Source of the DNA: Minisyncoccota bacterium
GTDB taxonomy: Bacteria > Patescibacteriota > Minisyncoccia > Phycocordibacterales > JABAAK01
Assembly (NCBI GenBank): GCA_965204115.1
Contig: OZ241963.1
Coordinates: 532,622-596,621 of the forward strand
Direction of reading: 5' to 3'
DNA length: 64,000 bases
Positions 1-64,000 of the stretch are shown here, piece by piece (positions within the stretch are counted from its first letter, which is position 1; each line of letters begins with the position of its first letter). The position numbers and the translations under genes are program-made. The notes under the pieces are model-generated. The model had not been told where the DNA came from, made no database searches, and worked only from the letters and a program-made list of their open reading frames with translations.

Positions 1-1961
1 GTGTTACGGAAGGTTATGGTTTTGTTGGAGTTTGATCTGACGGCATCTCCGACTGAGAAGTAGCGGGGGTCAGAGATTGGTGGAAGCAGCTGTCCCGGTA
101 AGTTTGTTCGCCTCCGCTGCACATTCTCACACCAGTCACCGTACGACATACGCATATCACGCACATACAGGGAGAGTCCATCAAGCACCTCCCGAAACGG
201 TCTGTCTCGCAGGGTAATACTGAGGTGTCCATCAGGGGAGAGGAGCACCTCTTTGATGTGGTACCTCGTATCCGGATTAGAACCATTCCGCTCCAGGGTG
301 AAAGAGGTAGAACACTCCGTTACCGAGTTACACCCGATACTGCCATCTATCTCTCGGAGTGGTATCTCACCGGTCCAGGGGAAGGTGTAGAGATCCGAGA
401 GTGAAACCGGCTCAAAGACCGGGGTTGCCTGTCCGGTTGCCCATGGACTGTACACATAGACACCGTCTGCGGTAGAGCGAGCGCGTGCACGCACCTGCAC
501 ATCATAGGAGATAAGGTTACGTAATGAGCCGATGGTGGTGCGCATAGGAGCGTCCGCACCGTAAGATATCCCAAAAGATTGGGTTACCCACCCTTGAGCA
601 GGGTTACCGGCACCATCCGCATCAGGAGCGGTACTGCGCTTGTAACGCAGCGTATAGCTGAGTAGTTCTCGGTCGCCGAGTATGGGGGCACCCCAAGAAA
701 CGGCAAGCTTACTCTCTCCGGGGGTAAGCGTAAACGAGGTAGGCGCGGTAAACGGACTACCGTATGCTCTCGTGTCGGTCTGTGTGGCGGACTCTCGGGT
801 GACCGTAACCGTGTAGGTGTTGGTGGTGGTGCCATCCTGCGAGGTAACGACAACATCAATCACGGTATCACCGTCAGTAAGGGCAACACGAGTACTCTCT
901 GAGGAACTGGAATCGGCATCGGTGCGTGTTGCACCTCGCTTGCCTGACTCCGCCATAGGACACCAGCCGGTGTAGGTGAAGCCGTTCGGGCCTTCGTTCG
1001 TGTAGGCACAGGGTCCGGCAAGGGTAAATGACAGTTTCACCGAGGTGACTGAATGACCGACTGAGGTGGTGTATGTGGTGGTGTTTGCGTCAAATGCCGG
1101 TGCAAGCGTCAAAGCCGAAGAAGTACCACGCTTCGTGTAGCCCTGTGCTGATAGGGTGCTCAGACGAGCGTTTGAGGAGAGAGGTCTTCCTTGCACCTCC
1201 TGAGTCCAGGAGCCGTCAGCAGCACGAACGCGTACGGCATAGAGGTCGCCATTCCGCAAGCCGGTAATAGTGTGAGAGGGGGTGGTGCCGGTGTGTCCTG
1301 CATCTCGCCATGAGCGGTAGTTACTGTAGGCGGTACGATCGGTGTTCAAGAAAATCCTACTGTATGCCACATCCCAGTCGGTAGCAGTGCCTACTGCAGC
1401 CCAGGAAACAGCAAGAGAGGTACCGTCAGTACCGGGAGAGACAGAGAGACCGGTAGGTGCTTGCGCAACGGTTGCCGGTGTACTGTCAAGGGTAAGGGTG
1501 TCGCTGTGGGAATACAGTGCGGTGAGGGTATTACCCGCTTGGTCAGAGGCACCGTCAACAACCAATCTGAAGACACCGTTGGTGTTTGAGGCAGTCGTGT
1601 AGCGACAAGTGTACTCACTGGTATCGGTACTGCTCTTTGGTTTACATTCGCCACTTGAAAGGGTGGCATCGTGTGCAACAAGATTGTACCCCGTTGTCGT
1701 GAAGCCAATGAGGTGCCACAGTCGTGGGGTAACAACATTTTCTGAGAACTTCACCTTGGTGTAGATGTCCTGTCCTGCTTTTCGGGTAGAACCGTTAGCA
1801 AGTACCGTTGACAGCGTACTGTCAGCGTAGTACTTGGTTTCTGCGGCAATAACCGTAGGTGGGGTGGTGTCTGATTGTGCTATAGCATTGGCTGCTATGC
1901 CGAGCATAGAAACCGTTGCAATAATAAGTAGTATTGGTAATATAATTGATATTTTTTTCAT
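1..1961 (-). CDS. Secreted surface protein, 5'-partial in window (ATG at 1961..1959). Signal peptide followed by repeated FN3/Ig-like beta-sandwich modules
   Basis: Hand translation of the minus strand from 1961 runs open to the window edge, so it is absent from the ORF track. N-terminus MKKISIILPILLIIATVSMLGIAANAIA. FN3-like motifs include PTGLSVSPGTDGTSLAVSW...YAVRVRA and TYTVTVTR. The protein is T/S-rich. Confidence 0.6.
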   Translation of the reverse strand, partial: MKKISIILPILLIIATVSMLGIAANAIAQSDTTPPTVIAAETKYYADSTLSTVLANGSTRKAGQDIYTKVKFSENVVTPRLWHLIGFTTTGYNLVAHDATLSSGECKPKSSTDTSEYTCRYTTASNTNGVFRLVVDGASDQAGNTLTALYSHSDTLTLDSTPATVAQAPTGLSVSPGTDGTSLAVSWAAVGTATDWDVAYSRIFLNTDRTAYSNYRSWRDAGHTGTTPSHTITGLRNGDLYAVRVRAADGSWTQEVQGRPLSSNARLSTLSAQGYTKRGTSSALTLAPAFDANTTTYTTSVGHSVTSVKLSFTLAGPCAYTNEGPNGFTYTGWCPMAESGKRGATRTDADSSSSESTRVALTDGDTVIDVVVTSQDGTTTNTYTVTVTRESATQTDTRAYGSPFTAPTSFTLTPGESKLAVSWGAPILGDRELLSYTLRYKRSTAPDADGAGNPAQGWVTQSFGISYGADAPMRTTIGSLRNLISYDVQVRARARSTADGVYVYSPWATGQATPVFEPVSLSDLYTFPWTGEIPLREIDGSIGCNSVTECSTSFTLERNGSNPDTRYHIKEVLLSPDGHLSITLRDRPFREVLDGLSLYVRDMRMSYGDWCENVQRRRTNLPGQLLPPISDPRYFSVGDAVRSNSNKTITFRN

Positions 1962-2133
1962 ATGATGTATTTTTAGATACACCATATCCCCGTAACTTTA
2001 CGGATTATAGTATATTATCTACATCCCAATATGTCAAACAAAACAGGTACTATGCAAGGACATATGGCGCATTTTGCGATAAAAATACTCAGTAATGACC
2101 GTATATATGCCTAAAAATTCTTTATTTTGCCCT

Positions 2134-2172
2134 CCCGAAGAAAAAAGCCCGCACTTGTTAGGTGTCGGGCTT
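2134..2172 (-). terminator. Rho-independent terminator: hairpin AAGCCCGCAC/GTGTCGGGCTT followed by a TTTTTTCTTC run on the minus strand
   Basis: About 10-bp GC-rich stem with one bulge and a 7-nt loop, then a 6-U run read on the minus strand. Sits immediately 3' of the small ORF at 2187..2318. Confidence 0.5.
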
Positions 2173-2186
2173 GTTAGTGGTGGTTG

Positions 2187-2318
2187 TTAGTTTCCATCCT
2201 TAATACCTCTTTTTCTTCGTTTTTGCAGGTGCATTTGTAAGCACTTTGCTACAAAAACGACTGTTGCCACGGTGCAGGTGGCGATGACCAATAGTGGCAT
2301 TACTAGTTGCATTGACAT
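2187..2318 (-). CDS. Small 43-aa protein MSMQLVMPLLVIATCTVATVVFVAKCLQMHLQKRRKRGIKDGN: one predicted TM helix plus a basic tail, small membrane protein or type-I-toxin-like
   Basis: ATG at 2318..2316 is preceded by SD GGAGGTG at 2332..2326 with 7-nt spacing. A TACAAT -10-like box lies upstream. TAA stop is at 2189..2187 and an intrinsic terminator follows 15 nt downstream. Below the 60-aa cutoff of the ORF track. Confidence 0.45.
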   Translation of the reverse strand: MSMQLVMPLLVIATCTVATVVFVAKCLQMHLQKRRKRGIKDGN

Positions 2319-2428
2319 ACTATTTCACCTCCATTTGTATTGTACATCAATATTTGCTTTTTTAGGAGAGGTGGGGTATAGCTTTTTTCATTTTTTGCTG
2401 TTTTGCGTGCTGTATACTGTTTTTATGT

Positions 2429-5122
2429 ATGATTGCCGCTCTGAAGAAGAAGAAAATACCCAGCAGTGTGTCTAAGAAGCGGGGCGTTGGGGCAGTAAAA
2501 AAGAAAACTTCATCAAAATTTGCCGCCAAGGGAAAGGTCGGTGGTGATAGCGATTGGATACGGGTGCGCGGTGCGTCCACGCATAATTTGAAACAGATTG
2601 ATGTTGATATTCCGCGGAATACGATGACGGTGTGTACGGGGCTATCGGGTTCCGGGAAGTCGTCATTGGCGTTTGATACCATTTTTGCAGAGGGGCAGCG
2701 GCGGTATGTTGAGTCGTTGTCGGCGTATGCACGGCAGTTTTTGCGGCAGATGCAGAAGCCGGAAGTGCGGGAAATTACCGGATTGTCGCCTGCTATTTCT
2801 ATTGATCAAAAAAGCCGTTCTAATAATCCGCGGTCTACCGTCGCGACGATTACGGAGACCTACGATTACCTGCGGGTGTTGTTTTCTCGGGTTGGGGTGC
2901 CGTGTTGTCCGACCTGCGACACGGTGATTGAGCGAGTGTCGCAGGAGGAGATTGTGAAGCGGCTTGATAAGAAGATACAGCAGGAGAAGTGGTTTGAGAA
3001 GAACACGAAGGTAGTCGGTGTGCCGTATAATGATCGGGCGATTTCAATTTTTGCGCCGGTGGTGGTCGGGCGAAAGGGTGAGTACTATCAGCTGCTGTAT
3101 GATATGTTGCGTAAAGGGTACGAGCGGGCGCGGATTGACGGGGAAGAGTATAGTTTGCGGAATCGGATCACGCTTTCCAAAAACAAAAAGCACAATATTG
3201 ATATTTTCGTTGACTCGTTGTACCTGAGTGACTATGCGAAAGATCCGAAAGTGTTTCGTGAGCGAGTGTCTGATGCGGTTGAGCGGTCGCTGCATGAGGC
3301 GGACGGGCTGGTGCGGTTCGGGTATCCGGACGGTACTGATGCACTGGTGTCATCGCGGTTTTTGTGTCCGAAGTGCGGGTTTTCGTTTCCGGAGATTGAG
3401 CCGCGATTGTTTTCATTTAACTCACCGTACGGAGCATGTGAGGTGTGTAATGGGCTGGGACAGATTGATATGATTGATGACTCCGAGTGTTCTGCGTGTG
3501 AGGGCGGGCGTTTGCGGCCGGAGGCACTGCAGGTATTTTTACTGGACAAAAAAGGCGAGCGATTCAACATCAACACGATTATCGGGATGACCATTACCGA
3601 TGCATTAGCGTTTTTTGACGGGCTGCAGGTGACAAAGCAGCAGCAGGAGATTGTGGAGCCGCTGTTTAATGAGATTGTCGGGCGGATTTCATTTTTAGCG
3701 GATGTGGGGCTGGAGTACATGACGCTGGATCGGCGGGCAAACACGCTTTCCGGTGGAGAGGCGCAGCGGATACGGCTTGCCTCGCAGCTCGGGTCGGGGC
3801 TGGTCGGGGCGTTGTATGTGCTGGATGAGCCGACGATCGGCTTGCATCAGCGGGATAACGATCGGTTGATACAAACCCTGACGCGGCTGCGGGATTTGGG
3901 GAACACCATTATTGTCGTTGAGCATGATGAGGATACTATTTTTGCGTCTGACTACCTCGTTGACATCGGTCCCGGGGCGGGGAAGCATGGTGGCGAGGTG
4001 GTGGTGTCGGGCTTTCTTGAGTCGCTGCTGTCGGCGAAGCGGAATTCGTCCGGGTCACTGACTTTGTCGTACTTGCGGGGTGAGCGGCGGATTGAGGTTC
4101 CGGACAGGCGGCGGAATACGCAGGCGGGGCGGTTGGTGCTTACGGGTGCGTCGGCGAATAATATAAAAAATATGACGGTTGAGATTCCGCTCGGGCGTAT
4201 CACAACTATTACCGGCGTTTCCGGGTCGGGTAAATCAACACTGCTGTATGATTTGGTGTATAAGAATTTGCGGCATAAGCTGGAAAGGCGGCTGACGGTG
4301 GCGAAAGCATTTAACGCTAATCGATTCACAGGGTATGAGCATTTGAGTCGGGTGGTGTTGGTTGATCAATCGCCGATTGGGCGGACACCGCGCTCCACGC
4401 CGGTGACCTATGTCGGTGCGTTCACGCATATTCGGGACCTCTTTGCCTACACCGAGGAGGCGCGGTATCGCGGGTGGAAGCCGGGGCGGTTTTCGTTTAA
4501 TGTGTCAGGCGGGCGGTGTGAGAAGTGTCAGGGGAACGGGTCGGTGGCGGTTGAGATGCACTTTTTGCCGACCGTGCATGTGCTGTGTGATATGTGTTTC
4601 GGGAAGCGGTATACCAAGGAGGTGCTGGGTATACAGTATCGGGGGAAGAGTATTTATGATGTTTTGGCTATGCCGGTGGAAGAGTCCGTGCAATTTTTTC
4701 ACGACATACCGGCAATCCATGATCGATTGCGGACTTTGGAGGATGTGGGGCTCGGGTATTTGGAGCTCGGGCAGCCATCCACGACGCTTTCTGGCGGAGA
4801 AGCGCAGCGGGTGAAAATTGCCTCTGAGTTGTATCGCCCGAACACCTACAAGACGATATACCTGCTGGATGAGCCGACGGTCGGGCTGCATTATGAGGAT
4901 GTGGCGCGGTTGATAGCGATACTGAATCAGTTGGTTGATCGCGGGAACACGGTGTTGCTCATCGAGCATAACCTTGATGTGATTAAGTGCTCTGACTATG
5001 TTATTGATATCGGTCCGGAAGGGGGCTTGCGGGGCGGCACTGTCGTGGCGAAAGGCACGCCGGAGCAGGTGGCGAATGTCAAGGAGAGCCACACGGGGAA
5101 GTATTTGAAAAGGGTGTTGTAG
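2429..5122 (+). CDS. uvrA: Excinuclease ABC subunit A (UvrA) with a lysine-rich N-terminal extension of about 40 aa
   Basis: Two ABC ATPase modules: GLSGSGKSSLAFDTI and GVSGSGKSTL Walker A, plus LSGGE signatures. Zn-finger motifs CPTCD, CPKCG, CEVCNG and CEKCQGNG. 897 aa. Confidence 0.95.
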   Translation: MIAALKKKKIPSSVSKKRGVGAVKKKTSSKFAAKGKVGGDSDWIRVRGASTHNLKQIDVDIPRNTMTVCTGLSGSGKSSLAFDTIFAEGQRRYVESLSAYARQFLRQMQKPEVREITGLSPAISIDQKSRSNNPRSTVATITETYDYLRVLFSRVGVPCCPTCDTVIERVSQEEIVKRLDKKIQQEKWFEKNTKVVGVPYNDRAISIFAPVVVGRKGEYYQLLYDMLRKGYERARIDGEEYSLRNRITLSKNKKHNIDIFVDSLYLSDYAKDPKVFRERVSDAVERSLHEADGLVRFGYPDGTDALVSSRFLCPKCGFSFPEIEPRLFSFNSPYGACEVCNGLGQIDMIDDSECSACEGGRLRPEALQVFLLDKKGERFNINTIIGMTITDALAFFDGLQVTKQQQEIVEPLFNEIVGRISFLADVGLEYMTLDRRANTLSGGEAQRIRLASQLGSGLVGALYVLDEPTIGLHQRDNDRLIQTLTRLRDLGNTIIVVEHDEDTIFASDYLVDIGPGAGKHGGEVVVSGFLESLLSAKRNSSGSLTLSYLRGERRIEVPDRRRNTQAGRLVLTGASANNIKNMTVEIPLGRITTITGVSGSGKSTLLYDLVYKNLRHKLERRLTVAKAFNANRFTGYEHLSRVVLVDQSPIGRTPRSTPVTYVGAFTHIRDLFAYTEEARYRGWKPGRFSFNVSGGRCEKCQGNGSVAVEMHFLPTVHVLCDMCFGKRYTKEVLGIQYRGKSIYDVLAMPVEESVQFFHDIPAIHDRLRTLEDVGLGYLELGQPSTTLSGGEAQRVKIASELYRPNTYKTIYLLDEPTVGLHYEDVARLIAILNQLVDRGNTVLLIEHNLDVIKCSDYVIDIGPEGGLRGGTVVAKGTPEQVANVKESHTGKYLKRVL

Positions 5123-5249
5123 TTTTGTGGTACCGCTTTTTCATTGTCCTGTCGTGTTTTGTTGCGCTTGCGCAAAAAAGTTTTTCTTCACTTCGGTGTT
5201 TCTATTGTATTATACAGGTTAGACACTGTGTTCTAAGGAGGTGTGTGTG

Positions 5250-5519
5250 ATGGATGAGAATTCCGTTGCCGCTGCGGAAATATTTTTAATCGGGGAGCTG
5301 TCCCTGACCATACAGGATATTTCTCCCAGAAGTATCCCGAATGTTGTTGCTTCAGTGAAGAGTGCTGTTGCAAATTACCTGAAGGAGCACAATCTTTCTC
5401 TTCCTCTGAAAGTGCGTGGTGACTTGGAACGAGAGATCATCTTTGCTCTTATTGCCAGATCCGGACTTTCCCCCCGTGCTTTATCGGTAGTTGAGGACGC
5501 TGTGCTGGGTATTATATAG
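5250..5519 (+). CDS. Hypothetical 89-aa protein (MDENSVAAAEIFLIGELSL...)
   Basis: Strong SD AAGGAGG at 5235..5241, 8 nt before ATG 5250. Followed by an intrinsic terminator. No recognisable domain. Confidence 0.5.
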   Translation: MDENSVAAAEIFLIGELSLTIQDISPRSIPNVVASVKSAVANYLKEHNLSLPLKVRGDLEREIIFALIARSGLSPRALSVVEDAVLGII

Positions 5520-5546
5520 TAGTTTTCATTCACCCTGAGTTGTCGG

Positions 5547-5588
5547 GTGGCGGTGATACTTATTGTGTTGCCGCCGCTTTTTTATTTG
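5547..5588 (+). terminator. Rho-independent terminator after the small gene
   Basis: GTGGCGG...CCGCCGC 7-bp stem (one G.U) followed by CTTTTTTTATTTG. Confidence 0.45.
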
Positions 5589-5692
5589 TTACAGGGCGGT
5601 TCTCGTCTATGGCGGAGCAGTTTTTTGACACCTTCGTTCTACTGTTGTCTCATTCGCGCTGTTTTAGGAGGTGATTTTGTCCACGATTGTTC

Positions 5693-5721
5693 TTGACGAG
5701 GGAATATAAGCAGGTTACTAT
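5693..5721 (+). promoter_or_regulatory. Sigma70-like promoter for tuf: TTGACG, 17-nt spacer, TACTAT
   Basis: -35 TTGACG at 5693..5698, 17-nt spacer, -10 TACTAT at 5716..5721, about 175 nt upstream of the tuf ATG. Confidence 0.4.
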
Positions 5722-5895
5722 ATATAGTGTCGTGTGAACGACAGTAGTGCATCTGGCTCTTTTTTGCACATTGCTCCGTACTCGCAAAGCGAAATTCAAT
5801 TCGTTTTGCTCCTGTTGGTTGTTTGTGGAGCGGTGAGGTTATTGTGGCGGAAGGCGAAAAATCCCTGATTGCAGTTAATTATTCATATACAGAAA

Positions 5896-7095
5896 AGAAA
5901 TACTATGGCAGAAATGTTTGATAGAAGTAAACCCCATGTCAATGTGGGAACGATTGGTCATGTTGACCACGGAAAAACCACGCTGACCGCGGCTATTTTG
6001 AATGTGTTGGACAATGCGGAGGGGTACAGCGCGCGCGTGAAGAATGTTGAGGGTATTGATAACGCGCCTGAAGAAAAGGCGCGTGGTATCACCATTGCGC
6101 TATCGCACAACGAGTACGAGACTCCGAAGCGGCACTATGCCCATGTGGACGCACCCGGACACGCCGACTATATTAAGAACATGATTACCGGTGCAGCGCA
6201 GATGGACGGTGCGGTTATTGTGGTTGCGGCGACAGATGGGGCGATGCCGCAGACAAAGGAGCACATCCTGCTTGCGCGGCAGGTTGGTGTGCCGAGTTTG
6301 ATTGTGTTTATCAATAAATGTGATATGGTTGATGATGAGGAGATTATTGAGCTGGTTGAGGCAGAGATGCGGGAGTTGCTGAGCAAGTATGAGTTTGACG
6401 GTGATAATACACCGGTTATTCGCGGTTCCGCTCTGAAGGCGCTTGAGGATCCGAGTGGTGAGCACGGACAGAAGGTGTTGGAGCTGGTGAATACTATGGA
6501 CGAATACTTTCCGGAGCCGAAGCGAGAGATGGACAAGCCATTTCTCATGCCGATTGAGGACATCTTCTCTATTGAGGGACGAGGTTCTGTGGTGACCGGT
6601 AAGATTGAGCGCGGTATTGTGAAAGTGAACGAAGAGATTGAGATTGTCGGTATTAAAGAGACCGAAAAGACGACGGTTACCGGGGTGGAAATGTTTAACA
6701 AGCAGCTGGAAGAGGGGCAGGCGGGAGATAACGCCGGTATCCTTCTTCGTGGTGTGAAGAAAGAGGATATCCACCGCGGGCAAGTGCTTGCGAAGACGGG
6801 AACGGTAACGCCGCATAAGGAATTTGAGGCAGAGATTTATATTCTCTCCAAAGATGAAGGTGGAAGGCACACGCCGATTCTGAACGGCTACAAGCCGCAG
6901 TTTTACATCAGGACGACTGATGTGACCGGTGAGTTGAAATTGCCGGATGGTACTGAAATGGCAATGCCCGGCGACACCATTAAGTCGACTATCTCGCTGA
7001 TTAATGCGGTTGCCCTTGAAGAGCAGCAGCGGTTTGCTATTCGTGAGGGTGGGAAAACAGTTGGTGCGGGAGTGGTAACAAAAATACTATCCTAA
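5896..7095 (+). CDS. tuf: Elongation factor Tu
   Basis: [35 protein letters not shown] and NKCD motifs. ORF-track start 5869 is a TTG; ATG at 5896 matches the canonical EF-Tu N-terminus. Confidence 0.97.
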
Positions 7096-7133
7096 TCTCT
7101 GTTCTCTTATTATTAACATAGGATTATAATAGT

Positions 7134-7478
7134 ATGGCGAATACCAAAAAGCCCGCAAAAGGGTCGCATATTAACAAGTTACGCATTCGTGTACAGGCGT
7201 ACGAACCGAGGATATTGGATTCTTCTGTGAAGCAGATTATTGAGACGGCAACGCGGCTTGAGACAGAAATCGCCGGTCCCATTCCGCTTCCGACCAAGAT
7301 CAAGAAGCATTCGGTTAATCGGGCTTCATTCATCTACAAATCTTCTCAGGAACAATTTGAGATGCGTACACATACCCGTCTCATTGACATCAAGCACCCA
7401 TCACCACAGGTGATCGAGGCGCTCAGCAACCTTTCGTTGCCGGCCGGAGTGTCTATTGAGGCACAAATGCTTACCTAA
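7134..7478 (+). CDS. rpsJ: 30S ribosomal protein S10
   Basis: IRIRVQAYEP...ETATRLETEIAGPIPLPT is the S10 signature. Sits at the operon head after tuf. Confidence 0.95.
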   Translation: MANTKKPAKGSHINKLRIRVQAYEPRILDSSVKQIIETATRLETEIAGPIPLPTKIKKHSVNRASFIYKSSQEQFEMRTHTRLIDIKHPSPQVIEALSNLSLPAGVSIEAQMLT

Positions 7479-7509
7479 GCAACACCTCTTATTACCCACC
7501 ACTAACTAT

Positions 7510-8073
7510 ATGAAATTCGCATTAGGCAGAAAATTACAAATGACGCAGCTGTTTGATGAAGACGGTATGGTGCAGCCCGTGACGGTTGTCGCGCTTGAGC
7601 CGTTGGAGGTTTCGATGTGCCGCACCACTGACCGTGACGGGTATGAGGCGGTGCAGGTGCGGTACGGTGATGGGAAGCAGCAGCAGCGAAAAAAGGAGTT
7701 CAGAGGTGACTCCTCGGCGTATGAAGTCGGCAAGCCGGTGGATAGTGCTGAGGCGTTCAGCCCCGGTGATGTGGTGCGTGTGAGTGCCACCTCGAAAGGG
7801 AAGGGGTTTCAGGGTGTGGTGAAGCGGTACGGGTTTGCCGGCGGACCGCGGACACACGGACAGAAGCATAATGAGCGGTCACCCGGGTCTATCGGTTCCG
7901 GACTCCGTAACCGTGTGCCGAGAGGTACTAAAATGCCCGGCAGGGTGGGTAACGACCGGGTTACCATCCGCGGAACGCAGGTGGTTTCCATTGATAAGGA
8001 CCGTGGTTTGCTGTTGCTGCATGGCTCCATTCCCGGCAGACGAGGTACTCTCGTAGAAATTCAAGGCGTATGA
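7510..8073 (+). CDS. rplC: 50S ribosomal protein L3
   Basis: MKFALGRKLQMTQLFDEDG...SKGKGFQGVVKRYGF; start chosen at the internal ATG (ORF track 7456). Confidence 0.95.
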   Translation: MKFALGRKLQMTQLFDEDGMVQPVTVVALEPLEVSMCRTTDRDGYEAVQVRYGDGKQQQRKKEFRGDSSAYEVGKPVDSAEAFSPGDVVRVSATSKGKGFQGVVKRYGFAGGPRTHGQKHNERSPGSIGSGLRNRVPRGTKMPGRVGNDRVTIRGTQVVSIDKDRGLLLLHGSIPGRRGTLVEIQGV

Positions 8074-8768
8074 TAGAAGCACCACTCTACAAACAGGATG
8101 GGAGCAAAAAAGGCATGGTTCAGCTTCCGGAGCCGCTGTTTACGCTTGCGTGGTCTGACGCGCTGGTGCATCAGGTGGTGACCGGCATCGCGAGCAATCA
8201 GCGATCTGCGACGGCGCATGCAAAAATGCGGTCGGCGGTTCAGGGTGGCGGTCGGAAGCCGTGGCGGCAGAAGGGAACCGGTCGCGCGCGGCACGGCTCT
8301 ATCAGATCGCCGTTGTGGGTTGGTGGTGGTGTTACTTTTGGTCCGAGCAGGGACAAGAACTATACCAAGTCAATTAATAAAAAGGTGCGTGTGAAGGCGT
8401 TTTTCACCGTGTTGTCTCAGAAGTTGCGCGCTGATGCGATCGCCTTTATTGATGACCTCGCGGTGGAAAAGCCCTCCACGAAAGCTATGGCGGCTTGTGT
8501 TGAGAAAGTGTGCGGTGAATCGGCGGACAAACGGAAGAATGTCTGCACCATAGTGTTTTCAGAGCGTGATGAGGCATTACGGAAGAGTTTTGCGAATATA
8601 TCAGGTGTGGACACGGTCGCGCTGGAGGCGTTTAATACACAGGATGCACTGCGTGCCCGAAAGATTCTTTTTGTCGGCTCTGAAAAAACGATTGACTACC
8701 TGCAGGATCGCGGCAGTGCGGTCGGGAAGCAGGAGCAAAAGCAGGGTGGTATACCGGTAGGCGTATGA
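8070..8768 (+). CDS. rplD: 50S ribosomal protein L4
   Basis: ATGA overlap with rpl[16 protein letters not shown] motif. Confidence 0.9.
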
Positions 8769-9319
8769 TTTTAGGTAAACTATTCAAAAAAAAGCAGGAC
8801 ACCGCGGCGGATCAGCCGGACGAGACGCAAGATACTGCTGTGCAGGTGGATGCACTGCCGCAGGAGTATCGTGGTGATGTGCGACCACTTGCTGAAAAGG
8901 CCGTGAAGAAAACAAAGGCGGATAAAACGAATACTGTGCTGCGCAAGCAGTATAAGCAGCGCACAAACAGGAAAGTGCATACCAAGCGTTCGTTTCATCG
9001 TCCGCCCCGAAAGACGGTCGGAGAACAGGTGAACATTTATGATATTATTGATCGACCGCTTATTACCGAGAAAGCGGCGAATCAATCGGAGCGAGGTGTG
9101 TATGCGTTTCTTGTTCAGGATCGGGCGAATAAGTACAGCGTTGCTGATGCCATTGAGGCGTTGTACGGTGTGCGACCGAAAAAAGTGCGCATAGCGAAAC
9201 GACCGTCAAAGCGGAAGCGGCTTCGTGTTGCTGGTAAGGAACGGGAATATGGCATGACGGCGCAGAAGAAAAAGGCGTATGTATTTTTACGGGAGGGAGA
9301 TACTATTAAATTAAGTTAG
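8765..9319 (+). CDS. rplW: 50S ribosomal protein L23 with an unusual basic N-terminal extension of about 90 aa
   Basis: The L23 core (NIYDIIDRPLITEKA...) occupies only the C-terminal ~95 aa of a 184-aa ORF. ATGA overlap with rplD. Confidence 0.85.
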   Translation: MILGKLFKKKQDTAADQPDETQDTAVQVDALPQEYRGDVRPLAEKAVKKTKADKTNTVLRKQYKQRTNRKVHTKRSFHRPPRKTVGEQVNIYDIIDRPLITEKAANQSERGVYAFLVQDRANKYSVADAIEALYGVRPKKVRIAKRPSKRKRLRVAGKEREYGMTAQKKKAYVFLREGDTIKLS

Positions 9320-9324
9320 AGCGT

Positions 9325-10188
9325 ATGGCAGCAACAAGAGTAAAAAAGTATAAACCAAAGACACCTGGACTGCGCGGTACGATATTGCCGTTGTATCGGT
9401 CGTTGCTTTCGCAGGGCAATAAGCCGCATCGCAAGTTGACCCGAGGAAGGAGCCGTTCTGTCGGCAGGAACAGCAAGGGGCGTATTACCACTCGCCATAA
9501 AGGCGGCGGTCATAAGCGATTGCATCGTGATATTGATTTCCTGCGGAATAAGTTTGATATTCCCTCGAAGGTAGAGTCGGTGGAGTATGATCCGAATCGT
9601 TCGTCATTTATTTCGCTGGTGTGCTATCGGGACGGTGAGCGGCGGTATGTTTTGACGCCGGACGGTGTTGCGGTAGGAGATACCCTGGTGACGGCAGAGA
9701 AAGCGCCGCTGAAGCCGGGCAATAGGATGATGCTGCGGAACATTCCGGTCGGTACGCCTATTTATAATATTGAGATAAAGATGAACGGCGGCGGAAAGAT
9801 AGCGCGGTCTGCCGGGAATGCGGCAACCCTGCTCGGGTATGATGCATCTTTTGCGCACATTAAGCTGCCGTCTCAGGAGGTGCGTAAGGTGCCGGCCTCG
9901 TGCTTTGCGTCAATCGGTACTGCCGGTAATAAAGAGCACCACCTGCGGGTTGTCGGAAAAGCCGGACGGAGCCGCTGGATGGGGAAACGACCAACTGTTC
10001 GCGGGAGCGCTATGAATGCTGCTGATCACCCGTATGGTGGCGGTGAGGGAAAGCAAGGGCGGGGGCGAAGACGGGCGGTGACCAAGTGGGGTAAGCCGTC
10101 AGGAAAGGGGCAAAAAACAAGGAAACCCAAGCACTATTCAAATGCACACATTGTCAGAAGGCGGCAGTTGGTGAAACGAGGTGTTTGA
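9325..10188 (+). CDS. rplB: 50S ribosomal protein L2
   Basis: SARGVVTQ...GGGEGKQ, L2 core with a basic C-terminal tail. Confidence 0.95.
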   Translation: MAATRVKKYKPKTPGLRGTILPLYRSLLSQGNKPHRKLTRGRSRSVGRNSKGRITTRHKGGGHKRLHRDIDFLRNKFDIPSKVESVEYDPNRSSFISLVCYRDGERRYVLTPDGVAVGDTLVTAEKAPLKPGNRMMLRNIPVGTPIYNIEIKMNGGGKIARSAGNAATLLGYDASFAHIKLPSQEVRKVPASCFASIGTAGNKEHHLRVVGKAGRSRWMGKRPTVRGSAMNAADHPYGGGEGKQGRGRRRAVTKWGKPSGKGQKTRKPKHYSNAHIVRRRQLVKRGV

Positions 10189-10230
10189 CCTGTGTGAAAA
10201 ATGCGGGTACTATAGTATTACTACCAGTAT

Positions 10231-10572
10231 ATGACAAGATCAGTTAAAAAAGGTCCTTTTGTGGACGCAAAATTACTGAAGAAAATCGCCGGCAAAAAGC
10301 CGGAGGATGTTGGTGTTGTCAGGACTTGGGCGCGGCGGAGTCAAATATCTCCCGAGATGATCGGGTTTACTTTCGGTGTGCATAACGGGAAGGTTCACAG
10401 TGAAGTGTTTATCACAGAGGAAATGGTCGGTCATTGCCTCGGTGAGTTTGCGCCGTCAAAGCGATTTGTTCGGCATGGCGGCAGGATACAGAAAGATGCG
10501 GATGAGGCGAAGCGAAGCGCGGAGATAGAGGCAGCAAAGTCGGCGCGGGCAGAACCGGCCGCGGCTGCATAA
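10231..10572 (+). CDS. rpsS: 30S ribosomal protein S19 with a C-terminal extension of about 20 aa (Ala/Glu-rich)
   Basis: [12 protein letters not shown]...[18 protein letters not shown]. Confidence 0.95.
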
Positions 10573-10591
10573 TAGTATTACTTTTAAGCGT

Positions 10592-10912
10592 ATGAAAGCA
10601 ACTCTCAAAAATTTCAGACAGTCGCCCAGAAAGGTTCGCCTTGTTGCGCGTGCGCTGCGTGGTAAGCCGGCACAGCAGGCACTGGGGATGTTGCATATGG
10701 TTGACAAAAAGGTTTCCGACCCGATGCGCAAGCTTATTCTTTCTGCGGTGCATAATGCGCAACAGGCGGGAAAGCAGGACGCTGATCAGCTGGTGATCGG
10801 CGATGTCCGTGTTGACCAAGGGATGCTTTTGAAACGATGGCGACCGCGGGCGTTCGGTCGGGCGACACCGATTCGGCGGCGATCCAGCACTATACATATA
10901 GAATTACAATAG
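10592..10912 (+). CDS. rplV: 50S ribosomal protein L22
   Basis: Position in operon; SPRKVRLVARALRGK motif. Confidence 0.9.
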   Translation: MKATLKNFRQSPRKVRLVARALRGKPAQQALGMLHMVDKKVSDPMRKLILSAVHNAQQAGKQDADQLVIGDVRVDQGMLLKRWRPRAFGRATPIRRRSSTIHIELQ

Positions 10913-10915
10913 CGT

Positions 10916-11587
10916 ATGACACACTCTTCACATCCTTATGGCTTTCGATTAGGTATTACCCGGGACTGGCGTACCCAGTGGTTTGCCGCTGATCGTAAAA
11001 AGTATCAGGCACTATTGCGGGAGGATTACTATATCCGCACTTTTCTTGAAAAGGAGCTGAGCAACAAGATGGTTAGTAGTATTTTGTTTGAGCGCGAGCG
11101 GGATACTCTGGTGATCACTATCAAGACCGCGCGGCCGGGGCTGATTATCGGGCGGGAAGGTGCCGGTATTGAGGAGCTGATACAGCGTGTGAAGCAGTTT
11201 GCCCGTAAACGAGGGTTGAACGATTTAATAAAAATACGGGTTGAGGAGGTGCGTTATGCCGAGCAGGATGCCACATTGGTTGCTGAATCAATTGTTGAGT
11301 CGTTGAAGCGGCACATGCACCCGAGACGGCTGATCAAGCATACCGTTGAGAAAGTGATGGCGAATCGAAATGTTCGCGGATGTCGGATTACCATAGCGGG
11401 TCGGCTTGGCGGTGCTGATATTGCCCGCAGTGAGGAGGTGAAGAAGGGTAACATACCGCTGCAGACCCTGCGCGCTGATATTGACTATGCGCAAAAAGAG
11501 GTTCCTCTTTCGTACGGCACGCTCGGTATTAAGGTTTGGATATATAAGGGAGATATTGAGCAGGATAATCAAGAAGAAAGAAAATAG
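10916..11587 (+). CDS. rpsC: 30S ribosomal protein S3
   Basis: KH domain plus S3 C-terminal domain (ARPGLIIGREGAGIE). Confidence 0.95.
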   Translation: MTHSSHPYGFRLGITRDWRTQWFAADRKKYQALLREDYYIRTFLEKELSNKMVSSILFERERDTLVITIKTARPGLIIGREGAGIEELIQRVKQFARKRGLNDLIKIRVEEVRYAEQDATLVAESIVESLKRHMHPRRLIKHTVEKVMANRNVRGCRITIAGRLGGADIARSEEVKKGNIPLQTLRADIDYAQKEVPLSYGTLGIKVWIYKGDIEQDNQEERK

Positions 11588-11588
11588 T

Positions 11589-12005
11589 ATGTTGTTTCCT
11601 AAGAAAGTAAAATATCGTCGATTTCAGCGAATGCGCAGTATTCTCGGGAAGAGGAATGCTGTTCGTGGCGCTGCGGTTAATTTTGGCACCTATGGCATGA
11701 AAGCAATGTCTCAAAAGCGAATTCGTTCCAATCAAATAGAGGCGGCGCGAAAAGTTATTGCCCGCACACTCGGTAAGACCGGGCGAGTATGGATTCGTGT
11801 TTTTCCTGACCGACCATGGACGCAGAAGGCGGCGGAAACAGGTATGGGGAAAGGCAAGGGCGATCCGCAAGGGTTTGAAGTTGAAGTTCTTCCGGGTCGG
11901 GTTTTGTTTGAAGTATCCGGTGTGGAAGAGGATGTGGCGCGGAGTGCTATTGTGAAAGCAGGAAAAAAACTGCCGTTGAAGATAAGGTTTGTCGCTAAGG
12001 TGTAG
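11589..12005 (+). CDS. rplP: 50S ribosomal protein L16
   Basis: MLFPKKVKYRRFQRMR canonical L16 N-terminus; start at the internal ATG (ORF track 11481). Confidence 0.95.
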   Translation: MLFPKKVKYRRFQRMRSILGKRNAVRGAAVNFGTYGMKAMSQKRIRSNQIEAARKVIARTLGKTGRVWIRVFPDRPWTQKAAETGMGKGKGDPQGFEVEVLPGRVLFEVSGVEEDVARSAIVKAGKKLPLKIRFVAKV

Positions 12006-12040
12006 GTTTGTTGTGGCAGGCGGTTTGTATAAAAAGGAAT

Positions 12041-12073
12041 GTGCGGCTTTGTGGTGATTTTCCAAAGCCGCAC
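12041..12073. terminator. Bidirectional intrinsic terminator between rplP (+) and the convergent antisense gene
   Basis: Perfect 11-bp stem GTGCGGCTTTG/CAAAGCCGCAC with an 11-nt loop. T-rich on the plus side (CTTGTGTTATTTGG) and ATTCCTTTTTATAC when read on the minus strand. Confidence 0.5.
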
Positions 12074-12079
12074 CTTGTG

Positions 12080-12688
12080 TTATTTGGATCTGGGTAGTCC
12101 AATGTAGCTCAGCAGATTTGCTGCGTTCCTGAAGACATCTTCCGGCAAGGACGCTTTGTTGTTCAGTGCCTGTCTTCTGATTTCTCCAATTGTTTGCAGT
12201 CGGTCCGCTCGATGGTTATGCAGATGCACTGCGACGGATAGTGTGTGCCAGTCTTTGCCCTGCGGATGACTGTTGATTTTGTCAATGGCCTGCTGCCACC
12301 TCCTGAGTTTCTGGTCATTGCTGAGGCGGTGCAGGTATTGGTTCATGATCTGCTCATCTGTCAGCGCTATGCGTTCTCGACATTCTTCACCATAGTGGTT
12401 CCTTGTCGCTTTGGATACTGTGTCTTCTACTCCTGTTATTCTCGCAACCTCAAAAATTCTTATTGCGTTTGCCGCATGCAGTATGATATCGCTGGATGCG
12501 CCGCTGATGTCGTCCTGTTTGAATTTGAACAGGTCGGTTTCGCAGATCTGCTCTACCAAGTAACATTTCTTGGTAAGATATGGGAAACCGGGTACCTCCG
12601 CGCATTCCGATCGTATGATTTCCAGCAGGCATGCTATCTCGTAACTTCCGAATACTCCCGATAGGGAGTTTATATTTGCCAGTTTCAA
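12080..12688 (-). CDS. Hypothetical 202-aa protein on the opposite strand inside the ribosomal-protein operon, TTG start
   Basis: Long ORF with start TTG at 12688 and GGAGG 13 nt upstream. Own downstream terminator. GC content slightly lower than neighbours. No confident domain; a possible R..H HEPN-like motif is speculative. Confidence 0.55.
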   Translation of the reverse strand: MKLANINSLSGVFGSYEIACLLEIIRSECAEVPGFPYLTKKCYLVEQICETDLFKFKQDDISGASSDIILHAANAIRIFEVARITGVEDTVSKATRNHYGEECRERIALTDEQIMNQYLHRLSNDQKLRRWQQAIDKINSHPQGKDWHTLSVAVHLHNHRADRLQTIGEIRRQALNNKASLPEDVFRNAANLLSYIGLPRSK

Positions 12689-12822
12689 TGTTATGCGAGC
12701 CTCCTTAAGTGTAGAAAGTGCTCAATGTTGATTGAGTCCTTGTCAATTGTACCATAGGCGCTGATTTATAGGAATAGGGCTGGGTAGATATTTGCGGTCT
12801 TGGTGTGGTAGTATGGTGGTAT

Positions 12823-13080
12823 ATGGCGAAAAAGGAAGCTGTAAAAAAAGTGAAGGGCGGTGGCGCGAAGAAAAAGGCGTCCGGTGCGTCGGTGAAAAAG
12901 GTGAGCAAGGAGGATTTGGTTGGGCAGATGCGGAAGTATAAGAGGGAGATGCAGGAGGTGCGGTTTGGACTCTCCAAGGAGGCGCAAAAGGGTGGTTCAC
13001 GGAAAAATTTGCGAAAGCAGGCGGCTCAAGCGGCGGTGCAGTTGACCAAACTGCGGAAAAGTGGTGCTGTGCGCCCGTGA
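12823..13080 (+). CDS. rpmC: 50S ribosomal protein L29 with a Lys-rich N-terminal extension
   Basis: Operon position between L16 and S17; small basic helical protein; start at MAKKE. Confidence 0.8.
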   Translation: MAKKEAVKKVKGGGAKKKASGASVKKVSKEDLVGQMRKYKREMQEVRFGLSKEAQKGGSRKNLRKQAAQAAVQLTKLRKSGAVRP

Positions 13081-13136
13081 TTGTGGGTGTCGCACAAAAG
13101 CAGTATTTGTGTCATACTATATATACCTATTTTTAT

Positions 13137-13385
13137 ATGGAAGAGAAAAAGAGTAAAAAAACACTCCGTGGGACTGTGGTTTCAGTGAAGATGCAGGACA
13201 CCGTTGTGGTGGCGGTTGATCGGTATGTGAAGCATCCCCTCTATGGCAAGTATCGTCGGAAAACGAAACGGTATAAGGTGCACTGTCCGGGGAACACCGC
13301 TGCGGTGGGTGAGCAGGTGACGATAGAGTCGTGCCGTCCTGTTTCCAAGGAAAAGCATTTTCAGATACTCCCTCAAAGCGTATGA
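13137..13385 (+). CDS. rpsQ: 30S ribosomal protein S17
   Basis: LRGTVVSVKMQDTVVVAVDRYVKHPLYGKY, S17 OB fold. Confidence 0.9.
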   Translation: MEEKKSKKTLRGTVVSVKMQDTVVVAVDRYVKHPLYGKYRRKTKRYKVHCPGNTAAVGEQVTIESCRPVSKEKHFQILPQSV

Positions 13386-13753
13386 TACAACCACAAACTG
13401 TCGTAAAAGTAACTGATAACTCAGGCGCGAAAATCGCGCGGGTGTTTAAGGTGCTGAAGGGAAGTAAGCGGCGGTATGCCCATATCGGTGATGAGGTTGT
13501 GTGCGCGGTGCAGATTGCGGAGCCGCGGAAAGAGGTGAAGAAGAAGCAGGTGGTGCATGCGGTGGTGGTGCGGCAGAAGAAGCCGTTTCGTCGGGAGGAC
13601 GGCTCGTATGTTTCTTTTAGTGAGAATGCGGTGGTAGTGGTGGATAGTAAAAAGAAAGAGCCGCTGTCAACGCGTATTTTTGGTCCGGTGCCGCGCGAGC
13701 TTGAAAAGGCAGGGTATGGCAGGATAACTTCTATGGCGCCGGAGGTGGTGTAA
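13382..13753 (+). CDS. rplN: 50S ribosomal protein L14
   Basis: MIQPQTVVKVTDNSGAK canonical L14 start; ATGA overlap with rpsQ. Confidence 0.95.
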   Translation: MIQPQTVVKVTDNSGAKIARVFKVLKGSKRRYAHIGDEVVCAVQIAEPRKEVKKKQVVHAVVVRQKKPFRREDGSYVSFSENAVVVVDSKKKEPLSTRIFGPVPRELEKAGYGRITSMAPEVV

Positions 13754-13766
13754 TACAATATAGTAT

Positions 13767-14120
13767 ATGAAAATACATATCGGAGACACAGTAACTGTAT
13801 GCAAAGGTACCGACCGCGGTAAAGAGGGGGCGGTTTTGCGTGTGCTGCGGGAGCGCGGGAAGGTGGTGGTTGCCGGTGTGAATGTTCGCACCCTGCATAA
13901 GAAGCCGAAGACCACGGAAGAGAAGGGGAGTATTGAGAAGCAGGAAATGCCGATTGATTGTTCTAATGTGATGGTGGTTGATCCGTCAGACAAGAAGCGG
14001 ACGCGGGTTGGGTATACCGGTTCAGGGCGGGAGAAGAAGCGTATTGCCAAGCGCACCGGGACTGTGCTGAAAAATACCCCTAAGAAAAAGAAGAAAAGTG
14101 CTACACCAGAAAAAGCATAA
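13767..14120 (+). CDS. rplX: 50S ribosomal protein L24 with a Lys-rich C-terminal tail
   Basis: MKIHIGDTVTVCKGTDRGKEG, KOW motif. Confidence 0.9.
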   Translation: MKIHIGDTVTVCKGTDRGKEGAVLRVLRERGKVVVAGVNVRTLHKKPKTTEEKGSIEKQEMPIDCSNVMVVDPSDKKRTRVGYTGSGREKKRIAKRTGTVLKNTPKKKKKSATPEKA

Positions 14121-14122
14121 CT

Positions 14123-14671
14123 ATGACTATAACAGAGACAAAAATTAGCGGGGCGTTTGAGGCATTAAAATCTTCATTTCAGTGGAAGAATGCCTTTCAG
14201 GCACCGCAGGTGGAAAAGATTGTTATTTCAACCGGCACCGGGCGGGTGCGGAAGGAGAAGCAGCGGCTGGAGCTGATACAGGATCGGCTGGCGAAAATTA
14301 CCGGGCAGAAGGTTGTTCCCCGAAAGTCAAAGAAGTCCATTGCGTCGTTTAAGCTGCGGGATGGTGAAGATGTCGGATTTATGACTACCCTGCGCGGTAA
14401 GAAGATGCATGCTTTCCTGGATAAGTTGATTAATGTGGCTGTCCCCCGTATGCGTGACTTTCGCGGTATACCGGAGACTTCGGTTGATGAGATGGGTAAC
14501 CTGACTATCGGTGTTCCGGAACATACCATTTTTCCGGAGACCCCGGATGAAAACCTGCAGGATATTTTCGGGATGTCGGTAACCATTGTGACTACTGCGC
14601 GAAAAAAAGACGAAGCGCTGGCATTTTTGCGCCATATCGGCATACCTTTTACTATTGATGAGGAGGAGTAG
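14123..14671 (+). CDS. rplE: 50S ribosomal protein L5
   Basis: L5 N- and C-terminal domains (GMSVTIVTTA). Last ribosomal-protein gene before the operon breaks. Confidence 0.95.
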   Translation: MTITETKISGAFEALKSSFQWKNAFQAPQVEKIVISTGTGRVRKEKQRLELIQDRLAKITGQKVVPRKSKKSIASFKLRDGEDVGFMTTLRGKKMHAFLDKLINVAVPRMRDFRGIPETSVDEMGNLTIGVPEHTIFPETPDENLQDIFGMSVTIVTTARKKDEALAFLRHIGIPFTIDEEE

Positions 14672-14782
14672 GGTTTGTAGACCTGCAGCCTGCCATATTT
14701 TTGATTTTGTCCACAGTTTCCACAGGGGTTATGGTGGTGACGGATTTGTGGAGGTCGGAGGTGCGTGTATACTGGTTGTGTT

Positions 14783-15883
14783 ATGAATGACATCGTGTTG
14801 CCGTCGGGGTATCATTTTGGATCGGTCTCTCCGTCTGCTGCGACTGGCGGTGATGATCCCGCTGCCGACCGTACCGTCGCTGTTGCCGTTGATGATGAGC
14901 CATTGTTGGCGGAGAATAAGGATCGGTTTGTGCTGTTTCCGATTGAGCATAATGATATTTGGGAATTTTATCGGAACGGTGTGGCGAATTTTTGGGTGCC
15001 GGAGGAGGTGAATTTTTCTGATGACATCAGCCACTGGCGTGATCGGCTGAATGATGATGAGCGGCACTTTGTTAAGCATGTTTTGGCATTTTTTGCGGCG
15101 TCTGATGGGATTGTGAATGAGAACCTGGCGGAGGATTTTCTGGAGCGGGTGCAGTACACGGAGGCGAAGTTTTTTTACGGGTTTCAGATTGCGGTTGAGA
15201 ACATTCATTCACACACCTACTCACTCTTTATTGACACTTATATTCAGGATCGAGCGGAGCAGGATCATCTGTTGCACGCAGTTGAAACGGTGCCGTCGGT
15301 GAAGAAGAAGGCGGACTGGGCGCTGCGGTGGATTGAACAGGGGAGTTTTGTGGAGCGGTTGGTGGCGTTTGCGGTTGTGGAAGGGATTTTCTTTTCCGGG
15401 AGTTTTTGCTCTATCTTTTGGTTGAAGCACCGAGGGCTGATGCCGGGGCTTTCGTTCGCGAATCAGCTGATTTCACGAGATGAAGGACTGCATCGAGATT
15501 TTGCCTGCCTCCTGTATCGTGACCACATCGTGCAGAAGCTGCCGCAGGAAAAACTGACGGCTATGATACAGGAGGCGGTGGATCTTGAGAAGGAGTTTAT
15601 CACCGAATCGCTGCCGGTGCGGCTGATCGGGATGAATGCTGACAAGATGTCGCAATACATTGAGTATGTGACAGATCACCTGTTGGTGGAGATGGGGCTG
15701 GAGAAACTGTACGGTGCGACTAATCCGTTTGATTTTATGGACATGATTTCGTTGGAAGGGAAGACAAACTTTTTTGAGCGGCGGGTTTCTGAGTACCAAA
15801 AAGCAGGTGTGGCAACCGGCGATGAGCAGGGCGGCGGTGCCGGCACCGATCATCGGGAGTTTGACCTGGATCAGGATTTTTAG
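14783..15883 (+). CDS. nrdB: Ribonucleotide reductase small subunit (class Ia R2, eukaryote-like)
   Basis: [11 protein letters not shown] (radical Tyr) and [15 protein letters not shown] iron-ligand motifs. C-terminal FDLDQDF R1-binding tail. Confidence 0.9.
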
Positions 15884-16034
15884 GATGTGTTGCAGCTGCG
15901 ATGGATTTGCCGTAATTTGTTTTTATCATATTTTTTTATTTTGTAAAGTTTCCACAGATTTTGTTTTGTGATTGTGTAGAGTGCTGTTTTTGGCGTGGCG
16001 TGGGTGTGTATACTACGGGTGTTTGTTTGTCCAT

Positions 16035-18491
16035 ATGATGTATGTCCTTAAAAGAAGTGGAGAGCGAGAAGAGGTTCGGTTTGATGCTATCTTGGAGAGG
16101 ATTTCTTCTCTGATGGATGGTTTAGATACACGGTTTGTTGACCCCGCGGAGATTACGCAGCGGGTGGTTGATGGATTGTATGACGGTATTAAGACGACTG
16201 AGCTGGACGAGCTGGCGGCGACGGTGTGTGCCTCATTGGCGACGGTGCATTTTGACTTTGCGCGGTTGGCGGCGCGGATTGCTATCTCTAATTTACACAA
16301 GGAGACAGAGGCGTCTTTTACCGAGACAGTGAAGCGTCTGCATGCGTATATTGAGCCGCGGACCGGGCTGCACGCGCCGTTTGTGTCTGATGAACTGCTT
16401 AATCTGGTTACGCTGTATGGAGAGAAGATAGACGCGGCGATTGATCATAATCGGGACTATGAAATGTTTGATTACTTCGGTGTTAAGACCTTGGGGAAGG
16501 GGTACTTGATGTCGTTCGGCAGCACGCCGATTGAGCGGCCGCAGCACTTGTTTATGCGGGTTGCGCTCGGGATACATGGTGATGATCTGGATGCTGCGTT
16601 TGAGACCTACAATCACTTGTCCCTGAAGGACTTTACGCATGCAACGCCGACACTGTTTAACGCGGGGACGCCGTTGCCGCAGATGAGTTCGTGTTTTTTG
16701 ATGGCGATGTCGGATGACAGTATTCAGGGGATTTATAAAACACTTTCTGATGCGGCGTTGATTTCACAGCATGCGGGCGGTTTGGGCATCAATATTCATA
16801 ACATTCGGGCGAAAGGGAGTTTCATCGCAGGGTCGCGAGGATACTCTAACGGACTGGTGCCGATGTTGCGGAATTTTAATGAGACGGCGCGGTATGTTGA
16901 TCAGGGCGGCGGTAAGCGGAAGGGGGCGTTTTGTATTTACCTTGAGCCGTGGCACGCGGATGTGAAGGATTTTCTTGATTTGCGGAAGAATCATGGGGCG
17001 GAGGAGATGCGGACACGGGATTTGTTTTTGGCGTTGTGGATCCCTGATTTGTTTATGCGGCGTGTTGAGTCGGATGGCGACTGGACGCTGATGTGTCCGA
17101 AGGAGTGTCCGGAGCTCTACACCTCTCACGGGGAGGTGTTTGAGACGCTGTATCAGCAGTATGAGCGGGAGGGGCGCGGAAGGGAGACGATGAAGGCGCG
17201 GGATTTGTGGAGTCAGATTATTGATTCACAGATTGAGACCGGAACACCGTTTATGTTGTACAAGGATTCGGCGAATCGCAAGTCCAATCAGAAGAATTTG
17301 GGGACGATCCGCAGCAGTAATTTGTGTACCGAAATTATTCAGTATTCTGATGACAGGGAGACGGCAGTGTGTAATTTGGCTTCTATTTGTGTGAATAAGT
17401 TTGTGCGGGAGGATGGATCGTATGATTTTGAGCGGCTGCACGCTGTGGCGAAGGTGGTATGTCGTAATTTGAATAAGATTATTGACCGGAATTTTTATGT
17501 GGTGCCGGAGTCGTCGCATTCTAATTTTCGGCATCGCCCTATCGGTATTGGGGTGCAGGGGCTTGCCGACACCTTCGCACTTTTGCGATACTCGTTTGAT
17601 GAGCCGCGCGCGCGGGAGTTGAACAAAAATATTTTTGAAACGATTTATCATGGGGCGGTTGAGGCATCTATTGAGTTGGCGAAACAGAATGGAGCGTATG
17701 AAACTTTTAAGGGTTCGCCCGCGTCTGAGGGGAAGTTTCAGTTTGATCTGTGGGGGGTAATTCCTGATTCCGGGTTGTGGGACTGGGAGGCGACCCGCAA
17801 GGAGATGGTTGCGCACGGCTTGCGAAACTCGCTCTTTTTGGCGCCGATGCCGACGGCGACAACAGCGCAGATATTCAGTAACAATGAGTCGGTGGAGCCG
17901 TTCACCTCCAACCTGTATGTGCGGCGGGTTTTGTCCGGGGAGTTTATTGTGATTAATAAGCATCTGCTGCGGGATTTGCAGGAGTTGGGAATTTGGAATG
18001 AGGATATGCGGCAGCGATTGATCGCGTCACGGGGGTCGGTGCAGGGGATTGCGGAGATTCCTGTTGAGGTGCGGCAGCGATACCGCACGGTGTGGGAGAT
18101 ACCGCAGCGGCATATCGTTGACATGGCTGCTGATCGGGGTCCGTATATTTGTCAAAGTATGAGTTTGAATATTCATATGCGGGATGCGACTGCGGGGAAG
18201 TTGACTGCGCTGCATTTTCACACCTGGAAGCGGGGACTCAAAACGGGGATGTACTACTTGCGCAACACGCCGGCGGTTGAAGCAGTGCAATTTACCGTTG
18301 ACAAGACGAAGGTGGGTGACGGCGTGCCACAGCAAAAAGCGGGTACTGCTGATTCGCCTGCCGCAACGCCACCATCACCACCAGCCCCCGCTCCGGATCA
18401 GGTGAAAAAGGAGGCGGTTGCTCCGGTGACTGTTTCTACGCCTTCCGGGATTGATGAGGATGAAAATAAGTGCTTTTCCTGCGATAGTTGA
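16035..18491 (+). CDS. nrdA: Ribonucleotide reductase large subunit (class I R1)
   Basis: ATP-cone N-terminus ([17 protein letters not shown]). Catalytic region SNLCTEI. C-terminal Cys pair ...CFSCDS. Confidence 0.92.
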
Positions 18492-18643
18492 CCTGTTTTA
18501 TCGGTCTATACACATACGGCTGAGTCCAGCATTTTTAATGGTAGTATAGGAGTGTAGGGTATTACCCAATGCTCTACAGTAGTTTTTTACGAGAGGCGGT
18601 TCTGGTGCTTTATGGTGTAGGCACCAAGGGTATTCCGTCTCAG

Positions 18644-18673
18644 CAAAAGAGAGCTCCCCCCGAGCTCTCTTTT
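18644..18673. terminator. Bidirectional intrinsic terminator between convergent nrdA and recG
   Basis: Perfect 13-bp palindromic stem CAAAAGAGAGCTC-cccc-GAGCTCTCTTTTG with T-runs on both sides. Confidence 0.5.
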
Positions 18674-18714
18674 GCGTTGCTGTAGAGTCAACAAATTGGT
18701 CAAGTGGTTTTTTC

Positions 18715-20865
18715 TTACTCCTGGTGAATTTTCTTATAGGTGAGGTACTGTTTGAGCGGGTGGTGGTGTTTTTTCTTGAGTGTCGGGTCTGCTCTGAGCG
18801 TTTCGGCGGCCTCTTGCCGTGCGAGGGCGGTGAGTTTCGGATTTTTGAGCGCTTCCATCACCAGGTCCGGGATGCCGGATTGGCGGATGCCGGCGAGTTC
18901 GCCGCTGCCGCGGGCGTCAAGGTCTTTCTGGGCGAGGGTGAAGCCGTTGTGGACGCTTGCGAAGGTTTTGAGACGGTGCAGCGTCTGTTCATTTTTACTG
19001 TCGGTGACGGCATAGCAGTAGGGCTGGTGCTCACTGCGTATGACCCTGCCGCGGATTTGGTGCAGCTGAGCAAGTCCGAAGCGTTCAGCGTGCAGGATGG
19101 TGATGATGGTGGCGTTGGGGACGTTCATCCCGACTTCCACGACCGTGGTGCAGACGAGGATGTTGATGTCGCCGCTGCTGAACCGTTCCATCACTTTCTG
19201 TTTTTCATTCGGTTTCATTCTGCCGTGAAGGATGCCGCTCTCAAGGTCGGGAAAGATGCTTTCTGTGAGGTGTTTGTATTCTTCTTCCACTGAGCGTAGG
19301 GGAGATTCTTCGTCCTCATGAACGCGAGGGCAGAGGACGTATGCCTGGTGTCCTTTATCAACCTCTTCCCGGATATGGTCGTATGCTTTTTGCATTTTTT
19401 TTGTGGTGATGAGCTCTGTTTTAACCGGCTTGCGTCCTTTCGGCATTTCTTCAATGATGCTGATGTCCAGGTCGCCGTAGATGGTGAGTGCGAGGGTGCG
19501 TGGTATGGGGGTGGCGGTCATGGAGAGGAGGTGGGGGGTGTGCGTGTCGGTTGCGTTGGTGAGTTTTTGGCGTTGGGCGATGCCGAAGCGATGCTGTTCG
19601 TCTATGATGACGAGGGCGAGGCGTTTGAATTGTATATCTTTCTGTATGATCGCATGGGTGCCGACGATGATGGCGATTTCGCCGGACGCGATCCATTTTT
19701 TAAGCTGTGTTTTTGATACCTTTGCCGGTTCGTTGGGGTTTACCTTTGACGGGTACCTCAGGCACTCTTTGCCGCTGATGAAGCCGATTTTTAGCGGAAG
19801 GTGGCTGAAGAGTTGTATGAGTGCTTCGAATTGCTGTTTGGCAAGGACTTCAGTGGGAGCAAGGTAGGCACACTGCGGCTTGCCGCTTGTTTTTTCTTCA
19901 GGGGTTGCTGCTACAACGCCGTGCATCACCGCTGCCGCGACCGCTGTTTTTCCGGAGCCGACATCGCCCTCCAATAGGCGGGACATCGGTTGGTTGCTGT
20001 GAATGTCTTTGAGGATTTCCGTGACCGCGCTCTTTTGGTCTTTGGTAGGTGTGAAGGCGAAGCGATTTTTCATAAAGTCATCGGTTTTTTGTGTGTCTAC
20101 GGAGAGGTTGTATGCCTGTGCCGTGAGGCGGGTGTTTTTTGCTGTCTGTTGCGTGATCTGCAGTGCGAAGGTTTGCTCAAATGAGAAGCGTTTTTTTGCG
20201 GCTTCGTACTCATTTTGTGTTGTTGGCTTGTGCATGTAGATGAGCGCATCGTAGCGGTTGGGGAGGTTGAGGCGGGTGCGGGTGTCTTTAGGTATCGGAT
20301 CGTCTATAGCTTTGATGTCGTCTTCTGCGAGGATTTTTTCTATTGTTGTGCGGAGCCAAAGGGAGGATATACCCTTTGTCTCAGGGTAGATGGCGATGAG
20401 CTCTTTGCGGATATCTGTGTCTGTGTCGCTGTTGTCGGTAAAAATATTTTCCGGCTGTTTTGAGGAGTGTTTGATGACTGGGTTGGTGAGATACGGTTTT
20501 TTCTCTCCGGATATTTTGCCGACCACTTCCACAATGTCCCCCTGGTGGTACTGTTTCGCGATGTAGGGCTGGTTAAACCACACGGCGCGAATTTTTTCAC
20601 CGTCGGCGTGGAGTGTCGCTTCAGCTATCATCACCCTTCTTTTGCCCCCGGTTCGACGCATACTGATTTTTTCTATAGTGCCGATAAGGGCCATTTTTTT
20701 TCCTTTTTCCAGGGTGCCGGTGAATTCTTGTGCCGCATCGGTATAGCGGTTGGGGAAGTGGTAGAGCAGATCGTGGACGGTCTCTATATTGAGTTTTTTG
20801 AGGGCGGTTTGGTGGGGTTTTTTGATGAATGGGAGGTGGTCAGTGAGCGGGTCTGTTGCTTGCAT
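18715..20865 (-). CDS. recG: ATP-dependent DNA helicase RecG
   Basis: N-terminal wedge/OB domain. SF2 helicase motifs EGDVGSGKTAVA, VIIDEQHRFG and SMTATPIPRT. Confidence 0.9.
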   Translation of the reverse strand: MQATDPLTDHLPFIKKPHQTALKKLNIETVHDLLYHFPNRYTDAAQEFTGTLEKGKKMALIGTIEKISMRRTGGKRRVMIAEATLHADGEKIRAVWFNQPYIAKQYHQGDIVEVVGKISGEKKPYLTNPVIKHSSKQPENIFTDNSDTDTDIRKELIAIYPETKGISSLWLRTTIEKILAEDDIKAIDDPIPKDTRTRLNLPNRYDALIYMHKPTTQNEYEAAKKRFSFEQTFALQITQQTAKNTRLTAQAYNLSVDTQKTDDFMKNRFAFTPTKDQKSAVTEILKDIHSNQPMSRLLEGDVGSGKTAVAAAVMHGVVAATPEEKTSGKPQCAYLAPTEVLAKQQFEALIQLFSHLPLKIGFISGKECLRYPSKVNPNEPAKVSKTQLKKWIASGEIAIIVGTHAIIQKDIQFKRLALVIIDEQHRFGIAQRQKLTNATDTHTPHLLSMTATPIPRTLALTIYGDLDISIIEEMPKGRKPVKTELITTKKMQKAYDHIREEVDKGHQAYVLCPRVHEDEESPLRSVEEEYKHLTESIFPDLESGILHGRMKPNEKQKVMERFSSGDINILVCTTVVEVGMNVPNATIITILHAERFGLAQLHQIRGRVIRSEHQPYCYAVTDSKNEQTLHRLKTFASVHNGFTLAQKDLDARGSGELAGIRQSGIPDLVMEALKNPKLTALARQEAAETLRADPTLKKKHHHPLKQYLTYKKIHQE

Positions 20866-21006
20866 AATAGTACCAGTATACTGTGAATGCTTAGGTTAAA
20901 CGAGACAGTATTTTGTGGCTTTTGTCAACAGGTTGTGTTTATAGGGTTTTTGGGCGATAATGGTGTTGTGTGGTCTTACAATTACACGATATAATCGCAA
21001 AAGGAG

Positions 21007-21474
21007 GTGAATGCAATGCGTATTTTCGCACTTTTTGTTATAGTTCTGTTTGTCGCCGGTTGTGGTGTTGATAACCCCATTCAGTCAGGTCCCACGGATG
21101 CCCCTTCGCGTATTTCCCTTGATTCTGACGGGTCTGATTCTGTAGCCGAACATCAGCTGATGCCAGCTCAGTTTGATAACCCTCTGTCGTCTTTTGATTT
21201 TGACACCATTGATGGCGGGTTGAATCTTGAGCCGGATGAGGTTTATGATCCTGAGGGCACCGGAGATTCTCCCACTCCTGAGGATACGGATGTGGATGAT
21301 GATGCTCTTGAGCCGGAGGTTATCGAGCCGGAGGGTGACGATGAACCTGAACCCGATTCTGACAATGAGCCTGATTCCGACGACGATCTCGAGCCGGAGG
21401 TTGTTGGCGGTGGTGATCCTGATAGCGGTGCAGGCGGTGATGTGGACGAGTTTGGTATTGAGGTCGTTGAATGA
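21007..21474 (+). CDS. Lipoprotein with an acidic low-complexity (D/E/P) region
   Basis: SD AAAGGAGGTG 6 nt upstream. Lipobox VAGCG. (E/D)PE(P/V)DSD repeats. Confidence 0.55.
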   Translation: MNAMRIFALFVIVLFVAGCGVDNPIQSGPTDAPSRISLDSDGSDSVAEHQLMPAQFDNPLSSFDFDTIDGGLNLEPDEVYDPEGTGDSPTPEDTDVDDDALEPEVIEPEGDDEPEPDSDNEPDSDDDLEPEVVGGGDPDSGAGGDVDEFGIEVVE

Positions 21475-21651
21475 GGAAAGGGGTGGCGCTTGAGGAGGCG
21501 AAAGGGACAGTCCGGTTACAATCACCGATCAAAGCGAGGCGATCGAGATTCCCGCAAACAAAAAAAAGCGCGGAAGAATCCTTCCTCTGCGCTGATTGTT
21601 CGCGATCGCCACGGAAATCGTTTTAGTCGTACTGTTTGAGTTACGACAAAA

Positions 21652-21691
21652 GCCAGTTGTATTATTGCAATACAGCTGGCTTCTTTTTATT
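21652..21691. terminator. Bidirectional intrinsic terminator
   Basis: 12-bp stem GCCAGTTGTATT/AATACAGCTGGC with one G.U, followed by TTCTTTTTATT. On the minus strand it directly follows the stop of the ORF at 21687..21911. Confidence 0.55.
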
Positions 21692-21911
21692 GATTCAACA
21701 CACGAATGGTTTGTGAGTTGCTGAATATATCTTCACTCGGCTTTTTGCCGCTACTGTGGGTGACCATCGAGCTGATGCTGATGAACAGCAAGGTGGTCAT
21801 CAGGAGGCCGATTGTTGTTGTCTGCAATGGCGTTAACCGTTGCTTGATCGCCGCTTCTTTTTTTGTATCGTTTATTTTTTTATTCATACACTGCTGCTTC
21901 TTTGTATACAT
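21687..21911 (-). CDS. Possible small membrane protein (74 aa, one TM)
   Basis: ORF divergent from uvrD, ending at a bidirectional terminator. Weak RBS. Composition is K/T-rich. Confidence 0.3.
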   Translation of the reverse strand: MYTKKQQCMNKKINDTKKEAAIKQRLTPLQTTTIGLLMTTLLFISISSMVTHSSGKKPSEDIFSNSQTIRVLNQ

Positions 21912-21988
21912 ACATAGTATATCGTCCTATATTTTTTTTGTAGTAGTAATCCACAATGGTATTATGGTGGTGTTTTATTCTCTTGTTT

Positions 21989-23863
21989 ATGCTTAATACA
22001 GAACAAAAAGAAGCAGTGCAGAAAAATGACTGTTCACTCCTGATTGTCGCGGGTGCCGGGACAGGGAAGACGCGTGTGTTGGTTGAGAAGGTCGCGCACT
22101 TGCTGCAACAGGGTGCCGCAGGTCATCGCATCCTTGCGCTTACCTTCACGAACAAGGCGGCGGATGAGATGCTTTCCCGAGTGCGGGAACGGCAGCCGTC
22201 CGTGTCTTTGCCGTTTGTCGGCACCTTCCATTCGTTTTGTGTTTCGCTGCTGCGTGAGTTTTATGCGGAGGCCTCCGTTTCGGAACGGTTTGTTATTTTT
22301 GATCGTGATGCTTGCCGTCGGATTTTGAAGCGGTGCATGAAGCAGGAAGGGGTCACTGATATAACGCCGAGGGTTATGCAGCAGGCAATCGGTCAGCTGA
22401 AGACCGGGCTCGGCTCTTCTGTGCAGGATGTCTCTGCTGTTGCTGCTGAGCGGGTGCTGCCGCTCTATACTCTCGCTTTGGAGCGGGAGCGTGCGCTTGA
22501 TTTTGATGATTTACTGCTGCGGGCGATCACGCTGCTACAGAAACAGCATACTGTTCGAGAGCAGGTGCAATCCCGCTATGCGTATATTTTAATTGATGAG
22601 TTTCAGGATACTGATGGTATACAAAACAGTTTGGTTTCTCTGCTGAAAGGGCCGCAAACCCGTCTCGTTGCTGTGGGAGATACCGATCAGACGATTTATT
22701 CGTGGCGCGGTGCCAGTATTCACACCATGCTCTCTTTTGCCGAGCAGTATGATCCGGTCGCCACTATTTTTCTTACCCAGAATTACCGATCAAGCGGTAC
22801 TATTCTCGCCGCTGCGAATGCGGTTATTGCTGAGAATGTGTTTCGTCAGGAGAAGGATTTGGTTGCAACGCGGGGTGATGGTGAGCGGATTACTCTGCTT
22901 TCGTCCGGTGACGGGGAGGATGAGGCGCTGACTATTGCGCGGACGATCACTGATTTACATACGCGCGGTACTCCGTATCAAGATATTGCTATTTTGTTTC
23001 GCGCTAATTTTCAGGCGCGGGCGCTTGAGTCACAGATGCTTGCGCAGCGGATACCGTATATGGTGCTTGGCACCCGGTTTTTTGAGCGGTCTGAGGTGAA
23101 AGATTTACTCGCCTACCTTGAGCTGGTGCAGAATCCGAATTCGCAGGAGGCGTTTGCCCGCGCTGCCGGTGTGCCGCGCCGCGGTATCGGCGCGCGGACA
23201 CTTGAGCGGGTTTTTTCCGGTGAAGAGCACCTGCTTTCCGCCGCCACCGCCTCACGGGTGGCGAATTTGCGTTCCTGTGTCAGGCATATTGCCGCACTTG
23301 CGGAGACACAGTCCGTAACGACCGTGCTGCAGGAGTTGTTGGTGGCGTTAGAGTATCAAAAGTATCTTGCCGCGACTTATGACAACCCGGATGAGCGGAT
23401 GCGGGAAGTTGGGGAACTGGTTTCTTTTGCTGATCGTTTCTCCCATCTTTCCGGCGCTGACGGCATTGCGCAGATGCTTGCTGAGGTCGCGCTGAGCAGT
23501 GAGCAGGACTCTCTGCGCGCGAATACGCGGGACCGTGTTCGGCTTATGACGGTACACGCGGCAAAGGGTTTGGAGTTTCCGTGTGTGTTTATTGCCGGTA
23601 TGGAGGAAGGGCTGTTTCCGTTTTTTCATGATGAGGATGGTGTGCGTGATGGTGAGGAGGAGCGACGGTTGTGCTATGTCGCGATGACTCGGGCGAAAGA
23701 TCGGCTGTATTGCTCGTATGCGGAGCGGCGCAATATTTTCGGCTCCTGGCGCAGTATGCGTCCATCTTCGTTTTTATCCGCTATTCCGGAGCACCTTGTG
23801 ACGGCGGTTGGCAGAATGACTGCCGCAGATGATGAGGCATCGGAAGAATCCATTGCGTGGTAG
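21989..23863 (+). CDS. uvrD: UvrD/PcrA/Rep-family SF1 DNA helicase
   Basis: MLNTEQKEAVQ...AGAGTGKT Walker A. DEFQDT, QNYRS and VHAAKGLEF motifs. Confidence 0.9.
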   Translation: MLNTEQKEAVQKNDCSLLIVAGAGTGKTRVLVEKVAHLLQQGAAGHRILALTFTNKAADEMLSRVRERQPSVSLPFVGTFHSFCVSLLREFYAEASVSERFVIFDRDACRRILKRCMKQEGVTDITPRVMQQAIGQLKTGLGSSVQDVSAVAAERVLPLYTLALERERALDFDDLLLRAITLLQKQHTVREQVQSRYAYILIDEFQDTDGIQNSLVSLLKGPQTRLVAVGDTDQTIYSWRGASIHTMLSFAEQYDPVATIFLTQNYRSSGTILAAANAVIAENVFRQEKDLVATRGDGERITLLSSGDGEDEALTIARTITDLHTRGTPYQDIAILFRANFQARALESQMLAQRIPYMVLGTRFFERSEVKDLLAYLELVQNPNSQEAFARAAGVPRRGIGARTLERVFSGEEHLLSAATASRVANLRSCVRHIAALAETQSVTTVLQELLVALEYQKYLAATYDNPDERMREVGELVSFADRFSHLSGADGIAQMLAEVALSSEQDSLRANTRDRVRLMTVHAAKGLEFPCVFIAGMEEGLFPFFHDEDGVRDGEEERRLCYVAMTRAKDRLYCSYAERRNIFGSWRSMRPSSFLSAIPEHLVTAVGRMTAADDEASEESIAW

Positions 23864-23897
23864 TGAAACCCGGTGTCTGTGTTATAGTAAGTATGTT

Positions 23898-26800
23898 ATG
23901 TTGGTTTGTCGGCACTTTCTTTCTATCTCGCTGGTGTTTCTGTTAGGGGTGTTTATTTTTGGGTCGGTGGTGGCTCAGACACCGGAGCGACCCTCCTGGG
24001 ATTCATCTTACTCAGTGTATGCGGGTGTTGGCATCGGGTATCGGTCAGGCGTGCGATTTTTTCGGGATGTCTCTGCTGATTTGCGGAGTGGAGATCCTGC
24101 GCCGTCATTTTCTGTGAAAGCGGGAACCTTCCTCCCCGTGGGGCTGCAGCTCACCAGCGCCGGTCATCTTGTCGGTACTCCCACTGGCGTGGGGGAGTCA
24201 CGCTTCACCGTCGTGGCACAGAATACCGCCGGTGTCGCTGAGAAACAGATTATCCTCCGCCTCCGTGAGTCCTTCAGTGGTAGCTATGTTCAAGGAGGCG
24301 CCCATTCTGACATCCTTGATGTCCAGGTATTCCTCAATAGCACTGATTGTCCTGTTGCTGAGACCGGCCCCGGTTCCCCCGGACAGGAGACCTCCTACTT
24401 CGGCACTAAGACCCGACAGGCGCTTGCTTGCTACCAGCGACTCCATTCTCTTCCTGTCGTTAGCGTACTCACCCCGGCTTTGTTCCGACACTTCATCCAA
24501 ACCCACACCAATCGTCTCATTTCCGGAGTCCCCACCTTGTTGCCCGGTCTGGATGTGCAGGGGAGGGAGCACCCCTTTGGCTCCACCCACCCCGACATCC
24601 GTCAGGCGCAGGTATACCTCAACGGCACCCCGTGTCCTGTTGCTGAGACCGGCCCCGGTTCCCCCGGACAGGAGACCTCCTACTTCGGCACCAAGACCCA
24701 GCAGGCACTCAACTGCTACCAGCGGCTGCACAACCTTCCTGTTACGAACACTATCACCTCAGCACTTCTTGCCCGCCTTGCCGATATTTCACCATCGGGG
24801 GAGCGTGGTGTCTGCGACCTGACCATCTCACAAGGATGTGCGGTCGGCACCCCTGTTCAGCACGAGTCCTCCTACATCTCCCGAGGAGAACGCTGGCGCT
24901 GCCGCGGTGTCAACCAGGGATACAGCTCCGACTGGTGCGTTCGCTGTGACGATGGCTACTCCTTTGACGGAAGAAACTGCACCCGTAGCACCGTACAAGA
25001 GCCCTCTGCTCTCCGCTGCTCCGGCACCACCGTCTCCTTCTGTCGTCTCCCTCGATCCGCGCACGGCAACACCGTTACCGGCGCCTGCTCTGTCGGACGA
25101 ACCGGCGCCTGTCGATACACCTGCAGTAACGGCACTTGGCAGCTTGTTTCAAATACTTGTTCTCAGTTGAACATTCAAGGACACCTCCCCGGCTCCACCC
25201 ACCCCGACATCCGTCAGGCGCAGGTATACCTCAACGGCACCCCGTGTCCTGTTGCTGAGACCGGCCCCGGTTCCCCCGGACAGGAGACCTCCTACTTCGG
25301 CACCAAGACCCAGCAGGCACTCAACTGCTACCAGCGGCTGCACAACCTTCCTGTTACGAACACTATCACCTCAGCACTTCTTGCCCGCCTTTCAGAACAC
25401 TACACCCCTCCCGTCTGGAACACGCCGCAGGACATCCCTCCACCCCAACAGCAATCCGGTCCGCCTCCTGCCCCTCAGGTTGTTGTGCCCCAGAACGGTG
25501 TCTGTGACCTCACTGTTTCGCAGGGCTGCACCGTTGGCACTCCTATTTACCACGAACCCTCCTATCCCCGAGGAGAACGCTGGCGCTGCCGCGGTGTCAA
25601 CCAGGGATACAGCTCCGACTGGTGCGTTCGCTGTGACGATGGCTACTCCTTTGACGGAAGAAACTGCACCCGTAGCACCGTACAAGAGCCCTCTGCTCTC
25701 CGCTGCTCCGGCACCACCGTCTCCTTCTGTCGTCTCCCTCGATCCGCGCACGGCAACACCGTTACCGGCGCCTGCTCTGTCGGACGAACCGGCGCCTGTC
25801 GATACACCTGCAGTAACGGCACTTGGCAGCTTGTTTCAAATACTTGTTCTTTTGCACAGCCGGGTAATCCCGGTAATGCAGGTTTGCCCGATGGTGAATT
25901 GGCTCAACTGCGAGCGGAACAACCACAGCAGCAGGTTGGACAATCGTCGCAGTATGGTAATCACTTTGGGTATGCTGTAGATGTCGGTGGTAATGTGTCG
26001 CTGCGTCCGTGCAAGATGAAACGATGCTGTGATCCGTTCTGTGAAAGAGATTCCGGTTGCAAGGAGTGTGCTGTGTGTGAGCGGTCGTGGTGTCCTGCAG
26101 ATTCCGGTTGCAGCGGGACCTGTTCCGAAGGTTCCGGTTGTAGGTGGTGTGTTGAATGTGATGAATTGTGTACAGAGTGTGATTGGGTTAAATTGCGGTG
26201 TCGGAAGCGAGTTCAAACGGCGATGGTGGGGGCGCATAATGCGGGGGCCGGTTCGGTGTATTTTTATGTTCGGCATGAAGACCAATCGGGGCAGATACAG
26301 TGGCGGCTGCAGCAGAGAGTTGCTGCGAGTGACGGGCAGGCAGGTGATGCGTTCGGCTATTCTGTTGCCTTGGATGAAGATGTGGCGATTGTGGGGGCGC
26401 CGAGGGATGATACCAATACCGGTTCTGCCTATATCTTTATGCGGAGTGATGGTCCGCTGTGGGTTCAGAAGGCAAAGTTGACCGCGAGCGATCGTGAGAC
26501 ATCTGATTACTTTGGATCTTCTGTTGCGATAGATGGAGCGACTGCTGTTGTTGGTGCGTATGGCGAGGATCCCGGCGGTACTCAGAATGCCGGAGCGATA
26601 TATGTCTTTGTTCGATCCGGAGATAGGTGGAATTTTCAGGCAAAATTAATAGCGGAAGATGAGGGGTGGGCTGATAAGTTTGGCTATTCAGTTGCTGTTA
26701 CCGGTAATACCATTAGTGTTGGGGCATACCATGATGATCCCGGGTATAAGCCCCGCGCCGGTTCTATGTATACTTTTATTAGGTCCGGGGGTAGGTGGGT

Positions 26801-27773
26801 ACAGCAGCGGAAAGTGATTGCAGATGATCGTCAGCCGGATGATCAGTTTGGAAGTGCCGTTTCGATTATTGGGGAGAATTGTAGTGGTGGGAAGTGTTGC
26901 ATTCCGGTTGACGGTCGGTGGAGTACCGTGCCGATGCCGGATGAATTGCCGTGTGGCAAGATAGTGAAGGCGACCTGCACTAACCCCGCGCCTTCCTGCG
27001 GAGGCAGTCCATGTGTTGGTCCGCCGCCTAAGTCGTATGGGACGAAGTGTGATAGCGGGAGAGAGTGTGATATTGTTACCAATCAATGTAAGCAAGATGT
27101 GTGTTGTGGTCCTAATTGCATACTCGGTATTACTCACTGCGTTGTCATTCGTGGGGTGCGTTACTGTCCGCGATGCGTCTTCCGACCGGAGGAGTGGATA
27201 TCGCCGCAGTGTCAAGGTGCCTCTGAAATCCGCTGTGGCGCGAAGATACCGAATACTGACGGTATTTGTGTTATGGGTCAGACATGCGACTGCAAAGGTA
27301 TTTATTGCCGCTCTGAACGACCGGTTCGCAAATGTTCCGGTGTCGGCACCAACTGTCCGAGTGGCAGCAGGACAGTTGTCAGCGGGGTGCGTAATGATGG
27401 GTTTACCGGATCGGTATATATTGTGAGCAATGGCAAACAAAAGAGAGTTGTCGTGGGTGATGGAGGTCCTCAGGATCGTTTCGGTTCCGCTGTTGCTATC
27501 AGTGAATACGACTTGGTTGTCGGTGCGCGTGATGAGGATGTTGGTGGTATCGTCGATGCTGGTGCTGTATATGTGTTCGGCACGAGCGGAGGGCAGCGCC
27601 TTAAACTGAGTGCTCAGGATAAGCAGCAATATGATTACCTTGGTCAAGCTGCCTCAGTATATGACACTTTGATGATTGTTGGTGCGTATGGTAGGGATTC
27701 CTATGGAGGGGCGGCTTATATATTCACCTATCTTGATGGTTTGTGGGAGCAGGAGGTTCAGCTAAAAGAGTGA
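23898..27773 (+). CDS. Giant secreted cell-wall-binding/adhesin-like protein (about 1292 aa). Signal peptide, putative Ig domain, three peptidoglycan-binding-like modules, Cys-rich modules and FG-GAP-like beta-propeller repeats
   Basis: Start moved to the internal ATG (MLVCRHFLSISLVFLLGVFIFGSVVAQTP) to avoid a 35-nt overlap with uvrD. PG-binding-like module YLNGTPCPVAETGPGSPGQETSYFGTKTQQALNCYQRLHNLPV occurs three times. FG-GAP-like repeats DxFGxSVAxxGxxxxVGAxxDD...GAxYVF occur about six times. Confidence 0.8.
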   Translation: MLVCRHFLSISLVFLLGVFIFGSVVAQTPERPSWDSSYSVYAGVGIGYRSGVRFFRDVSADLRSGDPAPSFSVKAGTFLPVGLQLTSAGHLVGTPTGVGESRFTVVAQNTAGVAEKQIILRLRESFSGSYVQGGAHSDILDVQVFLNSTDCPVAETGPGSPGQETSYFGTKTRQALACYQRLHSLPVVSVLTPALFRHFIQTHTNRLISGVPTLLPGLDVQGREHPFGSTHPDIRQAQVYLNGTPCPVAETGPGSPGQETSYFGTKTQQALNCYQRLHNLPVTNTITSALLARLADISPSGERGVCDLTISQGCAVGTPVQHESSYISRGERWRCRGVNQGYSSDWCVRCDDGYSFDGRNCTRSTVQEPSALRCSGTTVSFCRLPRSAHGNTVTGACSVGRTGACRYTCSNGTWQLVSNTCSQLNIQGHLPGSTHPDIRQAQVYLNGTPCPVAETGPGSPGQETSYFGTKTQQALNCYQRLHNLPVTNTITSALLARLSEHYTPPVWNTPQDIPPPQQQSGPPPAPQVVVPQNGVCDLTVSQGCTVGTPIYHEPSYPRGERWRCRGVNQGYSSDWCVRCDDGYSFDGRNCTRSTVQEPSALRCSGTTVSFCRLPRSAHGNTVTGACSVGRTGACRYTCSNGTWQLVSNTCSFAQPGNPGNAGLPDGELAQLRAEQPQQQVGQSSQYGNHFGYAVDVGGNVSLRPCKMKRCCDPFCERDSGCKECAVCERSWCPADSGCSGTCSEGSGCRWCVECDELCTECDWVKLRCRKRVQTAMVGAHNAGAGSVYFYVRHEDQSGQIQWRLQQRVAASDGQAGDAFGYSVALDEDVAIVGAPRDDTNTGSAYIFMRSDGPLWVQKAKLTASDRETSDYFGSSVAIDGATAVVGAYGEDPGGTQNAGAIYVFVRSGDRWNFQAKLIAEDEGWADKFGYSVAVTGNTISVGAYHDDPGYKPRAGSMYTFIRSGGRWVQQRKVIADDRQPDDQFGSAVSIIGENCSGGKCCIPVDGRWSTVPMPDELPCGKIVKATCTNPAPSCGGSPCVGPPPKSYGTKCDSGRECDIVTNQCKQDVCCGPNCILGITHCVVIRGVRYCPRCVFRPEEWISPQCQGASEIRCGAKIPNTDGICVMGQTCDCKGIYCRSERPVRKCSGVGTNCPSGSRTVVSGVRNDGFTGSVYIVSNGKQKRVVVGDGGPQDRFGSAVAISEYDLVVGARDEDVGGIVDAGAVYVFGTSGGQRLKLSAQDKQQYDYLGQAASVYDTLMIVGAYGRDSYGGAAYIFTYLDGLWEQEVQLKE
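24579..24779 (+). repeat. Intragenic direct repeat B1, copy 1 (201 bp, 100% identical to 25191..25391)
   Basis: Exact match read directly from the sequence; encodes the PG-binding-like module. Confidence 0.85.
24880..25163 (+). repeat. Intragenic direct repeat B2, copy 1 (284 bp, 100% identical to 25567..25850)
   Basis: Exact match; encodes the Cys-rich module (CRGVNQGYSSDWCVRCDDGYSFDGRNCT...). Confidence 0.85.
25191..25391 (+). repeat. Intragenic direct repeat B1, copy 2
   Basis: Identical to 24579..24779 at an offset of 612 bp. Confidence 0.85.
25567..25850 (+). repeat. Intragenic direct repeat B2, copy 2
   Basis: Identical to 24880..25163 at an offset of 687 bp; the linkers between B1 and B2 differ (100 nt versus 175 nt). 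Confidence 0.85.
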
Positions 27774-27774
27774 A

Positions 27775-27793
27775 GCTCAGGTATCCACCGAAC
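27775..27793 (-). repeat. 19-bp exact inverted repeat copy A (GCTCAGGTATCCACCGAAC on plus; reverse complement identical to 48428..48446)
   Basis: Seen directly, immediately after the TGA of the giant gene. Confidence 0.8.
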
Positions 27794-28155
27794 ATCCTTA
27801 CTCACCCGCTTCCACACGCCACACCCCGTCACCCTGCGTTTCCTTATAGTTCACTTTGCACGGTGTTTGTCTAACAGCATAGCAAACTCGCTTCGCTCAG
27901 ACAGTGCTATTCGCTGTAGAAGCCAAACACCGCACAAAGCAAACGGAAACGCAAAAAGGTGCCGGTGTGTGGGTGTGTCCGCTCTCCGCTCATTGGTATG
28001 TTCGGTGTGTACCGTTCGCAGGAGGTAAAGGCGAAACTTTATCGTTATCTTGCTTTGCAGACCACCTATCGCCGTTAACGGTGTCGTGCTTTGTTGGCCG
28101 CACCCTCCGTCGGCGCTTGTTGGAAGGGTATGTGTTTATTTGTTAAAATGGAGGT

Positions 28156-28920
28156 ATGAGAAGGAAGCTCGGGCAGTATTTTTTGCGGTCGCGGAGGGTG
28201 TTGGATGCGGTTGTTGGTGCGATTGCTATTCCGTCGGAGACGGTTGTGGTTGAGGTCGGTCCGGGGAAGGGGGCGTTGACGGAACGGATTCTCACGCGGC
28301 ATACCGCTGTAGTTGCGGTTGAAAAGGACTCTGATCTTGTGATGGTGTTGCAGGAGCGATTTGCCGGGGCTGTCGCCGCAGGTCGGCTGATGCTTGTGGA
28401 AGGTGATGTGCGGGATGGTGCGTGGTCGGGTGCAGTGGCAGGTCAGTCGTATGCGGTTATCGCGAATATCCCGTATTATCTTACCGGGTCGCTTATTCGG
28501 GAGATGTTGACCAGAAGTCACCCGCCGGTTGCGATGTCTCTGGTGGTGCAGAAAGAGGTCGCGGAACGGATAGTGAGGCGAGGCAGTGTGAAAGAATCCT
28601 TGTTGTCGCTTTCGGTTCAGTTGTTTGGCACTGCGCGCTATGTGCAAACAGTACCACAGAGGGCATTTTCTCCGCAGCCGCGGGTTGATTCGGCGATTAT
28701 TGCTATTACCGACATACAAAAGCCGTCGTGGCAGGTGCAGGATGTTTTTTTTCGAGTATTGAAAACTGCTTTTCACGGGAAACGGAAGACCGTTTTGAAA
28801 AAATTTGCCGATATGCCGAATGTGCAGACCATCCTGGTCCAAAATAAGGTTTCCCCAACTGCTCGGGCGGAGGATGTGCCATTTACTGTTTGGCTTGCGG
28901 TGGCGCGGTCGCTTTCTTGA
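28156..28920 (+). CDS. rsmA: 16S rRNA (adenine1518/1519-N6) dimethyltransferase
   Basis: LGQYFL N-terminus and VEVGPGKGALTE SAM-binding motif. SD GGAGGT upstream. Confidence 0.92.
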   Translation: MRRKLGQYFLRSRRVLDAVVGAIAIPSETVVVEVGPGKGALTERILTRHTAVVAVEKDSDLVMVLQERFAGAVAAGRLMLVEGDVRDGAWSGAVAGQSYAVIANIPYYLTGSLIREMLTRSHPPVAMSLVVQKEVAERIVRRGSVKESLLSLSVQLFGTARYVQTVPQRAFSPQPRVDSAIIAITDIQKPSWQVQDVFFRVLKTAFHGKRKTVLKKFADMPNVQTILVQNKVSPTARAEDVPFTVWLAVARSLS

Positions 28921-28927
28921 TGCGCGA

Positions 28928-29293
28928 TTAGAATCCGAGGGCGGTGCCGTATAGAATGCTCAGCCTGCCGGTGAGGAGTGCTGGCGGGACGGTTGGGACG
29001 GTGCAATCAATTATCGTGCCGATCAATCCGAGTGTGGTTACACCGACTGATGGCGACAGGTAATTTTCTCGTATTGTCCAGCTTGGGTAGAGGTAGATGA
29101 TCGGTGTCGCACTATTTGCTTTTAGTGTCCAGAAGCCGGGACCCATTGATGAGACACATGGTATTGAAAATACTATTAATCCGCCTTCCGGACTGGTGAA
29201 AAAGGCACTTGCCACCGGGACGGTGATACTGCTGATTCCCACCATGAGTGGTATGAGTACTCTTGCGACTTTTATCGCCAGTTTTTGCTTCAT
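28928..29293 (-). CDS. Possible small hydrophobic membrane protein (about 122 aa), convergent with rsmA
   Basis: Distal part of minus-strand ORF 28928..29611, trimmed to the MKQKL start. Function unknown. Competes with plus-strand ORF 29097..30179 in part of the range. Confidence 0.3.
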   Translation of the reverse strand: MKQKLAIKVARVLIPLMVGISSITVPVASAFFTSPEGGLIVFSIPCVSSMGPGFWTLKANSATPIIYLYPSWTIRENYLSPSVGVTTLGLIGTIIDCTVPTVPPALLTGRLSILYGTALGF

Positions 29294-29315
29294 AACTGTC
29301 AGATATGATACCATG

Positions 29316-30179
29316 TATACAGTGAGGCGAGTTTTTTTAATTATCATTGCGGTGTTTTTTGTGGTATTGCTTGCACTTTCTTTGTTTTTACTGTTTCGCT
29401 CTGATGACGATGAGGCGGTCCTTTTCCTTGAGACCCATACCGTATTATCCGGCGAGGCAGACAGCGACGGTGATGGTGTTCCGAATTGGCTTGAAGAGAT
29501 TACCAACTCTGATGCGCTGAATGCGGAATCTTTTCCGTACAATAAAGATGTTGTGCGAGCGCGGAAGAACACTGCTGATGCGCTGCTGTATGCAGGTCCG
29601 GGCGATTTCACCGAGGAGATTATTCAGCGGTTTCTTTTTGATGTGAGCGGGTCTGCTTCTGTTACGTCGGAGGAGCGGACTCGGTTTGTTGACGAGTCGT
29701 CCGCTTATTTCCTGCAGATTGTTGAAGAGAAGGGCTTGCCTGATGTTGTTTTGTCTGTTGATGACACGGTTTCTCGGCAGGCAGTTTTGCACAGTTTTGC
29801 TTCAGCGATGCGGCGGTTTTCCGGTGCGAAGAAGCCCATTGATGTTTTGGTTTTTGATGTTTTTTCAAAAAACGCTTCAGTAACAGAGGATGCTCGTCAG
29901 GCGCGTCTGTCCTGTGATTACACCCTGCAAATCTTACCTCGGAAGGTTCCGCAGGATGTGTACACGCCGTATTACCTTGTGCTTGAGCGGGTTACCTATC
30001 TGTGTGAGGCACTGACGGTCGCACTTACTTCTATTACCGCTGAAAATTTCTTTTATGCCCTGCGATTGGTGGGGGTAGGGAAGCTGTTTGAGCGGGCTGA
30101 TGAGGGCGCTGATGATTCTACTAATCAGTTTGTTCTTGCGGTTGAGCAGGTTGTTCAATTATTAGAGCAATCGCCGTAA
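29316..30179 (+). CDS. Membrane-anchored protein with a thrombospondin-type-3-like Ca-binding motif (DSDGDGVPN)
   Basis: N-terminal TM at the ATG (MYTVRRVFLIIIAVFFVVLLALSLFLLF). Start chosen at the internal ATG of ORF 29097..30179. Confidence 0.5.
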   Translation, partial: YTVRRVFLIIIAVFFVVLLALSLFLLFRSDDDEAVLFLETHTVLSGEADSDGDGVPNWLEEITNSDALNAESFPYNKDVVRARKNTADALLYAGPGDFTEEIIQRFLFDVSGSASVTSEERTRFVDESSAYFLQIVEEKGLPDVVLSVDDTVSRQAVLHSFASAMRRFSGAKKPIDVLVFDVFSKNASVTEDARQARLSCDYTLQILPRKVPQDVYTPYYLVLERVTYLCEALTVALTSITAENFFYALRLVGVGKLFERADEGADDSTNQFVLAVEQVVQLLEQSP

Positions 30180-30209
30180 AAATAGTAAAATCTTGGTTAT
30201 ACTAAAGGT

Positions 30210-33200
30210 ATGTTTTCTTTTAATGACCAGCGTGGCGGTTTTGCCACCATCGCCATTGTCGGGGGTGTTGCTGTTGCGGTTGTTGCCGGGGGTGTGTTTT
30301 ACTTTTTGCGCAGTAGCCCGCCTGAAGTTGATACTGTTTTGAAGGATGATTCGGCTACTGTTTTCGGTGAGGAGACCGTTTTGTCTGTTGATGCGGAGGA
30401 TGCGCTGCTTCGGAGTTTGCCTCGCGGGCGTACCAATGACTATTGCTCGTTACTCGGATTGGAGCGGGAGGCCTGTGCGGGTGGTGCCGAGGGTGTGTGC
30501 CGGGACTTGTTTGGCAGCTGTAGTATTGACGTCTCCCGTGACTCCTCTGACACTATTCGGCAGTTTGCCGAGGCCTGCTTGGTTTTGCGAACTGCGGAAG
30601 GGCGGTCGCAGTATTTTGCATGGCTTGATAGCGGTGATCCGAAGCCGTTTCCGCTTTATTACGCCATATTCGGACTGGAGGAAGGTGCGTTTAACCAGAA
30701 ACAACTCACTGATGCGTACCAGGTACTATTGGATTCATACTTTTCCACTGCTTCCTGCGACAATCGTGAGGCACTTCGTCTTTTGTCTGAGGGGTATCTT
30801 TTGCTGAGCGATGCTGCCGGTCGGTCTGAATACGATGTGTGGCTGAATGGCACCGGCAGTGATCCGTTTCCCTTATACTACGCGCTTCTTGGGCTGCGTA
30901 GAGACACTTTTACGCAACAAGATTCTGCTGATGCATACAAGAAAACCTTGGATCAATATCTTTCCGGATACTACGGCAACAATACTGAGGTCTTGCGCCT
31001 CTTGACCGAAGCGCATATGATATTGTACGATCCGTCATCGCAGTCCGCCTACAGCACACTTCTTGATGGCGGTCTGTCATCTTCTTTTTCCGATATTTCT
31101 CTTGATTTGGGTGGGGACAATCTGTTTTCTGCCCTCAGTGATCTTAACCTTTCACCCACTCATCTCGGTACTGTTTTCGGCTCCTTAGACCTGTCTTCTG
31201 CTGAGCTTGTAAGTGCTGCTGCCACGCTTGATTTCTCCTCCACTGATTTAGGCGGCTTTGTTGGCGGACTCAATCTTTCTCCGGGCAATCTCAGTGCCGT
31301 TCTGAGCGATTTTAGTATCTCTCCGGATAATCTTGGCGCTGCTCTTAACGGTCTTAATCCTTCCACTGATGACCTGAGTAACATTCTGAGTGACCTTGAT
31401 CTTTCTGCCGCTGAGCTGAGTATTGTTTTGAGTGACCTTGCTCTCCCCGCCGATGAGCTGAGTACCGTTCTGGGGGATCTTACTATACCTCCAACTGACC
31501 TGCAGACCTTATTTACCAATTTCGATATCCCTTTTCTTGGTGAGGGTACTCCGTTTCCCGGTGTTGCCGTGCCGCCCGATGATTTGCCGGATGATGCTGA
31601 TGATTTACCGGCGGTTGCTATTTCTCCGAAGCTTGTTCAGATTGGTGTTAAGAATGACGGTGTTCAGCCATCATTTCTCGTGGAGGTTACGAAAGGTGGT
31701 TCTCCGTACGCCCCTGATACGCCGATTACAGTTGCTCTGGAGTGTGAGGATGCCGTTCGTCCGGCTAGTCAGCCGACCACTTCTTTGATTTTAAGCGATT
31801 TGCCGGAATCTGTCCTGCTCTCTGCCAGCAAAGGTACGACCGGGGATTTAGTTCGAGCCCCTGGTGTTACCGGGTATGTTGTATGTGCTGTTGTTGCTGA
31901 CACTAATACAGATCCGACTTACATACTTGGCTCACCCTCCTCTGCAAGAGTTACTATTGTTGGAGGTTCGTCCGGTCCGCCTTGTGATAGGCCGTCGTGC
32001 CCCGGTGATCCGACCAGCGGTCCGTTGCCTACTGTTTCCATTGCCGCTGTTGAGCCGCGTGTTGCCAGCGGTGATGATGCGGTGTTTCGTGTTTCTTCCA
32101 GTTCCGATATTGTCGGGTCGTTGCATGTGCAGTATTCATGCAGTGCCAATACCAGTGTCGATAACACTTATCTCGGCGAGAATGATGTTACGATTCAGGG
32201 TGGTTCCGGGCAGTTTGCTACTACCATCACCCTGCCGACGAATGAGGATGTTTCTGATACCGTTACATGTGAACTACTTGATAGTGTAAAAAATGCGTAT
32301 AGGATTTTAGGTCGTGATGCTTCTGTCGGAGTCGGGTTGTTGGGATCAGGGGACATTGAAGGGTATGATCCTGCATTGCCGACCGTCTCCCTGATAGCGT
32401 ATCGCACGACACCGGGCAATTCTGGTAAGTTTTCAGAGAAGGTTAGCAGTACCGTTGTTGGTGATACGGACACTTATATTGGACTGGTGATTGATGACCC
32501 TGAATCAGATTCTTTTGGTGATGAGGATCCGGACTCCCGGAAGGAGGTTTCTGACGGTGAGTTGTATGTGCTGTATGTGACAGATTTTGGTAATACCATT
32601 TCTGTGCTGCCGGGCGATGGAGGGACTGTCACTGTTGGCATTAGTAAGGATAGGGAGGTTCCGGACTCGGAGCCGCTGTTTAATGCTGTCGCCGATACCG
32701 TTGTTGCCAAGCATTCAGGGTATGGGAGTCCTCCCACCGCTCTGCATCACAGTGCTGGGGGTGGTAGTCGTTGGAGAGGTAATTTTGCCGAGGGCAGTAT
32801 CTTTATTGAAATAACCGCAGATCATCGCGTTATTATGCGGAATGATGTCGAGGGAAATGTGATTGTTTGTGGCTATGATCGCGGTGTTCTGTATTGTGCG
32901 ACTTATGAGGATGCAGATAGATTTGCCCCGAGAAATATCTTTGTTACCGCGGAGTGTCGTAAAGAATTTTCGGATCGTGAGAGAAGTCGGGAGGACTCCG
33001 GTCTTATCACAGGCGGTCGGCGCGTGGTTGATCGCGGTAGTGAGCCGTCGTATGCGTTGCCGGTGTTCGGGTATGCTCCTGTTCGTCGCGGTGATCCCGA
33101 GGGTGACTTATACACCTTTATTCGTTCTGACGGGACTTACGATGCCCTTGATGAAGATGCAGGTCCTGATTCGGTGTTTAGTTCGATCCGTATCGATCCT

Positions 33201-36200
33201 TTTCTTGAGCCGGATACGACTTTTTCCTGTAGGATTTCCGGTGGCGGGGCAGAGGATGGGTATAATGTCGGCACTCCTTATGCGGAAGTGCAGGTGCGAC
33301 CGCGTGCGACGATATCTCTCGGTGTGCATGGTGCGCAGCGTGTTGCTGATGAGTCAGGGCTTCTCGGTGAGCCGGTTGCGCATCTTGATCGTCGTCAAGC
33401 GGAGTATAATTTTGATTCTGACAACTCTGACTTTTCTGATTTTCCCACCGGCCCAACCGGAGGTAGAGAGATTCCTGGTGTTGATGCATCGTTTCGTGAT
33501 GTGTCCGCCAGTTTAGGGGCGTCTCTTAGTGTTGGGTTTCTCACTTCTTTTGGTGCGTGTGCCGGTTCCTCTCTCTTGAATCGAGGAATCAGTGAGCTTG
33601 CTAATAGAATTGGTCTTGGCGGTTTTGGTGCTGTTCCGGTTAGATCTGCAAAACTTGAACTCAAGGAGTGTGTTTTGGATTCCGCTGTTTCCGGCGCTGT
33701 TTTGGAGGTGCTTACTGCTGTTGCGAGAGATTATATCACCTGGGCATCTGAGGGATTTGAGGACAAGCCGCTGTTTGTGAAGAATCCGACCACTTTTTAT
33801 AAGAACCTGCGCGATGATGCAATCGGTCGTGTTATTGATCGGAGTGGTCTTGGGTTTCTCTGCGATATCGGCGTTCCTAATTTTGAAGCGTACGAGGCAA
33901 CGCTTAAGATTAATTTGCAGCAGCAATATCTCGGCATCGCTACTGATCGACCGAGGTGTACCTATAGTGATTTGGCAAATAACCTTGAGGATTTTTATGA
34001 TGATGCTTCAGATGTTTTGCGTGATCTTGATCCGGAGTATTTGAGAAGCTTTGGTTTTACTATTGACGGCTCTGTCAGAACGCAGAACGCAGGCACTTTT
34101 CAGTTTCCGCCGTCTGATGGATTTACCGGCAATCAGCTTGATGCGTTCTCGGCGAACCTTGATCGCGCTATGAAGAAGACGGAGAATAGTAGTAATTTTC
34201 TCCTGGCTGTTTCCCAGGTGGATAGTGATATTCGCGAGGCGCGGCAGGAGTTTGATGCCGCTGTGAAGCCGGTTTCTCAGATTTTTAATCCGAATGACCC
34301 GACATCAATTGGTGCGTTTCGGGAGTGTAATGAGACAGAGAATCCGGAAGGTGATGTTGACTGTTTTTCATTGAATGTATCCGGTTCTAAGATTACTGAA
34401 ATGACCGGTAAGGGGATTAGCTCGCTTTCCGACCGATTGTTGCAGGTTGATGAGTTTGGGGAGTTTGGTCAGTTGGTTGGTCTGGCGGTGAACGCGACTT
34501 CTGCCGGCTTGATGAAGAAGTATTTAAGCAGGGGCTTTGGGCATTCAGTAGACAGAGAGACCGCGGATCTGTTGAGTAATATTGAAAAAGATATTGATGC
34601 CTCTCTCAGGCCGTCAAGTGCTCGTAAAGTTAGTTTGAGTGAGAACTGGTGGTCGGTGTTTTTTGAAAGAAACGCGTTTTATAATGACTTGCTGAATGCT
34701 GAGATGTATGCGAATGATGTCTTTACCTTATTGCAGTATATTGGGTCCGGTTTGTACCGGGATCCGAAGCGAATTGGTGATAAGGCATATATCCCTCCTG
34801 TCCGTCCTTATACCGCCTTTGATACTTTGCGCCATGCGAGTACGAGTGGTACACCAGGGCAATTTCCCATATTTTCGTATGGCAATTTGATTGGTTTTTC
34901 TTCCGCACAACTTACGAGGAATTATGCTAATTTTTATCACGCTCCAGATATTAAGAGTGCTGTTGAGGAGCGTGCTTTTGAGCAGCTTAATGGTAATAAT
35001 GGATGGGCGAAGGAGCGACTCCAGCATATTTTTAACGGCTGGGTCAGTGATGAATCCGGAGAGGAGCAAGGGTATCGAAAGATGGTGGCGATTGAGCGGT
35101 TTGATGATGCGCATCGTTTTTTGTCTAATGGTGAGGCGCGTTCAGCGTACAATGCTTTTCTCGGCAAGATGGGGGACTTTATTGAGAATACGCCGTATGA
35201 TCGGCAAGGCACGAGTAATTGGTGGAAGAAGAGTATGAAGAATATGCCAGACGATGTGAGAGAAGATATAGCCGGCCCTGGTCCTTCTTTGCCGGGACAT
35301 TTAGCAGGACTTAAGGATACAGATTCGCTCACCGACGATCAGAGTGTTCACTATCCCGAGGACCACACCGATTTTTCAAAACGTGTTTTCGGCGTCGGCT
35401 CTTCGGAGGAAAGGACTTGTGGTAATACACCCTGTGCTGATTGCCTGTTTCGTCGTTCAAGAGCGGCGTCAGGGAGTGCCGCGACGTGTACAACGGAAGG
35501 AGGAACAACATACCCTTGCATCAATGATATTGCGGGAAATATAGGACAGTGTATATATTTTAAGGGCGGTACTTCTGATCTTAGTGCTGGTGTTTGTGGT
35601 CTTTCGCTTACGGATCCGAGGTTTGAAACCCATTGCGGGGTCTGCTGGCCTCACAATCTCAATGGCAATACCGATCAAAATAAGTTTACTGCGTTTACGG
35701 GTGAGGTTGAGTACTATTGTCCTGCGGGAGGGACTTCCGAAAAGTTGCTGGATGCTCAGGGGGACCTTGTTACCATCAAACAATTGCGTAAGATTTACGA
35801 AGCAACATTGGCGGTGCATATTCGTTTAGTTGGAACGCTTGATGAGTATCGAGGCGCTCCACTGCTCAGCTCGCCTATTCATACTTACCGCAGAGAGATT
35901 TTGGATGCTTATCGGGCAGATCCTGATTCTGATGATCTTGATAGTGGCGGCGGGTGGGCAGTTGTGCAGCAGGAAACTTTAAAAAAGTTTCGTGACGGCA
36001 CAATGCAGGTGTATATTCCTCTTGACGATGACGAGTTTGGTGAGCAGGAGTATTTGACTCTTTTGAGTAGTGTTGGGTGTGTGAAAGCGGATGCGATTAC
36101 TTTTCAGGACGGTGCTTTTATCAGAAGTTATCAGGAGATGAGTTGTGTTTTAGGAACAGTTTTTCAGGATCAGGCGTACTTTGTACTTCGTCGAGAGAAT

Positions 36201-37031
36201 GATGATCTCAATAAGCGGCGTGTTGTGTATCTTGCTTGCGGGTATGATGATGATTCTGATGATGATTCTGTCGCTCCCGGCCAGCAGTCAGATGCAGACA
36301 AGCGTTTCCGGTTCAAGAAGGGCGTGGAAGGAAACCCAAGACCACTTCCGCCGGTGACCCTGGAGAAGGGGGAGGATTCGGTTATCTTTCCGGTGCCGAA
36401 ACCGATTTGGTCGCCGTTTGATCTTGGTGACCGCACTCCTTATAATAAGGATGACACTCCTCCTAACTACACTCCATTAACCGGTCAACGGATTCGTTGC
36501 TCTATAGATTTGAAGAGGACTCAGGTGAGTGCTGATGTTGCTGTGGATACGCTTACCCAAGTTGTCACTGTCTCGGAGCATCTGTCAAATGATGGTTCTC
36601 CCGTCACTTTTCACTCTCTGGTTCGGAATACTTTGGGGGGTATTGTTACCTCTCGTCTTGAGGATCGAAAGGATATGGTTGCTGAAGCACTGTTTTATAC
36701 CTATGTTTGGGGGTGGTATACCGGATTTATAGAGATGCCGTATTACTCTATTCAAGGACTGTTATCTAACCCGCCGGTAATTTTGACGGATAGCAAGGTG
36801 GCGGTGACGGCGAATATTCAGGGTAATCAGGAGGCGTTGCGACGGTATCGTTTTTTGAGTTCGCTGTTTGCCAATGAGAGTGATTCGCGGTTTTCGTCAA
36901 AAAACTTTGGTTTTCTTACTCCTGCTGAGGCGCGTGCTGAGTACGAGCATTCTTTTGACGATCGGTTTAATGGATATTTTGGACGCGCGCTCGGAGAATT
37001 TTTTGAGCTGCTCCCCAATATGCATCAGTAA
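30210..37031 (+). CDS. Giant (2273 aa) membrane-anchored surface protein. One N-terminal TM, three degenerate J-domain-like repeats lacking HPD, about nine 14-aa tandem repeats, then a large Cys-containing domain of unknown function
   Basis: Single uninterrupted 6.8-kb ORF. TM GFATIAIVGGVAVAVVAGGVFYF. J-like repeats PLYYALLGL...DAYKKTLDQY...LRLLTEAHMILYD span nt ~30432-31065. 14-aa period xxVLSDLxLSxxEL spans nt ~31092-31530. Confidence 0.75.
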   Translation: MFSFNDQRGGFATIAIVGGVAVAVVAGGVFYFLRSSPPEVDTVLKDDSATVFGEETVLSVDAEDALLRSLPRGRTNDYCSLLGLEREACAGGAEGVCRDLFGSCSIDVSRDSSDTIRQFAEACLVLRTAEGRSQYFAWLDSGDPKPFPLYYAIFGLEEGAFNQKQLTDAYQVLLDSYFSTASCDNREALRLLSEGYLLLSDAAGRSEYDVWLNGTGSDPFPLYYALLGLRRDTFTQQDSADAYKKTLDQYLSGYYGNNTEVLRLLTEAHMILYDPSSQSAYSTLLDGGLSSSFSDISLDLGGDNLFSALSDLNLSPTHLGTVFGSLDLSSAELVSAAATLDFSSTDLGGFVGGLNLSPGNLSAVLSDFSISPDNLGAALNGLNPSTDDLSNILSDLDLSAAELSIVLSDLALPADELSTVLGDLTIPPTDLQTLFTNFDIPFLGEGTPFPGVAVPPDDLPDDADDLPAVAISPKLVQIGVKNDGVQPSFLVEVTKGGSPYAPDTPITVALECEDAVRPASQPTTSLILSDLPESVLLSASKGTTGDLVRAPGVTGYVVCAVVADTNTDPTYILGSPSSARVTIVGGSSGPPCDRPSCPGDPTSGPLPTVSIAAVEPRVASGDDAVFRVSSSSDIVGSLHVQYSCSANTSVDNTYLGENDVTIQGGSGQFATTITLPTNEDVSDTVTCELLDSVKNAYRILGRDASVGVGLLGSGDIEGYDPALPTVSLIAYRTTPGNSGKFSEKVSSTVVGDTDTYIGLVIDDPESDSFGDEDPDSRKEVSDGELYVLYVTDFGNTISVLPGDGGTVTVGISKDREVPDSEPLFNAVADTVVAKHSGYGSPPTALHHSAGGGSRWRGNFAEGSIFIEITADHRVIMRNDVEGNVIVCGYDRGVLYCATYEDADRFAPRNIFVTAECRKEFSDRERSREDSGLITGGRRVVDRGSEPSYALPVFGYAPVRRGDPEGDLYTFIRSDGTYDALDEDAGPDSVFSSIRIDPFLEPDTTFSCRISGGGAEDGYNVGTPYAEVQVRPRATISLGVHGAQRVADESGLLGEPVAHLDRRQAEYNFDSDNSDFSDFPTGPTGGREIPGVDASFRDVSASLGASLSVGFLTSFGACAGSSLLNRGISELANRIGLGGFGAVPVRSAKLELKECVLDSAVSGAVLEVLTAVARDYITWASEGFEDKPLFVKNPTTFYKNLRDDAIGRVIDRSGLGFLCDIGVPNFEAYEATLKINLQQQYLGIATDRPRCTYSDLANNLEDFYDDASDVLRDLDPEYLRSFGFTIDGSVRTQNAGTFQFPPSDGFTGNQLDAFSANLDRAMKKTENSSNFLLAVSQVDSDIREARQEFDAAVKPVSQIFNPNDPTSIGAFRECNETENPEGDVDCFSLNVSGSKITEMTGKGISSLSDRLLQVDEFGEFGQLVGLAVNATSAGLMKKYLSRGFGHSVDRETADLLSNIEKDIDASLRPSSARKVSLSENWWSVFFERNAFYNDLLNAEMYANDVFTLLQYIGSGLYRDPKRIGDKAYIPPVRPYTAFDTLRHASTSGTPGQFPIFSYGNLIGFSSAQLTRNYANFYHAPDIKSAVEERAFEQLNGNNGWAKERLQHIFNGWVSDESGEEQGYRKMVAIERFDDAHRFLSNGEARSAYNAFLGKMGDFIENTPYDRQGTSNWWKKSMKNMPDDVREDIAGPGPSLPGHLAGLKDTDSLTDDQSVHYPEDHTDFSKRVFGVGSSEERTCGNTPCADCLFRRSRAASGSAATCTTEGGTTYPCINDIAGNIGQCIYFKGGTSDLSAGVCGLSLTDPRFETHCGVCWPHNLNGNTDQNKFTAFTGEVEYYCPAGGTSEKLLDAQGDLVTIKQLRKIYEATLAVHIRLVGTLDEYRGAPLLSSPIHTYRREILDAYRADPDSDDLDSGGGWAVVQQETLKKFRDGTMQVYIPLDDDEFGEQEYLTLLSSVGCVKADAITFQDGAFIRSYQEMSCVLGTVFQDQAYFVLRRENDDLNKRRVVYLACGYDDDSDDDSVAPGQQSDADKRFRFKKGVEGNPRPLPPVTLEKGEDSVIFPVPKPIWSPFDLGDRTPYNKDDTPPNYTPLTGQRIRCSIDLKRTQVSADVAVDTLTQVVTVSEHLSNDGSPVTFHSLVRNTLGGIVTSRLEDRKDMVAEALFYTYVWGWYTGFIEMPYYSIQGLLSNPPVILTDSKVAVTANIQGNQEALRRYRFLSSLFANESDSRFSSKNFGFLTPAEARAEYEHSFDDRFNGYFGRALGEFFELLPNMHQ

Positions 37032-37079
37032 GTATGAAAAATGCGCGACGGATGTCGCGCATTAAGTTTTGTGCGGAGG

Positions 37080-37766
37080 TTAGGGAAGGATTTTGGCACA
37101 GGCGAATGCCGTGTCTAGGCTGAAGTTCCTGTCGACTATCTTTTCCCTGGATATTTGATATCCTTCTCCAACAAAATCCAGCCCGAGATATCTTCCTATA
37201 ATGAGTGTCCATTCACTTTTTTCCCACCCCATGAACATCCCGTCTTCCTGTGAAAGCAGGGCGAAGAATCTGGACATTTTTTTATTCGCGGTCTCTGTCT
37301 TTCCCGGCTGATCGGTGAAATCTAATCTTATCATCACCGCCTCTTCCAGGGTTAGCGGCCTATACCCCTCTGCCCCGAAGTGGCTTCTTATCTTTTCTAT
37401 TGTGGGCGTCCCTGTCATTCCCGCCTCACGGAGCGTTAGGACAGTGATCTCAGTTTCGCCCGGAATTTTGGACATTGGCATATCTATTATTCTCATTCGC
37501 AGTGATACGCTGTAGGCATGGAAGTTTTCTCGGTTCCATAGGGTGTCTACTATATCTTCCCCCGTTTCATACACACCTGTCCTCACTATTATGGTTCCAT
37601 CCATCCAGTGCGGTACCCAATCCGGCCACTCAGACGATGGGGCTTGCTCTTCTGTCACCATTGTCTCAGCCACTATGGACCCGTCCTCTTCAATGTCGGG
37701 TGAGCATCCGACCAGGGAAAACATTGATACCATTGTTAGCAGTGCTACTGTCGTTGCAACTCTCAT
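37080..37766 (-). CDS. Lipoprotein of unknown function
   Basis: Signal peptide with lipobox LVGCS. 228 aa. Confidence 0.6.
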   Translation of the reverse strand: MRVATTVALLTMVSMFSLVGCSPDIEEDGSIVAETMVTEEQAPSSEWPDWVPHWMDGTIIVRTGVYETGEDIVDTLWNRENFHAYSVSLRMRIIDMPMSKIPGETEITVLTLREAGMTGTPTIEKIRSHFGAEGYRPLTLEEAVMIRLDFTDQPGKTETANKKMSRFFALLSQEDGMFMGWEKSEWTLIIGRYLGLDFVGEGYQISREKIVDRNFSLDTAFACAKILP

Positions 37767-37957
37767 TTTTTGACCTCCTTAATTGTTGTGATTGTGTGGA
37801 CTATGCTGTCCGCTGATACTATACCATACTTGAACTCTTGAGTCCAGCATCCCTCCTCGTGATGGGTAAGGTTGCATTGCGGGTGTTGGGGGGTTGGAGT
37901 GCAGCACATGCTCTCCGACGGAGATGCGTCGGATTCCTCTCTCTTTGAGGGTATACT

Positions 37958-40900
37958 GTGTATATGATGTTTGCTTTTATCAGGCGGCGGTGGGTTGTGT
38001 TCGGCACACTTTGTTTATTGTTGCTGTGTTTGGTTTTTGTGCCGCAGTTTGTGTTTGCTAATGTTGCTGATGGAATTACCAGCGTTATTAATGCCGTGGT
38101 CGGAGGTTTGATGAAGGGGCTTGAGTGGCTGGTCTCGCTGTTTCAATTCTTGTTTTTGCAGGTTATTCAATTTACCATTCTTGATTTTGCAAATCACTGG
38201 AAGGATAAGGGACTTCTTTCTGATTTTCGGGTGGTGTGGCAGGTCCTGCGGGATTTTGTGAACCTGTCCATTGTTGTGCTTTTCGTTCTTACCGCCATGA
38301 TGACTGTTCTTGACGCGAAAGGGCAATTCGGCTTTCACCGGAAGGGGTTGTTGTATTTGATTGCTGCTGCTGTTTTTGTGAATTTCAGTGCTTTCTTTAC
38401 TTTGCTTGTTATTGATGTTTCGCATATTCTGTTTATGTTGTTTTTTAATGCACTTGATGTGTCAACATTAGGATCGTTCTCGCCGTTCTCCGGGTATAGT
38501 GAGGTTTTGGGTAGTACTGCTGATGGCATTTTCAACATCATTCTCGGCGTTATTGCGATTGTGGTGAATTGGTTTATCATACTCGGCATTCTCTATTTCT
38601 GTATCATGTTGATTGAGCGGTATATTATTGCCATGTTTCTTGTACTTTTTTCGCCGTTCGCGGCACTCGGGTTTTTTACCAACATGTCCGGCGGTGGTAA
38701 CCCTCTTGCCGACAAGTTTTCCGGTGTGTATAAGATATGGAGTGAGCGGCTTGGCTATGTGTTCACCATGCCGGTCATACTTATCGTTGGGTTTGCGCTT
38801 CTGTTGGTTTTGTTCCGCGGGGCGTTGGGTCAGATGGTTGATCCTGATAACTTTGTTAAGTTGATTGGTGTTAACACTCCGGAGGGGCGGGGTATTCTCC
38901 TGCAGCTTATGCTTGCGAGCGTTGTGTTGATACTTGGCATTTTCAAGGTCGGTGAGTTTGCGAAGAATGCGAATATTCATCCCGCTATTGCTAATAAGTT
39001 TAAGTTTGGGGAACTGGCGTCCAAGCTGGTTCCAAAAGCGTCATCTGCTCCGAAAGCGGTACTTGGTGCTGTTCGGTCGATTAAGAACCCTGCCGGTCGG
39101 GGTGTCTTTGGTTATAAGCAAAAGATCTATGATCAGCGGAAGGAGTGGCAGCAGGCGCAGGATAGGGGGGAGAAGACGCCTTGGATCGCAAAGGTGCCCG
39201 GCGTCGGGAAGTCGCTTGATGTGGGGGGTAAAGTGCGGCGAGGCAGGCAGCGTGCTCAATCTATTGTTCGCGGCGCTCAGGTAGTTGCGGGCGGGCAGTC
39301 AGGTCGTAATGTTGACTGGCAGAATGCTGAGGCAAATGAGGACGCGAGAATCTGGGACATCATTCGTAACCCCACCAGCACTAGAGAGCAAAAGGAAGAT
39401 CTTTTGACGCAGGCGCTTGATGATAAGAGCAATGTTACGCTTAATGAGCAGCAGACCGCTGAGCTTGCGAGGAACATTGAGTTGCACCCACTGATTTCAT
39501 CATTGAAGAAGGGGGTTTCTCAGGGTACTTTCAGGCAGATACGAGGGGATGCGGAAGTACGGGCAAAGGAGCTTGCTGTTGAGAAGGATGCTATTGCCGC
39601 TGAGAAGGGCACCCCTCCTCCTGAGTATGAGAAGAGACAGCAGGAGCTTCACACTGCTGAGATAGATTATAAGGGCGCAGAGCTGGCGTATGATGATTTG
39701 ATGCGGCAAAAAAATTTTGCACAGGATGAGTTTAATGCCGCGAAGGAGGCATTTGAACAGACGGATGCGTATAAGAAGTTTAATCGAGATCTTGACAGTA
39801 AAATGCAGGACTTTGAGTCCGGCAAGATAGCTTGGGAGGATGTTGAAAATTTTGAGACCACTTTTTATGAGGATGCTGCAACTCGAACGCAAGCCGGTTC
39901 TGTCCGGCAGCAGAAGCTTGCTGTATTGGAGAAGATGAAGGATTCATTGCGTACGGCAAAAGATACAAAGAAGTCCGCGGACAATGTACAGCAGGGTGCC
40001 AAGAAAGCCTTTGAGGTTGAGGAGAGCAAGCATTATAATGCTATACGGCAAAAGGAAGACGCTAATACCAGTGCGCGAGGGGTGGTTACGCAGACATTTT
40101 CTAACCTTGCGACGAATACTGCCGCAGGTACCTCTGTTTCAAGAAATGCAGCAGCGGTGTTTGACCCTGATGCATTGAAGGATGCGCGTGCGGAGCGGGA
40201 GTCCGTTGCTGCTCCTATTGATAAGCAATTTCAGAATATGAAAAATGATTATGCGAAGTCGTCCGCAGTCGCTTTGGAGGACCTTAAGGCAGAAGAGAAA
40301 ACTATTGCGGAGAAAAACGCTGAGGAGAATGCGGATCTTCTTGAGAAGCGGGAGGAGTATGCTGATGAGGAGATGCAGAATCCTAACCCCAATGTTCTTA
40401 CGAGTCGCATGTTTGAGCTTCAGGAGGAGATTGATGCTTTGGAGCAGGAGTCCGCCGCGCGTCGTGAGCGATCTTTGGCGATTAATGCGGAGAGAGGTCG
40501 TATTAGGTCTATCAGAAAAAATCTTGAGAAGCAGGATGTTTCTGATTCTGAGAAGCTTGCCGTTCTTGGTGAATCTGTCAAGAGTGCGAAGTCATTTGTG
40601 CAGGGTGGGACGCAGTATCTTACTGCTCAGCTGAAGGCTGTTGATGATAAAATGACTGCGCTTGAATCTGTGGCGAAGCAGCGGGGTACTGATGTGAATA
40701 GCAATAGTGAGTACACAGATCTGCGGGATGAGCAAGAGCGCATCACCAATCGTATTGGGTATATCGGTCGTGTCGGTGGCAGTATTGCGGAGGTGGGTGA
40801 GGCCTTAGATGAGCAGAAGGAGATCCTTGAGAGTCCGGAATATACCGACGCTCTTGGTCAGGAACAGTATCTCTCGCTGTTCAGTGTGAAGACCTTACTG

Positions 40901-41188
40901 CGTGATATTGAGTCGGCTCTGGAAAGGCGTAAGAAGGCCTTTACTGAGAAGGAAGAGAAGAAGCTGGCGAAGAAGATGAAAGAGCAAGGGAAGAAGGGCG
41001 CTCCGAAGGTTCCGAAGAACGCTCATAAGGAGGATCCTGAGTGGAAGGTTCTTGACCAGCAGAAGAAGAATCTCAAGAAGATACAGGCGGAAGGTGGTGC
41101 CTCTGCTGAGCTGCAGCAGGCGGCCGTTAAGGCGGCAGAGCAGCTGGCAAAGCAGCAAGCGCAGAAGAAAAAACAGAAACAAAAATAG
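37958..41188 (+). CDS. VirB6/TrbL-like polytopic membrane protein with a long K/E-rich coiled-coil C-terminal extension (1076 aa)
   Basis: N-terminal signal-like helix, then at least six TM helices over about 330 aa, then about 700 aa of charged coiled coil. Sits immediately upstream of the VirB3/VirB4-like genes. Confidence 0.6.
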   Translation: MYMMFAFIRRRWVVFGTLCLLLLCLVFVPQFVFANVADGITSVINAVVGGLMKGLEWLVSLFQFLFLQVIQFTILDFANHWKDKGLLSDFRVVWQVLRDFVNLSIVVLFVLTAMMTVLDAKGQFGFHRKGLLYLIAAAVFVNFSAFFTLLVIDVSHILFMLFFNALDVSTLGSFSPFSGYSEVLGSTADGIFNIILGVIAIVVNWFIILGILYFCIMLIERYIIAMFLVLFSPFAALGFFTNMSGGGNPLADKFSGVYKIWSERLGYVFTMPVILIVGFALLLVLFRGALGQMVDPDNFVKLIGVNTPEGRGILLQLMLASVVLILGIFKVGEFAKNANIHPAIANKFKFGELASKLVPKASSAPKAVLGAVRSIKNPAGRGVFGYKQKIYDQRKEWQQAQDRGEKTPWIAKVPGVGKSLDVGGKVRRGRQRAQSIVRGAQVVAGGQSGRNVDWQNAEANEDARIWDIIRNPTSTREQKEDLLTQALDDKSNVTLNEQQTAELARNIELHPLISSLKKGVSQGTFRQIRGDAEVRAKELAVEKDAIAAEKGTPPPEYEKRQQELHTAEIDYKGAELAYDDLMRQKNFAQDEFNAAKEAFEQTDAYKKFNRDLDSKMQDFESGKIAWEDVENFETTFYEDAATRTQAGSVRQQKLAVLEKMKDSLRTAKDTKKSADNVQQGAKKAFEVEESKHYNAIRQKEDANTSARGVVTQTFSNLATNTAAGTSVSRNAAAVFDPDALKDARAERESVAAPIDKQFQNMKNDYAKSSAVALEDLKAEEKTIAEKNAEENADLLEKREEYADEEMQNPNPNVLTSRMFELQEEIDALEQESAARRERSLAINAERGRIRSIRKNLEKQDVSDSEKLAVLGESVKSAKSFVQGGTQYLTAQLKAVDDKMTALESVAKQRGTDVNSNSEYTDLRDEQERITNRIGYIGRVGGSIAEVGEALDEQKEILESPEYTDALGQEQYLSLFSVKTLLRDIESALERRKKAFTEKEEKKLAKKMKEQGKKGAPKVPKNAHKEDPEWKVLDQQKKNLKKIQAEGGASAELQQAAVKAAEQLAKQQAQKKKQKQK

Positions 41189-41201
41189 CGAGGGTAGTGG
41201 G

Positions 41202-41230
41202 TTGACAGTATATATTTTTTATGGTATAAT
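41202..41230 (+). promoter_or_regulatory. Consensus sigma70 promoter: TTGACA, 17-nt spacer, TATAAT
   Basis: -35 TTGACA at 41202..41207, exact 17-nt spacer, -10 TATAAT at 41225..41230. Confidence 0.55.
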
Positions 41231-41236
41231 TATATT

Positions 41237-41440
41237 GGACTTCAATAGTCCCTGTCCTGCCGTGCGGTCAGTTTACTGACCACAAAAATGGACATACTGA
41301 AGTTCTTTAAAAGTGACCTTCCTTATTAGTGCCCGCAAGGGGTAGCTGCTTCGGCGGCATGGGAGGTCCATAACTATCTGATAGAGTTACGCTTGCCCAA
41401 CCGGTTTCCATAAGACTGGTTGGGCATTTGTTATTTTTAT
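41237..41440 (+). ncRNA. Structured leader or small RNA of about 200 nt between the consensus promoter and an intrinsic terminator, immediately upstream of the VirB3/VirB4-like genes (candidate attenuator, riboswitch or sRNA)
   Basis: Four hairpins: GGACT-tcaat-AGTCC, GGTCAG-TTTA-CTGACC, CCC-GCAA-GGG (GNRA tetraloop) and GCTGC-UUCG-GCGGC (UUCG tetraloop). Terminator GCCCAACCGGT/ACTGGTTGGGC at 41395..41425 followed by ATTTGTTATTTTTAT. No ORF inside. Confidence 0.4.
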
Positions 41441-41458
41441 ACGCTATACTGTGTTTGT

Positions 41459-41914
41459 ATGCGCTTTCAGGTTCCGCAAAATTTAGATGTGCCGGATACT
41501 ATTCTTTTGGGTTTGGATTTTAGGCAGCTGATTTACCTTGGTGGTGCTGCCGGACTTTTGGTGTTTTTGTTTCTGTTTTTTGGTATTTTGCCGACGGTCT
41601 TTATTGGTGGTCCGGTTGCTATTCTTGCGGGTTTTTTGTCGTTTTTTACCTATAATAACCAGAAGTTTGTCACGCTTTTTCAATCGTTGATACGGTTTTT
41701 TTCCCGGAAGAAGATGTATGTGTGGCGGCGTGGTACTATTGACGCAGCAGTGCGGCGCACAGCTAAGGAGGATGACTCCGTTGACGGGGAATTTGTGCAC
41801 CCGGACTCTTATTCGCAACGACAGCGGCTGGATAAGGTTCGTGAAGTGAGTGCCAATCTTGTTTTTTCTGATGATGGGGGTGACTCGTATGATGAGCTTG
41901 ATATTGTTCTATGA
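41459..41914 (+). CDS. VirB3/PrgI-like small 2-TM protein of T4SS-type systems
   Basis: About 150 aa with a two-TM hairpin (LIYLGGAAGLLVFLFLFFGILPTVFIGGPVAILAGFLSFFTY), directly before the VirB4 ATPase. Start chosen at the ATG downstream of the terminator; track start 41420 overlaps the terminator. Confidence 0.55.
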   Translation: MRFQVPQNLDVPDTILLGLDFRQLIYLGGAAGLLVFLFLFFGILPTVFIGGPVAILAGFLSFFTYNNQKFVTLFQSLIRFFSRKKMYVWRRGTIDAAVRRTAKEDDSVDGEFVHPDSYSQRQRLDKVREVSANLVFSDDGGDSYDELDIVL

Positions 41915-42531
41915 CTGCAAACACCACCACACAATCATTTGTTCCTTTGAAGGATATTCAAAATGGTATTGTTACCCGGGATGACGGTGTTTTGTGTGCC
42001 GTGTTGTTGGTTTCGTCTGTCAATTTTAACCTGAAGTCGGAAGATGAGCGGCAGGCCATTCTCTATCAGTTTCAATCTATCTTGAATTCGCTTGAGGTCG
42101 GTGTTCAGATTATTGTCCAGTCGCGACGGCTCAATATTAAGCCCTATCTGCAGTACCTTGAGGAGGTGTATGAAAAACAGACCATTGAATTGTTGCGTTT
42201 GCAGACGCGGGAGTATATTAACTTTATTTCTGATTTTACGGAGCGCAATGAGATTATGACAAAACAGTTTTTTGTTGTTGTTTCGTATTCCCCTGTTTCG
42301 TCCGGCGGTCTTGCCGGCGGACTGCCTTTTTTAGGCAAGAAGGAGGCGACATCGGAGCAAAAAATGACCGAGGAGCATGTTACGCAGTTGCTGCAGCGAG
42401 TTTCTTTTATCCAGAATAATATACGGGCATTAGGATTGCGAGCGGTGCAGCTCGGTACTGAGGAGGTGACTGAGTTGCTGTACAAGACCTTCAATCCGGG
42501 TGATACGCAGACGCCTCCTCCTGCAACTTAA
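41911..42531 (+). CDS. VirB4/TrbE/CagE-like ATPase, N-terminal domain fragment (206 aa) of a split gene
   Basis: VPLKDIQNGIVTRDDGVLCAVLLVSSVNFNLKSEDERQAILYQFQSILNSL matches the N-terminal CagE_TrbE_VirB region of Gram-positive-type VirB4 (PrgJ/TcpF-like). ATGA overlap with the upstream gene. Confidence 0.7.
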   Translation: MTANTTTQSFVPLKDIQNGIVTRDDGVLCAVLLVSSVNFNLKSEDERQAILYQFQSILNSLEVGVQIIVQSRRLNIKPYLQYLEEVYEKQTIELLRLQTREYINFISDFTERNEIMTKQFFVVVSYSPVSSGGLAGGLPFLGKKEATSEQKMTEEHVTQLLQRVSFIQNNIRALGLRAVQLGTEEVTELLYKTFNPGDTQTPPPAT

Positions 42532-42580
42532 TACATTTGTTTTGCCTCCGTGATGTTTATCTGGTGTATTATATTGGTAT

Positions 42581-44413
42581 ATGGGTATTTTTGATGCGTT
42601 TGGTGGCAAGAAGCAGGGGGATTCCTCAGTGCGTGCTGTTACTGAGGAGGATTTTATTCCTGAAGCTGCGTTCAGTCCGGCAACTATCGGCTTGCGGGAT
42701 GTTATCGCGCCGCCGGCTATACAAATAACTTCACGACATGTTGCTTTAGGGAGTAAGTTCGCCCGATCTTTTGCGGTGGTGTCATACCCGCGGTTTTTGA
42801 ACGAAGGATGGTTTTCTCCGGTTATTAACTTGAGCAAGGAATTTGATATCGCCATCTTTGTGCATCCGATGAATTCAAAAGATGTGTTGCGGAAGTTTCG
42901 GCGAAAAGTGGCGCAGGTTGAGAGTCAGATTATTGAACGGGAGAGCAAGGGGATGGTGCGTGATCCGAAGCTTGATACCGCACACCAAGATCTTGAGGAT
43001 TTGCGTATGAATATTCAGCAGGCGACTGAGCGGATGTTTGAGGTTGGGGTGTACATCACTATTTACGGTGAGACGGTTGAGGAAATCAATGAAGTTGAGA
43101 AAGATATGCGGTCGCTGCTCGAAGGGAAACTTATTTTTGTGAAGCCGACTGTCTTTCAGCAGGAGCAGGGGTTTCGGAGCACAAGCCCGTTCGGCACTGA
43201 TTTGCTTTCTATTCACACAAAGCTGAACTCTGAGCCGTTGTCAAGCTTGTTTCCGTTTATCTCTTTTGATTTGTCCGCTGAGAAGGGGATACTGTACGGT
43301 ATCAATCAGCACAATGCCTCACTTATTCTGTTTGACCGTTTTTCTCTGCCGAACTATAACTCAGTCACCTTCGCGACCTCCGGTGCAGGGAAGTCGTACG
43401 CCATGAAGCTTGAGGTGCTGCGATCGTTGATGGTCGGTGTTGATGTTATCGTGATAGACCCGGAGCGGGAGTTTGAGCGATTAGCGCAGGCAACGGGCGG
43501 TCGTTACTTTAATGTTTCATTGAATTCGGAACACCATGTTAATCCGTTTGATTTGCCACCGGTCGGTGAGGATGAGAATCCGTCCGATGTATTGCGCAGC
43601 ACGGTTATTAACCTTGTCGGTTTTTTTCGGGTGCTGCTCGGCGATTTGTCGCAGGAGGAAGAGTCAATTATTGATCACGCGATTCGTGAAACATATGCAT
43701 TGAAGGACATCACGATGGAAGGGGGTTTTGAGCATATTGATCCTCCGCTTATTTCTGACTTTGCGCTTGTGCTCGCGGGAATTGAGGGCGGTGAGCAGCT
43801 TGCTGAGCGACTCAGTCGGTATACAACCGGTTCGTGGGCCGGATTTTTGAATCAGCCGACCAACATTGATATCGGTCGGCGGTTTGTTGTTTTTTCTATA
43901 CGGGATATGGAGGATGATTTGAAGACCGCTGCTATGTATATCATTACGCGGTTTATTTGGAATAATATTCGGAAAAAATTGAAGAAGCGGCTGTTAGTGG
44001 TTGATGAGGCGTGGATTATGATGCAGTCGGGCGACACCGCTTCTTTTTTGTTCGGTTTGGTAAAACGCGGTCGGAAGTATTACCTCGGTGTGGGTACTAT
44101 TACGCAGGATGTCGGAGATTTTTTGCGGTCGGATTATGGTAAGCCGATATTGAATAACTCTTCTTTGATTTTGCTGTTGCGGCAGTCGGCGACTTCCATT
44201 GACCTGGTGCAGCAGACCTTTAACCTGACTGACAGTGAGAAGTACCTCCTCCTTGAGGCAGCGGTCGGTGAAGGGCTTTTTATTGCCGGTTTGAAGCGGG
44301 TTGCTATAAAAATCATCGCCTCTTTCACTGAGGATAAAATTATTACCACCGATCCGTCTCAGCTCCTTAATCAGCAGCGGGTTGTGCAGCAGCAGCCACT
44401 TGATGCGGTATGA
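42581..44413 (+). CDS. virB4: VirB4/TrbE-like T4SS ATPase, C-terminal ATPase part (610 aa)
   Basis: Walker A FATSGAGKSYAMK, Walker B LLVVDEAW. The TcpF/PrgJ-like middle region IAPPAIQITSRHVALGSKFARSFAVVSYPRF is also present. Confidence 0.9.
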   Translation: MGIFDAFGGKKQGDSSVRAVTEEDFIPEAAFSPATIGLRDVIAPPAIQITSRHVALGSKFARSFAVVSYPRFLNEGWFSPVINLSKEFDIAIFVHPMNSKDVLRKFRRKVAQVESQIIERESKGMVRDPKLDTAHQDLEDLRMNIQQATERMFEVGVYITIYGETVEEINEVEKDMRSLLEGKLIFVKPTVFQQEQGFRSTSPFGTDLLSIHTKLNSEPLSSLFPFISFDLSAEKGILYGINQHNASLILFDRFSLPNYNSVTFATSGAGKSYAMKLEVLRSLMVGVDVIVIDPEREFERLAQATGGRYFNVSLNSEHHVNPFDLPPVGEDENPSDVLRSTVINLVGFFRVLLGDLSQEEESIIDHAIRETYALKDITMEGGFEHIDPPLISDFALVLAGIEGGEQLAERLSRYTTGSWAGFLNQPTNIDIGRRFVVFSIRDMEDDLKTAAMYIITRFIWNNIRKKLKKRLLVVDEAWIMMQSGDTASFLFGLVKRGRKYYLGVGTITQDVGDFLRSDYGKPILNNSSLILLLRQSATSIDLVQQTFNLTDSEKYLLLEAAVGEGLFIAGLKRVAIKIIASFTEDKIITTDPSQLLNQQRVVQQQPLDAV

Positions 44414-44916
44414 GTATAGAGAACACAGCAAAATCTTTCGGGGCGGCATTTGCCTTTACCGGTGTGGCATGGCTTTCTGAGGTGATCAGTGGAGCATTGG
44501 GTTCTCTGCAGAGCTCTTCCGTTACCTTTCTTCTTGATGGCGGCATCACCGTCGGTATCCTGGCAATTACTGCCGGTCTTGTTGATTTTTTTCTCGGCAC
44601 TGATATTATTGCGACAGCTGCTGGGATTCTCGCGGTTTTTTTCGGTCTTCAAGCGTTTGTTTCTTTGCTGACGCTGTGTGTTTTTTATGCTATTGTTCGC
44701 ATGTCTCCGAAAGGCACCTACACGCTTCTTGATTGCATCATTGCTGCCGGTGTTTGCCTGCTTGAGGCGTTGCCATTTGTCTCCACTTTTGTTTTTTGGG
44801 GGATGTTTGCAGCTTACTTACGGCGACAGCAGATTTCACAGGTTGCTTCGATACTTCCTCAGACGCGTGCGTTTGGTGTTGTGGCAAAAGGTGTTCAGGC
44901 GTTGGGGAAGTCGTAA
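44410..44916 (+). CDS. Integral membrane protein (168 aa, about four TM) translationally coupled to virB4
   Basis: ATGA overlap with the virB4 stop. Hydrophobic; no known domain. Confidence 0.6.
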   Translation: MSIENTAKSFGAAFAFTGVAWLSEVISGALGSLQSSSVTFLLDGGITVGILAITAGLVDFFLGTDIIATAAGILAVFFGLQAFVSLLTLCVFYAIVRMSPKGTYTLLDCIIAAGVCLLEALPFVSTFVFWGMFAAYLRRQQISQVASILPQTRAFGVVAKGVQALGKS

Positions 44917-44975
44917 GAGCGATGGAGCGTTAGGGAAAGTTGGAGGTCTTCCGGATAAATAATTCGGGCACCTTT

Positions 44976-45710
44976 TTATTCCCCCTTTTTGTTACTTTGG
45001 AGGATGTTTGCTACATAACTTTCCAGTTGGGCAGTGGTGAGGGAGCCGACGCTTTCAAAGAGCAGTTCGCCGTTACCGGAGATGAATTGGATGTAGGGTG
45101 TTTCGTCAATATTGAGTTCACGGACATCCTGTATTGCTTGTAGTGTTTGGGGAGCAATCTCTCTTCCTTCTTTTCTGCATTGCTCAACTTTGTCAAAAGG
45201 GATGTTGAGGCGTTTCATCAGCATTTTGTAGCGGTCGTTGGGGTACTCAATTTCCATTACGCCGCCGATGAGGGACTCCTCTATGAATTTCCATGCGGTT
45301 ATGCGTGCTTGTTCGCCGGCATGGAGACGGATGCATTCAAGTGTTTGTGCTTTTTTGACGGAGGTTTCGTTGATGTGAAACCCATTTCTCCACACCCATG
45401 CCACTCTGCCGGACACCCCCCAGTCGCTTTTGATGAGTGTCTTTGCATGCGGGTGAAATTCTTTGCAGTACGGACATTCCAGATCGCCGTACTCCACGAT
45501 GAAGAGGTCTGCTTTCGGATTGCCGAATATGAGATCAATTTTTTTGTTTACTGGCCTGAAGTAGCGGTCATCACGGGTGTCTATCATCACTTCTACGGCG
45601 TTGCTATGCTGTACAAGAAGTACGGCACTCACGAGCAGGGCGATTGTGATGATGAGCACATCAACAGCGATTTTGTATCCACCTCTCTTTTGTGCTTGTG
45701 TTGCTTCCAT
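44976..45710 (-). CDS. DsbA-like thiol:disulfide oxidoreductase (thioredoxin fold), membrane-anchored
   Basis: CPYC active site (DLECPYCKEF). N-terminal TM anchor. Start at the internal ATG (MEATQ...). Confidence 0.8.
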   Translation of the reverse strand: MEATQAQKRGGYKIAVDVLIITIALLVSAVLLVQHSNAVEVMIDTRDDRYFRPVNKKIDLIFGNPKADLFIVEYGDLECPYCKEFHPHAKTLIKSDWGVSGRVAWVWRNGFHINETSVKKAQTLECIRLHAGEQARITAWKFIEESLIGGVMEIEYPNDRYKMLMKRLNIPFDKVEQCRKEGREIAPQTLQAIQDVRELNIDETPYIQFISGNGELLFESVGSLTTAQLESYVANILQSNKKGE

Positions 45711-45733
45711 ACAGTGTTCATTATATCGTGAAA

Positions 45734-46309
45734 CTAGAATAAGCTGACGGATGCATCTTCCACATTCTCTTCTCTTTTCCACTGTGAGGTGTCTATCGGT
45801 ATGGTGTGTATTGATCCGAGGTCGTTGTACAGGAGCTCCTCATTTTTCAGCGCGTAATCAAAGATGTCTTTTGTGATACGCACATCATCAATGCAGTACT
45901 GTTTCACCTCTTCAACCTTTCCTTGCTTCCACCATTCCACTGCCTGCAGTCCGTCGCCGCTTTTATTGATGCCGAGTGTTCCTTCGGCGATCCAGTCAAG
46001 GCGTATTCGTCTGCCGAGTGATTGACGGACACTTTCCAGGAGGTCAATGCTGTCGTACTCTTTTGTTAAATCCATCGGTGCGTATTTGTTCAGCAGAGGG
46101 GTGTCAAAATGGTTGTTGTTGAATCCGATGAGTGTGTCAATGTTGCGCATCACTTCCCAGAGATCCGGCAGTGTTTCCTGTGTGTATGCGGTGTATGCGT
46201 CGTCGGTGTAGCTGTATACCGCGATGACGGCGAGTGTAAGGTCCTCGGGGTTGCGTTTCTCGTTGTTAAACACATCTGAGGTTTCTATGTCAAAAACAAG
46301 TCCTTTCAT
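45734..46309 (-). CDS. DEDD-family 3'-5' exonuclease (RNase T/DnaQ-like)
   Basis: FDIETS Exo I motif. Later HFD and D motifs. Confidence 0.7.
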   Translation of the reverse strand: MKGLVFDIETSDVFNNEKRNPEDLTLAVIAVYSYTDDAYTAYTQETLPDLWEVMRNIDTLIGFNNNHFDTPLLNKYAPMDLTKEYDSIDLLESVRQSLGRRIRLDWIAEGTLGINKSGDGLQAVEWWKQGKVEEVKQYCIDDVRITKDIFDYALKNEELLYNDLGSIHTIPIDTSQWKREENVEDASVSLF

Positions 46310-46316
46310 AGTGGGA

Positions 46317-47543
46317 TTATGGTTTCTTAGTAATAAAGGTTACCACATCATCTATTGTGGTGAGTGTTTCGGTCTTTCTGTCCGCGAGTGCGCGTACGGC
46401 GAATGAGCCGTTTTCCAATCCGATGACATAGCGTATTCCCAGCTGTTCGTAGTGTTTATAGGTATCAGTGGTTTTTTTCTGTGGGATGGCGCCGATGAAT
46501 GTTGTTGTTGTGTGCTGCCGTAGTGCCGCCGCCGCGCGCATGCCTTTCGCAGTGTCCTGTTCGTCGGTTACATAGAGGGCTATAACGGCATTTGTTGTCG
46601 GGGTTGGGAGATTGTATGCTTCAAGGCAGTCAAGGAGCACGACATCACCCATGCCGAAGCCGACTGCCGGCAGCGGATTACCGCCGTATGCGGTGATGAG
46701 TGTATTGTAGCGACCGCCGCCGGCAACGGAACGCGGTGCTATTTTTTGGTCTTTTGCGTAGAGCTCAAAGACGATGCCGGTGTAGTAGTCAAAGCCGCGG
46801 ATAATTTTTTGGTCATACTCTGCGGTGATGGTTTTCGGGAGGAGTTCCATAACGGTGCGAACGCGTTCCGGTGTTTCGTTGAGCGCGTCGTCCAGCGCGA
46901 CAGCGGTTATGTCGTATGCGGACAACTGTTCGTCAAACTCCTTTTGACTCATTTTTTCCCGTTTATCTAACAGGCGCAAAGTATCCCGGAGCCGGTTTTT
47001 TGCTAATCCCAGATTGATGAGGGTGTGTTCCATAGTCGCGCGGTCATTCAGGCGGACAATGAAATCATCTTTTTGAAACCCGATTTTTTCCAGTGCGGCG
47101 AAAGCGACCATTATGACTTCTGCATCTGCCCATGCGGTGTCGTCACCGAAGAGATCAACATTGAGCTGTATGTGTTCCCGTGAGCGACCCTTTTGTGTGT
47201 TTTCATAGCGGAAGACACTGCCGATGGAGAATACTTTGAACGGTGTTTTGAATGCTCTTTTTTTTTGGAGATCAACTACCATGGTGCTGACACCGGGGGT
47301 GATTTCCGGCCGCAACAGCACATCGCGTCCGCCTCGGTCGGTGAATCGGTAGGTTTGCTCCCGCATAATTTCTTCGCTGGTTTTGTCGGTATAGATGTCT
47401 GTGGATTCAAGCACAGAGGTTTTGTATTGCTGAAAGCCGTATGCTGCTGCCGCACTGACCCATCCGTTGAGTACCTGCGCCAGTTTTTCGTGTTCTTTTG
47501 GAGGGAATATTCGCATTCCTTTCATATGTACACAGCATACCAC
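46317..47543 (-). CDS. hisS: Histidyl-tRNA synthetase
   Basis: Class II aaRS motifs: LRPEITPGV, FRYENTQKGRSREHIQ and GGGRYNTL. Confidence 0.92.
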   Translation of the reverse strand: MVCCVHMKGMRIFPPKEHEKLAQVLNGWVSAAAAYGFQQYKTSVLESTDIYTDKTSEEIMREQTYRFTDRGGRDVLLRPEITPGVSTMVVDLQKKRAFKTPFKVFSIGSVFRYENTQKGRSREHIQLNVDLFGDDTAWADAEVIMVAFAALEKIGFQKDDFIVRLNDRATMEHTLINLGLAKNRLRDTLRLLDKREKMSQKEFDEQLSAYDITAVALDDALNETPERVRTVMELLPKTITAEYDQKIIRGFDYYTGIVFELYAKDQKIAPRSVAGGGRYNTLITAYGGNPLPAVGFGMGDVVLLDCLEAYNLPTPTTNAVIALYVTDEQDTAKGMRAAAALRQHTTTTFIGAIPQKKTTDTYKHYEQLGIRYVIGLENGSFAVRALADRKTETLTTIDDVVTFITKKP

Positions 47544-47782
47544 ATTGCTGGCACTGCTTTGGCGGGGAAAGATGTATATACATAGGGGATTTTGGTGAAA
47601 TCCACACAGTTGCTCGAGGCGCTGTGAGTGTCCTGTATACTATTAGTATGATATTTGGGTTTGGAAAAAATAAAAAACAGCAACAAGTTAAGAACCAGGA
47701 GGGCGGGGATGCTGCTGATAAGCAAAATATGGAAGAAGGTGCGGCAACGCCGGAGCAGGAAGGTCAACCTTCTTAATGTTGT

Positions 47783-48235
47783 ATGCTGCTTGACACCTTG
47801 CGAAACGATATGCGTACAGCAATGAAGGCGAAAGATGCGGTTCCGTTGGGAACCTTGCGGATGGTGTTGACTGCTTGTACGAATGCTTTAGTCGCGCAAG
47901 GTAAGAAGCCGGATGAATCTCTGGATGATGCTGCGGTTGTGGCGGTTTTGAAGCAGTTGGTCAAGCAGCGGAAAGAGTCCGCTGAGCAGTATCGTGTTGC
48001 CAATCAGGAGGAGCGGGCAGCGGCAGAGGATGCGGAACGAGCGGTGCTTGAGCAGTACTTGCCGCCGGAAATGTCCGAGGAGGATATTCGGGCGATAGTA
48101 ATGAAGAAACAGCAGGAATTGGGAGTGACTGAAAAAAAGGATACCGGCACTTTGATGAAGGCGGTGATGGGTGAGCTGAATGGGCAGGCAGATGGTGCGA
48201 CGGTCTCCCGAATTGTCGGTGAGGTTCTTGCTTAG
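47783..48235 (+). CDS. GatB/YqeY-domain protein
   Basis: 150-aa helical protein with the YqeY-like pattern (VLKQLVKQRKESAEQY...). Confidence 0.8.
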   Translation: MLLDTLRNDMRTAMKAKDAVPLGTLRMVLTACTNALVAQGKKPDESLDDAAVVAVLKQLVKQRKESAEQYRVANQEERAAAEDAERAVLEQYLPPEMSEEDIRAIVMKKQQELGVTEKKDTGTLMKAVMGELNGQADGATVSRIVGEVLA

Positions 48236-48307
48236 TGTAAAGGTTGTTTCTTGCCTTACCCACAGCGAACGGTACACACCGAACACTACACAGAGAAATC
48301 GCGACGC

Positions 48308-48407
48308 GGAGTATAGTCCGTTCCGAGCAACTTAACTATGGGGAAATGTCCACCATCTTTTACAAGGCAGTGCCATCATTGTTGCGAGGAACGGAGCTAT
48401 ACGGAGG
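48308..48407. other. Long imperfect hairpin with a roughly 19-bp stem enclosing about 50 nt
   Basis: GTATAGTCCGTTCC at 48311..48324 pairs with GGAACGGA(G)CTATAC at 48388..48402 with one bulge; extended by GAGCAAC/GTTGCGA. Confidence 0.4.
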
Positions 48408-48427
48408 GTTGCCCCTGAAGCAGAAGC

Positions 48428-48446
48428 GTTCGGTGGATACCTGAGC
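48428..48446 (+). repeat. 19-bp exact inverted repeat copy B (GTTCGGTGGATACCTGAGC), 4 nt from the 3' end of tRNA-Thr
   Basis: Reverse complement of 27775..27793; seen directly. Confidence 0.8.
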
Positions 48447-48450
48447 CAAG

Positions 48451-48523
48451 AGCCACCTGTCGGACTTGAACCGACGACCTACGCATTACAAGTGCGTTGC
48501 TCTACCAACTGAGCTAAGGTGGC
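48451..48523 (-). tRNA. tRNA-Thr (anticodon UGU)
   Basis: Hand fold gives a 7-bp acceptor stem GCCACCT/AGGTGGC, a D arm, anticodon loop CTTGTAA and T loop GGTTCAAGTCC. No encoded CCA. Confidence 0.85.
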
Positions 48524-48580
48524 GATATTGGTATTATAGTACCATTTGTGTGTGTGAGTAGGCGTGATACACTGAGGTGT

Positions 48581-49735
48581 ATGAAAATAGTGTTTGTCGG
48601 AGGTGGTACGGGAGGGCATTTTTATCCGTTGATTGCGGTGGCGGAGGAGATTGAGCGGTATGCGCAGGAGCATCAGTTGGTGCAGCCGAAGAAGTACTAT
48701 TTGGGTCCGTCTCGTTATGATGAGAAGGCGTTGTATGACGCAGGTATTAAGTTTGTGTATTGTCCGGCGGGGAAGTTGCGGCGAACGAAGGATGTTGTGT
48801 CCCGTATTAAAAATTTTTTCTCCCTGTTTTCTATTTTTTTCGGCGCGTTGAAGGCGGTGTTCACCTTATTTGTGATTTTTCCGGATGTGGTGTTCAGTAA
48901 GGGGGGGTATGCGAGTTTTCCGGTGCTGTTTGCTGCGCGATTATTGCGAATTCCGGTGGTCATACATGATTCTGACTCAACACTCGGGCGGGTGTCCCGC
49001 TGGTCGGCGTCGTTCGCAACCCATATCGCTATTGCATATCCGGAGGCGGAAAATGATCTGCAAGAAAAACAGCGGAAGAAAGCTGCGCTCATTGGCATAC
49101 CGATTCGTCGGGAGCTGCGGTATAACCCGCAGTCCGATGCATATGCGCTCTTGCGCCTTGATTCCTCTCTGCCGACCGTTGCGGTTTTGGGTGGTTCCAG
49201 TGGGGCTCATTTTTTGAATGAGAATGTGGTTGATGCGCTGCCGGTTATGCTGCGGAAATATCAAGTGGTACACCAGACCGGGAAGGATATGTTTGATACT
49301 GTTAAGAAGGAGACCGAGAGCTTTTTGCGCACCCTGTCGGATGATGTGCATACCTATCACCCGTTACCGTTTTTGAGTGCGTACTATATGCGCGCATTGT
49401 ATAGCGTTGCGGATGTGATTATTACCCGAGCAGGGTCCGGTACGCTGTATGAGATTGCGGAGTGGGGGATACCGGCGATTATTGTGCCGATACGGGAGGA
49501 AGTGTCGCATGATCAAACAAAGAATGCATACGCATATGCGCGTTCCGCGGGCGGGGTGGTGGTGGAGGAACAAAACCTTTCACCGCACCTATTGGTGTCG
49601 CAGGTTGACGGCATTTTGCAGGATGGGAAGGTGTGCACTGAGATGCAGCAGAAAGCAAAGGCATTTGCGTCGCCGGATGCTTCTGAGAAAGTGGCGAAAC
49701 TGTTAGTAGATATACTGAAATCACATGAAAGATAG
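48581..49735 (+). CDS. murG: MurG-type glycosyltransferase (UDP-GlcNAc:lipid I GlcNAc transferase)
   Basis: MKIVFVGGGTGGHFYPLIAVAEE N-terminal motif; GT28 C-terminal domain (ITRAGSGTLYEIAEWGIPAIIVP). Confidence 0.85.
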   Translation: MKIVFVGGGTGGHFYPLIAVAEEIERYAQEHQLVQPKKYYLGPSRYDEKALYDAGIKFVYCPAGKLRRTKDVVSRIKNFFSLFSIFFGALKAVFTLFVIFPDVVFSKGGYASFPVLFAARLLRIPVVIHDSDSTLGRVSRWSASFATHIAIAYPEAENDLQEKQRKKAALIGIPIRRELRYNPQSDAYALLRLDSSLPTVAVLGGSSGAHFLNENVVDALPVMLRKYQVVHQTGKDMFDTVKKETESFLRTLSDDVHTYHPLPFLSAYYMRALYSVADVIITRAGSGTLYEIAEWGIPAIIVPIREEVSHDQTKNAYAYARSAGGVVVEEQNLSPHLLVSQVDGILQDGKVCTEMQQKAKAFASPDASEKVAKLLVDILKSHER

Positions 49736-51125
49736 TCACCATAAAACCTCTCCGGACACTCGTCCGCCGATTACGCGCATCGCGCCGAGTCCGACCGGCG
49801 CTCTGCATGTCGGCACTGCCCGCGCAGCATTGTTTAACTTTCTGTTTGCGAGGCGGTATGGCGGGGAGTTTATTCTGCGATTTGAGGATACTGATCGGGA
49901 GCGGAGTGAGAAGCGGTATGAGGAGGACATACTCAGTGCGCTGCGGTGGCTTTCACTTACGCCGGATCGGATTGTACGGCAGTCAGACCGTACTGCGGTG
50001 TACCGGCGGTATATACAGCGTCTCTTGGCGGATGACCGGGCGTATGTGTCACGAGAACCGTCAAAGAAAGATCCGTCTCAGGAGGTGGAGATTGTGCGCT
50101 TTCGGAATCGTGAGCCGATTGTTTCGTTTACTGATACGGTGCGCGGGGACATCACCGTTGACATCAGTGATTTGGGTGATTTTGTGATTGCGCGGTCGGT
50201 GGATGATCCGTTGTATCACCTTGCGGTCGTGGTGGATGATATGGAGATGGGGGTAACCCATATTTTGCGCGGGGATGATCATATTATTAACACACCGCGA
50301 CAGATTGTCCTGCTTGAGGCGTTGGGCGGCACGCGACCGCTCTATACGCATATGCCGCTGATTCACTCACCAAGCGGCGGCAAGTTGTCAAAGCGTAAGG
50401 ATGCCACCGCAGTGACAGCATTTCGTGATCGTGGGTATTTGCCGGAGGCAATGGTGAATGCTCTTGCCTTGATGGGATGGAGTCCGAAGCGGGACGATGA
50501 GATTTTTTCGTTGGAGGAGTTAGTCACTCTTTTTTCTCCGGAAGGAATACAGAAGAAAGAAGCGGTGTTTAACGAGAAGAAGCTGTTGTGGTTCCAAAAG
50601 CAGCATATGCAGCAGCTGCCGGAGCATCGCTTGCGTAAAATATTGGTGCCTTCGCTGGTGCGGCGGTTTCCGCTGCGATCGCGGATAGCGCCCCGGTCGG
50701 TGAAAATGATTCTGCACGCAGCGCGAGAGAAAGGATCGTTACTTGCGGAAGAGAGGATGCTTATTGACGGTGGAGCGTATGATTTTTATTTCACTGAGCC
50801 GAAGTATGCGGCGCGGTTGCTGCTGCCGAAGAGCACTCTGCCGCAGGACGATCTCTCTCGGGAAGTGCTTTCCGGACTGTGGGAAACGCATACGCTCTTG
50901 CAGCAGCTGAGCGCTTACACTTCGTGGCAGGAAGAGCGTATACAGCAGCAGGTGTGGGAGCATGCGGAGCGGCAGGGGAAGTCGCTGATTTTGTGGCCGT
51001 TGCGCGTTGCGTTGTCCGGGCGGGATAAGAGCCCCGGACCGTTTGTTATCGCGCAGGCGATCGGCAAGCGGCAGTCGTTGCGGAGAATACGGCGTGCGTG
51101 TGCGCTCTTAGAGGGTATACTATAG
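49725..51125 (+). CDS. gltX: Glutamyl-tRNA synthetase
   Basis: RIAPSPTGALHVGTARAALFN (HIGH region) and KLSKR. Confidence 0.93.
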   Translation: MKDSHHKTSPDTRPPITRIAPSPTGALHVGTARAALFNFLFARRYGGEFILRFEDTDRERSEKRYEEDILSALRWLSLTPDRIVRQSDRTAVYRRYIQRLLADDRAYVSREPSKKDPSQEVEIVRFRNREPIVSFTDTVRGDITVDISDLGDFVIARSVDDPLYHLAVVVDDMEMGVTHILRGDDHIINTPRQIVLLEALGGTRPLYTHMPLIHSPSGGKLSKRKDATAVTAFRDRGYLPEAMVNALALMGWSPKRDDEIFSLEELVTLFSPEGIQKKEAVFNEKKLLWFQKQHMQQLPEHRLRKILVPSLVRRFPLRSRIAPRSVKMILHAAREKGSLLAEERMLIDGGAYDFYFTEPKYAARLLLPKSTLPQDDLSREVLSGLWETHTLLQQLSAYTSWQEERIQQQVWEHAERQGKSLILWPLRVALSGRDKSPGPFVIAQAIGKRQSLRRIRRACALLEGIL

Positions 51126-51130
51126 TGATT

Positions 51131-52549
51131 ATGCTTAAGCGATGTACAGGCGTTCTTGCATTCTGCGTGTCTATATGTGCGGGGTTTTTGTTTGTGGTCG
51201 GTGGTGCTGTGCTGCCGAGGTCTGCGCTTTCTGACAGCGCGACCATCACCTCTTCATCGCAGATGTCCGGTTCCTATGTCCCGGTAGATGGTGGTGCGGC
51301 GGCGGATGGTGAGGTTGTGCTGCTGCGTGAGAATTCGGAGATTGCGAATTTGCGGGGTCAGATTGGGGAAAGAGCGTCCCGCATTCGTGCTGTTGAGGAG
51401 GAGATTCGGACTATTAACACGCAACTGGGTGAGATTTACAAAAAGAAGGACTCATTGGAGAGTAAGTTGAACGGATTGACGCTCACGCAGCGACGGAATG
51501 AGGCGCAGATACGCAAGACCGAGGACGGTATTCAGCAGGGGCAGCTGAAGATGAAGGCGTTGAACACTTCCATTGTTGATAATACTGAGAATCTCGAGGT
51601 TTTGTATGCTGTGTTGCGGCGGAATTTTCAGCAGGCAAATGAATTTGAGCTGCATGGGAAAACGCTGATTCTTCTGCATACTTCGTTTTCTGATGTGCTG
51701 CAGCGGATAGAAGAGATTGAGCGGTATTCAAAAGCATTGCATACGCATTTGCAGTTTTTAGAGGATCAGACGGAGGAATTGGAGCAGAACAAGGAAGGAA
51801 TTGTCGCGGAGCGATTGGCGCTGGAGCGACAGCAGAAAGAGTTGGCGGATCGGAAAAAGATTTATGAATTTTCCATTAAGCAGCAGGAGTCACTGGTAAG
51901 AAAAACACGGAATGATGAGGCGGTGTATCAGAAATTGCTGCAGAACAAGCAAGAGGAGCGATTGCAGCTGCAGCAGGATATTTATGAGTATGAGTCGCGC
52001 ATAGAGTATCTGCGTGACTCGACGACGGTTCCCGGGCCGAAGAAGGGGTTGCTTCGGATGCCGTTTTCTGTTCCGGTGCGGTTGACCCAACGGTTTGGTG
52101 AGACGGCGTTTGCGCGGGCAAATGCACTGCGATATGGAAAGCCGTTTCACGATGGTATGGACTTCGGTCTGCCGACCGGGACACAACTGTTTGCCAGTGC
52201 TGATGGGGTTGTTATCGGTACGGGCAATACTGACATTGTGTCAAGCTGTTATTCGTGGGGGAAGTGGGTTGTGATTAAGCATGGGTTTGGTCTGTCAACG
52301 CTCTATGCCCACCTGTCATTGATTAAAGTGCGGCTTGGGCAAAAGGTGCAGGCGGGTGAGCTTATCGGCTACAGCGGCAATACCGGCTTCAGCACCGGAC
52401 CGCACCTGCATTTTGGGGTGTATGATTCGAGCGGCTTGCGCGTTGTGCCGTATGCGCAGGTGTCAAGCAATGCGCGGTGTCGAGGGTTGATTTTGCCGGT
52501 TGCCGCACAGGATGCGAAGCTGGACCCGTCAAAGTATTTACCGCTGTAA
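51131..52549 (+). CDS. M23-family peptidoglycan metalloendopeptidase with an N-terminal coiled coil (EnvC-like)
   Basis: HDGMDF...YAHLS...GNTGFSTGPHLHFGVY M23 motifs; long coiled coil. Confidence 0.85.
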   Translation: MLKRCTGVLAFCVSICAGFLFVVGGAVLPRSALSDSATITSSSQMSGSYVPVDGGAAADGEVVLLRENSEIANLRGQIGERASRIRAVEEEIRTINTQLGEIYKKKDSLESKLNGLTLTQRRNEAQIRKTEDGIQQGQLKMKALNTSIVDNTENLEVLYAVLRRNFQQANEFELHGKTLILLHTSFSDVLQRIEEIERYSKALHTHLQFLEDQTEELEQNKEGIVAERLALERQQKELADRKKIYEFSIKQQESLVRKTRNDEAVYQKLLQNKQEERLQLQQDIYEYESRIEYLRDSTTVPGPKKGLLRMPFSVPVRLTQRFGETAFARANALRYGKPFHDGMDFGLPTGTQLFASADGVVIGTGNTDIVSSCYSWGKWVVIKHGFGLSTLYAHLSLIKVRLGQKVQAGELIGYSGNTGFSTGPHLHFGVYDSSGLRVVPYAQVSSNARCRGLILPVAAQDAKLDPSKYLPL

Positions 52550-52640
52550 AGGTTTGTTTTGAAGTTATACACACGACCTGTTCTGCCTGTGTTTTTTTGT
52601 AGGATACTGTGTTTATAATCATTAATGTTTACAATAACTA

Positions 52641-53087
52641 TTGCATATGAGTCTTATATCTTATAAAAAATTACCTCTTCTTACAGTCGGTGCTTCGCTG
52701 CTCTTTTTCGTTTCCGGTTTTGCTCAGAGTGTTTTGGCGCAGAGCGAAACTTTTTTTCCGCAGGGGAGCGATCGTTTATCTGTTGCCGTCAGTGGTGTTG
52801 GTAGGGGAGCTGAAACATTCGGCACCTTGGTGAGTTTGGGGACTACTATTGCGGTTTCTTTGGCGTTTTTCTTCTTCTTTTGGAATTTGTTTAAGTTTAT
52901 TAGAGCCGCTGATCCTGACAGTAAAGAGGAGGCGCAGGGGAAGATGGTGTGGTCTCTCGTGGCGATTATTGTAATCGTCTCTTTGTGGGGTATTATTGCG
53001 TTTGTTCGTTCGGTCTTCGGTTTTGGTTCCGGAGTGGGGGAGGAGAATGATGTTTTCTTCCCGAGAGCGCGTGTGCTTGATAGTTAA
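52641..53087 (+). CDS. Small secreted protein with two hydrophobic helices: VirB2/TrbC-type pilin-like candidate
   Basis: Signal peptide (…GFAQSVLAQS), then two TM-length hydrophobic segments separated by a short charged loop. 148 aa. Confidence 0.5.
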   Translation: MHMSLISYKKLPLLTVGASLLFFVSGFAQSVLAQSETFFPQGSDRLSVAVSGVGRGAETFGTLVSLGTTIAVSLAFFFFFWNLFKFIRAADPDSKEEAQGKMVWSLVAIIVIVSLWGIIAFVRSVFGFGSGVGEENDVFFPRARVLDS

Positions 53088-53217
53088 TGATGGGTAGTGC
53101 TGTTGGCTGTGTGGAATATGCAGTCCGTGCGATTGGCGCGGGCTGTGTGTTTTTGTCCTGATACACCGAACTCCGGTTATCTAAGAATACCTCAAAAATG
53201 TTTGTTGTGAATTTCGC

Positions 53218-54054
53218 CTACTCTTCAATCTCGTAGGTGATGATAGCGGTTTTTTGTATTTGTCGTTCACCTTCGTGTATCGGTATTGCTATTGATTGCG
53301 GTCCATCATCCAATGCAACTGCGGCGGATTCTACTCTTCGATAGGGATATGGGTTGTCTTCATAGAGGTTAATGCGGGCAATTTTTTTGAGGCGGAAGCC
53401 GGACAGGCGGGCAATTTTATGTGCCCGTCTTTTTGCGTCGTGTATTGCTTGTATTGACGCGATGTTTTCCGCATGTTTTTTGTCGTCATCACACGGGGTA
53501 AATATCGGTCCGTCTATTGTTTCCGGGTTGAGGTCGGTGAGGTCGGCGAGTATGACGCTGACATCTTCAGTGTTTCTGATTGTTATGGTGGTGGTGTGGG
53601 ATACGCGATAGCCGATGAGATCAGGTATTTCGTTACTGATGAATTGGGATGTTTTCGGGTTATTGCGTCGATATTCCGGGCGGACGGTGTAGGCGATTGT
53701 TTGTATGTCTTTATCGGCGATGCTGTGTTGGGTGAGTGCCGTGTAGGTGTTTTGTGCCTGTGTGGCTACTGCGTCGCGTGCTGTGGCGACATCTTCCTGT
53801 ACGGAAGAGAACGAAATGGTGATTTCTGCGACACTGTTTGTGATGAAATATTCTCCGGTTCCGGCGAATGAAAGCGTTGGTCGTTCCTGGGTGGTTTCCA
53901 GGTACTTATGGATGCCCCATGCCCCGGTGAGGAGAAATAGTGCGAGTGCGATACACACTCCCATACGCATGGTAATTTGCATTGCTTCACACGCTGATAT
54001 TGTTGTGTTTGTTTGTGTGCTGTGCTTCGCGACACTCTTTTTTTTGGTGGTCAT
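53218..54054 (-). CDS. SIMPL/DUF541-like secreted or membrane-anchored protein
   Basis: N-terminal TM or signal anchor; two-domain alpha/beta pattern resembling SIMPL-domain proteins. Weak assignment. Confidence 0.5.
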   Translation of the reverse strand: MTTKKKSVAKHSTQTNTTISACEAMQITMRMGVCIALALFLLTGAWGIHKYLETTQERPTLSFAGTGEYFITNSVAEITISFSSVQEDVATARDAVATQAQNTYTALTQHSIADKDIQTIAYTVRPEYRRNNPKTSQFISNEIPDLIGYRVSHTTTITIRNTEDVSVILADLTDLNPETIDGPIFTPCDDDKKHAENIASIQAIHDAKRRAHKIARLSGFRLKKIARINLYEDNPYPYRRVESAAVALDDGPQSIAIPIHEGERQIQKTAIITYEIEE

Positions 54055-54070
54055 ATACTGTTACTATACA

Positions 54071-54517
54071 CTACTTTCTTCCGAACATGCCCAGGTATGT
54101 TGTTTCTTTGAGGATGTGTTTTTTCATTGCTTGAGTGAGCTGCTCTCCGGTCGGTGATTTCTTGAAGGTGAGTTCGGTGTCCAGTGCGTAGAGTTTGAAA
54201 TTGTAGCGGTGCGGGTCGTCTCCCGGTGGTGGGCAGGGGCCGCCATAGCTTTCTTTGCCCCAGCTGTTGAGTCCGCTCTGAAATGTGTCTATGTTTTTTG
54301 TATGTATCTCTTTTGTTTCCGGCGGGATGTTGTATAGCACACAGTGATCCCACACACCGCCACCTGTTGCATCCGGGTCGTCTATGATGAGTGCTAAGGA
54401 TACTGTCTTCGGCGGTGCGTTTTTTATTACTATGGTGGGGATGGTGTCTTTTCCGTCGCATGAGTGCTTTTTCGGTATGTCTCCTCTCTCTTTGAACTCC
54501 TGTATTTTTATTTCCAT
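54071..54517 (-). CDS. YbhB/YbcL-family Raf-kinase-inhibitor-like protein (PEBP family)
   Basis: DDPDATGGGVWDHCVLYNIP matches the PEBP DPDAP...W.HW motif. 148 aa. Confidence 0.8.
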   Translation of the reverse strand: MEIKIQEFKERGDIPKKHSCDGKDTIPTIVIKNAPPKTVSLALIIDDPDATGGGVWDHCVLYNIPPETKEIHTKNIDTFQSGLNSWGKESYGGPCPPPGDDPHRYNFKLYALDTELTFKKSPTGEQLTQAMKKHILKETTYLGMFGRK

Positions 54518-54655
54518 ATAGTCATGATAGCATACCCCGTTTTTCTTTTGTGTATATCCTCTTGCGTATTACAGCAACTGTGGCATACTAATTATTGTTT
54601 GATTGTGCGAGGGCGCATGACACACATATTTTTTGTATTAGCGTATAGAATTATA

Positions 54656-56053
54656 ATGAATATAGAGAACACACAAGTATCCGACAGTATGCACTTCGGG
54701 AAGATTGTGGCAACAGTCGGTCCCGCTTCTGAATCGCAGGAGGGTGTTATCGGTCTCGCTGAGGCGGGTGTTGATGTATTTCGCCTGAATTTCAGTCATG
54801 GCTCACATGAGGAACAAGGGCAGCGCATTGTTCATATTCGTGATTTTGAGAAGAAGTCCGGTAAGTCGTTCGGTATCATTGCTGATTTGCAAGGTCCGAA
54901 ACTGCGTACCGGCACTTTTGCCGGAGATGAGGATGATACGGGGGTTGTGTTGCAGGCAGGGCAGCCATTTGTGTTTCATCTGGAAGAATATCCCGGGGAT
55001 GAGCGCGGGGTTTCTTTGAAGCATCCTGAGATTTTTAATGTGGCGGAGGTCGGTATGGATATATTGGTGAATGACGGGCGACTGCAATTTCGGGTTGATA
55101 CCGTTACTGACACCACTTTAGAGACGACCGTAGTTACCGGTGGCAAGTTGACACAAAAGAAAGGGGTGAATATACCACGGCTTGAGCTGCCGATCAGTGC
55201 GGTTACAGAGAAAGATAAGAAGGATATGGCGTTTGCACTCTCGAAGGGAGTTGATTGGATTGCACTTTCATTTGTTCAGCGAGCGGAAGATGTGCGGCAG
55301 GCACGGGAGATGGTTGGTGACGCTGCAGGTATTATCGCGAAGATTGAGAAACCGTCTGCGGTTACGCACATTGAAGAGATTGTCGCTGAGGTTGATGCGA
55401 TTATGGTGGCGCGAGGTGATTTGGGTGTTGAAATACCGCCGGAGGAGGTGCCGAGTGCGCAGAAGCGTATGATTAAGCTGTGCCGTCAGGCAGGGAAGCC
55501 GGTGATTGTTGCGACGCACATGCTTGATTCTATGATTGATTCACCGTATCCGACCCGCGCGGAGGTGTCGGATGTTGCGAATGCTATTTACGACGGTTCT
55601 GATGCGGTAATGCTCTCTGCGGAGACAGCTGCCGGAGACCACCCGAATGAATCTGTTGCTATGATGCGGCGGATTGTTCGACGGGCGGTTGCTGACTCTG
55701 AGTTCTTCATTGCTGACAAGCAGGTTGATTTTACGGCATTTCAGTGTGAGTCCGATGCTGCTATTGCTGCCGCACAAAAAGCAGTACAGGGCAAGAAGCC
55801 AACCGCAGTTGTTGTTGCCACCTCCTCGTTTGAGCATGTTTTGTGCTATGCGCGTGAGCGTTATCGGCATCCGCTGATTGCGGTGACGGCGGATCAGCAT
55901 CTTGCGAGGCAGCTCACATTGGTTTGGGGGGTTTATCCGGTGCATGTTCAGGATGCCGCTATTTTGCAGGGTGGTCAGGAGGCACTCACTGCTGTCGTGG
56001 ATGAGTTAGGTGTTGCCGCAGGTATGGATGTGCAGGTTATTGCAGTGGTGTAG
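54656..56053 (+). CDS. pyk: Pyruvate kinase
   Basis: KIVATVGPAS, MVARGDLGVEIP and GKPVIVATHMLDSM motifs. Start at the internal ATG (MNIENTQ). Confidence 0.92.
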   Translation: MNIENTQVSDSMHFGKIVATVGPASESQEGVIGLAEAGVDVFRLNFSHGSHEEQGQRIVHIRDFEKKSGKSFGIIADLQGPKLRTGTFAGDEDDTGVVLQAGQPFVFHLEEYPGDERGVSLKHPEIFNVAEVGMDILVNDGRLQFRVDTVTDTTLETTVVTGGKLTQKKGVNIPRLELPISAVTEKDKKDMAFALSKGVDWIALSFVQRAEDVRQAREMVGDAAGIIAKIEKPSAVTHIEEIVAEVDAIMVARGDLGVEIPPEEVPSAQKRMIKLCRQAGKPVIVATHMLDSMIDSPYPTRAEVSDVANAIYDGSDAVMLSAETAAGDHPNESVAMMRRIVRRAVADSEFFIADKQVDFTAFQCESDAAIAAAQKAVQGKKPTAVVVATSSFEHVLCYARERYRHPLIAVTADQHLARQLTLVWGVYPVHVQDAAILQGGQEALTAVVDELGVAAGMDVQVIAVV

Positions 56054-56133
56054 TGTATCTCTGTTTGTTTACGCACAGGGCGTGTTCTGTGTTTATTTGG
56101 AGCGGTATACTGTAGATAGTGGGGTAGAGAAAT

Positions 56134-56775
56134 ATGACACTTCCTGATTTTTCAAAAAATTTTGCAGATCGGATACCACCCGGTGCTGTTGATAGCGGTA
56201 AAGATGTTGCGCAGCCCGAAAAAGAGGCGCCGCAACAATCGCCCGCGAAAAAGATAGATATTCGGTATATATTTGCTGTGCTACTGCTTGTCATTACTAT
56301 TGTCAGTGCCGGTTTGATGTTCGGTCTCAATGTCTATTTAGACAGAGAGATTGTCGGCATTGAAGGGGGTATTGAAGCGCTGGAGGATGCTGTTAAGGTG
56401 AATGATATTCTCGGTTATGCTACTTTTGACAAGCAGGTGCGGACTCTGAAAGGTCTTACCGTGTCTCGCGGCGGATATTCGTTACTTCTTAGTGAGGTTT
56501 CGCGGCTGGTTGTGCCTGGTGTGTATTACAGTTCTATTTCTATAGATTCACAAGATGGGGAATATATTTTGGTAGTGAGGGGGGTTGCTGACTCCTTGAG
56601 AGAATATCACCAGCAAATACAGCGGGTTGAGACGACCGAAGGTTTGCTGGAGAATGGCAGCTTTGACGGCTACGCATTGCAGCGCGATGAGGGCGGGGCG
56701 TCGTCGGTTTCGTTTACGGTGAGTTTTGTTATTCCTGTGGCGTCGGTGAGTGAGGTGCTCAATAGTTTATCATAG
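56134..56775 (+). CDS. PilN-like type IV pilus assembly protein (bitopic)
   Basis: Single TM (IFAVLLLVITIVSAGLMFGL) followed by a periplasmic domain. Position next to the PilO-like and PilB genes. Confidence 0.5.
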   Translation: MTLPDFSKNFADRIPPGAVDSGKDVAQPEKEAPQQSPAKKIDIRYIFAVLLLVITIVSAGLMFGLNVYLDREIVGIEGGIEALEDAVKVNDILGYATFDKQVRTLKGLTVSRGGYSLLLSEVSRLVVPGVYYSSISIDSQDGEYILVVRGVADSLREYHQQIQRVETTEGLLENGSFDGYALQRDEGGASSVSFTVSFVIPVASVSEVLNSLS

Positions 56776-56778
56776 TGT

Positions 56779-57345
56779 ATGAGAAATGCTTTTTTATTTT
56801 CAGTGATTTTTGTTCTTATTGCCGTCGGTCTGTATTCGCAGGTTGTCAGCCCCTGGCTTGGTGGTGCGCTTGCGAAATATGAGTATATTGAAAACTTACA
56901 GATGGTGTTTGCGCAGGGGCAGGATTTGCAGGCACGGAGTGATGCCTTGCGATCCGAAAAGAATGCTATTCCGCAGTCACAGCAGTCCCTTATTAAAAAT
57001 GCGATTCCTGAGTATTCGCCCGGGAATGTTGCTCTGTTTCTTTTGGCGCTTGACACACTTATCAAGGAGCGAAGCGGATTGCCGCTCGACACGAGGTATA
57101 CCCTCGGAACAGAGCGAGAGGGTGATGATGGAGTTGTGTTGCTGCCAATCTCATTTAATTTCGGAGAGGTTTCGTATGACATTTTGCGCAGGTTCATCAC
57201 TTATTTACAGCGATGGGATCGAGGGGTGCGTATTCAATCAATGCAGATAGGGTTGCCTGCTGATGCGGATTTGGCGGAGCAGGGTTTTGTTCGGGCGACT
57301 ATTGCCATTGAGGCACTGTTTTCGGCGATGCCTGATACCTTATAA
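56779..57345 (+). CDS. PilO-like type IV pilus assembly protein (bitopic)
   Basis: N-terminal TM plus a coiled segment plus a ferredoxin-like domain; synteny. Confidence 0.45.
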   Translation: MRNAFLFSVIFVLIAVGLYSQVVSPWLGGALAKYEYIENLQMVFAQGQDLQARSDALRSEKNAIPQSQQSLIKNAIPEYSPGNVALFLLALDTLIKERSGLPLDTRYTLGTEREGDDGVVLLPISFNFGEVSYDILRRFITYLQRWDRGVRIQSMQIGLPADADLAEQGFVRATIAIEALFSAMPDTL

Positions 57346-57357
57346 TAACGATGTACT

Positions 57358-57879
57358 ATGGACCCACAGAAAATAAAATCTCTATTCCTTTTTCTTGTTC
57401 TGACCGCCTTCCTTTTTTATTTCGGTCATTCGATTGCCCGGGAGCCGGGGTCTTCGGTTGTTCAAAGTGAACAATCAACGCGGTTTCTTGATGTTATTGC
57501 TGTTTTGGATAGTATCCAGTTTGATTTTGATTTCATTAATTCACTCAGTGATACTTCTATTAAAACTGAGGTGTATGTTCCGCCGCTGTCACCGTCTGAT
57601 TCAGGGCGGGATAATCCGTTTATGCGGTCAAATCCATCCACACCTTTCTCAAGTTTGCCCGGCGTATCGACTGATGCCGCTGTGCTTGATGATTCGGCGT
57701 TTGTGCGTGAGGAGGTTTTTGGATCACCCTCTGATGATGCTGTTCAACAGCCATTAGATGGTGTGGTGCCGCCGCAGGATTCCGCTTTGGTTTTTCCGGA
57801 GGATTCCTCCCCTGAGCAACAGGAAGGAGATCAATCGGTCTCACCTTCGTCTTCTTCATCGGCAACTTTGACGCGGTAA
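57358..57879 (+). CDS. Hypothetical secreted S/P-rich protein (PilP-like position)
   Basis: Signal anchor followed by a low-complexity C-terminus. Confidence 0.4.
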   Translation: MDPQKIKSLFLFLVLTAFLFYFGHSIAREPGSSVVQSEQSTRFLDVIAVLDSIQFDFDFINSLSDTSIKTEVYVPPLSPSDSGRDNPFMRSNPSTPFSSLPGVSTDAAVLDDSAFVREEVFGSPSDDAVQQPLDGVVPPQDSALVFPEDSSPEQQEGDQSVSPSSSSSATLTR

Positions 57880-57901
57880 TGCGTTGCCATTTTAATACTG
57901 T

Positions 57902-59680
57902 ATGCCTGCAACAAAAGAAATACACACTCAATCAGCCGGACAAGCGGAACCTGCCGTTCCGAAGGGTTCAGGTGATACGGCTTCGGGAGGCACGATTCCT
58001 GCGTCTGAGCGGCGTGGTGCGGCTCGAAAGAAATCCGGCGATGGTCAGCAGAAGGATGCCGATGGAGCGTTCAAGGTTATCGCGAGTTACCGTATTCCGG
58101 GTAAGTTGTTTAGATTTATTCCCAAGGACTCTGCCGAGCTGTATAAAATTATTCCTTTAAAATTGGAGGATGGTGTTTTGTATGTCGGGGCAGTTAAGCC
58201 GGATGATCTGGACGCGCGGGATGCCCTGAATTTTATTACGACCGGGCAGGATTTGGAGTATAAGATTCAAAAAATTGATGAGAAACTTTTTCAGACCCTG
58301 TTGCGGCAGTATGATAGCGCTGACTTCAGTATGGATGAGACCTTGGAGCAGTTAGCGGAAGCGGGTGAAGAGAGTGTTTTGCTTGATATTGAGTCCGAAG
58401 AAGACGAGCTGGGTAGCGATATGATTCGCGAAGAGGCGCCGGTTATTAAGTTGGTCAGTACTATCTTGGCGCAGGCCGTTTCCAGAGGGGTGTCTGACAT
58501 ACATGTTGAACCAAGCGAAAAGGCGGCAGTGGTTCGATATCGGCTGGACGGCATTTTGCAGAATCAGATGAAGTTTTCCAGAAAAATACTTGATTCCTTT
58601 GTTGCGCGAATCAAAATTTTAGCCAACCTGCGTATTGATGAGCGGCGACGACCTCAGGATGGGCGATTTTCAAGTCGTATACGGGACAATCGTGTTGACT
58701 TTCGTGTTGCTGTTCTGCCGACGGTCAATGGTGAGAAGGTCATTCTTCGTGTGCTTGATAAGGAGAAAGGTCTGCGTGACTTGGCTTCAGTTGGTTTGGA
58801 GGAGGGAGCTTATGAGAGTGTCCTTCGGGTTCTCAAACGACCGTATGGTCTGATACTTGCGACCGGTCCGACCGGTGCCGGTAAGACGACCACGCTATAT
58901 TCTATTTTGAGCATGACGGATCGTATCAATCAGAGCATTGTCTCATTGGAAGATCCGGTTGAGTATCGTCTGGAGGGGGTCAATCAGTCAAATATCCGTC
59001 CTGAGATCGGCTATACCTTCGCGACAGGGCTACGGTCGGTGTTGCGTGCTGACCCGGATCAGATATTCGTCGGTGAGATTCGCGATAAGGAGACGGCGAA
59101 CCTGGCGGTGCAGGCAGCGCTTACCGGGCACCTTGTGTATTCAACATTGCATACGAATAGCGCTATTGGTGCGGTGTCACGACTAATCAATTTTGGCATT
59201 GATCCGTTTCTGCTTGCGCCGACCTTGTCGTTGGTGATTGGGCAGCGGATGGTGCGTCGGCTTGATGGGGAGGGGAAGGAAAAGCCGATTAATGAAAATA
59301 TGCGAGCACATCTGGAAAAGCGGTTTGCTGATTTGCCGCAGCGGTATAAGAGTCGGATTCCGGAGTTCACCTCTTTTCGTGAGCCGGTGCCGAATGCAGA
59401 CAATCCTTCCGGTATGCGCGGGCGGATTGGTGTGTTTGAAGTGTTTGAGGTTGATGATGAGGTTCGTTCAATTATTCTTGGTGGACCATCGGAGGCGAAA
59501 ATACGTGAAGCGGCGCGGAAGAAAGGTTTTATGACGATGGGAGAGGATGCCATTGTGAAAAGTTTGAAGGGAATTATTCCGATCTCTGAAGCAATTAAGG
59601 TGGGTAGTGAGGGGGCATTTGCTGCAGAGAGAGAAGAAGAAGGCGAAGAAGAGGGGGGAGAAGAGCAGTCATTTGCATAG
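57902..59680 (+). CDS. pilB: Type IV pilus assembly ATPase PilB (GspE family)
   Basis: Walker A LATGPTGAGKTTT, GEIRD and TGHLVYSTLHTN motifs. N1 domain IPLKLEDGVLYVG. Acidic C-terminal tail. Confidence 0.9.
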   Translation: MPATKEIHTQSAGQAEPAVPKGSGDTASGGTIPASERRGAARKKSGDGQQKDADGAFKVIASYRIPGKLFRFIPKDSAELYKIIPLKLEDGVLYVGAVKPDDLDARDALNFITTGQDLEYKIQKIDEKLFQTLLRQYDSADFSMDETLEQLAEAGEESVLLDIESEEDELGSDMIREEAPVIKLVSTILAQAVSRGVSDIHVEPSEKAAVVRYRLDGILQNQMKFSRKILDSFVARIKILANLRIDERRRPQDGRFSSRIRDNRVDFRVAVLPTVNGEKVILRVLDKEKGLRDLASVGLEEGAYESVLRVLKRPYGLILATGPTGAGKTTTLYSILSMTDRINQSIVSLEDPVEYRLEGVNQSNIRPEIGYTFATGLRSVLRADPDQIFVGEIRDKETANLAVQAALTGHLVYSTLHTNSAIGAVSRLINFGIDPFLLAPTLSLVIGQRMVRRLDGEGKEKPINENMRAHLEKRFADLPQRYKSRIPEFTSFREPVPNADNPSGMRGRIGVFEVFEVDDEVRSIILGGPSEAKIREAARKKGFMTMGEDAIVKSLKGIIPISEAIKVGSEGAFAAEREEEGEEEGGEEQSFA

Positions 59681-59708
59681 TTCCTGTTCCGTTTGTATAC
59701 TGTACGCT

Positions 59709-60377
59709 ATGAACACCAAGAAACTTGCAGAACGAAAAGCGCGGGTGCGGAAACTGATTCGTAAACTAAAAACAGTGTTTCCCGACGCGAAACTTGCGCT
59801 GAAGTACCGGACACATTGGCAGTTGATGGTGGCGGTGCAGCTGTCTGCTCAGTCAACAGACAAAAAAGTGAATGAAATTGTTCCTGAGCTGTTTGAGCGA
59901 TATAGGACAGTGCATGATTTTGCGGATGCGGATTTGGCTGAATTGCAGGAGGCGATTAGTTCGGTGCTGTACTACAAAAATAAAGGGAAGAACATCAGGG
60001 CTGCGGCTCAAAAAGTGGTCGCCGATTTTGGCGGACGATTGCCGCGAACTATGGAGGAAATGCTGACCCTACCCGGGGTTGCACGGAAGACGGCGAATGT
60101 GGTGCTCGGCACGCTGTTTCAGATATATGAGGGGATTGTCGTTGATACCCACATGATCCGGTTTGCGCGGCGGTTTGCTCTGTCTGACTTTAAAGACGCG
60201 GTGCGGATAGAGCGGGATTTAATGGAAATTGTGCCGAAAAAAGATTGGTATCAGTTTTCTTACTGGGTGGTTGATTACGGTCGGCTCTACGGTAATCCGC
60301 GTGGGAAGCGGGAATTGCACGAGCAGGATCCGCTTATAGCTATCTACCCAAAAGCAAAAAACTACTGGCCTTCGTAG
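59709..60377 (+). CDS. nth: Endonuclease III-like HhH-GPD DNA glycosylase without the C-terminal Fe-S cysteine cluster
   Basis: HhH-GPD motif LPGVARKTANVV...VVDTHMIR. No Cys-X6-C-X2-C-X5-C in the C-terminus. Confidence 0.85.
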   Translation: MNTKKLAERKARVRKLIRKLKTVFPDAKLALKYRTHWQLMVAVQLSAQSTDKKVNEIVPELFERYRTVHDFADADLAELQEAISSVLYYKNKGKNIRAAAQKVVADFGGRLPRTMEEMLTLPGVARKTANVVLGTLFQIYEGIVVDTHMIRFARRFALSDFKDAVRIERDLMEIVPKKDWYQFSYWVVDYGRLYGNPRGKRELHEQDPLIAIYPKAKNYWPS

Positions 60378-61096
60378 AACCCCGTTCTCGTCCACTCGCC
60401 GATTGCGGTGCGTTTGATGTGTGTGGTGACGGTCGGATAGTTGATGCAGTTGCCGATTTCATGGACGATGGCGCGGATGTAGGTGCCGCCGGATGTGGTG
60501 ATGTTCGCTGTGTAGTGTTGCACGACTTGATCGGGGAGTGCTTGCCATTGCTGTATGATTTTTTTCTGCCGGAAATCGCCGGTTACTTTTTGTATGCTGT
60601 CAATAATTTTTGTTTTGAGAGCATTGATGGTGGTTGTTTGTGTTTCAAGCAAGGTGTGCTTTTTTATCTGTACGGTTTTAGTCGGGCGATCAATAGTGTG
60701 CAGGGTATTCTCCCGTGCGTATGCAAACAACGGTTTGCCGTTCACTGTTTTTGATGCGTAGGGCGGGTAGGGGAGCGTGAGTGTATCGGCGATGGACTCG
60801 ATGATCTGTTGTATTTTTTTGTCAAGAGGTTTTTGTGGGTAGTGTGTGTTGGTGATTTTACCCAGTCCGTCGTATGAGTCGGTGCTGATGCCGACGATGA
60901 ATGAGTACTCGTAGGCCTTGGTGAGATTGTGATACCGCTTCGCATTTTTACACTCTTCATTTTTGAGAATGAGCAGCAAACCCTCTGCCATAGGGTCCAG
61001 ACGACCGGCGTAGGTATAGGTGTCAGCTGTGGTGTCGAATAGCCGCTGCATACACTGCAGCGGTGTTTCGCCGATGTGTTTGTGTACGATATGCAT
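60362..61096 (-). CDS. truB: tRNA pseudouridine(55) synthase TruB-like
   Basis: AGRLDPMAEGLLLIL catalytic-Asp motif and GTYIRAI motif. Confidence 0.8.
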   Translation of the reverse strand: MHIVHKHIGETPLQCMQRLFDTTADTYTYAGRLDPMAEGLLLILKNEECKNAKRYHNLTKAYEYSFIVGISTDSYDGLGKITNTHYPQKPLDKKIQQIIESIADTLTLPYPPYASKTVNGKPLFAYARENTLHTIDRPTKTVQIKKHTLLETQTTTINALKTKIIDSIQKVTGDFRQKKIIQQWQALPDQVVQHYTANITTSGGTYIRAIVHEIGNCINYPTVTTHIKRTAIGEWTRTGFYEGQ

Positions 61097-61218
61097 TGTT
61101 GTCGTTATACACTATAAAATGTTTGTACACACATATACACAGGTTGGGTTATAGGTATTTTTTTATGGTATGCTACTGGTAATAGGGACCTTATTCAATA
61201 GGACGTCACCCTAGGAGC

Positions 61219-61250
61219 AAAAACCGCTGATCTTTCAATCAGCGGTTTTT
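61219..61250. other. Palindromic terminator-like hairpin with an A-run on the 5' side and a T-run on the 3' side, between divergent truB and tRNA-Gln
   Basis: AAAAACCGCTGAT-ctttca-ATCAGCGGTTTTT, 13 bp. Confidence 0.35.
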
Positions 61251-61331
61251 GTGTTCTGGGGCTTTACGGTTCGGCTGCTCGGGGGATGATTTTCTTCGCG
61301 GATGCATGTTGTATAGTAGAAGTGGTGGGAT

Positions 61332-61402
61332 TGCCGGGTCGTCTAATGGTAGGACGCTTGGTTCTGGCCCAAGTAATCTAGGTTCGAATCCTAGCCCGGC
61401 AG
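61332..61402 (+). tRNA. tRNA-Gln (anticodon CUG) with a U1:A72 first pair
   Basis: Hand fold gives acceptor TGCCGGG/CCCGGCA, anticodon loop TTCTGGC and T loop TTCGAAT. No encoded CCA. Confidence 0.8.
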
Positions 61403-61456
61403 CACACCCTCGGTGTTGAAGTTTACTGAGGTGGTTGATGCTTGTGAGGATATAAA

Positions 61457-61493
61457 AATATCCGCGATGTGGCGTGTGCCTATCGCGGATATT
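61457..61493 (-). terminator. Intrinsic terminator for the lipoprotein gene
   Basis: 12-bp stem AATATCCGCGAT/ATCGCGGATATT followed by TTTATATCC on the minus strand. Confidence 0.5.
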
Positions 61494-61496
61494 CGT

Positions 61497-62279
61497 TTAC
61501 TTGTGTGGGATGAGGTGCGTTCTGCCCGCTCGCGCGAGCATACGGAACCGCTTGAGTGTTTCTTCTTCCGATATCTCCGGGAATAGTTCCCGGCCGATAC
61601 CGAAAATGAAGACAAGGTCAGCGTATCCGTAGAAGGTGCGCAACACAATCCTGGAATTATCCGGCTTTTCTTCCAGATGGATTCTCAAGAGCGTGTTGTG
61701 GGCAAAGTTGAAGGTTGTCTTAAATTCTTCTCTGAAGAGGGCGTCCATCCCTTTTTGGATAGCGGGCAGATCATCGTTGTTACGGCGGACGATATCTCGC
61801 TCTGCCTCAATGAACTTGGTGTATCGATTCATCGCCTCCTCCTCTTTGATGAAGCCAATGACCCGCTTCAGGTCTTCCGCGGCTTCCGCCGCGACCTGCC
61901 GGACAATGTCCTCTTGGACGCCAGTCTTCACTCGGACCCTCTCAATGAGCCATTCTTCCTCGAACGCGCCCATGGGGTGCTGCACCAGTTCTGCGAGAGC
62001 GATATCTCTCGGCTCATTGAATTCAAAGGCTATCAAAGCCGTTAGACCAGCCGGTACAGTGCCGTACAAGACCGTGTTGCCCACTGTTTCATCAGCTGCT
62101 TCGGCGGTCACCAGCGTGGTTTCTTCCTCTATCTCCATGGCCACCGGCTCCGTCTCTTCTTCGGGGAGTATGTCTCCTGACAGGTGTGCGTCATCGGAGC
62201 TGCACCCGGCAAGTATCACGGCTGTTGCCAAAAAAATCCCTAATAGTACTGAAAAAATGTTGTGATGTGTCATCATCAC
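61497..62279 (-). CDS. Lipoprotein of unknown function
   Basis: Signal peptide with lipobox LAGCS; acidic N-terminal region. Confidence 0.6.
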   Translation of the reverse strand: MMMTHHNIFSVLLGIFLATAVILAGCSSDDAHLSGDILPEEETEPVAMEIEEETTLVTAEAADETVGNTVLYGTVPAGLTALIAFEFNEPRDIALAELVQHPMGAFEEEWLIERVRVKTGVQEDIVRQVAAEAAEDLKRVIGFIKEEEAMNRYTKFIEAERDIVRRNNDDLPAIQKGMDALFREEFKTTFNFAHNTLLRIHLEEKPDNSRIVLRTFYGYADLVFIFGIGRELFPEISEEETLKRFRMLARAGRTHLIPHK

Positions 62280-62413
62280 ACCTCCTTAGGTTATTTCTGT
62301 GTATAGTTATGCCATAAAATCAATAAAAAGTCAAAATGTACAGTACGCTTGTCAATAGTGGGGTGGTGTGGTATATTATGTAGCAACGATAGTAAAGAAA
62401 AGGAGGTTCCAAG

Positions 62414-62548
62414 ATGTCTGCGATGTCTTTATTGGCGCTTGCGCTTCTTCCCGTACTTTTTGTTGTACACAAGATTGGTTGCCGGATGCGTAGAATCCGT
62501 CTCCACGATCGGGTTTGGAAGCGAGGAGTGATTAGAGGAGTGTTTTAA
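62414..62548 (+). CDS. Small 44-aa protein MSAMSLLALALLPVLFVVHKIGCRMRRIRLHDRVWKRGVIRGVF: one TM plus an Arg-rich tail
   Basis: Strong SD AAGGAGG 7 nt upstream of the ATG. Intrinsic terminator 28 nt downstream of the TAA. Below the ORF-track size cutoff. Confidence 0.45.
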   Translation: MSAMSLLALALLPVLFVVHKIGCRMRRIRLHDRVWKRGVIRGVF

Positions 62549-62575
62549 TTTGTTCAATTTACATCACCGTTAATA

Positions 62576-62606
62576 AGACCTGGCTGTTTAATGCCGGGTC
62601 TTTTTT
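62576..62606 (+). terminator. Rho-independent terminator
   Basis: AGACCTGGC-tgtttaat-GCCGGGTCT followed by TTTTTTG. Confidence 0.5.
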
Positions 62607-62642
62607 GTTGGTGTATGGTCGCCACCTCGGTGGCGGAATCTG

Positions 62643-62726
62643 TGCTCAGGAGAGGACTTGAACCTCCATGGGATTGCTCCCACACGCCCCTCAAGCGTGC
62701 GCGTCTACCAGTTCCGCCACCTGAGC
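62643..62726 (-). tRNA. tRNA-Leu (anticodon GAG), class II with a long variable arm
   Basis: Acceptor GCTCAGG/CCTGAGC, anticodon loop TTGAGGG, variable arm GGGAGCAATCCC, T loop TTCAAGT. No encoded CCA. Confidence 0.85.
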
Positions 62727-62966
62727 TGTATTGTCAGTATACTGCATGTGGTGTAGGTGTGGTATAGTGGTGGTAATGAGTTTATTTTCTCGCGGTGTGT
62801 TGTTTTTTTGGTATCGGGTGGTGTATTGTTTCGCGCGGCTGCGCGGTTCGGGCGCTGCTGATGCGGATGTTTCGGCGCGGTGTGTCGCGTTGCGTCGGGT
62901 CGGGCGGGTGATTGATGCGCGAACGCAGGTGTTGGCGAGGCAGATTTTTGCTAACAGTTCATAGGT

Positions 62967-64000
62967 ATGCGGGCAACACAGGAACAAGTACAGGCATTGT
63001 TTGAGCGGAAGACGATTGCTGATGTTATTCCGTCAAAAGCGGATCTTGAGAAACGATTATTGTCTGATGAGCCGTTTCATATCTATCTGGGGATAGACCC
63101 GACGGCGAAGCAGGTGCATTTGGGGCATATTCAAAACATTTTACTGCTTGAGGATTTGCGAAAGATGGGGGCGAAAGTTACTTTGTTGTTCGGTTCGTTC
63201 ACCGGACTGATCGGTGATCCGACCGGTAAGGAAAAAGCGCGGTCGCAGCTGACGCGGGAGCAGGTGCGGGAGAACATGCACTCGTGGAAGCGGCAGGTGT
63301 CGCAGGTGCTCGGGTTGTCAGCATTCAGCGGCGCGCGTATTGATTACAATCATCGGTGGTTTGATCGGGTTTCTTTGGAGCAGTTTTTGGAGTTGCTGCG
63401 AGGGGTGACGGTGCAGCACCTCCTGGAACGGGATATGTTTCAGAAGCGGTTGGACAGCGGCAAGCCGCTGTATGCGCACGAGATGATGTATCCGATGCTG
63501 CAAGGGTATGATTCGGTGGCGATGGAGGTTGATGCGGAGTTGTGCGGAACGGATCAGACTTTTAATGCGCTGATGGGGCGGACCATGGCGCGGCGGCATC
63601 TTAACAAAGAGAAATTTGTGCTGACAATGGAGTTGGTGCAGGCGGATGGCGTGATGATGTCTAAGAGCGCAGGTACCGGGGTGTTTGTTGATGTTGAGCA
63701 GGGAGGTAACCATCGGATGTTCGGGGCGATCATGGCATTGCCGGACGGATTTATTGATCCGCTGTTTCGCGGATGTACACGGGTGCCGATGAAGGATATC
63801 GCTCAGCTTGACTTAGGTGGTGGTGTGGCAACTCGGGACGCGAAGATGCAGTTGGCGCGGGAGATTGTCGGGATGTTTTGGAGCGTGGAGCAGGCGCAGG
63901 AGGCCGAGCAGGACTATATCAAACAGTTTCGTCAGAAAGCAGTGCCGGATGCCGCGCCGACTATCACGCTGCAGGAGGGGGAGGCCCTGCTTGACGTGGT
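62967..64000 (+). CDS. tyrS: Tyrosyl-tRNA synthetase (3'-truncated by window end)
   Basis: YLGIDPTAKQVHLGHI (HIGH) and KMSKS-like MMSKSAG motifs. Confidence 0.9.
   Translation, partial: MRATQEQVQALFERKTIADVIPSKADLEKRLLSDEPFHIYLGIDPTAKQVHLGHIQNILLLEDLRKMGAKVTLLFGSFTGLIGDPTGKEKARSQLTREQVRENMHSWKRQVSQVLGLSAFSGARIDYNHRWFDRVSLEQFLELLRGVTVQHLLERDMFQKRLDSGKPLYAHEMMYPMLQGYDSVAMEVDAELCGTDQTFNALMGRTMARRHLNKEKFVLTMELVQADGVMMSKSAGTGVFVDVEQGGNHRMFGAIMALPDGFIDPLFRGCTRVPMKDIAQLDLGGGVATRDAKMQLAREIVGMFWSVEQAQEAEQDYIKQFRQKAVPDAAPTITLQEGEALLDV

Follow-up and report, generated by a model that had tools for sequence, protein, structure and literature searches.

Chromosomal T4SS clusters of Patescibacteria (Wang et al. 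2023, PMC10633639; Quinonero-Coronel et al. 2025, PMC12102498) comprise VirB6-like, PrgI/VirB3, TrsD/TraC-like and VirB4 components, lie near KsgA and carry neither a relaxase nor a coupling protein. Neither VirB5 nor an adhesin was reported for the T4SS of this clade, and a survey of Patescibacteria found no PrgB-like adhesin (both PMC12102498). VirB6 is the docking site of VirB5 (PMC12857230), and in Bacteroides conjugative transposons traJ adjoins the gene of a DUF4141 protein (PMC10434189). The cluster analysed here, in a 64,000-nt stretch of DNA from an ultrasmall Paceibacterota (CPR/Patescibacteria) bacterium (the window; coordinates are its positions, on the + strand unless stated), shares the gene set, the nearby KsgA and the lack of a relaxase and a coupling protein with the Patescibacteria clusters and includes a gene for a giant protein of 2273 aa.

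A conserved slot upstream of the VirB6-like gene

The giant is encoded by an ATG-started ORF (30210..37031), supported by 13 full-length homologues of 29–79% identity and one identical database entry; the giant form (14 in total) came from a narrow group of MAG contigs only. In all loci examined (the window, L001, L002, L003, L004 and L005–L007), the gene order is KsgA, a TSP3-like gene, the giant or a short relative, and a VirB6-like gene, followed, where the sequence reaches, by PrgI, a TraC-like gene and VirB4, and this slot is conserved even between proteins ~20% identical. In the window, the upstream gene (29097..30179) encodes a membrane protein of 360 aa that carries a TSP3-type motif (DSDGDGxxxWxE); its positional equivalents give faint or weak TSP3_bac matches. 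Downstream lie a VirB6-like polytopic membrane protein with a ~700-aa hydrophilic charged C-terminal extension (37958..41188), assigned by its match to an L004 protein (24% identity over 267 aa, E = 2e-6) that itself has a weak TrbL_3 match; PrgI (VirB3-like; 41420..41914; PF12666, E = 1.1e-7); and a VirB4-type ATPase (42581..44413; P-loop_TraG, E = 1.2e-22, plus AAA_10). No gene for a VirB2-like pilin was recognised in the window; the L004 locus has a weak T4SS_pilin match. Another large surface protein, of 1314 aa with FG-GAP and PG-binding features, is encoded near the giant. Thus, the link to a T4SS-like module, drawn in the preliminary description from position alone, proved stronger than adjacency, as the slot upstream of the VirB6-like gene is filled in every locus examined.

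What the slot proteins have in common is a conserved core (aa 1085–1530, 33462..34799), delimited by the invariants of alignment A1, by its relatives and by invariant residues common to the giant and the short secreted homologues. Its features include a Gly/Ala-rich hydrophobic segment (aa ~1100–1125), the motifs VPVxx...KEC, DYITWAxEGFxxxPLF and IDRSGLGFLC, and six cysteines invariant in the giants, four of which are near-invariant in the short relatives. At E ≤ 1e-3 the core retrieved at least 1455 uncharacterised Patescibacteria proteins, the majority being ~500 aa long with Sec signal peptides, while it had no match in PDB, Pfam or NCBIfam; within the window the giant is its sole carrier, and no second copy was found. 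Because of the common core and the same gene slot, the giant is, judged from its sequence, a greatly enlarged version, i.e. an expanded ortholog, of an unnamed secreted T4SS-cluster component. Compared with the short forms, it has an extra N-terminal module of ~1080 aa, made up of the signal anchor, the three HPD-less J-domain homologues, the ten 14-aa helix repeats and the β-rich modules described below, and an added C-terminal extension of ~740 aa, the latter carrying a hypervariable Cys-rich insert.

The last ~1800 aa, which contain 30 of the 36 cysteines and had been described as devoid of recognisable domains, indeed have no sequence match in Pfam, NCBIfam or PDB. That description holds for such curated libraries only, because the ~450-aa core defines a family of at least 1455 representatives. 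The architecture hidden in this stretch comprises two β-rich tandem modules, the conserved core, an insert that is rich in Cys and variable, and a C-terminal domain that is conserved. For aa 1085–1480 AlphaFold gave a poor model (pLDDT 30–60); a Foldseek search of PDB and BFVD with this query model, poor in the core, returned no match and hence connects the giant at the fold level neither with VirB5 nor with adhesins or other proteins.

J-like domains, helix repeats and C-terminal regions

Three ~68-aa repeats (aa 74–142, 146–214 and 219–289) follow the N-terminal helix. They had been noticed as J-domain-like and devoid of HPD, and they are true J-domain relatives: the family profiles of all three match solved J-domains end to end (E ~1e-7 to 1e-6), and none has HPD. 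The first, Cys-rich domain (30429..30635; profile A5 versus PDB J-domains, E = 1.3e-7) has C79 and C89 both present or both missing across the family; in the second (30645..30851; profile A7, E = 4.1e-7), whose alignment to a PDB J-domain displays the HPD column, FST replaces HPD, and in the third (30864..31076; profile A6, E = 1.4e-6) LSG does so. The giant alone matched Pfam DnaJ at aa 150–209 with E = 1e-3 and 19.6 bits, below the cutoff of 27.8 bits, and 9 of the 14 family members matched it, the best with E = 1.2e-12. The HPD position reads HSD or HAD in the three most distant homologues, and GPD, GPG or GPQ in the J-like domains of 1100–1200-aa relatives. An AlphaFold model of aa 40–470 (pLDDT 77.5, pTM 0.74) folded the repeats into J-like helical bundles, with Foldseek local matches to Thermus DnaJ (probability 1.00) and DNAJB13 (0.99), so the J-like assignment stood at the structural level as well.

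Adjoining these domains is an array of 14-aa repeats with the consensus xxLsxvLsdLdLSp (aa 303–442, 31116..31535). Its reality was confirmed by a lag-14 identity of 0.36 versus 0.107 ± 0.026 in shuffles (0.36 was reached by none of 10000), while its copies, previously put at about nine, number ten, all in exact register. AF2 predicted ten helices of ~10 residues, one short helix per repeat (pLDDT 85–90); at the DNA level the array is too degenerate and was not detected by TRF. The array length varies several-fold among homologues, and some relatives have pentapeptide, Pro-rich or other repeats in place of the J/LS stalk.

Two tandem, presumably β-rich modules come next (aa ~465–600 and ~605–745, 31602..32444), each with an LPxVSI start and one conserved Cys pair, and were recognised by hhalign of the giant against itself (probability 92.7%, E = 4e-7). 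A conserved Cys-containing region (aa 746–1084, 32445..33461), with invariant Cys 916 and 1007, leads into the core. Beyond the core lie a helical region (aa 1531–1736, 34800..35417; AF2 pLDDT 75–90 for aa ~1485–1750) with the invariant motif RF..(12)..R..Y..F at aa 1630–1650, and the variable insert with 10 Cys (aa 1737–1837, 35418..35720), delimited by conservation and Cys column patterns, whose conservation of 0.17–0.25 is the lowest of the whole protein and which is missing in four homologues and enlarged in two. The conserved C-terminal α/β domain (aa 1838–2273, 35721..37028; AF2 pLDDT 76–94 for aa ~1835–2060) had no Foldseek match and also occurs in 1100–1240-aa anchored relatives; by eye, P0022–P0030 have similar C-terminal motifs (IYEAT...H; G.LSA..AE..Y).

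Membrane anchor and probable extracytoplasmic location

The location of the giant was judged by heuristics, namely flank charge, dG and Cys co-variation. That it is a giant membrane-anchored protein was borne out by the 2273-aa ORF and one strong N-terminal hydrophobic helix, a predicted signal-anchor at aa 11–33 (30240..30308; hydrophobic stretch aa 14–32, Kyte-Doolittle mean 2.32; summed Hessa dG +0.4). Its flanks carry net charges of +1 on the N side and −2 on the C side, the same polarity as in all 20 anchored relatives inspected (N flank +1 to +3, C flank −1 to −7). For the second hydrophobic segment, in the core, the summed dG ranges from +3 to +5 across the 14 giants, and therefore no TM helix is expected there; in P0028 and P0030, it could span the membrane (dG about −0.5), so alternative topologies stay alive. 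Cysteines are gained or lost pairwise across the family (C79/C89, C512/C559, C592/C597 and C887/C896), and of 46 short homologues, 44 either have both the KEC cysteine and one upstream cysteine or lack both; this co-variation of the segment-2 and KEC cysteines implies that the segment-2 residue is bonded in a disulfide and not buried in the membrane. In the short homologues, the signal peptides are canonical and include AxA sites. Adjoining the T4SS cluster is a gene on the − strand (44976..45782) for a membrane-anchored DsbA/BdbD-like thiol-disulfide oxidoreductase (Thioredoxin_4, E = 3.6e-10; TM segment and CPYC in the translation).

From the flank charges, the co-varying Cys pairs and the nearby DsbA-like gene, the bulk of the giant, including the J-like domains, would lie outside the cytoplasm. 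The surface location of these domains, suggested earlier, is supported in this way and by the signal peptides of the short homologues. J-domains are usually cytoplasmic, and neither Hsp70 nor ATP is known to be available to them outside the cytoplasm. Since those of the giant come after a signal anchor, and the core of this protein has secreted homologues, they are probably extracytoplasmic; without HPD and in the wrong compartment, they would be unable to act as Hsp70 co-chaperones, and they probably are structural spacers outside the cell that have lost the catalytic motif.

A proposed tethered fibre and comparison with known systems

We lean, by a little, towards the giant being a membrane-tethered extracytoplasmic fibre of the chromosomal T4SS-like apparatus, best read as a stalk of variable length that holds out a contact module, one associated with the T4SS and bearing a variable Cys-rich insert. 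With the TM helix N-in/C-out, all of the protein past residue 33 would be outside the membrane, and disulfides may stabilise this exterior part. The J-like domains would serve as rigid helical spacer modules and the helix-repeat array would set the stalk length; the core may associate with the VirB6-like platform or a pilus, as VirB5 does in diderm systems, and the Cys-rich insert and C-terminal domain might contact the host cell surface, which would be the host- or cell-interaction role proposed before. It is awkward for this explanation that the membrane tether would precede by 1100 residues a module intended for a pilus tip.

A reading of the core family as genuine VirB5 homologues that have diverged strongly (pilus-tip or stalk subunits), with the giant being one fused to an anchor and a stalk, seems unlikely to us. 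The family's conserved position directly upstream of VirB6 and its mostly helical predicted core (AF2) would fit, as would VirB2-like pilins known in Patescibacteria T4SS clusters (PMC12102498) and the pilin match in L004. Three short homologues match Pfam DUF4141 with a Sec signal and an AQ-x-V-V-T-D type mature N-terminus (31.5, 28 and 17 bits, P0259 exceeding the curated cutoff); DUF4141 is precomputed on many VirB5 proteins and is the only Pfam match of authentic Agrobacterium VirB5. However, when whole-protein homology was tested, the entire core family was negative against VirB5 in profile-profile comparison (probability 0.1%), and hhalign of the most VirB5-like subset aligned only 27 N-terminal residues (probability 28%, pairwise E = 6e-4), which overlap the signal peptide and leave the profile body unmatched. 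The core-family proteins are 2–10 times longer than VirB5, nothing in VirB5 corresponds to their WINSGFxGxPAF and FLCSP motifs or to their four conserved Cys, and Foldseek, from a poor model, gave no match to TraC or TrwJ.

That the giant is some generic adhesin or protein of the cell envelope whose gene just happens to adjoin those of the T4SS, or else an effector or toxin that is secreted, is quite improbable: the modular repeat-rich architecture, the variable insert, the neighbouring 1314-aa surface protein and the lack of any domain tying the giant mechanistically to the T4SS would suit it, but the slot holds in every locus down to ~20% identity, the core is carried only by the giant in the window, the C-terminus is conserved and not polymorphic, and the signal anchor favours Sec export and retention over T4SS translocation. 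About as improbable, in our judgement, is an inverted or two-pass topology with the ~1070-aa N-terminal module in the cytoplasm, aa ~1100–1125 crossing the membrane as another TM helix and nothing but the core outside; at the base of the T4SS, the J-like domains would then engage DnaK or client proteins. The usual location of J-domains, the H and D kept in distant homologues (HSD, HAD), and a second segment kept in all forms, TM-grade in P0028 and P0030 and aligned with the post-signal hydrophobic segment of the short homologues, speak for it; the N-in flank charges in 20 of 20 proteins, the unfavourable segment-2 dG in 14 of 14 giants, the co-varying and invariant Cys pairs of the N-terminal module, the segment-2 Cys co-varying with that of KEC, and the lack of an intact HPD in any repeat speak against it.

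The proposed tethered fibre resembles several known systems in part. All three of its repeats can be aligned with the J-domain (DnaJ/Hsp40, PF00226) along its entire length and are modelled as J-type bundles, whereas they are HPD-less, in tandem, with conserved Cys and probably extracytoplasmic. Like PrgB/aggregation substance, PrgC and TraO, the Gram-positive adhesins, the giant is large, repeat-containing, encoded in a monoderm-type (MPF-FATA-like) T4SS cluster and presumably mediates cell-cell contact, but it has an N-terminal TM anchor and no LPxTG, polymer-adhesin domain or Pfam match. With the minor pilins VirB5/TrbJ and Bacteroidetes TraI (DUF4141), the core family shares the gene position immediately upstream of a VirB6-type gene, Sec export, a helical predicted core and, in a subset of short homologues, the signal peptide plus AQxVVxD N-terminus; it differs in length (500–2500 aa versus ~220 aa) and in its own core with two conserved Cys pairs, and the giant is membrane-anchored with an internal, degenerate motif (VPVRS). 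The subunit lists given for the described Patescibacteria T4SS (PMC10633639 and PMC12102498) do not include this component.

Giant gene and the T4SS gene cluster

The ORF at 30210-37031 (+) is intact and encodes a 2273-aa product (hereafter the giant, to which all aa numbers refer) with 36 Cys in total and one strong hydrophobic helix at aa 14-32. A database search with the giant retrieved one identical entry, located on a 661-kb contig, together with 13 full-length homologues (1884-2496 aa, 29-79% identity), all from metagenome-assembled contigs of at most 1.1 Mb, with a Candidatus Paceibacterota MAG being the sole species-representative genome among them. In a Paceibacterota reference genome (OY764332.1; locus L002, 6201-13426), the giant appears as two ORFs of 650 aa and 1734 aa that lie in different frames and 69 nt apart, which may reflect a frameshift, misassembly or a true split close to the boundary between stalk and body. 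Ordinary chromosomal genes in the window comprise those for UvrA, EF-Tu, ribonucleotide reductase, RecG, UvrD, KsgA, HisRS, MurG, GluRS, pyruvate kinase and PilB, the last a PilB-type T2SSE ATPase with an MshEN domain (57902-59680). GC skew is positive in 31 of the 32 2-kb bins of window 1-64000, the cumulative skew climbing monotonically except at the remaining bin, and the majority of genes lie on the + strand, so the window falls within one replichore. The only high-GC (0.59), negative-skew part is at 24-26 kb; a 1314-aa FG-GAP repeat/peptidoglycan-binding/He_PIG protein is encoded at 23829-27773 (+) and separates UvrD from KsgA, direct neighbours in the other loci.

Gene order was compared among the window, two other giant loci, four loci of short forms (~500-aa secreted relatives sharing aa 1085-1530 of the giant, hereafter the core) and L002, the last judged from ORF sizes. 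Every locus displayed UvrD, KsgA, a ~300-360-aa TSP3-motif protein, the giant or short form, and a VirB6-like polytopic protein in this order, followed by PrgI, TraC-like/TrsD and VirB4 wherever the locus sequence extended that far; no second copy of the core was found in the window. Birth of the giant by fusion with the upstream TSP3-like gene was rejected, since giants retain that gene at their upstream side. The VirB6-like neighbour in the window (37958-41188, +; 1076 aa) is an ‘extended VirB6’ without a Pfam match, which aligns with the TrbL_3-positive protein of the short-form locus L004 and comprises a ~330-aa polytopic membrane domain followed by ~700 hydrophilic, charged-residue-rich and, by eye, coiled-coil-like residues; its equivalents are ~1070 aa beside other giants and 656-814 aa beside short forms. 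A 206-aa protein (41911-42531, +) takes the TraC-like/TrsD position and did not match PF26593, which was matched by its positional equivalents in one giant locus (L001) and all four short-form loci (L003, L004, L006 and L007). The gap between the giant and the VirB6-like gene holds a minus-strand gene (37080-37766) for a 228-aa protein that has a lipoprotein-type signal (…MFSLVGC); in the giant locus L005 three minus-strand genes, and in L001 one plus-strand gene, occupy this gap. In L007, an inserted bAvd/23S_rRNA_IVP gene (13931-14305) separates PrgI from the TraC-like gene; bAvd is an accessory protein of diversity-generating retroelements, and no reverse transcriptase was seen in the analysed L007 stretch.

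Domain architecture of the giant and its core family

Taken alone, the giant yielded no Pfam domain besides a weak DnaJ match, which was below threshold at aa 150-209 (E=1e-3), with scores against PF00226 of 19.6-26.4 bits versus a gathering score of 27.8; its PDB matches were weak as well. By using family profiles, three units matched solved PDB J-domains, i.e. aa 74-142 (E=1.3e-7), aa 146-214 (E=4.1e-7) and aa 219-289 (E=1.4e-6), over the whole ~65-aa domain (positions 2-65), and the N-termini of 9 out of 14 family members matched Pfam DnaJ (best E=1.2e-12). The AlphaFold (AF2) model of aa 40-470 (pLDDT 77.5, pTM 0.74) displayed three J-type helical bundles with the helix II/helix III hairpin fold at pLDDT 80-93, in line with the J-domain resemblance noted in the preliminary description. 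Foldseek aligned the model locally with Thermus DnaJ (4j7z_F, probability 1.00, TM-target 0.54) and DNAJB13 (8j07_V, probability 0.99), the database-wide E-values of these matches (0.26-0.41) being not significant. The HPD tripeptide between helices II and III, needed for stimulating the Hsp70 ATPase, is absent: repeat 1 has none, repeats 2 and 3 carry FST and LSG, respectively, in its place, the three most divergent giants have HSD or HAD, and 1100-1200-aa membrane-anchored relatives have GPD, GPG or GPQ. The earlier view of these repeats as J-domain-like units lacking HPD is therefore upheld, and the profile matches argue that they are genuine J-domain descendants with a uniformly lost Hsp70-activating motif. 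An invariant RF..AYRFLS....R..YN.F at aa 1630-1650 (window 35097-35159) also resembles J-domain helices III-IV (compare AYEVLSD..KR..YD) and may be the remnant of a fourth J-like unit; a full-length profile search found no J-domain match there.

The J-like domains are followed by a tandem array at aa 303-442. It had been described as about nine 14-aa repeats, of which the array stands and the count is corrected to ten in exact register, with the consensus xxLsxvLsdLdLSp. The lag-14 identity was 0.36 versus 0.107 +/- 0.026 in shuffled sequences, a value reached by none of 10000 shuffles. The AlphaFold model places one ~10-residue helix in each repeat (pLDDT 85-90), which suggests a solenoid of stacked single helices. 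TRF did not detect the array at the DNA level; the repeat is conserved at the protein level only. Homologues carry near-perfect 14-aa arrays of very different lengths, indicating that copy number is evolutionarily labile. PDB matches of this LS-repeat region (a designed coiled coil, the factor V B-domain and a pentapeptide protein) were discarded as repeat-composition matches.

The remaining ~1800 aa had no match in Pfam, NCBIfam, PDB sequences, PDB folds or viral folds, and DnaJ and DUF4141 were the only matches when the giant, the core and 46 short homologues were searched against Pfam, NCBIfam and PDB sequences. The preliminary statement that this part lacks a recognisable domain thus holds for these databases and fails in two other respects, namely that tandem modules were found and that the core defines a large family. 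An hhalign self-comparison revealed homologous tandem modules at aa ~465-600 and ~605-745 (probability 92.7%), both starting with LPxVSI and each having a conserved Cys pair. Conservation is maximal at aa 1160-1240 (column identity 0.7-0.8), inside the core, which contains dozens of invariant residues (DYITWAxEGFxxxPLFxxNPTxFY, IDRSGLGFLC, six Cys and DEFGE) and was modelled poorly by AlphaFold (pLDDT 30-60). The core is followed by a helical region, a Cys-rich insert and a C-terminal domain. The insert (aa 1737-1837) is hypervariable (conservation 0.17-0.25), missing in four homologues and enlarged in two; the C-terminal alpha/beta domain is conserved and was modelled at pLDDT 76-94, and a polymorphic-toxin reading was rejected on account of this conserved C-terminus. 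The giant variants thereby reveal the core and C-terminal domain as constant parts, and stalk length, stalk composition and the Cys-rich insert as variable ones.

Searching 1.84 billion cluster representatives with the core profile yielded at least 1455 proteins at E<=1e-3, counted as representatives at 50% identity. A typical relative is 450-750 aa long with the core near its N-terminus, and the named ones are all ‘hypothetical protein’, nearly all from Kaiserbacteria, Paceibacterota or Patescibacteria. Short relatives and giants have in common an invariant W, G, F, P and F plus two Cys, with two more Cys near-invariant. Anchored relatives of 1100-1240 aa possess the same signal anchor, juxtamembrane acidic motif, core and C-terminal domain as the giant and differ in their stalks, which are built from different J-like repeats, from pentapeptide repeats, or from repeats that are Pro-rich or beta-rich. 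Stalks are thus interchangeable, J-like domains being one of several kinds of spacer module. Individual stalks comprise pentapeptide/decapeptide repeats (P0019), three near-identical J-like units (P0024), and duplicated ~95-aa modules plus Pro-rich PTIPIIPTIAPISPTAPGVT repeats (P0028). A tblastn search of 72,556 plasmids with one short homologue found nothing, and hence characterised conjugative plasmids contain no component recognisable as a member of the core family.

Membrane side and relation to VirB5

A cytoplasmic location of the J-module is one, unlikely, alternative, and five heuristics jointly point to the other side of the membrane, as the preliminary placement of the J-like domains on the surface had proposed. 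Short homologues bear canonical Sec signal peptides at their N-termini, and their core lies after the cleavable signal. The TM helix flanks in 20 of 20 anchored forms examined carry a net charge of +1 to +3 on the N-terminal and -1 to -7 on the C-terminal side, by sequence the positive-inside pattern of an N-in/C-out signal anchor. For another hydrophobic segment, at aa ~1100-1125, the summed Hessa dG amounts to +3 to +5 in all giants, which rules out a second TM helix there; the value is about -0.5 in two anchored relatives (P0028 and P0030). Cys are gained and lost pairwise, with common presence/absence patterns for C79/C89, C512/C559, C592/C597 and C887/C896, and of 46 short homologues, 26 have both the KEC Cys and a Cys in the 60 residues before it, 18 have neither and 2 have just one of them, a pattern read as a disulfide signature. 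A membrane-anchored Thioredoxin_4 (DsbA/BdbD-like) protein with a CPYC active site, encoded at 44976-45782 (-) and 60 nt past the end of the T4SS-like cluster, fits the many paired Cys of the giant. We infer that the J-like domains, having no HPD, were probably relocated outside the cell as structural modules; such a location would account for the loss of HPD, with a structural role as the simplest interpretation.

Another alternative is that the core family is true VirB5, a Sec-exported helical protein that is encoded beside virB6, caps the VirB6 platform and reaches the pilus tip (PMC12857230). The core-family gene adjoins the virB6-like gene in all loci examined, comparable to the order virB4-virB5-virB6 of pTi. 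Pfam DUF4141, precomputed on many VirB5 proteins and the only Pfam match of authentic Agrobacterium VirB5 (...ARAQFVVSDPATE), matched three short homologues with 31.5, 28 and 17.4 bits at the signal peptide and mature N-terminus, and one of them (P0259, ...AHAQYVVTDPGNT) exceeded the 30-bit cutoff. In Bacteroides conjugative transposons, a DUF4141 protein adjoins traJ (PMC10434189). DUF4141 was matched by only 2 of the 46 short homologues scanned in the family alignment and not by the giant, whose corresponding motif is internal and a degenerate VPVRS. Against this alternative, hhalign of the whole-family alignment against VirB5 gave a probability of 0.1%, and for the most VirB5-like subset the alignment was confined to 27 N-terminal residues (probability 28%, pairwise E=6e-4). 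The core and short homologues matched no PDB sequence, and Foldseek returned no fold match for the poorly modelled core. VirB5 membership was thus not assigned, since the whole-family comparison was negative and the best subset aligned at the N-terminus only; we describe the core family as occupying the VirB5 position, with some members sharing the VirB5 N-terminal signature. As for the giant being an unrelated adhesin or effector, an idea that its database-orphan ~1800 aa would accommodate, the same slot and the shared core make it the positional and sequence ortholog of a conserved Paceibacteria T4SS-cluster component.

Possible mechanism and comparison with known systems

From domain homology, family size, synteny, Cys co-variation and stalk variability, a tethered contact protein can be proposed. 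The N-terminal helix would retain the giant in the epibiont membrane; the stalk would combine three J-like bundles braced by disulfides with a length-variable solenoid of helix repeats and with beta-rich modules; the conserved core would associate with the VirB6-like platform or its pilus, and the Cys-rich insert and C-terminal domain would contact the partner cell. A bolder joint reading, which we consider unlikely as a whole, takes the core family as the missing VirB5-equivalent/host-contact subunit of the pilus-bearing Patescibacteria T4SS, held in giants on a length-tunable tethered stalk, with the conserved, hydrophobic Gly/Ala-rich segment as membrane-insertion element, which a disulfide would link to the first core helix and after which long helices come in a low-confidence AlphaFold model. 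If it were true, the Gly/Ala-rich segment would engage the host membrane and open a conduit for the epibiont to exploit the host, and the J-domains would be a rare instance of a chaperone module that has become a structural unit outside the cell, stabilised by disulfides.

The T4SS cluster and the J-domain are already known; in the published literature surveyed, we found no description of the core family or its constant position in the cluster, nor of the tethered giant form or of J modules that lack HPD and appear to be extracellular. In the sole genetically tractable species of Patescibacteria, epibiotic growth requires the T4SS (PMC10633639). The giant's family bears on the extracellular part of this secretion system, which is essential to the epibiotic lifestyle. 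A survey of Patescibacteria reported VirB2-like pilins, no adhesin, and a VirB5 homologue in one genome only, the VirB4 of which groups with the MPF-T clade and not with the Patescibacteria clade; for the Patescibacteria-clade T4SS, no adhesin or VirB5-type subunit was reported (PMC12102498). The core family, with its many representatives and its slot beside VirB6, is a concrete and testable candidate for this missing extracellular contact component, and HPD-less, probably extracellular J-domain homologues would extend the known uses of the J-fold. Compared with Gram-positive T4SS adhesins of the PrgB type, which have a C-terminal LPxTG and a polymer-adhesin domain, the giant has neither and ends in ...FFELLPNMHQ.

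Follow-up and report, generated by a model that had tools for sequence, protein, structure and literature searches.

The window, which is the whole stretch of 64,000 nt that was analysed, holds a run of genes resembling parts of a conjugation apparatus, and the question raised by this locus is what machine they encode and whether it belongs to the chromosome. An earlier note on this DNA had proposed a chromosomal apparatus resembling a type IV secretion system (T4SS), as suggested for episymbiotic Patescibacteria, and the housekeeping flanks and conserved synteny given below agree with that proposal. Neither of the two refuting conditions named in that note, on similarity to VirB4 and to TrbL/VirB6, was borne out. 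The region is very probably a chromosomal Patescibacteria-clade T4SS of a Kaiserbacteria/Paceibacteria-like genome, derived from monoderm MPF_FATA conjugation machinery. The gene cluster is genuine, with PrgI/VirB3, VirB4, the DsbA-like protein and the VirB2-like pilin all above curated HMM thresholds. The locus is of a known kind, since it agrees with the Patescibacteria T4SS of Wang et al. 2023 and Quinonero-Coronel et al. 2025 (PMC10633639, PMC12102498), and published work on Patescibacteria covers this gene set, its proximity to ksgA, the lack of relaxases and essentiality in Southlakia epibionticum (PMC12102498, PMC10633639, PMC12857230). The CPR chromosomal T4SS cluster is thus already described; less ordinary here are the naturally split VirB4 and the structured RNA before the core genes. 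The features are as follows.

29313–30179, forward: h285, TM-anchored all-alpha extracytoplasmic protein (synteny, AF2 model).
30210–37031, forward: giant 2273-aa protein with N-terminal TM anchor (ORF, TM segment 8–35).
37080–37766, reverse: lipoprotein, lipobox LVGC (synteny, alignment).
37958–41188, forward: extended VirB6/TrbL-like polytopic membrane protein, 1076 aa (family-level profile homology).
41202–41230, forward: consensus sigma-70 promoter, TTGACA-17 nt-TATAAT with TG extension (12/12 match).
41237–41440, forward: structured non-coding RNA, ~200 nt (MFE −80.2 kcal/mol, z −5.6).
41445–41450, forward: TATACT box resembling a −10 element, with 8 nt between it and the prgI ATG (conservation).
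41459–41914, forward: PrgI/VirB3-like protein, 151 aa, 2-TM hairpin (PF12666).
41911–42531, forward: TrsD-like protein, 206 aa, free-standing VirB4 N-terminal domain (N-terminal matches to VirB4 models).
42581–44413, forward: VirB4 ATPase core, 610 aa, CD1110/MPF_FATA type (NF045971).
44410–44916, forward: 4-TM protein, 168 aa (topology, ATGA overlap with virB4).
44976–45782, reverse: membrane-anchored DsbA-like thioredoxin-fold protein (PF13462, E = 3.6e-10).
51098–52549, forward: TM, coiled-coil and M23 peptidoglycan endopeptidase (PF01551, E = 8e-29; NCBIfam M23 families).
About 52641/52647–53087, forward: VirB2-like T4SS pilin (PF18895).

The loci compared were the best 80 of 225 genome relatives of VirB4, which were 49–92% identical and came from CPR MAGs or apparently mislabelled ones; individual relatives are cited below by labels such as L001 and L083. 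Two large non-CPR genomes contain embedded fragments of this locus.

The ATPase core was identified with NF045971 (E = 4.5e-103 over model positions 184–734, its 345.9 bits exceeding the cut-off of 325) and also matched P-loop_TraG in Pfam (E = 1.2e-22). Walker A (TSGAGKS) and Walker B (VVDEAW) lie at residues 266 and 473 of the 610-aa ORF. The best VirB4 relatives on plasmids were Gram-positive, with ≤36% identity. The VirB4 that had been read across 41911–44413 stands by its curated CD1110-family cut-off and its Walker motifs, but it is not one ORF: a 206-aa TrsD-like frame stops at TAA 42529–42531, and after a 49-nt spacer the ATG at 42581 opens the ATPase in another frame. The TrsD-like ORF matched the N-terminal parts of VirB4 models (NF045975 positions 101–234, E = 1.1e-12; TIGR00929 positions 19–183; NF045971 positions 5–119), and scored against TrsD itself (NF041427) with E = 6.4e-6 at 26 bits, below the cut-off of 200. 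It had no match in the Pfam scan, and the TrsD proteins of relatives carry a precomputed PF26593 TraC-like annotation. TrsD and VirB4 together cover the full-length CD1110 VirB4 model NF045971 (5–119 and 184–734).

Upstream of trsD, with which it shares an ATGA start/stop overlap, the PrgI/VirB3-like protein exceeded the PF12666 gathering score (32.8 bits against 27, E = 1.1e-7) and carries a hydrophobic stretch at residues 21–65, as expected of the 2-TM protein noted earlier. Its homologues stand directly upstream of trsD in 75 loci. Translation most likely starts at ATG 41459 and not at TTG 41420, which falls within a terminator stem. At the other end of the ATPase gene, a second ATGA overlap joins virB4 to the 4-TM gene that had been described as translationally coupled. 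The 4-TM product is taken as a lineage-restricted subunit coupled to virB4 through this overlap; the gene follows virB4 in L001–L004, L083, L085, L088 and L089, and the protein matched only 23 clusters among 1.84 billion representatives, with no similarity found in Pfam, in the PDB or to pilins. The convergent DsbA-like gene (Thioredoxin_4 family) downstream was likewise recovered; of the relatives, only the closest ones (L001 and L002) also have it next to the module, and its tie to the T4SS is uncertain.

The 1076-aa protein had been called VirB6/TrbL-like with a coiled-coil tail. Its N-terminal part is polytopic, with about eight hydrophobic segments within residues 7–336 (TM domain approximately 1–340), and residues 400–1076 form a helical, A/E/K/Q-rich tail of 676 aa of which 35% is charged. 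Translation probably begins at ATG 37964, which a TATACT box precedes by 6 nt. The protein itself matched no family of Pfam or NCBIfam directly at E ≤ 0.1, and the link to TrbL and TrwI runs through its family, which lies upstream of prgI-trsD-virB4 on the same strand in 60 of the 80 loci. Pfam TrbL/VirB6 (PF04610) was matched by 22/56 family members (best E = 4.9e-10), and the 1076-aa protein itself matched, with 56 bits (E = 1.5e-19), an HMM for which 53 distant members alone were used. The top PDB match of the family profile was TrwI/VirB6 (E = 0.072); hhalign of the profile to an R388 TrwI alignment gave E = 2.4e-4 over 161 columns at a probability of only 44%, aligning the W..R and SP/GP...P.T...W motifs. 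The AF2 model was poor (pLDDT 58.9); with it, Foldseek placed TrwI (7o3v_G) at rank 4 (TM 0.43) and gave no match at E < 0.3. The protein is thus assigned as a putative extended VirB6 via its family and not by a direct match. The minimal VirB3-VirB4-VirB6 architecture stated before holds in its components, but the order and content should read VirB6-VirB3-TrsD-VirB4.

Between the virB6-like gene and prgI lies a separate transcription signal. The promoter at 41202–41230 was the best of 11 sites and the sole perfect match in 9 kb, and near-identical sigma-70 promoters are present in L002, L082 and L081. The RNA that follows consists of a 5′ hairpin, a three-way junction (41315–41368) and a 14-bp intrinsic-terminator hairpin (41394–41426) followed by a U tract. 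Its homologue in L002 shows compensatory changes in 11/40 pairs, and a related junction is found in L082 and L081, giving four instances in all; a covariance model recovers the window and L002 only. Searches of Rfam gave no match for 41237–41440 at gathering score (best E = 0.39 with permissive filters) and nothing credible for the copies in L082 and L002. The earlier reading of a promoter with a structured leader stands for the promoter and the stable fold, but the supposed leader ends in an intrinsic terminator and so may be a separate RNA and not a simple 5′ UTR; the two candidate roles for the element are those of an sRNA and of an attenuating leader. Downstream of it, TATACT-N8-ATG is kept in L001–L004 and L082 with a spacer of varying sequence, and TATACT sites precede gene starts at 24%, compared with 1.9% for control hexamers. 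The box at 41445–41450 is a candidate promoter of a leaderless prgI-trsD transcript.

The VirB2/TrbC-like candidate suspected 8 kb away was confirmed as a T4SS pilin by PF18895 (30.3 bits, gathering score 26.6, E = 4.4e-7); it also matched the Mycoplasma-ICE pilin-like family NF045849 (E = 3.7e-8, 32.9 bits, below the cut-off of 40). It has a signal peptide and two hydrophobic helices (hydrophobic segments 10–29, 59–81 and 98–116), and in relatives L083, L085, L088 and L089 the pilin gene lies two genes after the 4-TM gene. The M23 gene is directly upstream of the pilin gene, a pair also present in L001, and its product is a candidate cell-wall remodelling component (VirB1 analogue). No VirB1 homologue was identified; M23-containing VirB1 analogues have been noted (PMC12102498).

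Upstream of the VirB6-like gene, the membrane-anchored giant protein of the earlier note proved to be an ORF with an N-terminal TM segment, 36 Cys and a Cys-rich block at 1737–1837, and gave only sub-threshold DnaJ-like matches. The gene evolves fast and its position is conserved in L003, L082–L085, L088 and L089. The lipoprotein gene lies between these two on the opposite strand, with 1–2 copies at this place in L001 and L081–L084; in its alignment one Cys is invariant and the motifs PxWADG, GYRP.T.EE and DQP are seen, and no Pfam or PDB sequence match was obtained. h285, with an invariant DSDGDGVPNWLEE motif, is encoded between ksgA and the giant gene (synteny in L003 and L083–L085) and has 32 lineage-restricted homologues; its AF2 model (pLDDT 78) contains helices only. 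A fold search gave no significant match and none that was NTF2-like, and h285 was rejected as VirB8, an NTF2-like alpha + beta protein, on its predicted all-alpha fold and this search. No bitopic NTF2-like VirB8, PrgL or TcpC protein was recognised in the cluster from the predicted fold of h285 or from sequence searches with the lipoprotein.

The locus is flanked by genes of housekeeping function (UvrA, EF-Tu, ribosomal proteins, RNR, RecG, UvrD, KsgA, HisRS, MurG, GluRS and PK), and the order UvrD-KsgA-h285-giant-lipoprotein-VirB6-PrgI-TrsD-VirB4-4TM is kept in relatives. Since the flanks are housekeeping and synteny is conserved, the locus is regarded as chromosomal and vertically kept. As stated earlier, no relaxase, VirD4 or VirB8 family was recognisable in the ORFs that were put through HMM scans over the 64 kb of the window, and the label 'non-conjugative' would apply on the basis of absence within these 64 kb; VirD4-like genes in the phylum are usually encoded far from virB4 (PMC12102498).

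Other readings were weighed against that of a chromosomal secretion system. One of them takes the cluster for the mating-pair-formation module of an active or remnant integrated conjugative element that moves DNA between cells; this would fit the closest non-CPR VirB4s, CD1110-family ATPases of Gram-positive plasmids and ICEs, albeit at the low identity given above, and the matches of PrgI, TrsD and pilin to conjugation families including Mycoplasma ICE models. It is nevertheless very unlikely: relaxase, T4CP, integrase and replication genes are absent from the 64-kb window, composition and GC skew are uniform over the module, UvrD and KsgA flank the cluster in relatives down to approximately 80% VirB4 identity, and relaxases occur in only 103 of 3,035 genomes of the phylum (PMC12102498). 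Barely credible is the reading of a decaying cluster in which the stop codon and frame change in 'VirB4' mark a pseudogene. The TAA and the change of frame between 41911–42531 and 42581–44413 are present, but 77/80 loci from many CPR classes likewise carry TrsD as an ORF of its own ahead of virB4, and the split is therefore native. TrsD is 70–96% identical among close relatives, both ORFs are intact with their own start codons, and separate TrsD is reported both as the most abundant T4SS component in the phylum and as one of the essential ones in S. epibionticum (PMC12102498). The pseudogene reading of the split VirB4 is refuted by this conservation of the two-ORF arrangement.

Import of DNA or host macromolecules for an auxotrophic epibiont, in the manner of H. 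pylori ComB or archaeal Ced, was also considered and is judged unlikely. Patescibacteria rely on hosts for nucleotides, no coupling protein or relaxase was recognisable nearby in the window, the literature leaves room for an uptake role, and the VirB4 C-terminus weakly matched CedB (E = 1.8e-6, far below the cut-off). Against this, ComB- or Ced-specific components were not found here, and S. epibionticum that has lost comEC is no longer competent yet stays viable, whereas the T4SS is essential, so that nutritional DNA uptake is not the essential role there (PMC12857230).

Under the preferred reading, a chromosomal Patescibacteria-clade T4SS, the locus compares with described systems as follows. 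S. epibionticum SEML1_0006-0019 and the loci surveyed by Quinonero-Coronel et al. 2025 are likewise chromosomal, with PrgI/VirB3 and a separate TrsD before VirB4, and share the extended VirB6-like protein (~1,000–1,100 aa), a VirB2-like PF18895 pilin, ksgA in the neighbourhood and no relaxase or T4CP nearby. In contrast to their pilin array, there is a single pilin gene here, and 8 kb of housekeeping genes lie between it and virB4; the NTF2/VirB8-like SEML1_0012 between virB6 and prgI of S. epibionticum has no counterpart here; and the locus differs further in its lineage-specific neighbours (the giant protein, h285, the lipoprotein and the 4-TM protein) and in the structured RNA unit before prgI. 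With the MPF_FATA systems of Firmicutes (CTn2 with CD1110-type VirB4; pGO1 TrsC/TrsD/TrsE; pCF10 PrgH/PrgI/PrgJ) the locus shares a VirB4 above the CD1110 cut-off, the PrgI family and a monoderm make-up without VirB7/9/10, and its split N-domain may resemble pGO1 TrsD. It differs from them in the distance of its VirB4 from plasmid VirB4s, in the absence of relaxase and T4CP from the window, in its stable chromosomal housekeeping context and in having a VirB2-like pilin, a component generally missing from Gram-positive systems (PMC12857230). R388 TrwI and Agrobacterium VirB6 (PF04610) are likewise polytopic and similar at family level over W..R and (S/G)P...P.T...W, but the protein here is three times longer with its charged C-terminal tail, is itself below Pfam detection, and belongs to a monoderm setting in which VirB5 and VirB10 partners are absent. 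To the Mycoplasma ICE (Mbov_0395 pilin-like, Mbov_0397 VirB4) the pilin is related through NF045849, and TrsD and VirB4 through NF045975 (E = 1.1e-12 and 5e-76, respectively), whereas all scores here are below the equivalog cut-offs and the ICE backbone is absent.

From established T4SS knowledge, VirB6 and VirB3 would form a membrane platform on which TrsD and VirB4 would dock as the energising ATPase, and a short pilus would be built by polymerising pilin drawn out of the membrane; the M23 peptidase may make an opening in the cell wall. Their conserved synteny suggests that the giant protein, h285, the lipoprotein and the 4-TM protein may be substrates, or else accessory or surface components particular to this lineage. 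TATACT −10-like boxes 6–8 nt before the giant, virB6-like and prgI ATGs appear to start transcription, and the separate strong promoter would drive the ~200-nt structured RNA, terminating just before prgI. The analogy for function is drawn from S. epibionticum, which belongs to a different class (Saccharimonadia) and cannot grow as an epibiont without the homologous cluster (PMC12102498, PMC10633639, PMC12857230). By this analogy, the machine would most likely serve host-cell interaction, through transfer of proteins or other macromolecules or through attachment, rather than plasmid conjugation.

The earlier note had proposed from sequence alone that the locus encodes a type IV secretion system (T4SS). 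The proposal is correct, and the system is already known in Patescibacteria from the work of McLean et al. (2020) and of Wang et al. (2023; PMC10633639). The locus was resolved into the following features.

Features of the T4SS locus (window coordinates, strand, description)
30210-37031, + strand: giant protein, ORF of 2273 aa with an N-terminal TM segment
37080-37766, - strand: lipoprotein gene, 228 aa, on the strand opposite to the module
37958-41188, + strand: VirB6-like protein, ORF of 1076 aa
41189-41458, + strand: non-coding gap before prgI, 270 nt
41459-41914, + strand: PrgI/VirB3, ORF of 151 aa
41911-42531, + strand: TrsD-like protein, ORF of 206 aa
42581-44413, + strand: VirB4 ATPase, ORF of 610 aa
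44410-44916, + strand: 4-TM protein, ORF of 168 aa
44976-45782, - strand: DsbA-like Thioredoxin_4 protein, thioredoxin fold, convergent with the module
52641-53087 (also given from 52647), + strand: VirB2-like pilin, PF18895 T4SS_pilin

The VirB4 ATPase, proposed earlier from its Walker A (TSGAGKS) and Walker B (VVDEAW) motifs, carries both and, aligned over positions 184-734 of the 752-position model, scored above the NCBIfam CD1110-type cut-off (345.9 versus 325 bits, E 4.5e-103). The nearest VirB4s outside CPR come from the Gram-positive CD1110 family, and identity to them does not exceed 36%. The ATPase had been drawn as one ORF at 41911-44413; its identity stood, and the single frame was replaced by two ORFs, parted by a TAA stop codon (42529-42531), a 49-nt spacer and a change of frame before the ATG at 42581. 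The upstream 206-aa protein matched the TrsD family weakly by HMM and aligned with the N-terminal part of VirB4 models only (NF045971 5-119, TIGR00929 19-183, NF045975 101-234); as the two ORFs match complementary model parts, together they tile a full VirB4. A free-standing TrsD-like gene lies directly upstream of virB4 in 77/80 loci (the best 80 of 225 genome relatives found via VirB4), and the protein is 70-96% identical among close relatives. The two-gene split is native and not the product of a frameshift. The small VirB3/PrgI-like protein claimed earlier passed the Pfam threshold (PF12666, 32.8 versus 27 bits) and has one hydrophobic hairpin of 45 residues. ATGA overlaps occur at both the PrgI/TrsD and the VirB4/4-TM junctions.

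The 1076-aa protein, earlier called a polytopic VirB6/TrbL-like protein with a tail, gave no direct Pfam or NCBIfam match. About eight hydrophobic segments were counted in residues 1-340, followed by an A/E/K/Q-rich region (residues 400-1076, 35% charged). In iterated HMM searches of the best 80 of the 225 relatives, 60 loci proved to carry its N-terminal domain 5' of prgI and in the same orientation, the remainder mostly having too little upstream sequence. Against an HMM made solely from 53 distant family members (14-21% identity), the window protein scored 56 bits (E 1.5e-19), and 22 of 56 family members matched Pfam TrbL/VirB6 (best E 4.9e-10). The top PDB match of the family profile was TrwI, the VirB6 of R388 (E 0.072). 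Alignment of the profile to four TrwI-type proteins by hhalign gave E 2.4e-4 and a probability of 44% over 161 columns, with W..R and (S/G)P...P.T...W motifs aligned. The AF2 model of the domain from 18 sequences (17 homologues) was poor (pLDDT 59), and a Foldseek search with it returned nothing significant, TrwI ranking fourth (TM 0.43); the VirB6 assignment therefore rests on sequence profiles. With these family-level links to TrbL and TrwI, the protein was accepted as a probable extended VirB6, comparable to the TrbL/VirB6-like SEML1_0013 of S. epibionticum (>1,085 aa; PMC10633639). Within 9 kb upstream of prgI, no VirB6-like gene was found in two relatives' loci, L002 (1-8700) and L004 (1-8900), whose VirB4s are 91% and 79% identical; there the gene must be located elsewhere or replaced. 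L004 has instead a 498-aa polytopic protein with about nine hydrophobic segments (6246-7739).

A VirB2/TrbC-like candidate noticed 8 kb away was borne out as a pilin above the PF18895 T4SS_pilin threshold. It also resembles the Mycoplasma ICE family 'Mbov_0395 pilin-like conjugal transfer protein' (E 3.7e-8), and the window TrsD and VirB4 ORFs match the family of its neighbour, the Mbov_0397 ATPase. These matches hint that not all MPF_FATA systems are devoid of pilin-like proteins. The pilin lies two genes past the 4-TM gene in several relatives; in the window and in the related locus L001, HisRS-MurG-GluRS separates it from virB4, and an M23 peptidase gene precedes it. The family of the 4-TM protein is tiny, with 23 clusters out of 1.84 billion representatives, and the protein showed no similarity to pilins (hhalign) or to known families in Pfam and PDB. 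A second or duplicated VirB2 pilin was rejected for it, with an hhalign probability of 0.1% and 20 family members without a Pfam or PDB match. Across other CPR classes, a small protein with 2-4 hydrophobic segments is encoded immediately 3' of virB4 in 46/76 loci, with no detectable sequence similarity to the window 4-TM protein.

The DsbA-like oxidoreductase previously placed convergent downstream belongs to the Thioredoxin_4 family; its adjacency is confined to the closest relatives, so it was not counted as a module component. The protein of h285, the gene between ksgA and the giant gene, is TM-anchored and helical; it was considered as the missing VirB8 and discarded on its all-alpha AF2 fold and the absence of an NTF2-like match. 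The lipoprotein matched no profile. Noted in the giant protein (window 30420-31100, residues ~70-290, and ~35300) were 3-4 repeats resembling J-domain helices (YYA.FGL...AY..LL) but lacking the HPD motif, and a Cys-rich block at residues 1737-1837. All its DnaJ-like matches were sub-threshold (E 4e-4 to 1e-2) and were not used.

The window is plainly chromosomal. Its genes include UvrA, EF-Tu, a ribosomal-protein operon, ribonucleotide reductase, RecG, UvrD, KsgA, HisRS, MurG, GluRS, pyruvate kinase, PilB, TruB and three tRNAs. As the earlier note had stated, the scanned ORFs of the 64-kb window include no recognisable member of a relaxase, VirD4/TcpA or VirB8 family. The closest genomes among the best 80 of 225 are Kaiserbacteria/Paceibacterota MAGs (VirB4 identity 79-92%), and relatives keep the order UvrD, KsgA, h285, giant protein(s), lipoprotein (opposite strand), VirB6-like, PrgI, TrsD, VirB4, 4-TM. 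In L085 and L089 the cluster lies near yidC-rnpA-dnaN. Elsewhere in the window, a 1314-aa protein (23829-27773) has six FG-GAP repeats, two peptidoglycan-binding domains and one Ig-like domain; the centre of its gene (24001-26000) combines 59% GC with a negative GC skew, against 47-54% GC and a positive skew in the rest of the window. A second envelope machine, a type IV pilus/T2SS-like cluster, lies 12 kb from the T4SS (56134-59680). Its three small proteins lack annotation, one of them resembling GspM weakly (E 7.5e-4), and after them comes a PilB/T2SSE ATPase carrying an MshEN domain.

These features agree with published accounts. The S. epibionticum T4SS is essential and has pilins, and neither a coupling protein nor a relaxase was recognised (McLean et al. 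2020; Wang et al. 2023, PMC10633639). In the survey of Quinonero-Coronel et al. 2025 (PMC12102498), 2,425 VirB4s make up a Patescibacteria clade inside MPF_FATA; the component met most often is a stand-alone TrsD, the virB4 vicinity holds PrgI, VirB6 and PF18895 pilins, ksgA is often a neighbour, relaxases are rare and VirD4 homologues lie mostly far from virB4.

The promoter with a structured leader noticed before prgI was also found. A perfect TTGACA-17-TATAAT promoter with a TG extension (41202-41230) is followed by ~200 nt whose predicted fold is far more stable than those of shuffled sequences (z = -5.6) and which end in a 14-bp hairpin and U tract (41394-41426). In L002 the promoter, RNA and terminator are present, with compensatory changes in 11/40 predicted pairs and an unrelated terminator sequence; L082 and L081 have the same promoter and a longer RNA sharing a three-way junction with the window RNA. 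The outer stem covaries (GACCUUCC/GGGAGGUC, GUCUCAC/GUGAGAC, CCACAUCCC/GGGAUGUGG). Covariation support for the element as a whole comes from two sequence pairs. As the L002 RNA is directly upstream of prgI with no VirB6-like gene nearby, the RNA travels with prgI. It is absent from close relatives L001, L003, L083, L085, L088 and L089, where the VirB6-PrgI gap is 0-60 nt. No Rfam match was obtained, and nhmmer and covariance-model searches of 91 sources (1.5 Mb) gave no copies beyond type A (window, L002) and type B (L082, L081). A metagenome scan with a PrgI query gave one distant locus, lacking the RNA. In L081 (3925-5140) the promoter is interrupted by an N run and an rve-family transposase gene, after which the RNA lies at 5138-5478. 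The interruption would be an IS insertion or else a scaffolding gap that falls precisely here.

A TATACT box lies exactly 8 nt before the prgI ATG in every relative examined (L001-L004, L082); the giant and VirB6-like genes have the box 6 nt upstream of their start codons. Window-wide, TATACT was 5-10 nt upstream of a gene ATG at 9/37 sites (24%), versus 27/1389 (1.9%) for other permutations of the same letters. The genes are those of UvrA, the RNR small subunit, RecG, giant protein, VirB6-like protein, PrgI, GluRS, M23 and HhH-GPD.

TATACT-to-start sites (window coordinates)
2410-2428: TATACT near ATG
30195-30209: TATACT near ATG
37952-37963: TATACT near ATG
41445-41458: TATACT near ATG
49708-49724: TATACT near ATG
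51113-51130: TATACT near ATG
and others

Visual inspection of the sequence preceding eight starts revealed nothing resembling a Shine-Dalgarno motif. The placement of TATACT suggests that leaderless mRNAs are widespread in the source genome.

Fragments of the locus homologous to window 36400-38960 were seen in large non-CPR genomes (L087 8474-10657 and L090 4727-7074; ~2.1-2.3 kb, 69-81% nucleotide identity). Each carries the 3' end of the giant gene, the lipoprotein gene intact and with its lipobox, and the opening 219-363 codons of the VirB6-like gene. One sits in a contig of 6.8 Mb, the other in a circular contig of 6.74 Mb (243x coverage) among Por_Secre_tail/T9SS-type neighbours, and the sites are unrelated. 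The boundaries differ, pointing to independent events with the lipoprotein gene in common. The fragments look like insertions rather than assembly chimeras, and may represent epibiont-to-host DNA transfer of a T4SS-associated gene. The RNA element would be an sRNA in its own right or else part of a second, attenuated promoter for the core operon. The wider reading, in which the promoter-RNA-terminator unit is an undescribed T4SS regulatory RNA (an attenuator/riboswitch-like leader or an sRNA) and the two insertions of the lipoprotein gene and virB6 5' end record epibiont-to-host DNA transfer, is considered rather unlikely.

Homology identifies a VirB6-like channel or platform protein and an anchor of VirB3 type, together with a VirB4 ATPase in two pieces and a VirB2-like pilin. 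These parts would assemble a monoderm T4SS forming a short pilus and/or translocating macromolecules at the epibiont-host interface, where the M23 peptidase may remodel the wall locally. Surface partners or substrates specific to the lineage may be provided by the giant protein, which is anchored and Cys-rich, and by h285 and the lipoprotein.

Few machines have been shown to be indispensable to Patescibacteria living as epibionts, and the T4SS is among them. The locus adds nothing categorically new on what it transports; it offers a clear-cut example of the Paceibacteria type, its compact core made up of VirB6, PrgI, TrsD, VirB4 and 4-TM protein, and its conserved lineage-specific partners (giant protein, h285, lipoprotein) are candidate adhesins or substrates. 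If real, the fragments in the two large genomes could indicate which organisms host this uncultured lineage. The RNA element is a possible RNA-level control point and, if it regulates the core operon, would give a first entry point to how the phylum regulates its T4SS.

Follow-up and report, generated by a model that had tools for sequence, protein, structure and literature searches.

The genomes of the CPR/Patescibacteria are tiny and, to our knowledge, almost nothing has been described about the non-coding RNAs of this group or about the regulation of its genes. The DNA analysed here, a stretch of 64 kb referred to as the window, belongs, by the relatives of its VirB4 protein, to Candidatus Kaiserbacteria/Paceibacterota, within the CPR/Patescibacteria. 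Its plus strand carries, directly ahead of a cluster of T4SS-like genes, a short region (41202-41440) in which a preliminary description had recognized a promoter, a leader devoid of open reading frames, four hairpins and an intrinsic terminator. These features had been read as those of a transcription attenuator or riboswitch, or of an independent sRNA, with a regulatory input into the T4SS-like genes. The question raised by this locus is what kind of element it contains: a leader acting in cis on the genes that follow, an RNA gene in its own right, or no functional RNA at all. On balance, the evidence presented below leans towards a stand-alone gene for a new structured small RNA of a narrow clade, always located beside the T4SS-like cluster and probably acting via its folded core.

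The putative RNA gene starts with a promoter (41202..41230, plus strand) composed of a -35 hexamer TTGACA (41202-41207), a 17-nt spacer and a -10 hexamer TATAAT (41225-41230). Its early reading as a textbook TTGACA-17-TATAAT promoter is borne out: 12 out of 12 positions match the consensus, and this is the sole perfect example in 64 kb. In addition, the TG located upstream of TATAAT (the spacer ends in TG-G) constitutes an extended -10. Perfect matches to TTGACA-N16-18-TATAAT are expected 0.00 times according to dinucleotide shuffles, and the other full -35/-10 matches of the 64-kb window appear at chance frequency only. All nine copies of the RNA, i.e., that of the window and those of eight related loci described below, carry a promoter with TTGACA, TTGTTA or TTGCCA, a spacer of 16-17 nt, and TGn plus TATAAT, TATTAT or CATAAT. 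In the nine of them the first helix, P1, begins 7 nt past the -10, which is the expected position of transcription start. To judge from these copies, both the promoter and the register of P1 with respect to the predicted +1 belong to the conserved unit.

At the opposite end, the region is closed by an intrinsic terminator (41394..41440, plus strand). The intrinsic character and the U tract that had been assigned to it both stand, but the stem has 14 bp rather than 11 (41394-41407 with 41413-41426); seven of these pairs are G-C, the loop is composed of five nucleotides (CCAUA), and the U tract extends along 41427-41440 (TTTGTTATTTTTAT). A covarying stem of 12-14 bp followed by a U tract is found in all copies, with compensatory changes in 9 of the 14 pairs. 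The terminator hairpin has a dG of -18 to -23 kcal/mol and an ensemble probability of 0.91-1.00 in seven of eight sequences; the low helix values in the ensemble calculation are alignment-register shifts. The distance from the end of the U tract to the next ATG, that of the prgI/virB3-like gene (41459), is 18 nt in the window, close to the 20 nt or so estimated in advance for a terminator upstream of VirB3/VirB4-like genes. The RNA delimited by both signals (41237-41440) has a minimum free energy of -80.2 kcal/mol, compared with -54.2 +/- 4.6 kcal/mol for shuffled sequences (z = -5.6; 0 of 200 shuffles as good). The transcript, with its ends placed by prediction, would be about 196-217 nt long. 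The proposed lack of an ORF in the leader also agrees with the comparative data: no ORF is conserved in the RNA among homologs, in which the 13-codon ATG ORF of the window is absent or different, and a small protein as the product of this region is ruled out on these grounds. Two other gaps of the window (5123-5868 and 21475-21955) are likewise long intergenic regions with strong terminators; neither of them resembles the RNA, and the former holds a small ORF led by a Shine-Dalgarno (SD) site.

The RNA is organized, on the plus strand, in a 5' hairpin domain, a single-stranded linker, a three-way junction, and a further hairpin engaged in a pseudoknot. The 5' hairpin domain (41237..41305, with the predicted +1 at G41237) comprises P1 (41237-41244 with 41298-41305), which is 97-100% paired and shows compensatory changes; P2 (41253-41257 with 41290-41294), which is 85-88% paired; and the P3 apex (41266-41271 with 41276-41281), whose length differs between relatives. 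The linker (41306..41314) is A-rich (UUUAAAAGU in the window; consensus UUAAAAAGG) and is conserved in both alignments, A1 and A4. The core of the three-way junction (41315..41368) is formed by P4 (41315-41323 with 41359-41368; 4-6 pairs with both sides changed), P5 (41331-41334 with 41340-41343) and P6 (41345-41349 with 41354-41358; loop UUCG), the last two being 97-100% paired. The covariance model of this core (R1) scores the window copy with 60.2 bits (E 1e-9). The loop of P5 is GCAAG or, in an alternative register, the hairpin reads CCC-GCAA-GGG. In the window variant of P7 (41371..41389), UAACU (41371-41375) pairs with AGUUA (41385-41389). Finally, a covarying H-type pseudoknot joins UUAG of J4/5 (41326-41329) to CUGA of the P7 loop (41378-41381).

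This fold is richer than the four hairpins initially noticed, a count that had missed P2, P3, the three-way junction and the pseudoknot of J4/5 with the P7 loop. The two hairpins then singled out, CCC-GCAA-GGG (41332-41341) and GCUGC-UUCG-GCGGC (41345-41358), are indeed present, but the GNRA and UUCG tetraloops are not features of the family. Only the window has the GCAA and UUCG loops; P5 in the relatives carries mostly a pentaloop of the GNANA type (GCACA, GAAUA, GAAAA, GAACA), and the P6 loop is variable. Conserved bases are found in the junction (UGACU, GUAG, and UAUCU), and the loops of P5 and of the terminator share a conserved GCACA-like motif. A scan for alternative helices also displayed a 6-bp helix between the 5' arm of P1 and the 3' arm of P4, which was judged to be a by-product of the similar purine-/pyrimidine-rich arms and of G.U tolerance.

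The RNAalifold consensus contains 48 pairs with 23 compensatory double changes. P2 and the pseudoknot, the latter recognized by eye, were added to this consensus, and the pairs were then counted on A1 and A4. For the full structure with the pseudoknot, 95.4% of the cells are paired in A1, with 28 of 58 pairs changed on both sides, and 94.5% in A4 (which includes L089), with 31 of 58; these counts are drawn from kin sequences of one narrow clade, phylogenetically non-independent, and do not represent probabilities. Moving the 3' partners by 1-3 columns leaves 32-43% of pairing and 3-9 pairs changed on both sides, and none of 500 column shuffles matched the observed pairing and covariation. The slid control, in which the relatedness of the sequences is retained, is decisive for covariation. 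Every helix, as well as the pseudoknot, presents compensatory changes. The pseudoknot helix is 97.5% paired, has three of its five pairs changed on both sides, and exists as three variants whose strands complement each other (CUGAA/UUCAG, CUAGA/UCUAG and, in the window, UUAG/CUGA); two of its pairs divide between A-U and G-C in a 4:4 (A1) or 5:3 (A4) proportion. L089, which was outside the training set of the covariance model, scored 59.5 bits (E 2e-10). The paired cells include 58 G.U as opposed to 7 A.C, and therefore selection is acting on the plus-strand RNA. The examination of homologous loci for conservation and covariation, suggested together with the preliminary description, thus comes out in its favour, with nine copies, 28-31 of 58 pairs changed on both sides, and compensatory changes above those of the controls, as in any conserved structured RNA; the covariation is unusually clean for so few sequences. 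Comparative sequence analysis establishes a conserved promoter, structure and terminator, a plus-strand polarity, and the absence of coding potential.

No known family accounts for this RNA. The covariance-model scan that had been recommended, made with Rfam 15 at gathering score, detected only three tRNAs in the window, all of them elsewhere, and a single tRNA in 12 related loci; at E<=10, the window, L081 and L085 gave either nothing or unrelated weak matches, with no family in common. Known RNA families, including raiA, 6S, SRP, and the riboswitch and ribozyme classes, are ruled out by this lack of Rfam 15 matches. The element was not found either in the literature on CPR non-coding RNAs, CPR leaderless genes or T4SS-associated RNAs in CPR. 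By all these searches the RNA qualifies as a previously undescribed candidate family, which would be a new fold among the orphan structured RNAs of bacteria or among candidate cis-regulators.

The distribution of the RNA was studied in 80 T4SS loci from reference genomes and in the 11 loci encoding the closest VirB4 proteins. It is present in nine loci, eight of them distinct (the window, L002, L081, L082, L084, L085, L086, L087, and L089; the RNA locus of L087 is nearly identical to that of L002). The VirB4 proteins of the RNA-bearing relatives are 92-93% identical to that of the window, and the RNA has diverged far more than the proteins: the L002 copy has 69% identity within its alignable part, and the mean column identity of the RNA alignments is 57-71%. 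In the nine copies the prgI-like gene comes immediately after the RNA, on its strand and at a distance of 18-20 nt. The neighbour on the other side differs: the window, L081, L082 and L084 have a membrane protein of ~1,100 aa there; L085, L087 and L089 have ArgRS together with small ORFs; and L086 has an rve integrase. Model R1, which covers 91 positions of the core, was run on 89 sources (1.06 Mb) that included 76 more distant CPR T4SS loci, and its matches were confined to family members. Neither the window nor the 90 other loci contain a second copy. Scans of JGI metagenomes with two core patterns, and of viral contigs, yielded 0 matches; the second JGI pattern recovered all eight non-window members as a positive control.

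Several close relatives lack the RNA at the position upstream of prgI. This is the case for L001 and L090, whose VirB4 is 92% identical to that of the window, and for L083, L088, L003 and L004 (79-88%); in L091 the end of the contig interrupts the locus, and only a terminator hairpin is visible. A VirB4 neighbour-joining tree (no bootstrap) places L001 with L084, within the clade that bears the RNA; L090 and L091 take a basal position in it, and the others are outgroups. One gain followed by at least one loss is the simplest history compatible with this tree. The RNA-less junctions of L001 and L090 (TAGTTGA|TTTATACGCTATACT and TAGTTGGGTTG|TTTTCTGTGCTATACT) resemble deletions extending from the -35 hexamer as far as the U tract. 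At least one nested genome, that of L001, appears to have lost the RNA from this position, and there it would be dispensable or relocated. It is important to note that all the copies come from one genus-level clade, and that the synteny with prgI may reflect inheritance rather than function.

The genes situated after the RNA seem to have their own transcription signals. The first of them (41459-41914, plus strand) encodes a PrgI-family membrane protein, designated here prgI/virB3-like (Pfam PrgI, 33 bits, cutoff 27). It is followed, on the same strand, by a gene for a TrsD-like or VirB4 N-domain protein (41911-42531; TrsD, E 6e-6) and by virB4 of the CD1110 family (42581-44413; NCBIfam conju_CD1110, 345.9 bits, cutoff 325). 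Pfam also reports a TraG P-loop match among these genes. The identification of the 1076-aa protein encoded upstream as VirB6 was unsupported by Pfam or NCBIfam. Ahead of the prgI-like gene, and outside the RNA although decisive for its interpretation, there is a promoter-like box on the plus strand (41445..41461), in which TATACT (41445-41450) is separated by 8 nt from the ATG (41459-41461) with no Shine-Dalgarno site. This arrangement is found in 12 of 12 members of the Kaiserbacteria-like clade, whether the RNA is present or not (the spacing is 10 nt in L083); the 8 nt between the box and the ATG are variable in sequence, and the box itself is invariant. L001 and L090, for instance, keep prgI-trsD-virB4 and the TATACT box and lack the upstream RNA promoter. 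In more distant CPR lineages, TGGTATAAT is found 10-12 nt ahead of the same prgI ATG. At virB4 the sequence is TATTAT-8-ATG, and the layout of a -10 box close to the ATG recurs in about a dozen further genes of the window. The box is not a mere effect of base composition, because the genome also holds genes with clear Shine-Dalgarno sites (AAGGAGGT). A -10 element so near the start codon is a recognized signature of leaderless or near-leaderless genes; the same signature is reportedly seen at leaderless genes in mycobacterial maps of transcription start sites. This implies that prgI would be transcribed from a promoter of its own, into a leaderless or near-leaderless mRNA, and leaderless-type promoters are a predicted attribute of the T4SS genes throughout the clade. 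With -10 boxes of their own, these genes would therefore not depend on read-through.

The mechanism proposed for the RNA is as follows. A strong sigma-70-type promoter (-35, 17 nt, extended -10) would start the transcript at the first base of P1. The nascent RNA would fold into the 5' hairpin domain, the A-rich linker and the three-way junction P4/P5/P6, a strand of the junction would pair with the loop of the following hairpin P7 to form the pseudoknot, and the strong intrinsic terminator would release the transcript, which is probably abundant. The prgI/virB3-like, trsD-like and virB4 genes would be transcribed from their own -10 boxes, 8 nt before the ATGs, as leaderless or near-leaderless mRNAs. 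The RNA would act, most likely in trans, via the sequence-conserved junction and pseudoknot core, which could be a binding platform for a protein or a small molecule, or possibly a catalyst. A promoter at the very 5' end of the RNA, a terminator of its own and the absence of a conserved ORF, that is, the marks by which an sRNA gene is recognized, are all found at the sequence level. The strict placement by the T4SS-like cluster is suggestive of a link with this machine, in function or in co-expression.

The alternative closest to the original idea is a cis-acting leader, either a riboswitch or a protein- or RNA-dependent attenuator, whose core would respond to a ligand or factor and thereby set the amount of read-through from the strong promoter past the terminator into prgI-trsD-virB4 or, alternatively, the degree to which the upstream unit interferes with the prgI promoter. 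The location of the nine copies, in the same orientation directly upstream of prgI with three differing upstream contexts, is the classic signature of a cis element; the three-way junction and the pseudoknot, with their conserved junction bases, resemble an aptamer, and a terminator comes directly after the conserved fold. However, of the properties of an attenuator that can be read from sequence, only position and orientation are found here: a conserved competition between terminator and antiterminator is not observed, and read-through expression is not what the sequence predicts. The alternative-helix scan of the alignment recovers all the proposed helices and no conserved antiterminator, the best competitor of the 5' arm of the terminator being a 5-bp pairing that is broken in L002 without compensation. 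There is no overlap between core and terminator, which are joined by a linker of variable length (longer by 17 nt in L086), and the core helices coexist at high probability in the thermodynamic ensemble with a terminator that is itself strong. Moreover, prgI keeps its own TATACT-8-ATG, and a read-through mRNA would have an internal AUG without a ribosome-binding site; L001 and L090 retain the same T4SS genes without the element; and no riboswitch class of Rfam is matched. We consider a cis-acting leader unlikely, though its probability is still appreciable. Between the two options left by the preliminary description, the attenuator is not favoured, given the prgI box, the missing antiterminator, the variable linker and the RNA-less loci, and the independent sRNA fits better; any regulatory input into the T4SS would be hypothetical.

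A stand-alone RNA could also work in a manner other than through its folded core. A trans-acting sRNA that pairs with T4SS or other mRNAs by means of an unpaired segment (a loop, for example, or the A-rich linker), and so controls their translation or stability, would agree with the stand-alone promoter-terminator architecture, which is typical of sRNA genes, and with the conservation of unpaired segments (UUAAAAAGG and the GCACA-like motif). Against it, complementarity to the 5' regions of prgI, trsD and virB4 is no better than that of shuffles and the sites are inconsistent, in a crude test that was based on duplexfold and mononucleotide shuffles and covered the 5' regions of these three adjacent genes only. 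An elaborate conserved tertiary fold with a junction and a pseudoknot is, besides, atypical for seed-pairing sRNAs, and the fold of this RNA counts against such a role. Antisense pairing is probably not the mode of action, and we regard a base-pairing sRNA as distinctly improbable. Much more improbable still is that there is no RNA function, the region being a DNA-level element (inverted repeats, e.g., an oriT or a protein site) or a neutral or selfish insertion that carries a promoter and a terminator. The narrow distribution with presence and absence among close relatives, the rve integrase that adjoins the RNA in L086, and the location in a conjugation-derived gene cluster would be in line with such an origin. 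Nonetheless, the predominance of G.U over A.C points to selection on the plus-strand RNA and not on duplex or cruciform DNA, the compensatory changes extend to all helices and the pseudoknot, and the promoter and the +1 register are conserved. Flanking direct or inverted repeats were not found, neither was a second copy in the window or the 90 other loci, nor a match in viral contigs, and patescibacterial T4SS clusters are mostly devoid of a relaxase (PMC12102498). A Type III toxin-antitoxin RNA (ToxI-like) was discarded as well, as there are no tandem or direct repeats in 41190-41450 and the downstream gene encodes a PrgI-family membrane protein.

A conserved and strongly promoted pseudoknotted RNA of ~200 nt is unlikely to be idle, because CPR genomes are so small. 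Its position beside the T4SS-like cluster offers a concrete handle on the control or the assistance of that machine, and the candidate family enlarges the short list of orphan structured RNAs from bacteria. A bolder proposal is that of a new RNA class dedicated to the patescibacterial T4SS-like machine: either a riboswitch or factor-responsive element that tunes prgI-virB4 expression via termination or by promoter interference, or else an RNA that serves the secretion/uptake apparatus as partner, substrate or scaffold. We hold this to be doubtful, a speculation with perhaps a small chance of being right. The T4SS-like machine is thought to underlie the episymbiotic lifestyle, and a dedicated RNA class would matter in that context, if true. 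The narrow distribution (nine loci of one genus-level clade, with at least one loss) tempers the weight of the finding.

Among known systems, the closest in logic is the raiA motif RNA (RF03072) of Bacillota and Actinomycetota, an RNA of ~200 nt with covarying helices, pseudoknots, and its own promoter and terminator (PMC10861870). It was named for the gene often found downstream and was later judged to be a stand-alone and abundant non-coding RNA; it often adjoins the DNA-uptake gene comFC, occurs in more than 2,500 species, and has a variable orientation and distance to its neighbours (PMC10861870). The RNA described here shares with it the size of ~200 nt, the pseudoknotted fold, the conserved junction nucleotides and the promoter of its own. 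However, it does not match the Rfam model of raiA, which comprises P1-P8 and two pseudoknots as opposed to one pseudoknot plus a three-way junction; it is known from nine loci of one CPR clade and not from more than 2,500 species; and it always lies 18-20 nt upstream of prgI and ends in a strong terminator.

The nearest system to the attenuator idea is the prgQ leader of pCF10 in Enterococcus faecalis, which involves the Qs RNA, the IRS1 terminator and Anti-Q, and controls conjugation: read-through of the terminator activates the transfer genes (PMC3181467). The Qs RNA codes for the iCF10 peptide, and the attenuation needs a cis-encoded antisense RNA (PMC3181467). In both cases a promoter and a short terminated RNA precede monoderm-type T4SS genes that include prgI, but the RNA of the window has no conserved ORF, its prgI has its own promoter box, and there is no sequence similarity. 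A conserved promoter for a countertranscript was not found, the only candidate being a weak minus-strand site, present in four of eight copies and directed away from the RNA body. Countertranscript attenuation of the pCF10 type is not supported at this locus, which has neither a peptide-coding leader nor a conserved antisense promoter. Terminator-type riboswitches, such as c-di-GMP-I/II and ZTP, are similar in that they combine a compact fold with junction and pseudoknot, conserved unpaired bases and a terminator upstream of genes for membrane or secretion proteins. They differ from the present RNA, which has no Rfam match and no mutually exclusive terminator/antiterminator pairing, and is followed by a gene with a promoter of its own and without an SD site.

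Regarding the proteins, the genes of the window, in the order prgI, trsD-like and virB4, correspond to the patescibacterial T4SS cluster (VirB4, TrsD, PrgI/VirB3, VirB6, and a VirB2-like protein), which is widespread in Patescibacteria, usually with no relaxase (PMC12102498). The survey of this cluster deals with proteins and chromosomal position only, the word 'promoter' having no occurrences in it and 'RNA' a single one (PMC12102498). In Southlakia, the one CPR lineage tested, the cluster is essential for epibiotic growth (PMC12102498).

Many genes of the window carry a TATACT, TATTAT or TATAAT box located 6–11 nt upstream of the start codon and have no Shine-Dalgarno sequence. Among them are the prgI/virB3-like gene (prgI), found directly downstream of the structured RNA, with box and start at 41445–41461 (+), and virB4, with box and start at 42567–42583. 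Both genes belong to the leaderless type, with a box that does not vary within the clade. Further starts with such a box and no Shine-Dalgarno sequence are found at 2429, 18715 (−), 30210, 48548, 49725 and 57358. Strong AAGGAGGT sites, on the other hand, are a feature of other window genes, and leaderless-type and Shine-Dalgarno-led genes seem to be mixed in one genome. One example of the latter type, at 5251–5579, is a small ORF of about 89 codons in which AAGGAGGT precedes the ATG at 5251, followed by a 15-bp terminator; it lies in a 750-nt stretch that separates annotated long ORFs. This ORF is ordinary, but it would escape ORF lists that apply a length cut-off.

Other promoter-like sites are also present in the window. 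The second-best promoter match, TTGACA-17-TATACT (11/12), is located at 2009–2037 (−) and directed leftward, into a region in which any ORF would cross the window start and is thus absent from the ORF list. At the 5′ end of the RNA itself, a minus-strand site, AGGACA-18-TATAAT (41229–41258, 10/12 match), is made by the reverse complement of one arm of P2, a helix of the 5′ domain, together with the palindromic TATAATTATA. This probably incidental site is found in 4 of 8 copies of the RNA, and its direction is away from the RNA body.

The region upstream of prgI varies among the type IV secretion (T4SS) loci of relatives. In one of them, L086, which contains the RNA, the insertion of an rve-family (DDE) integrase gene (1527–2588) separates ArgRS from the RNA promoter and leaves the RNA-prgI junction intact. 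The L091 contig has only 84 nt of sequence in front of prgI (L091 1–84), in which no more than the terminator position is visible; this position is occupied by a perfect 13-bp hairpin, TGGGCATAGCATG-CTTGCA-CATGCTATGCCCA, of unrelated stem sequence and followed by a T tract. In L004, a more distant locus, about 400 non-coding nucleotides (4540–4945) precede prgI and contain several G+C-rich hairpins, two of which resemble intrinsic terminators on the minus strand. This stretch matches neither Rfam nor R1, the covariance model of the RNA core; it could contain another RNA, or transcription units that converge.

Directly upstream of the RNA in the window is the gene of a 1076-aa protein (37958–41188, +), for which no match was obtained in Pfam or NCBIfam. 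Its N-terminal 350 aa or so are hydrophobic, multi-pass and conserved (62% identity with the neighbour in L001, a locus without the RNA), and the C-terminal part diverges and has a K/E/Q-rich tail at its end. Within the T4SS cluster, this protein could play the part of a VirB6-like channel component. Elsewhere in the window, the GC skew is uniformly positive except in a single 2-kb bin (24001–26000, −0.16), which also has the highest G+C content (0.59) and falls within the gene of a 1314-aa protein with FG-GAP and peptidoglycan-binding repeats.

Downstream of prgI, the 206-aa protein encoded at 41911–42531 (+) has matches to TrsD and to VirB4 models, in the latter case to their N-terminal domain; therefore, the VirB4 function is split between a small N-domain protein and the ATPase. 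The same division of VirB4 into a small N-domain protein and an ATPase has been reported in Patescibacteria (PMC12102498).
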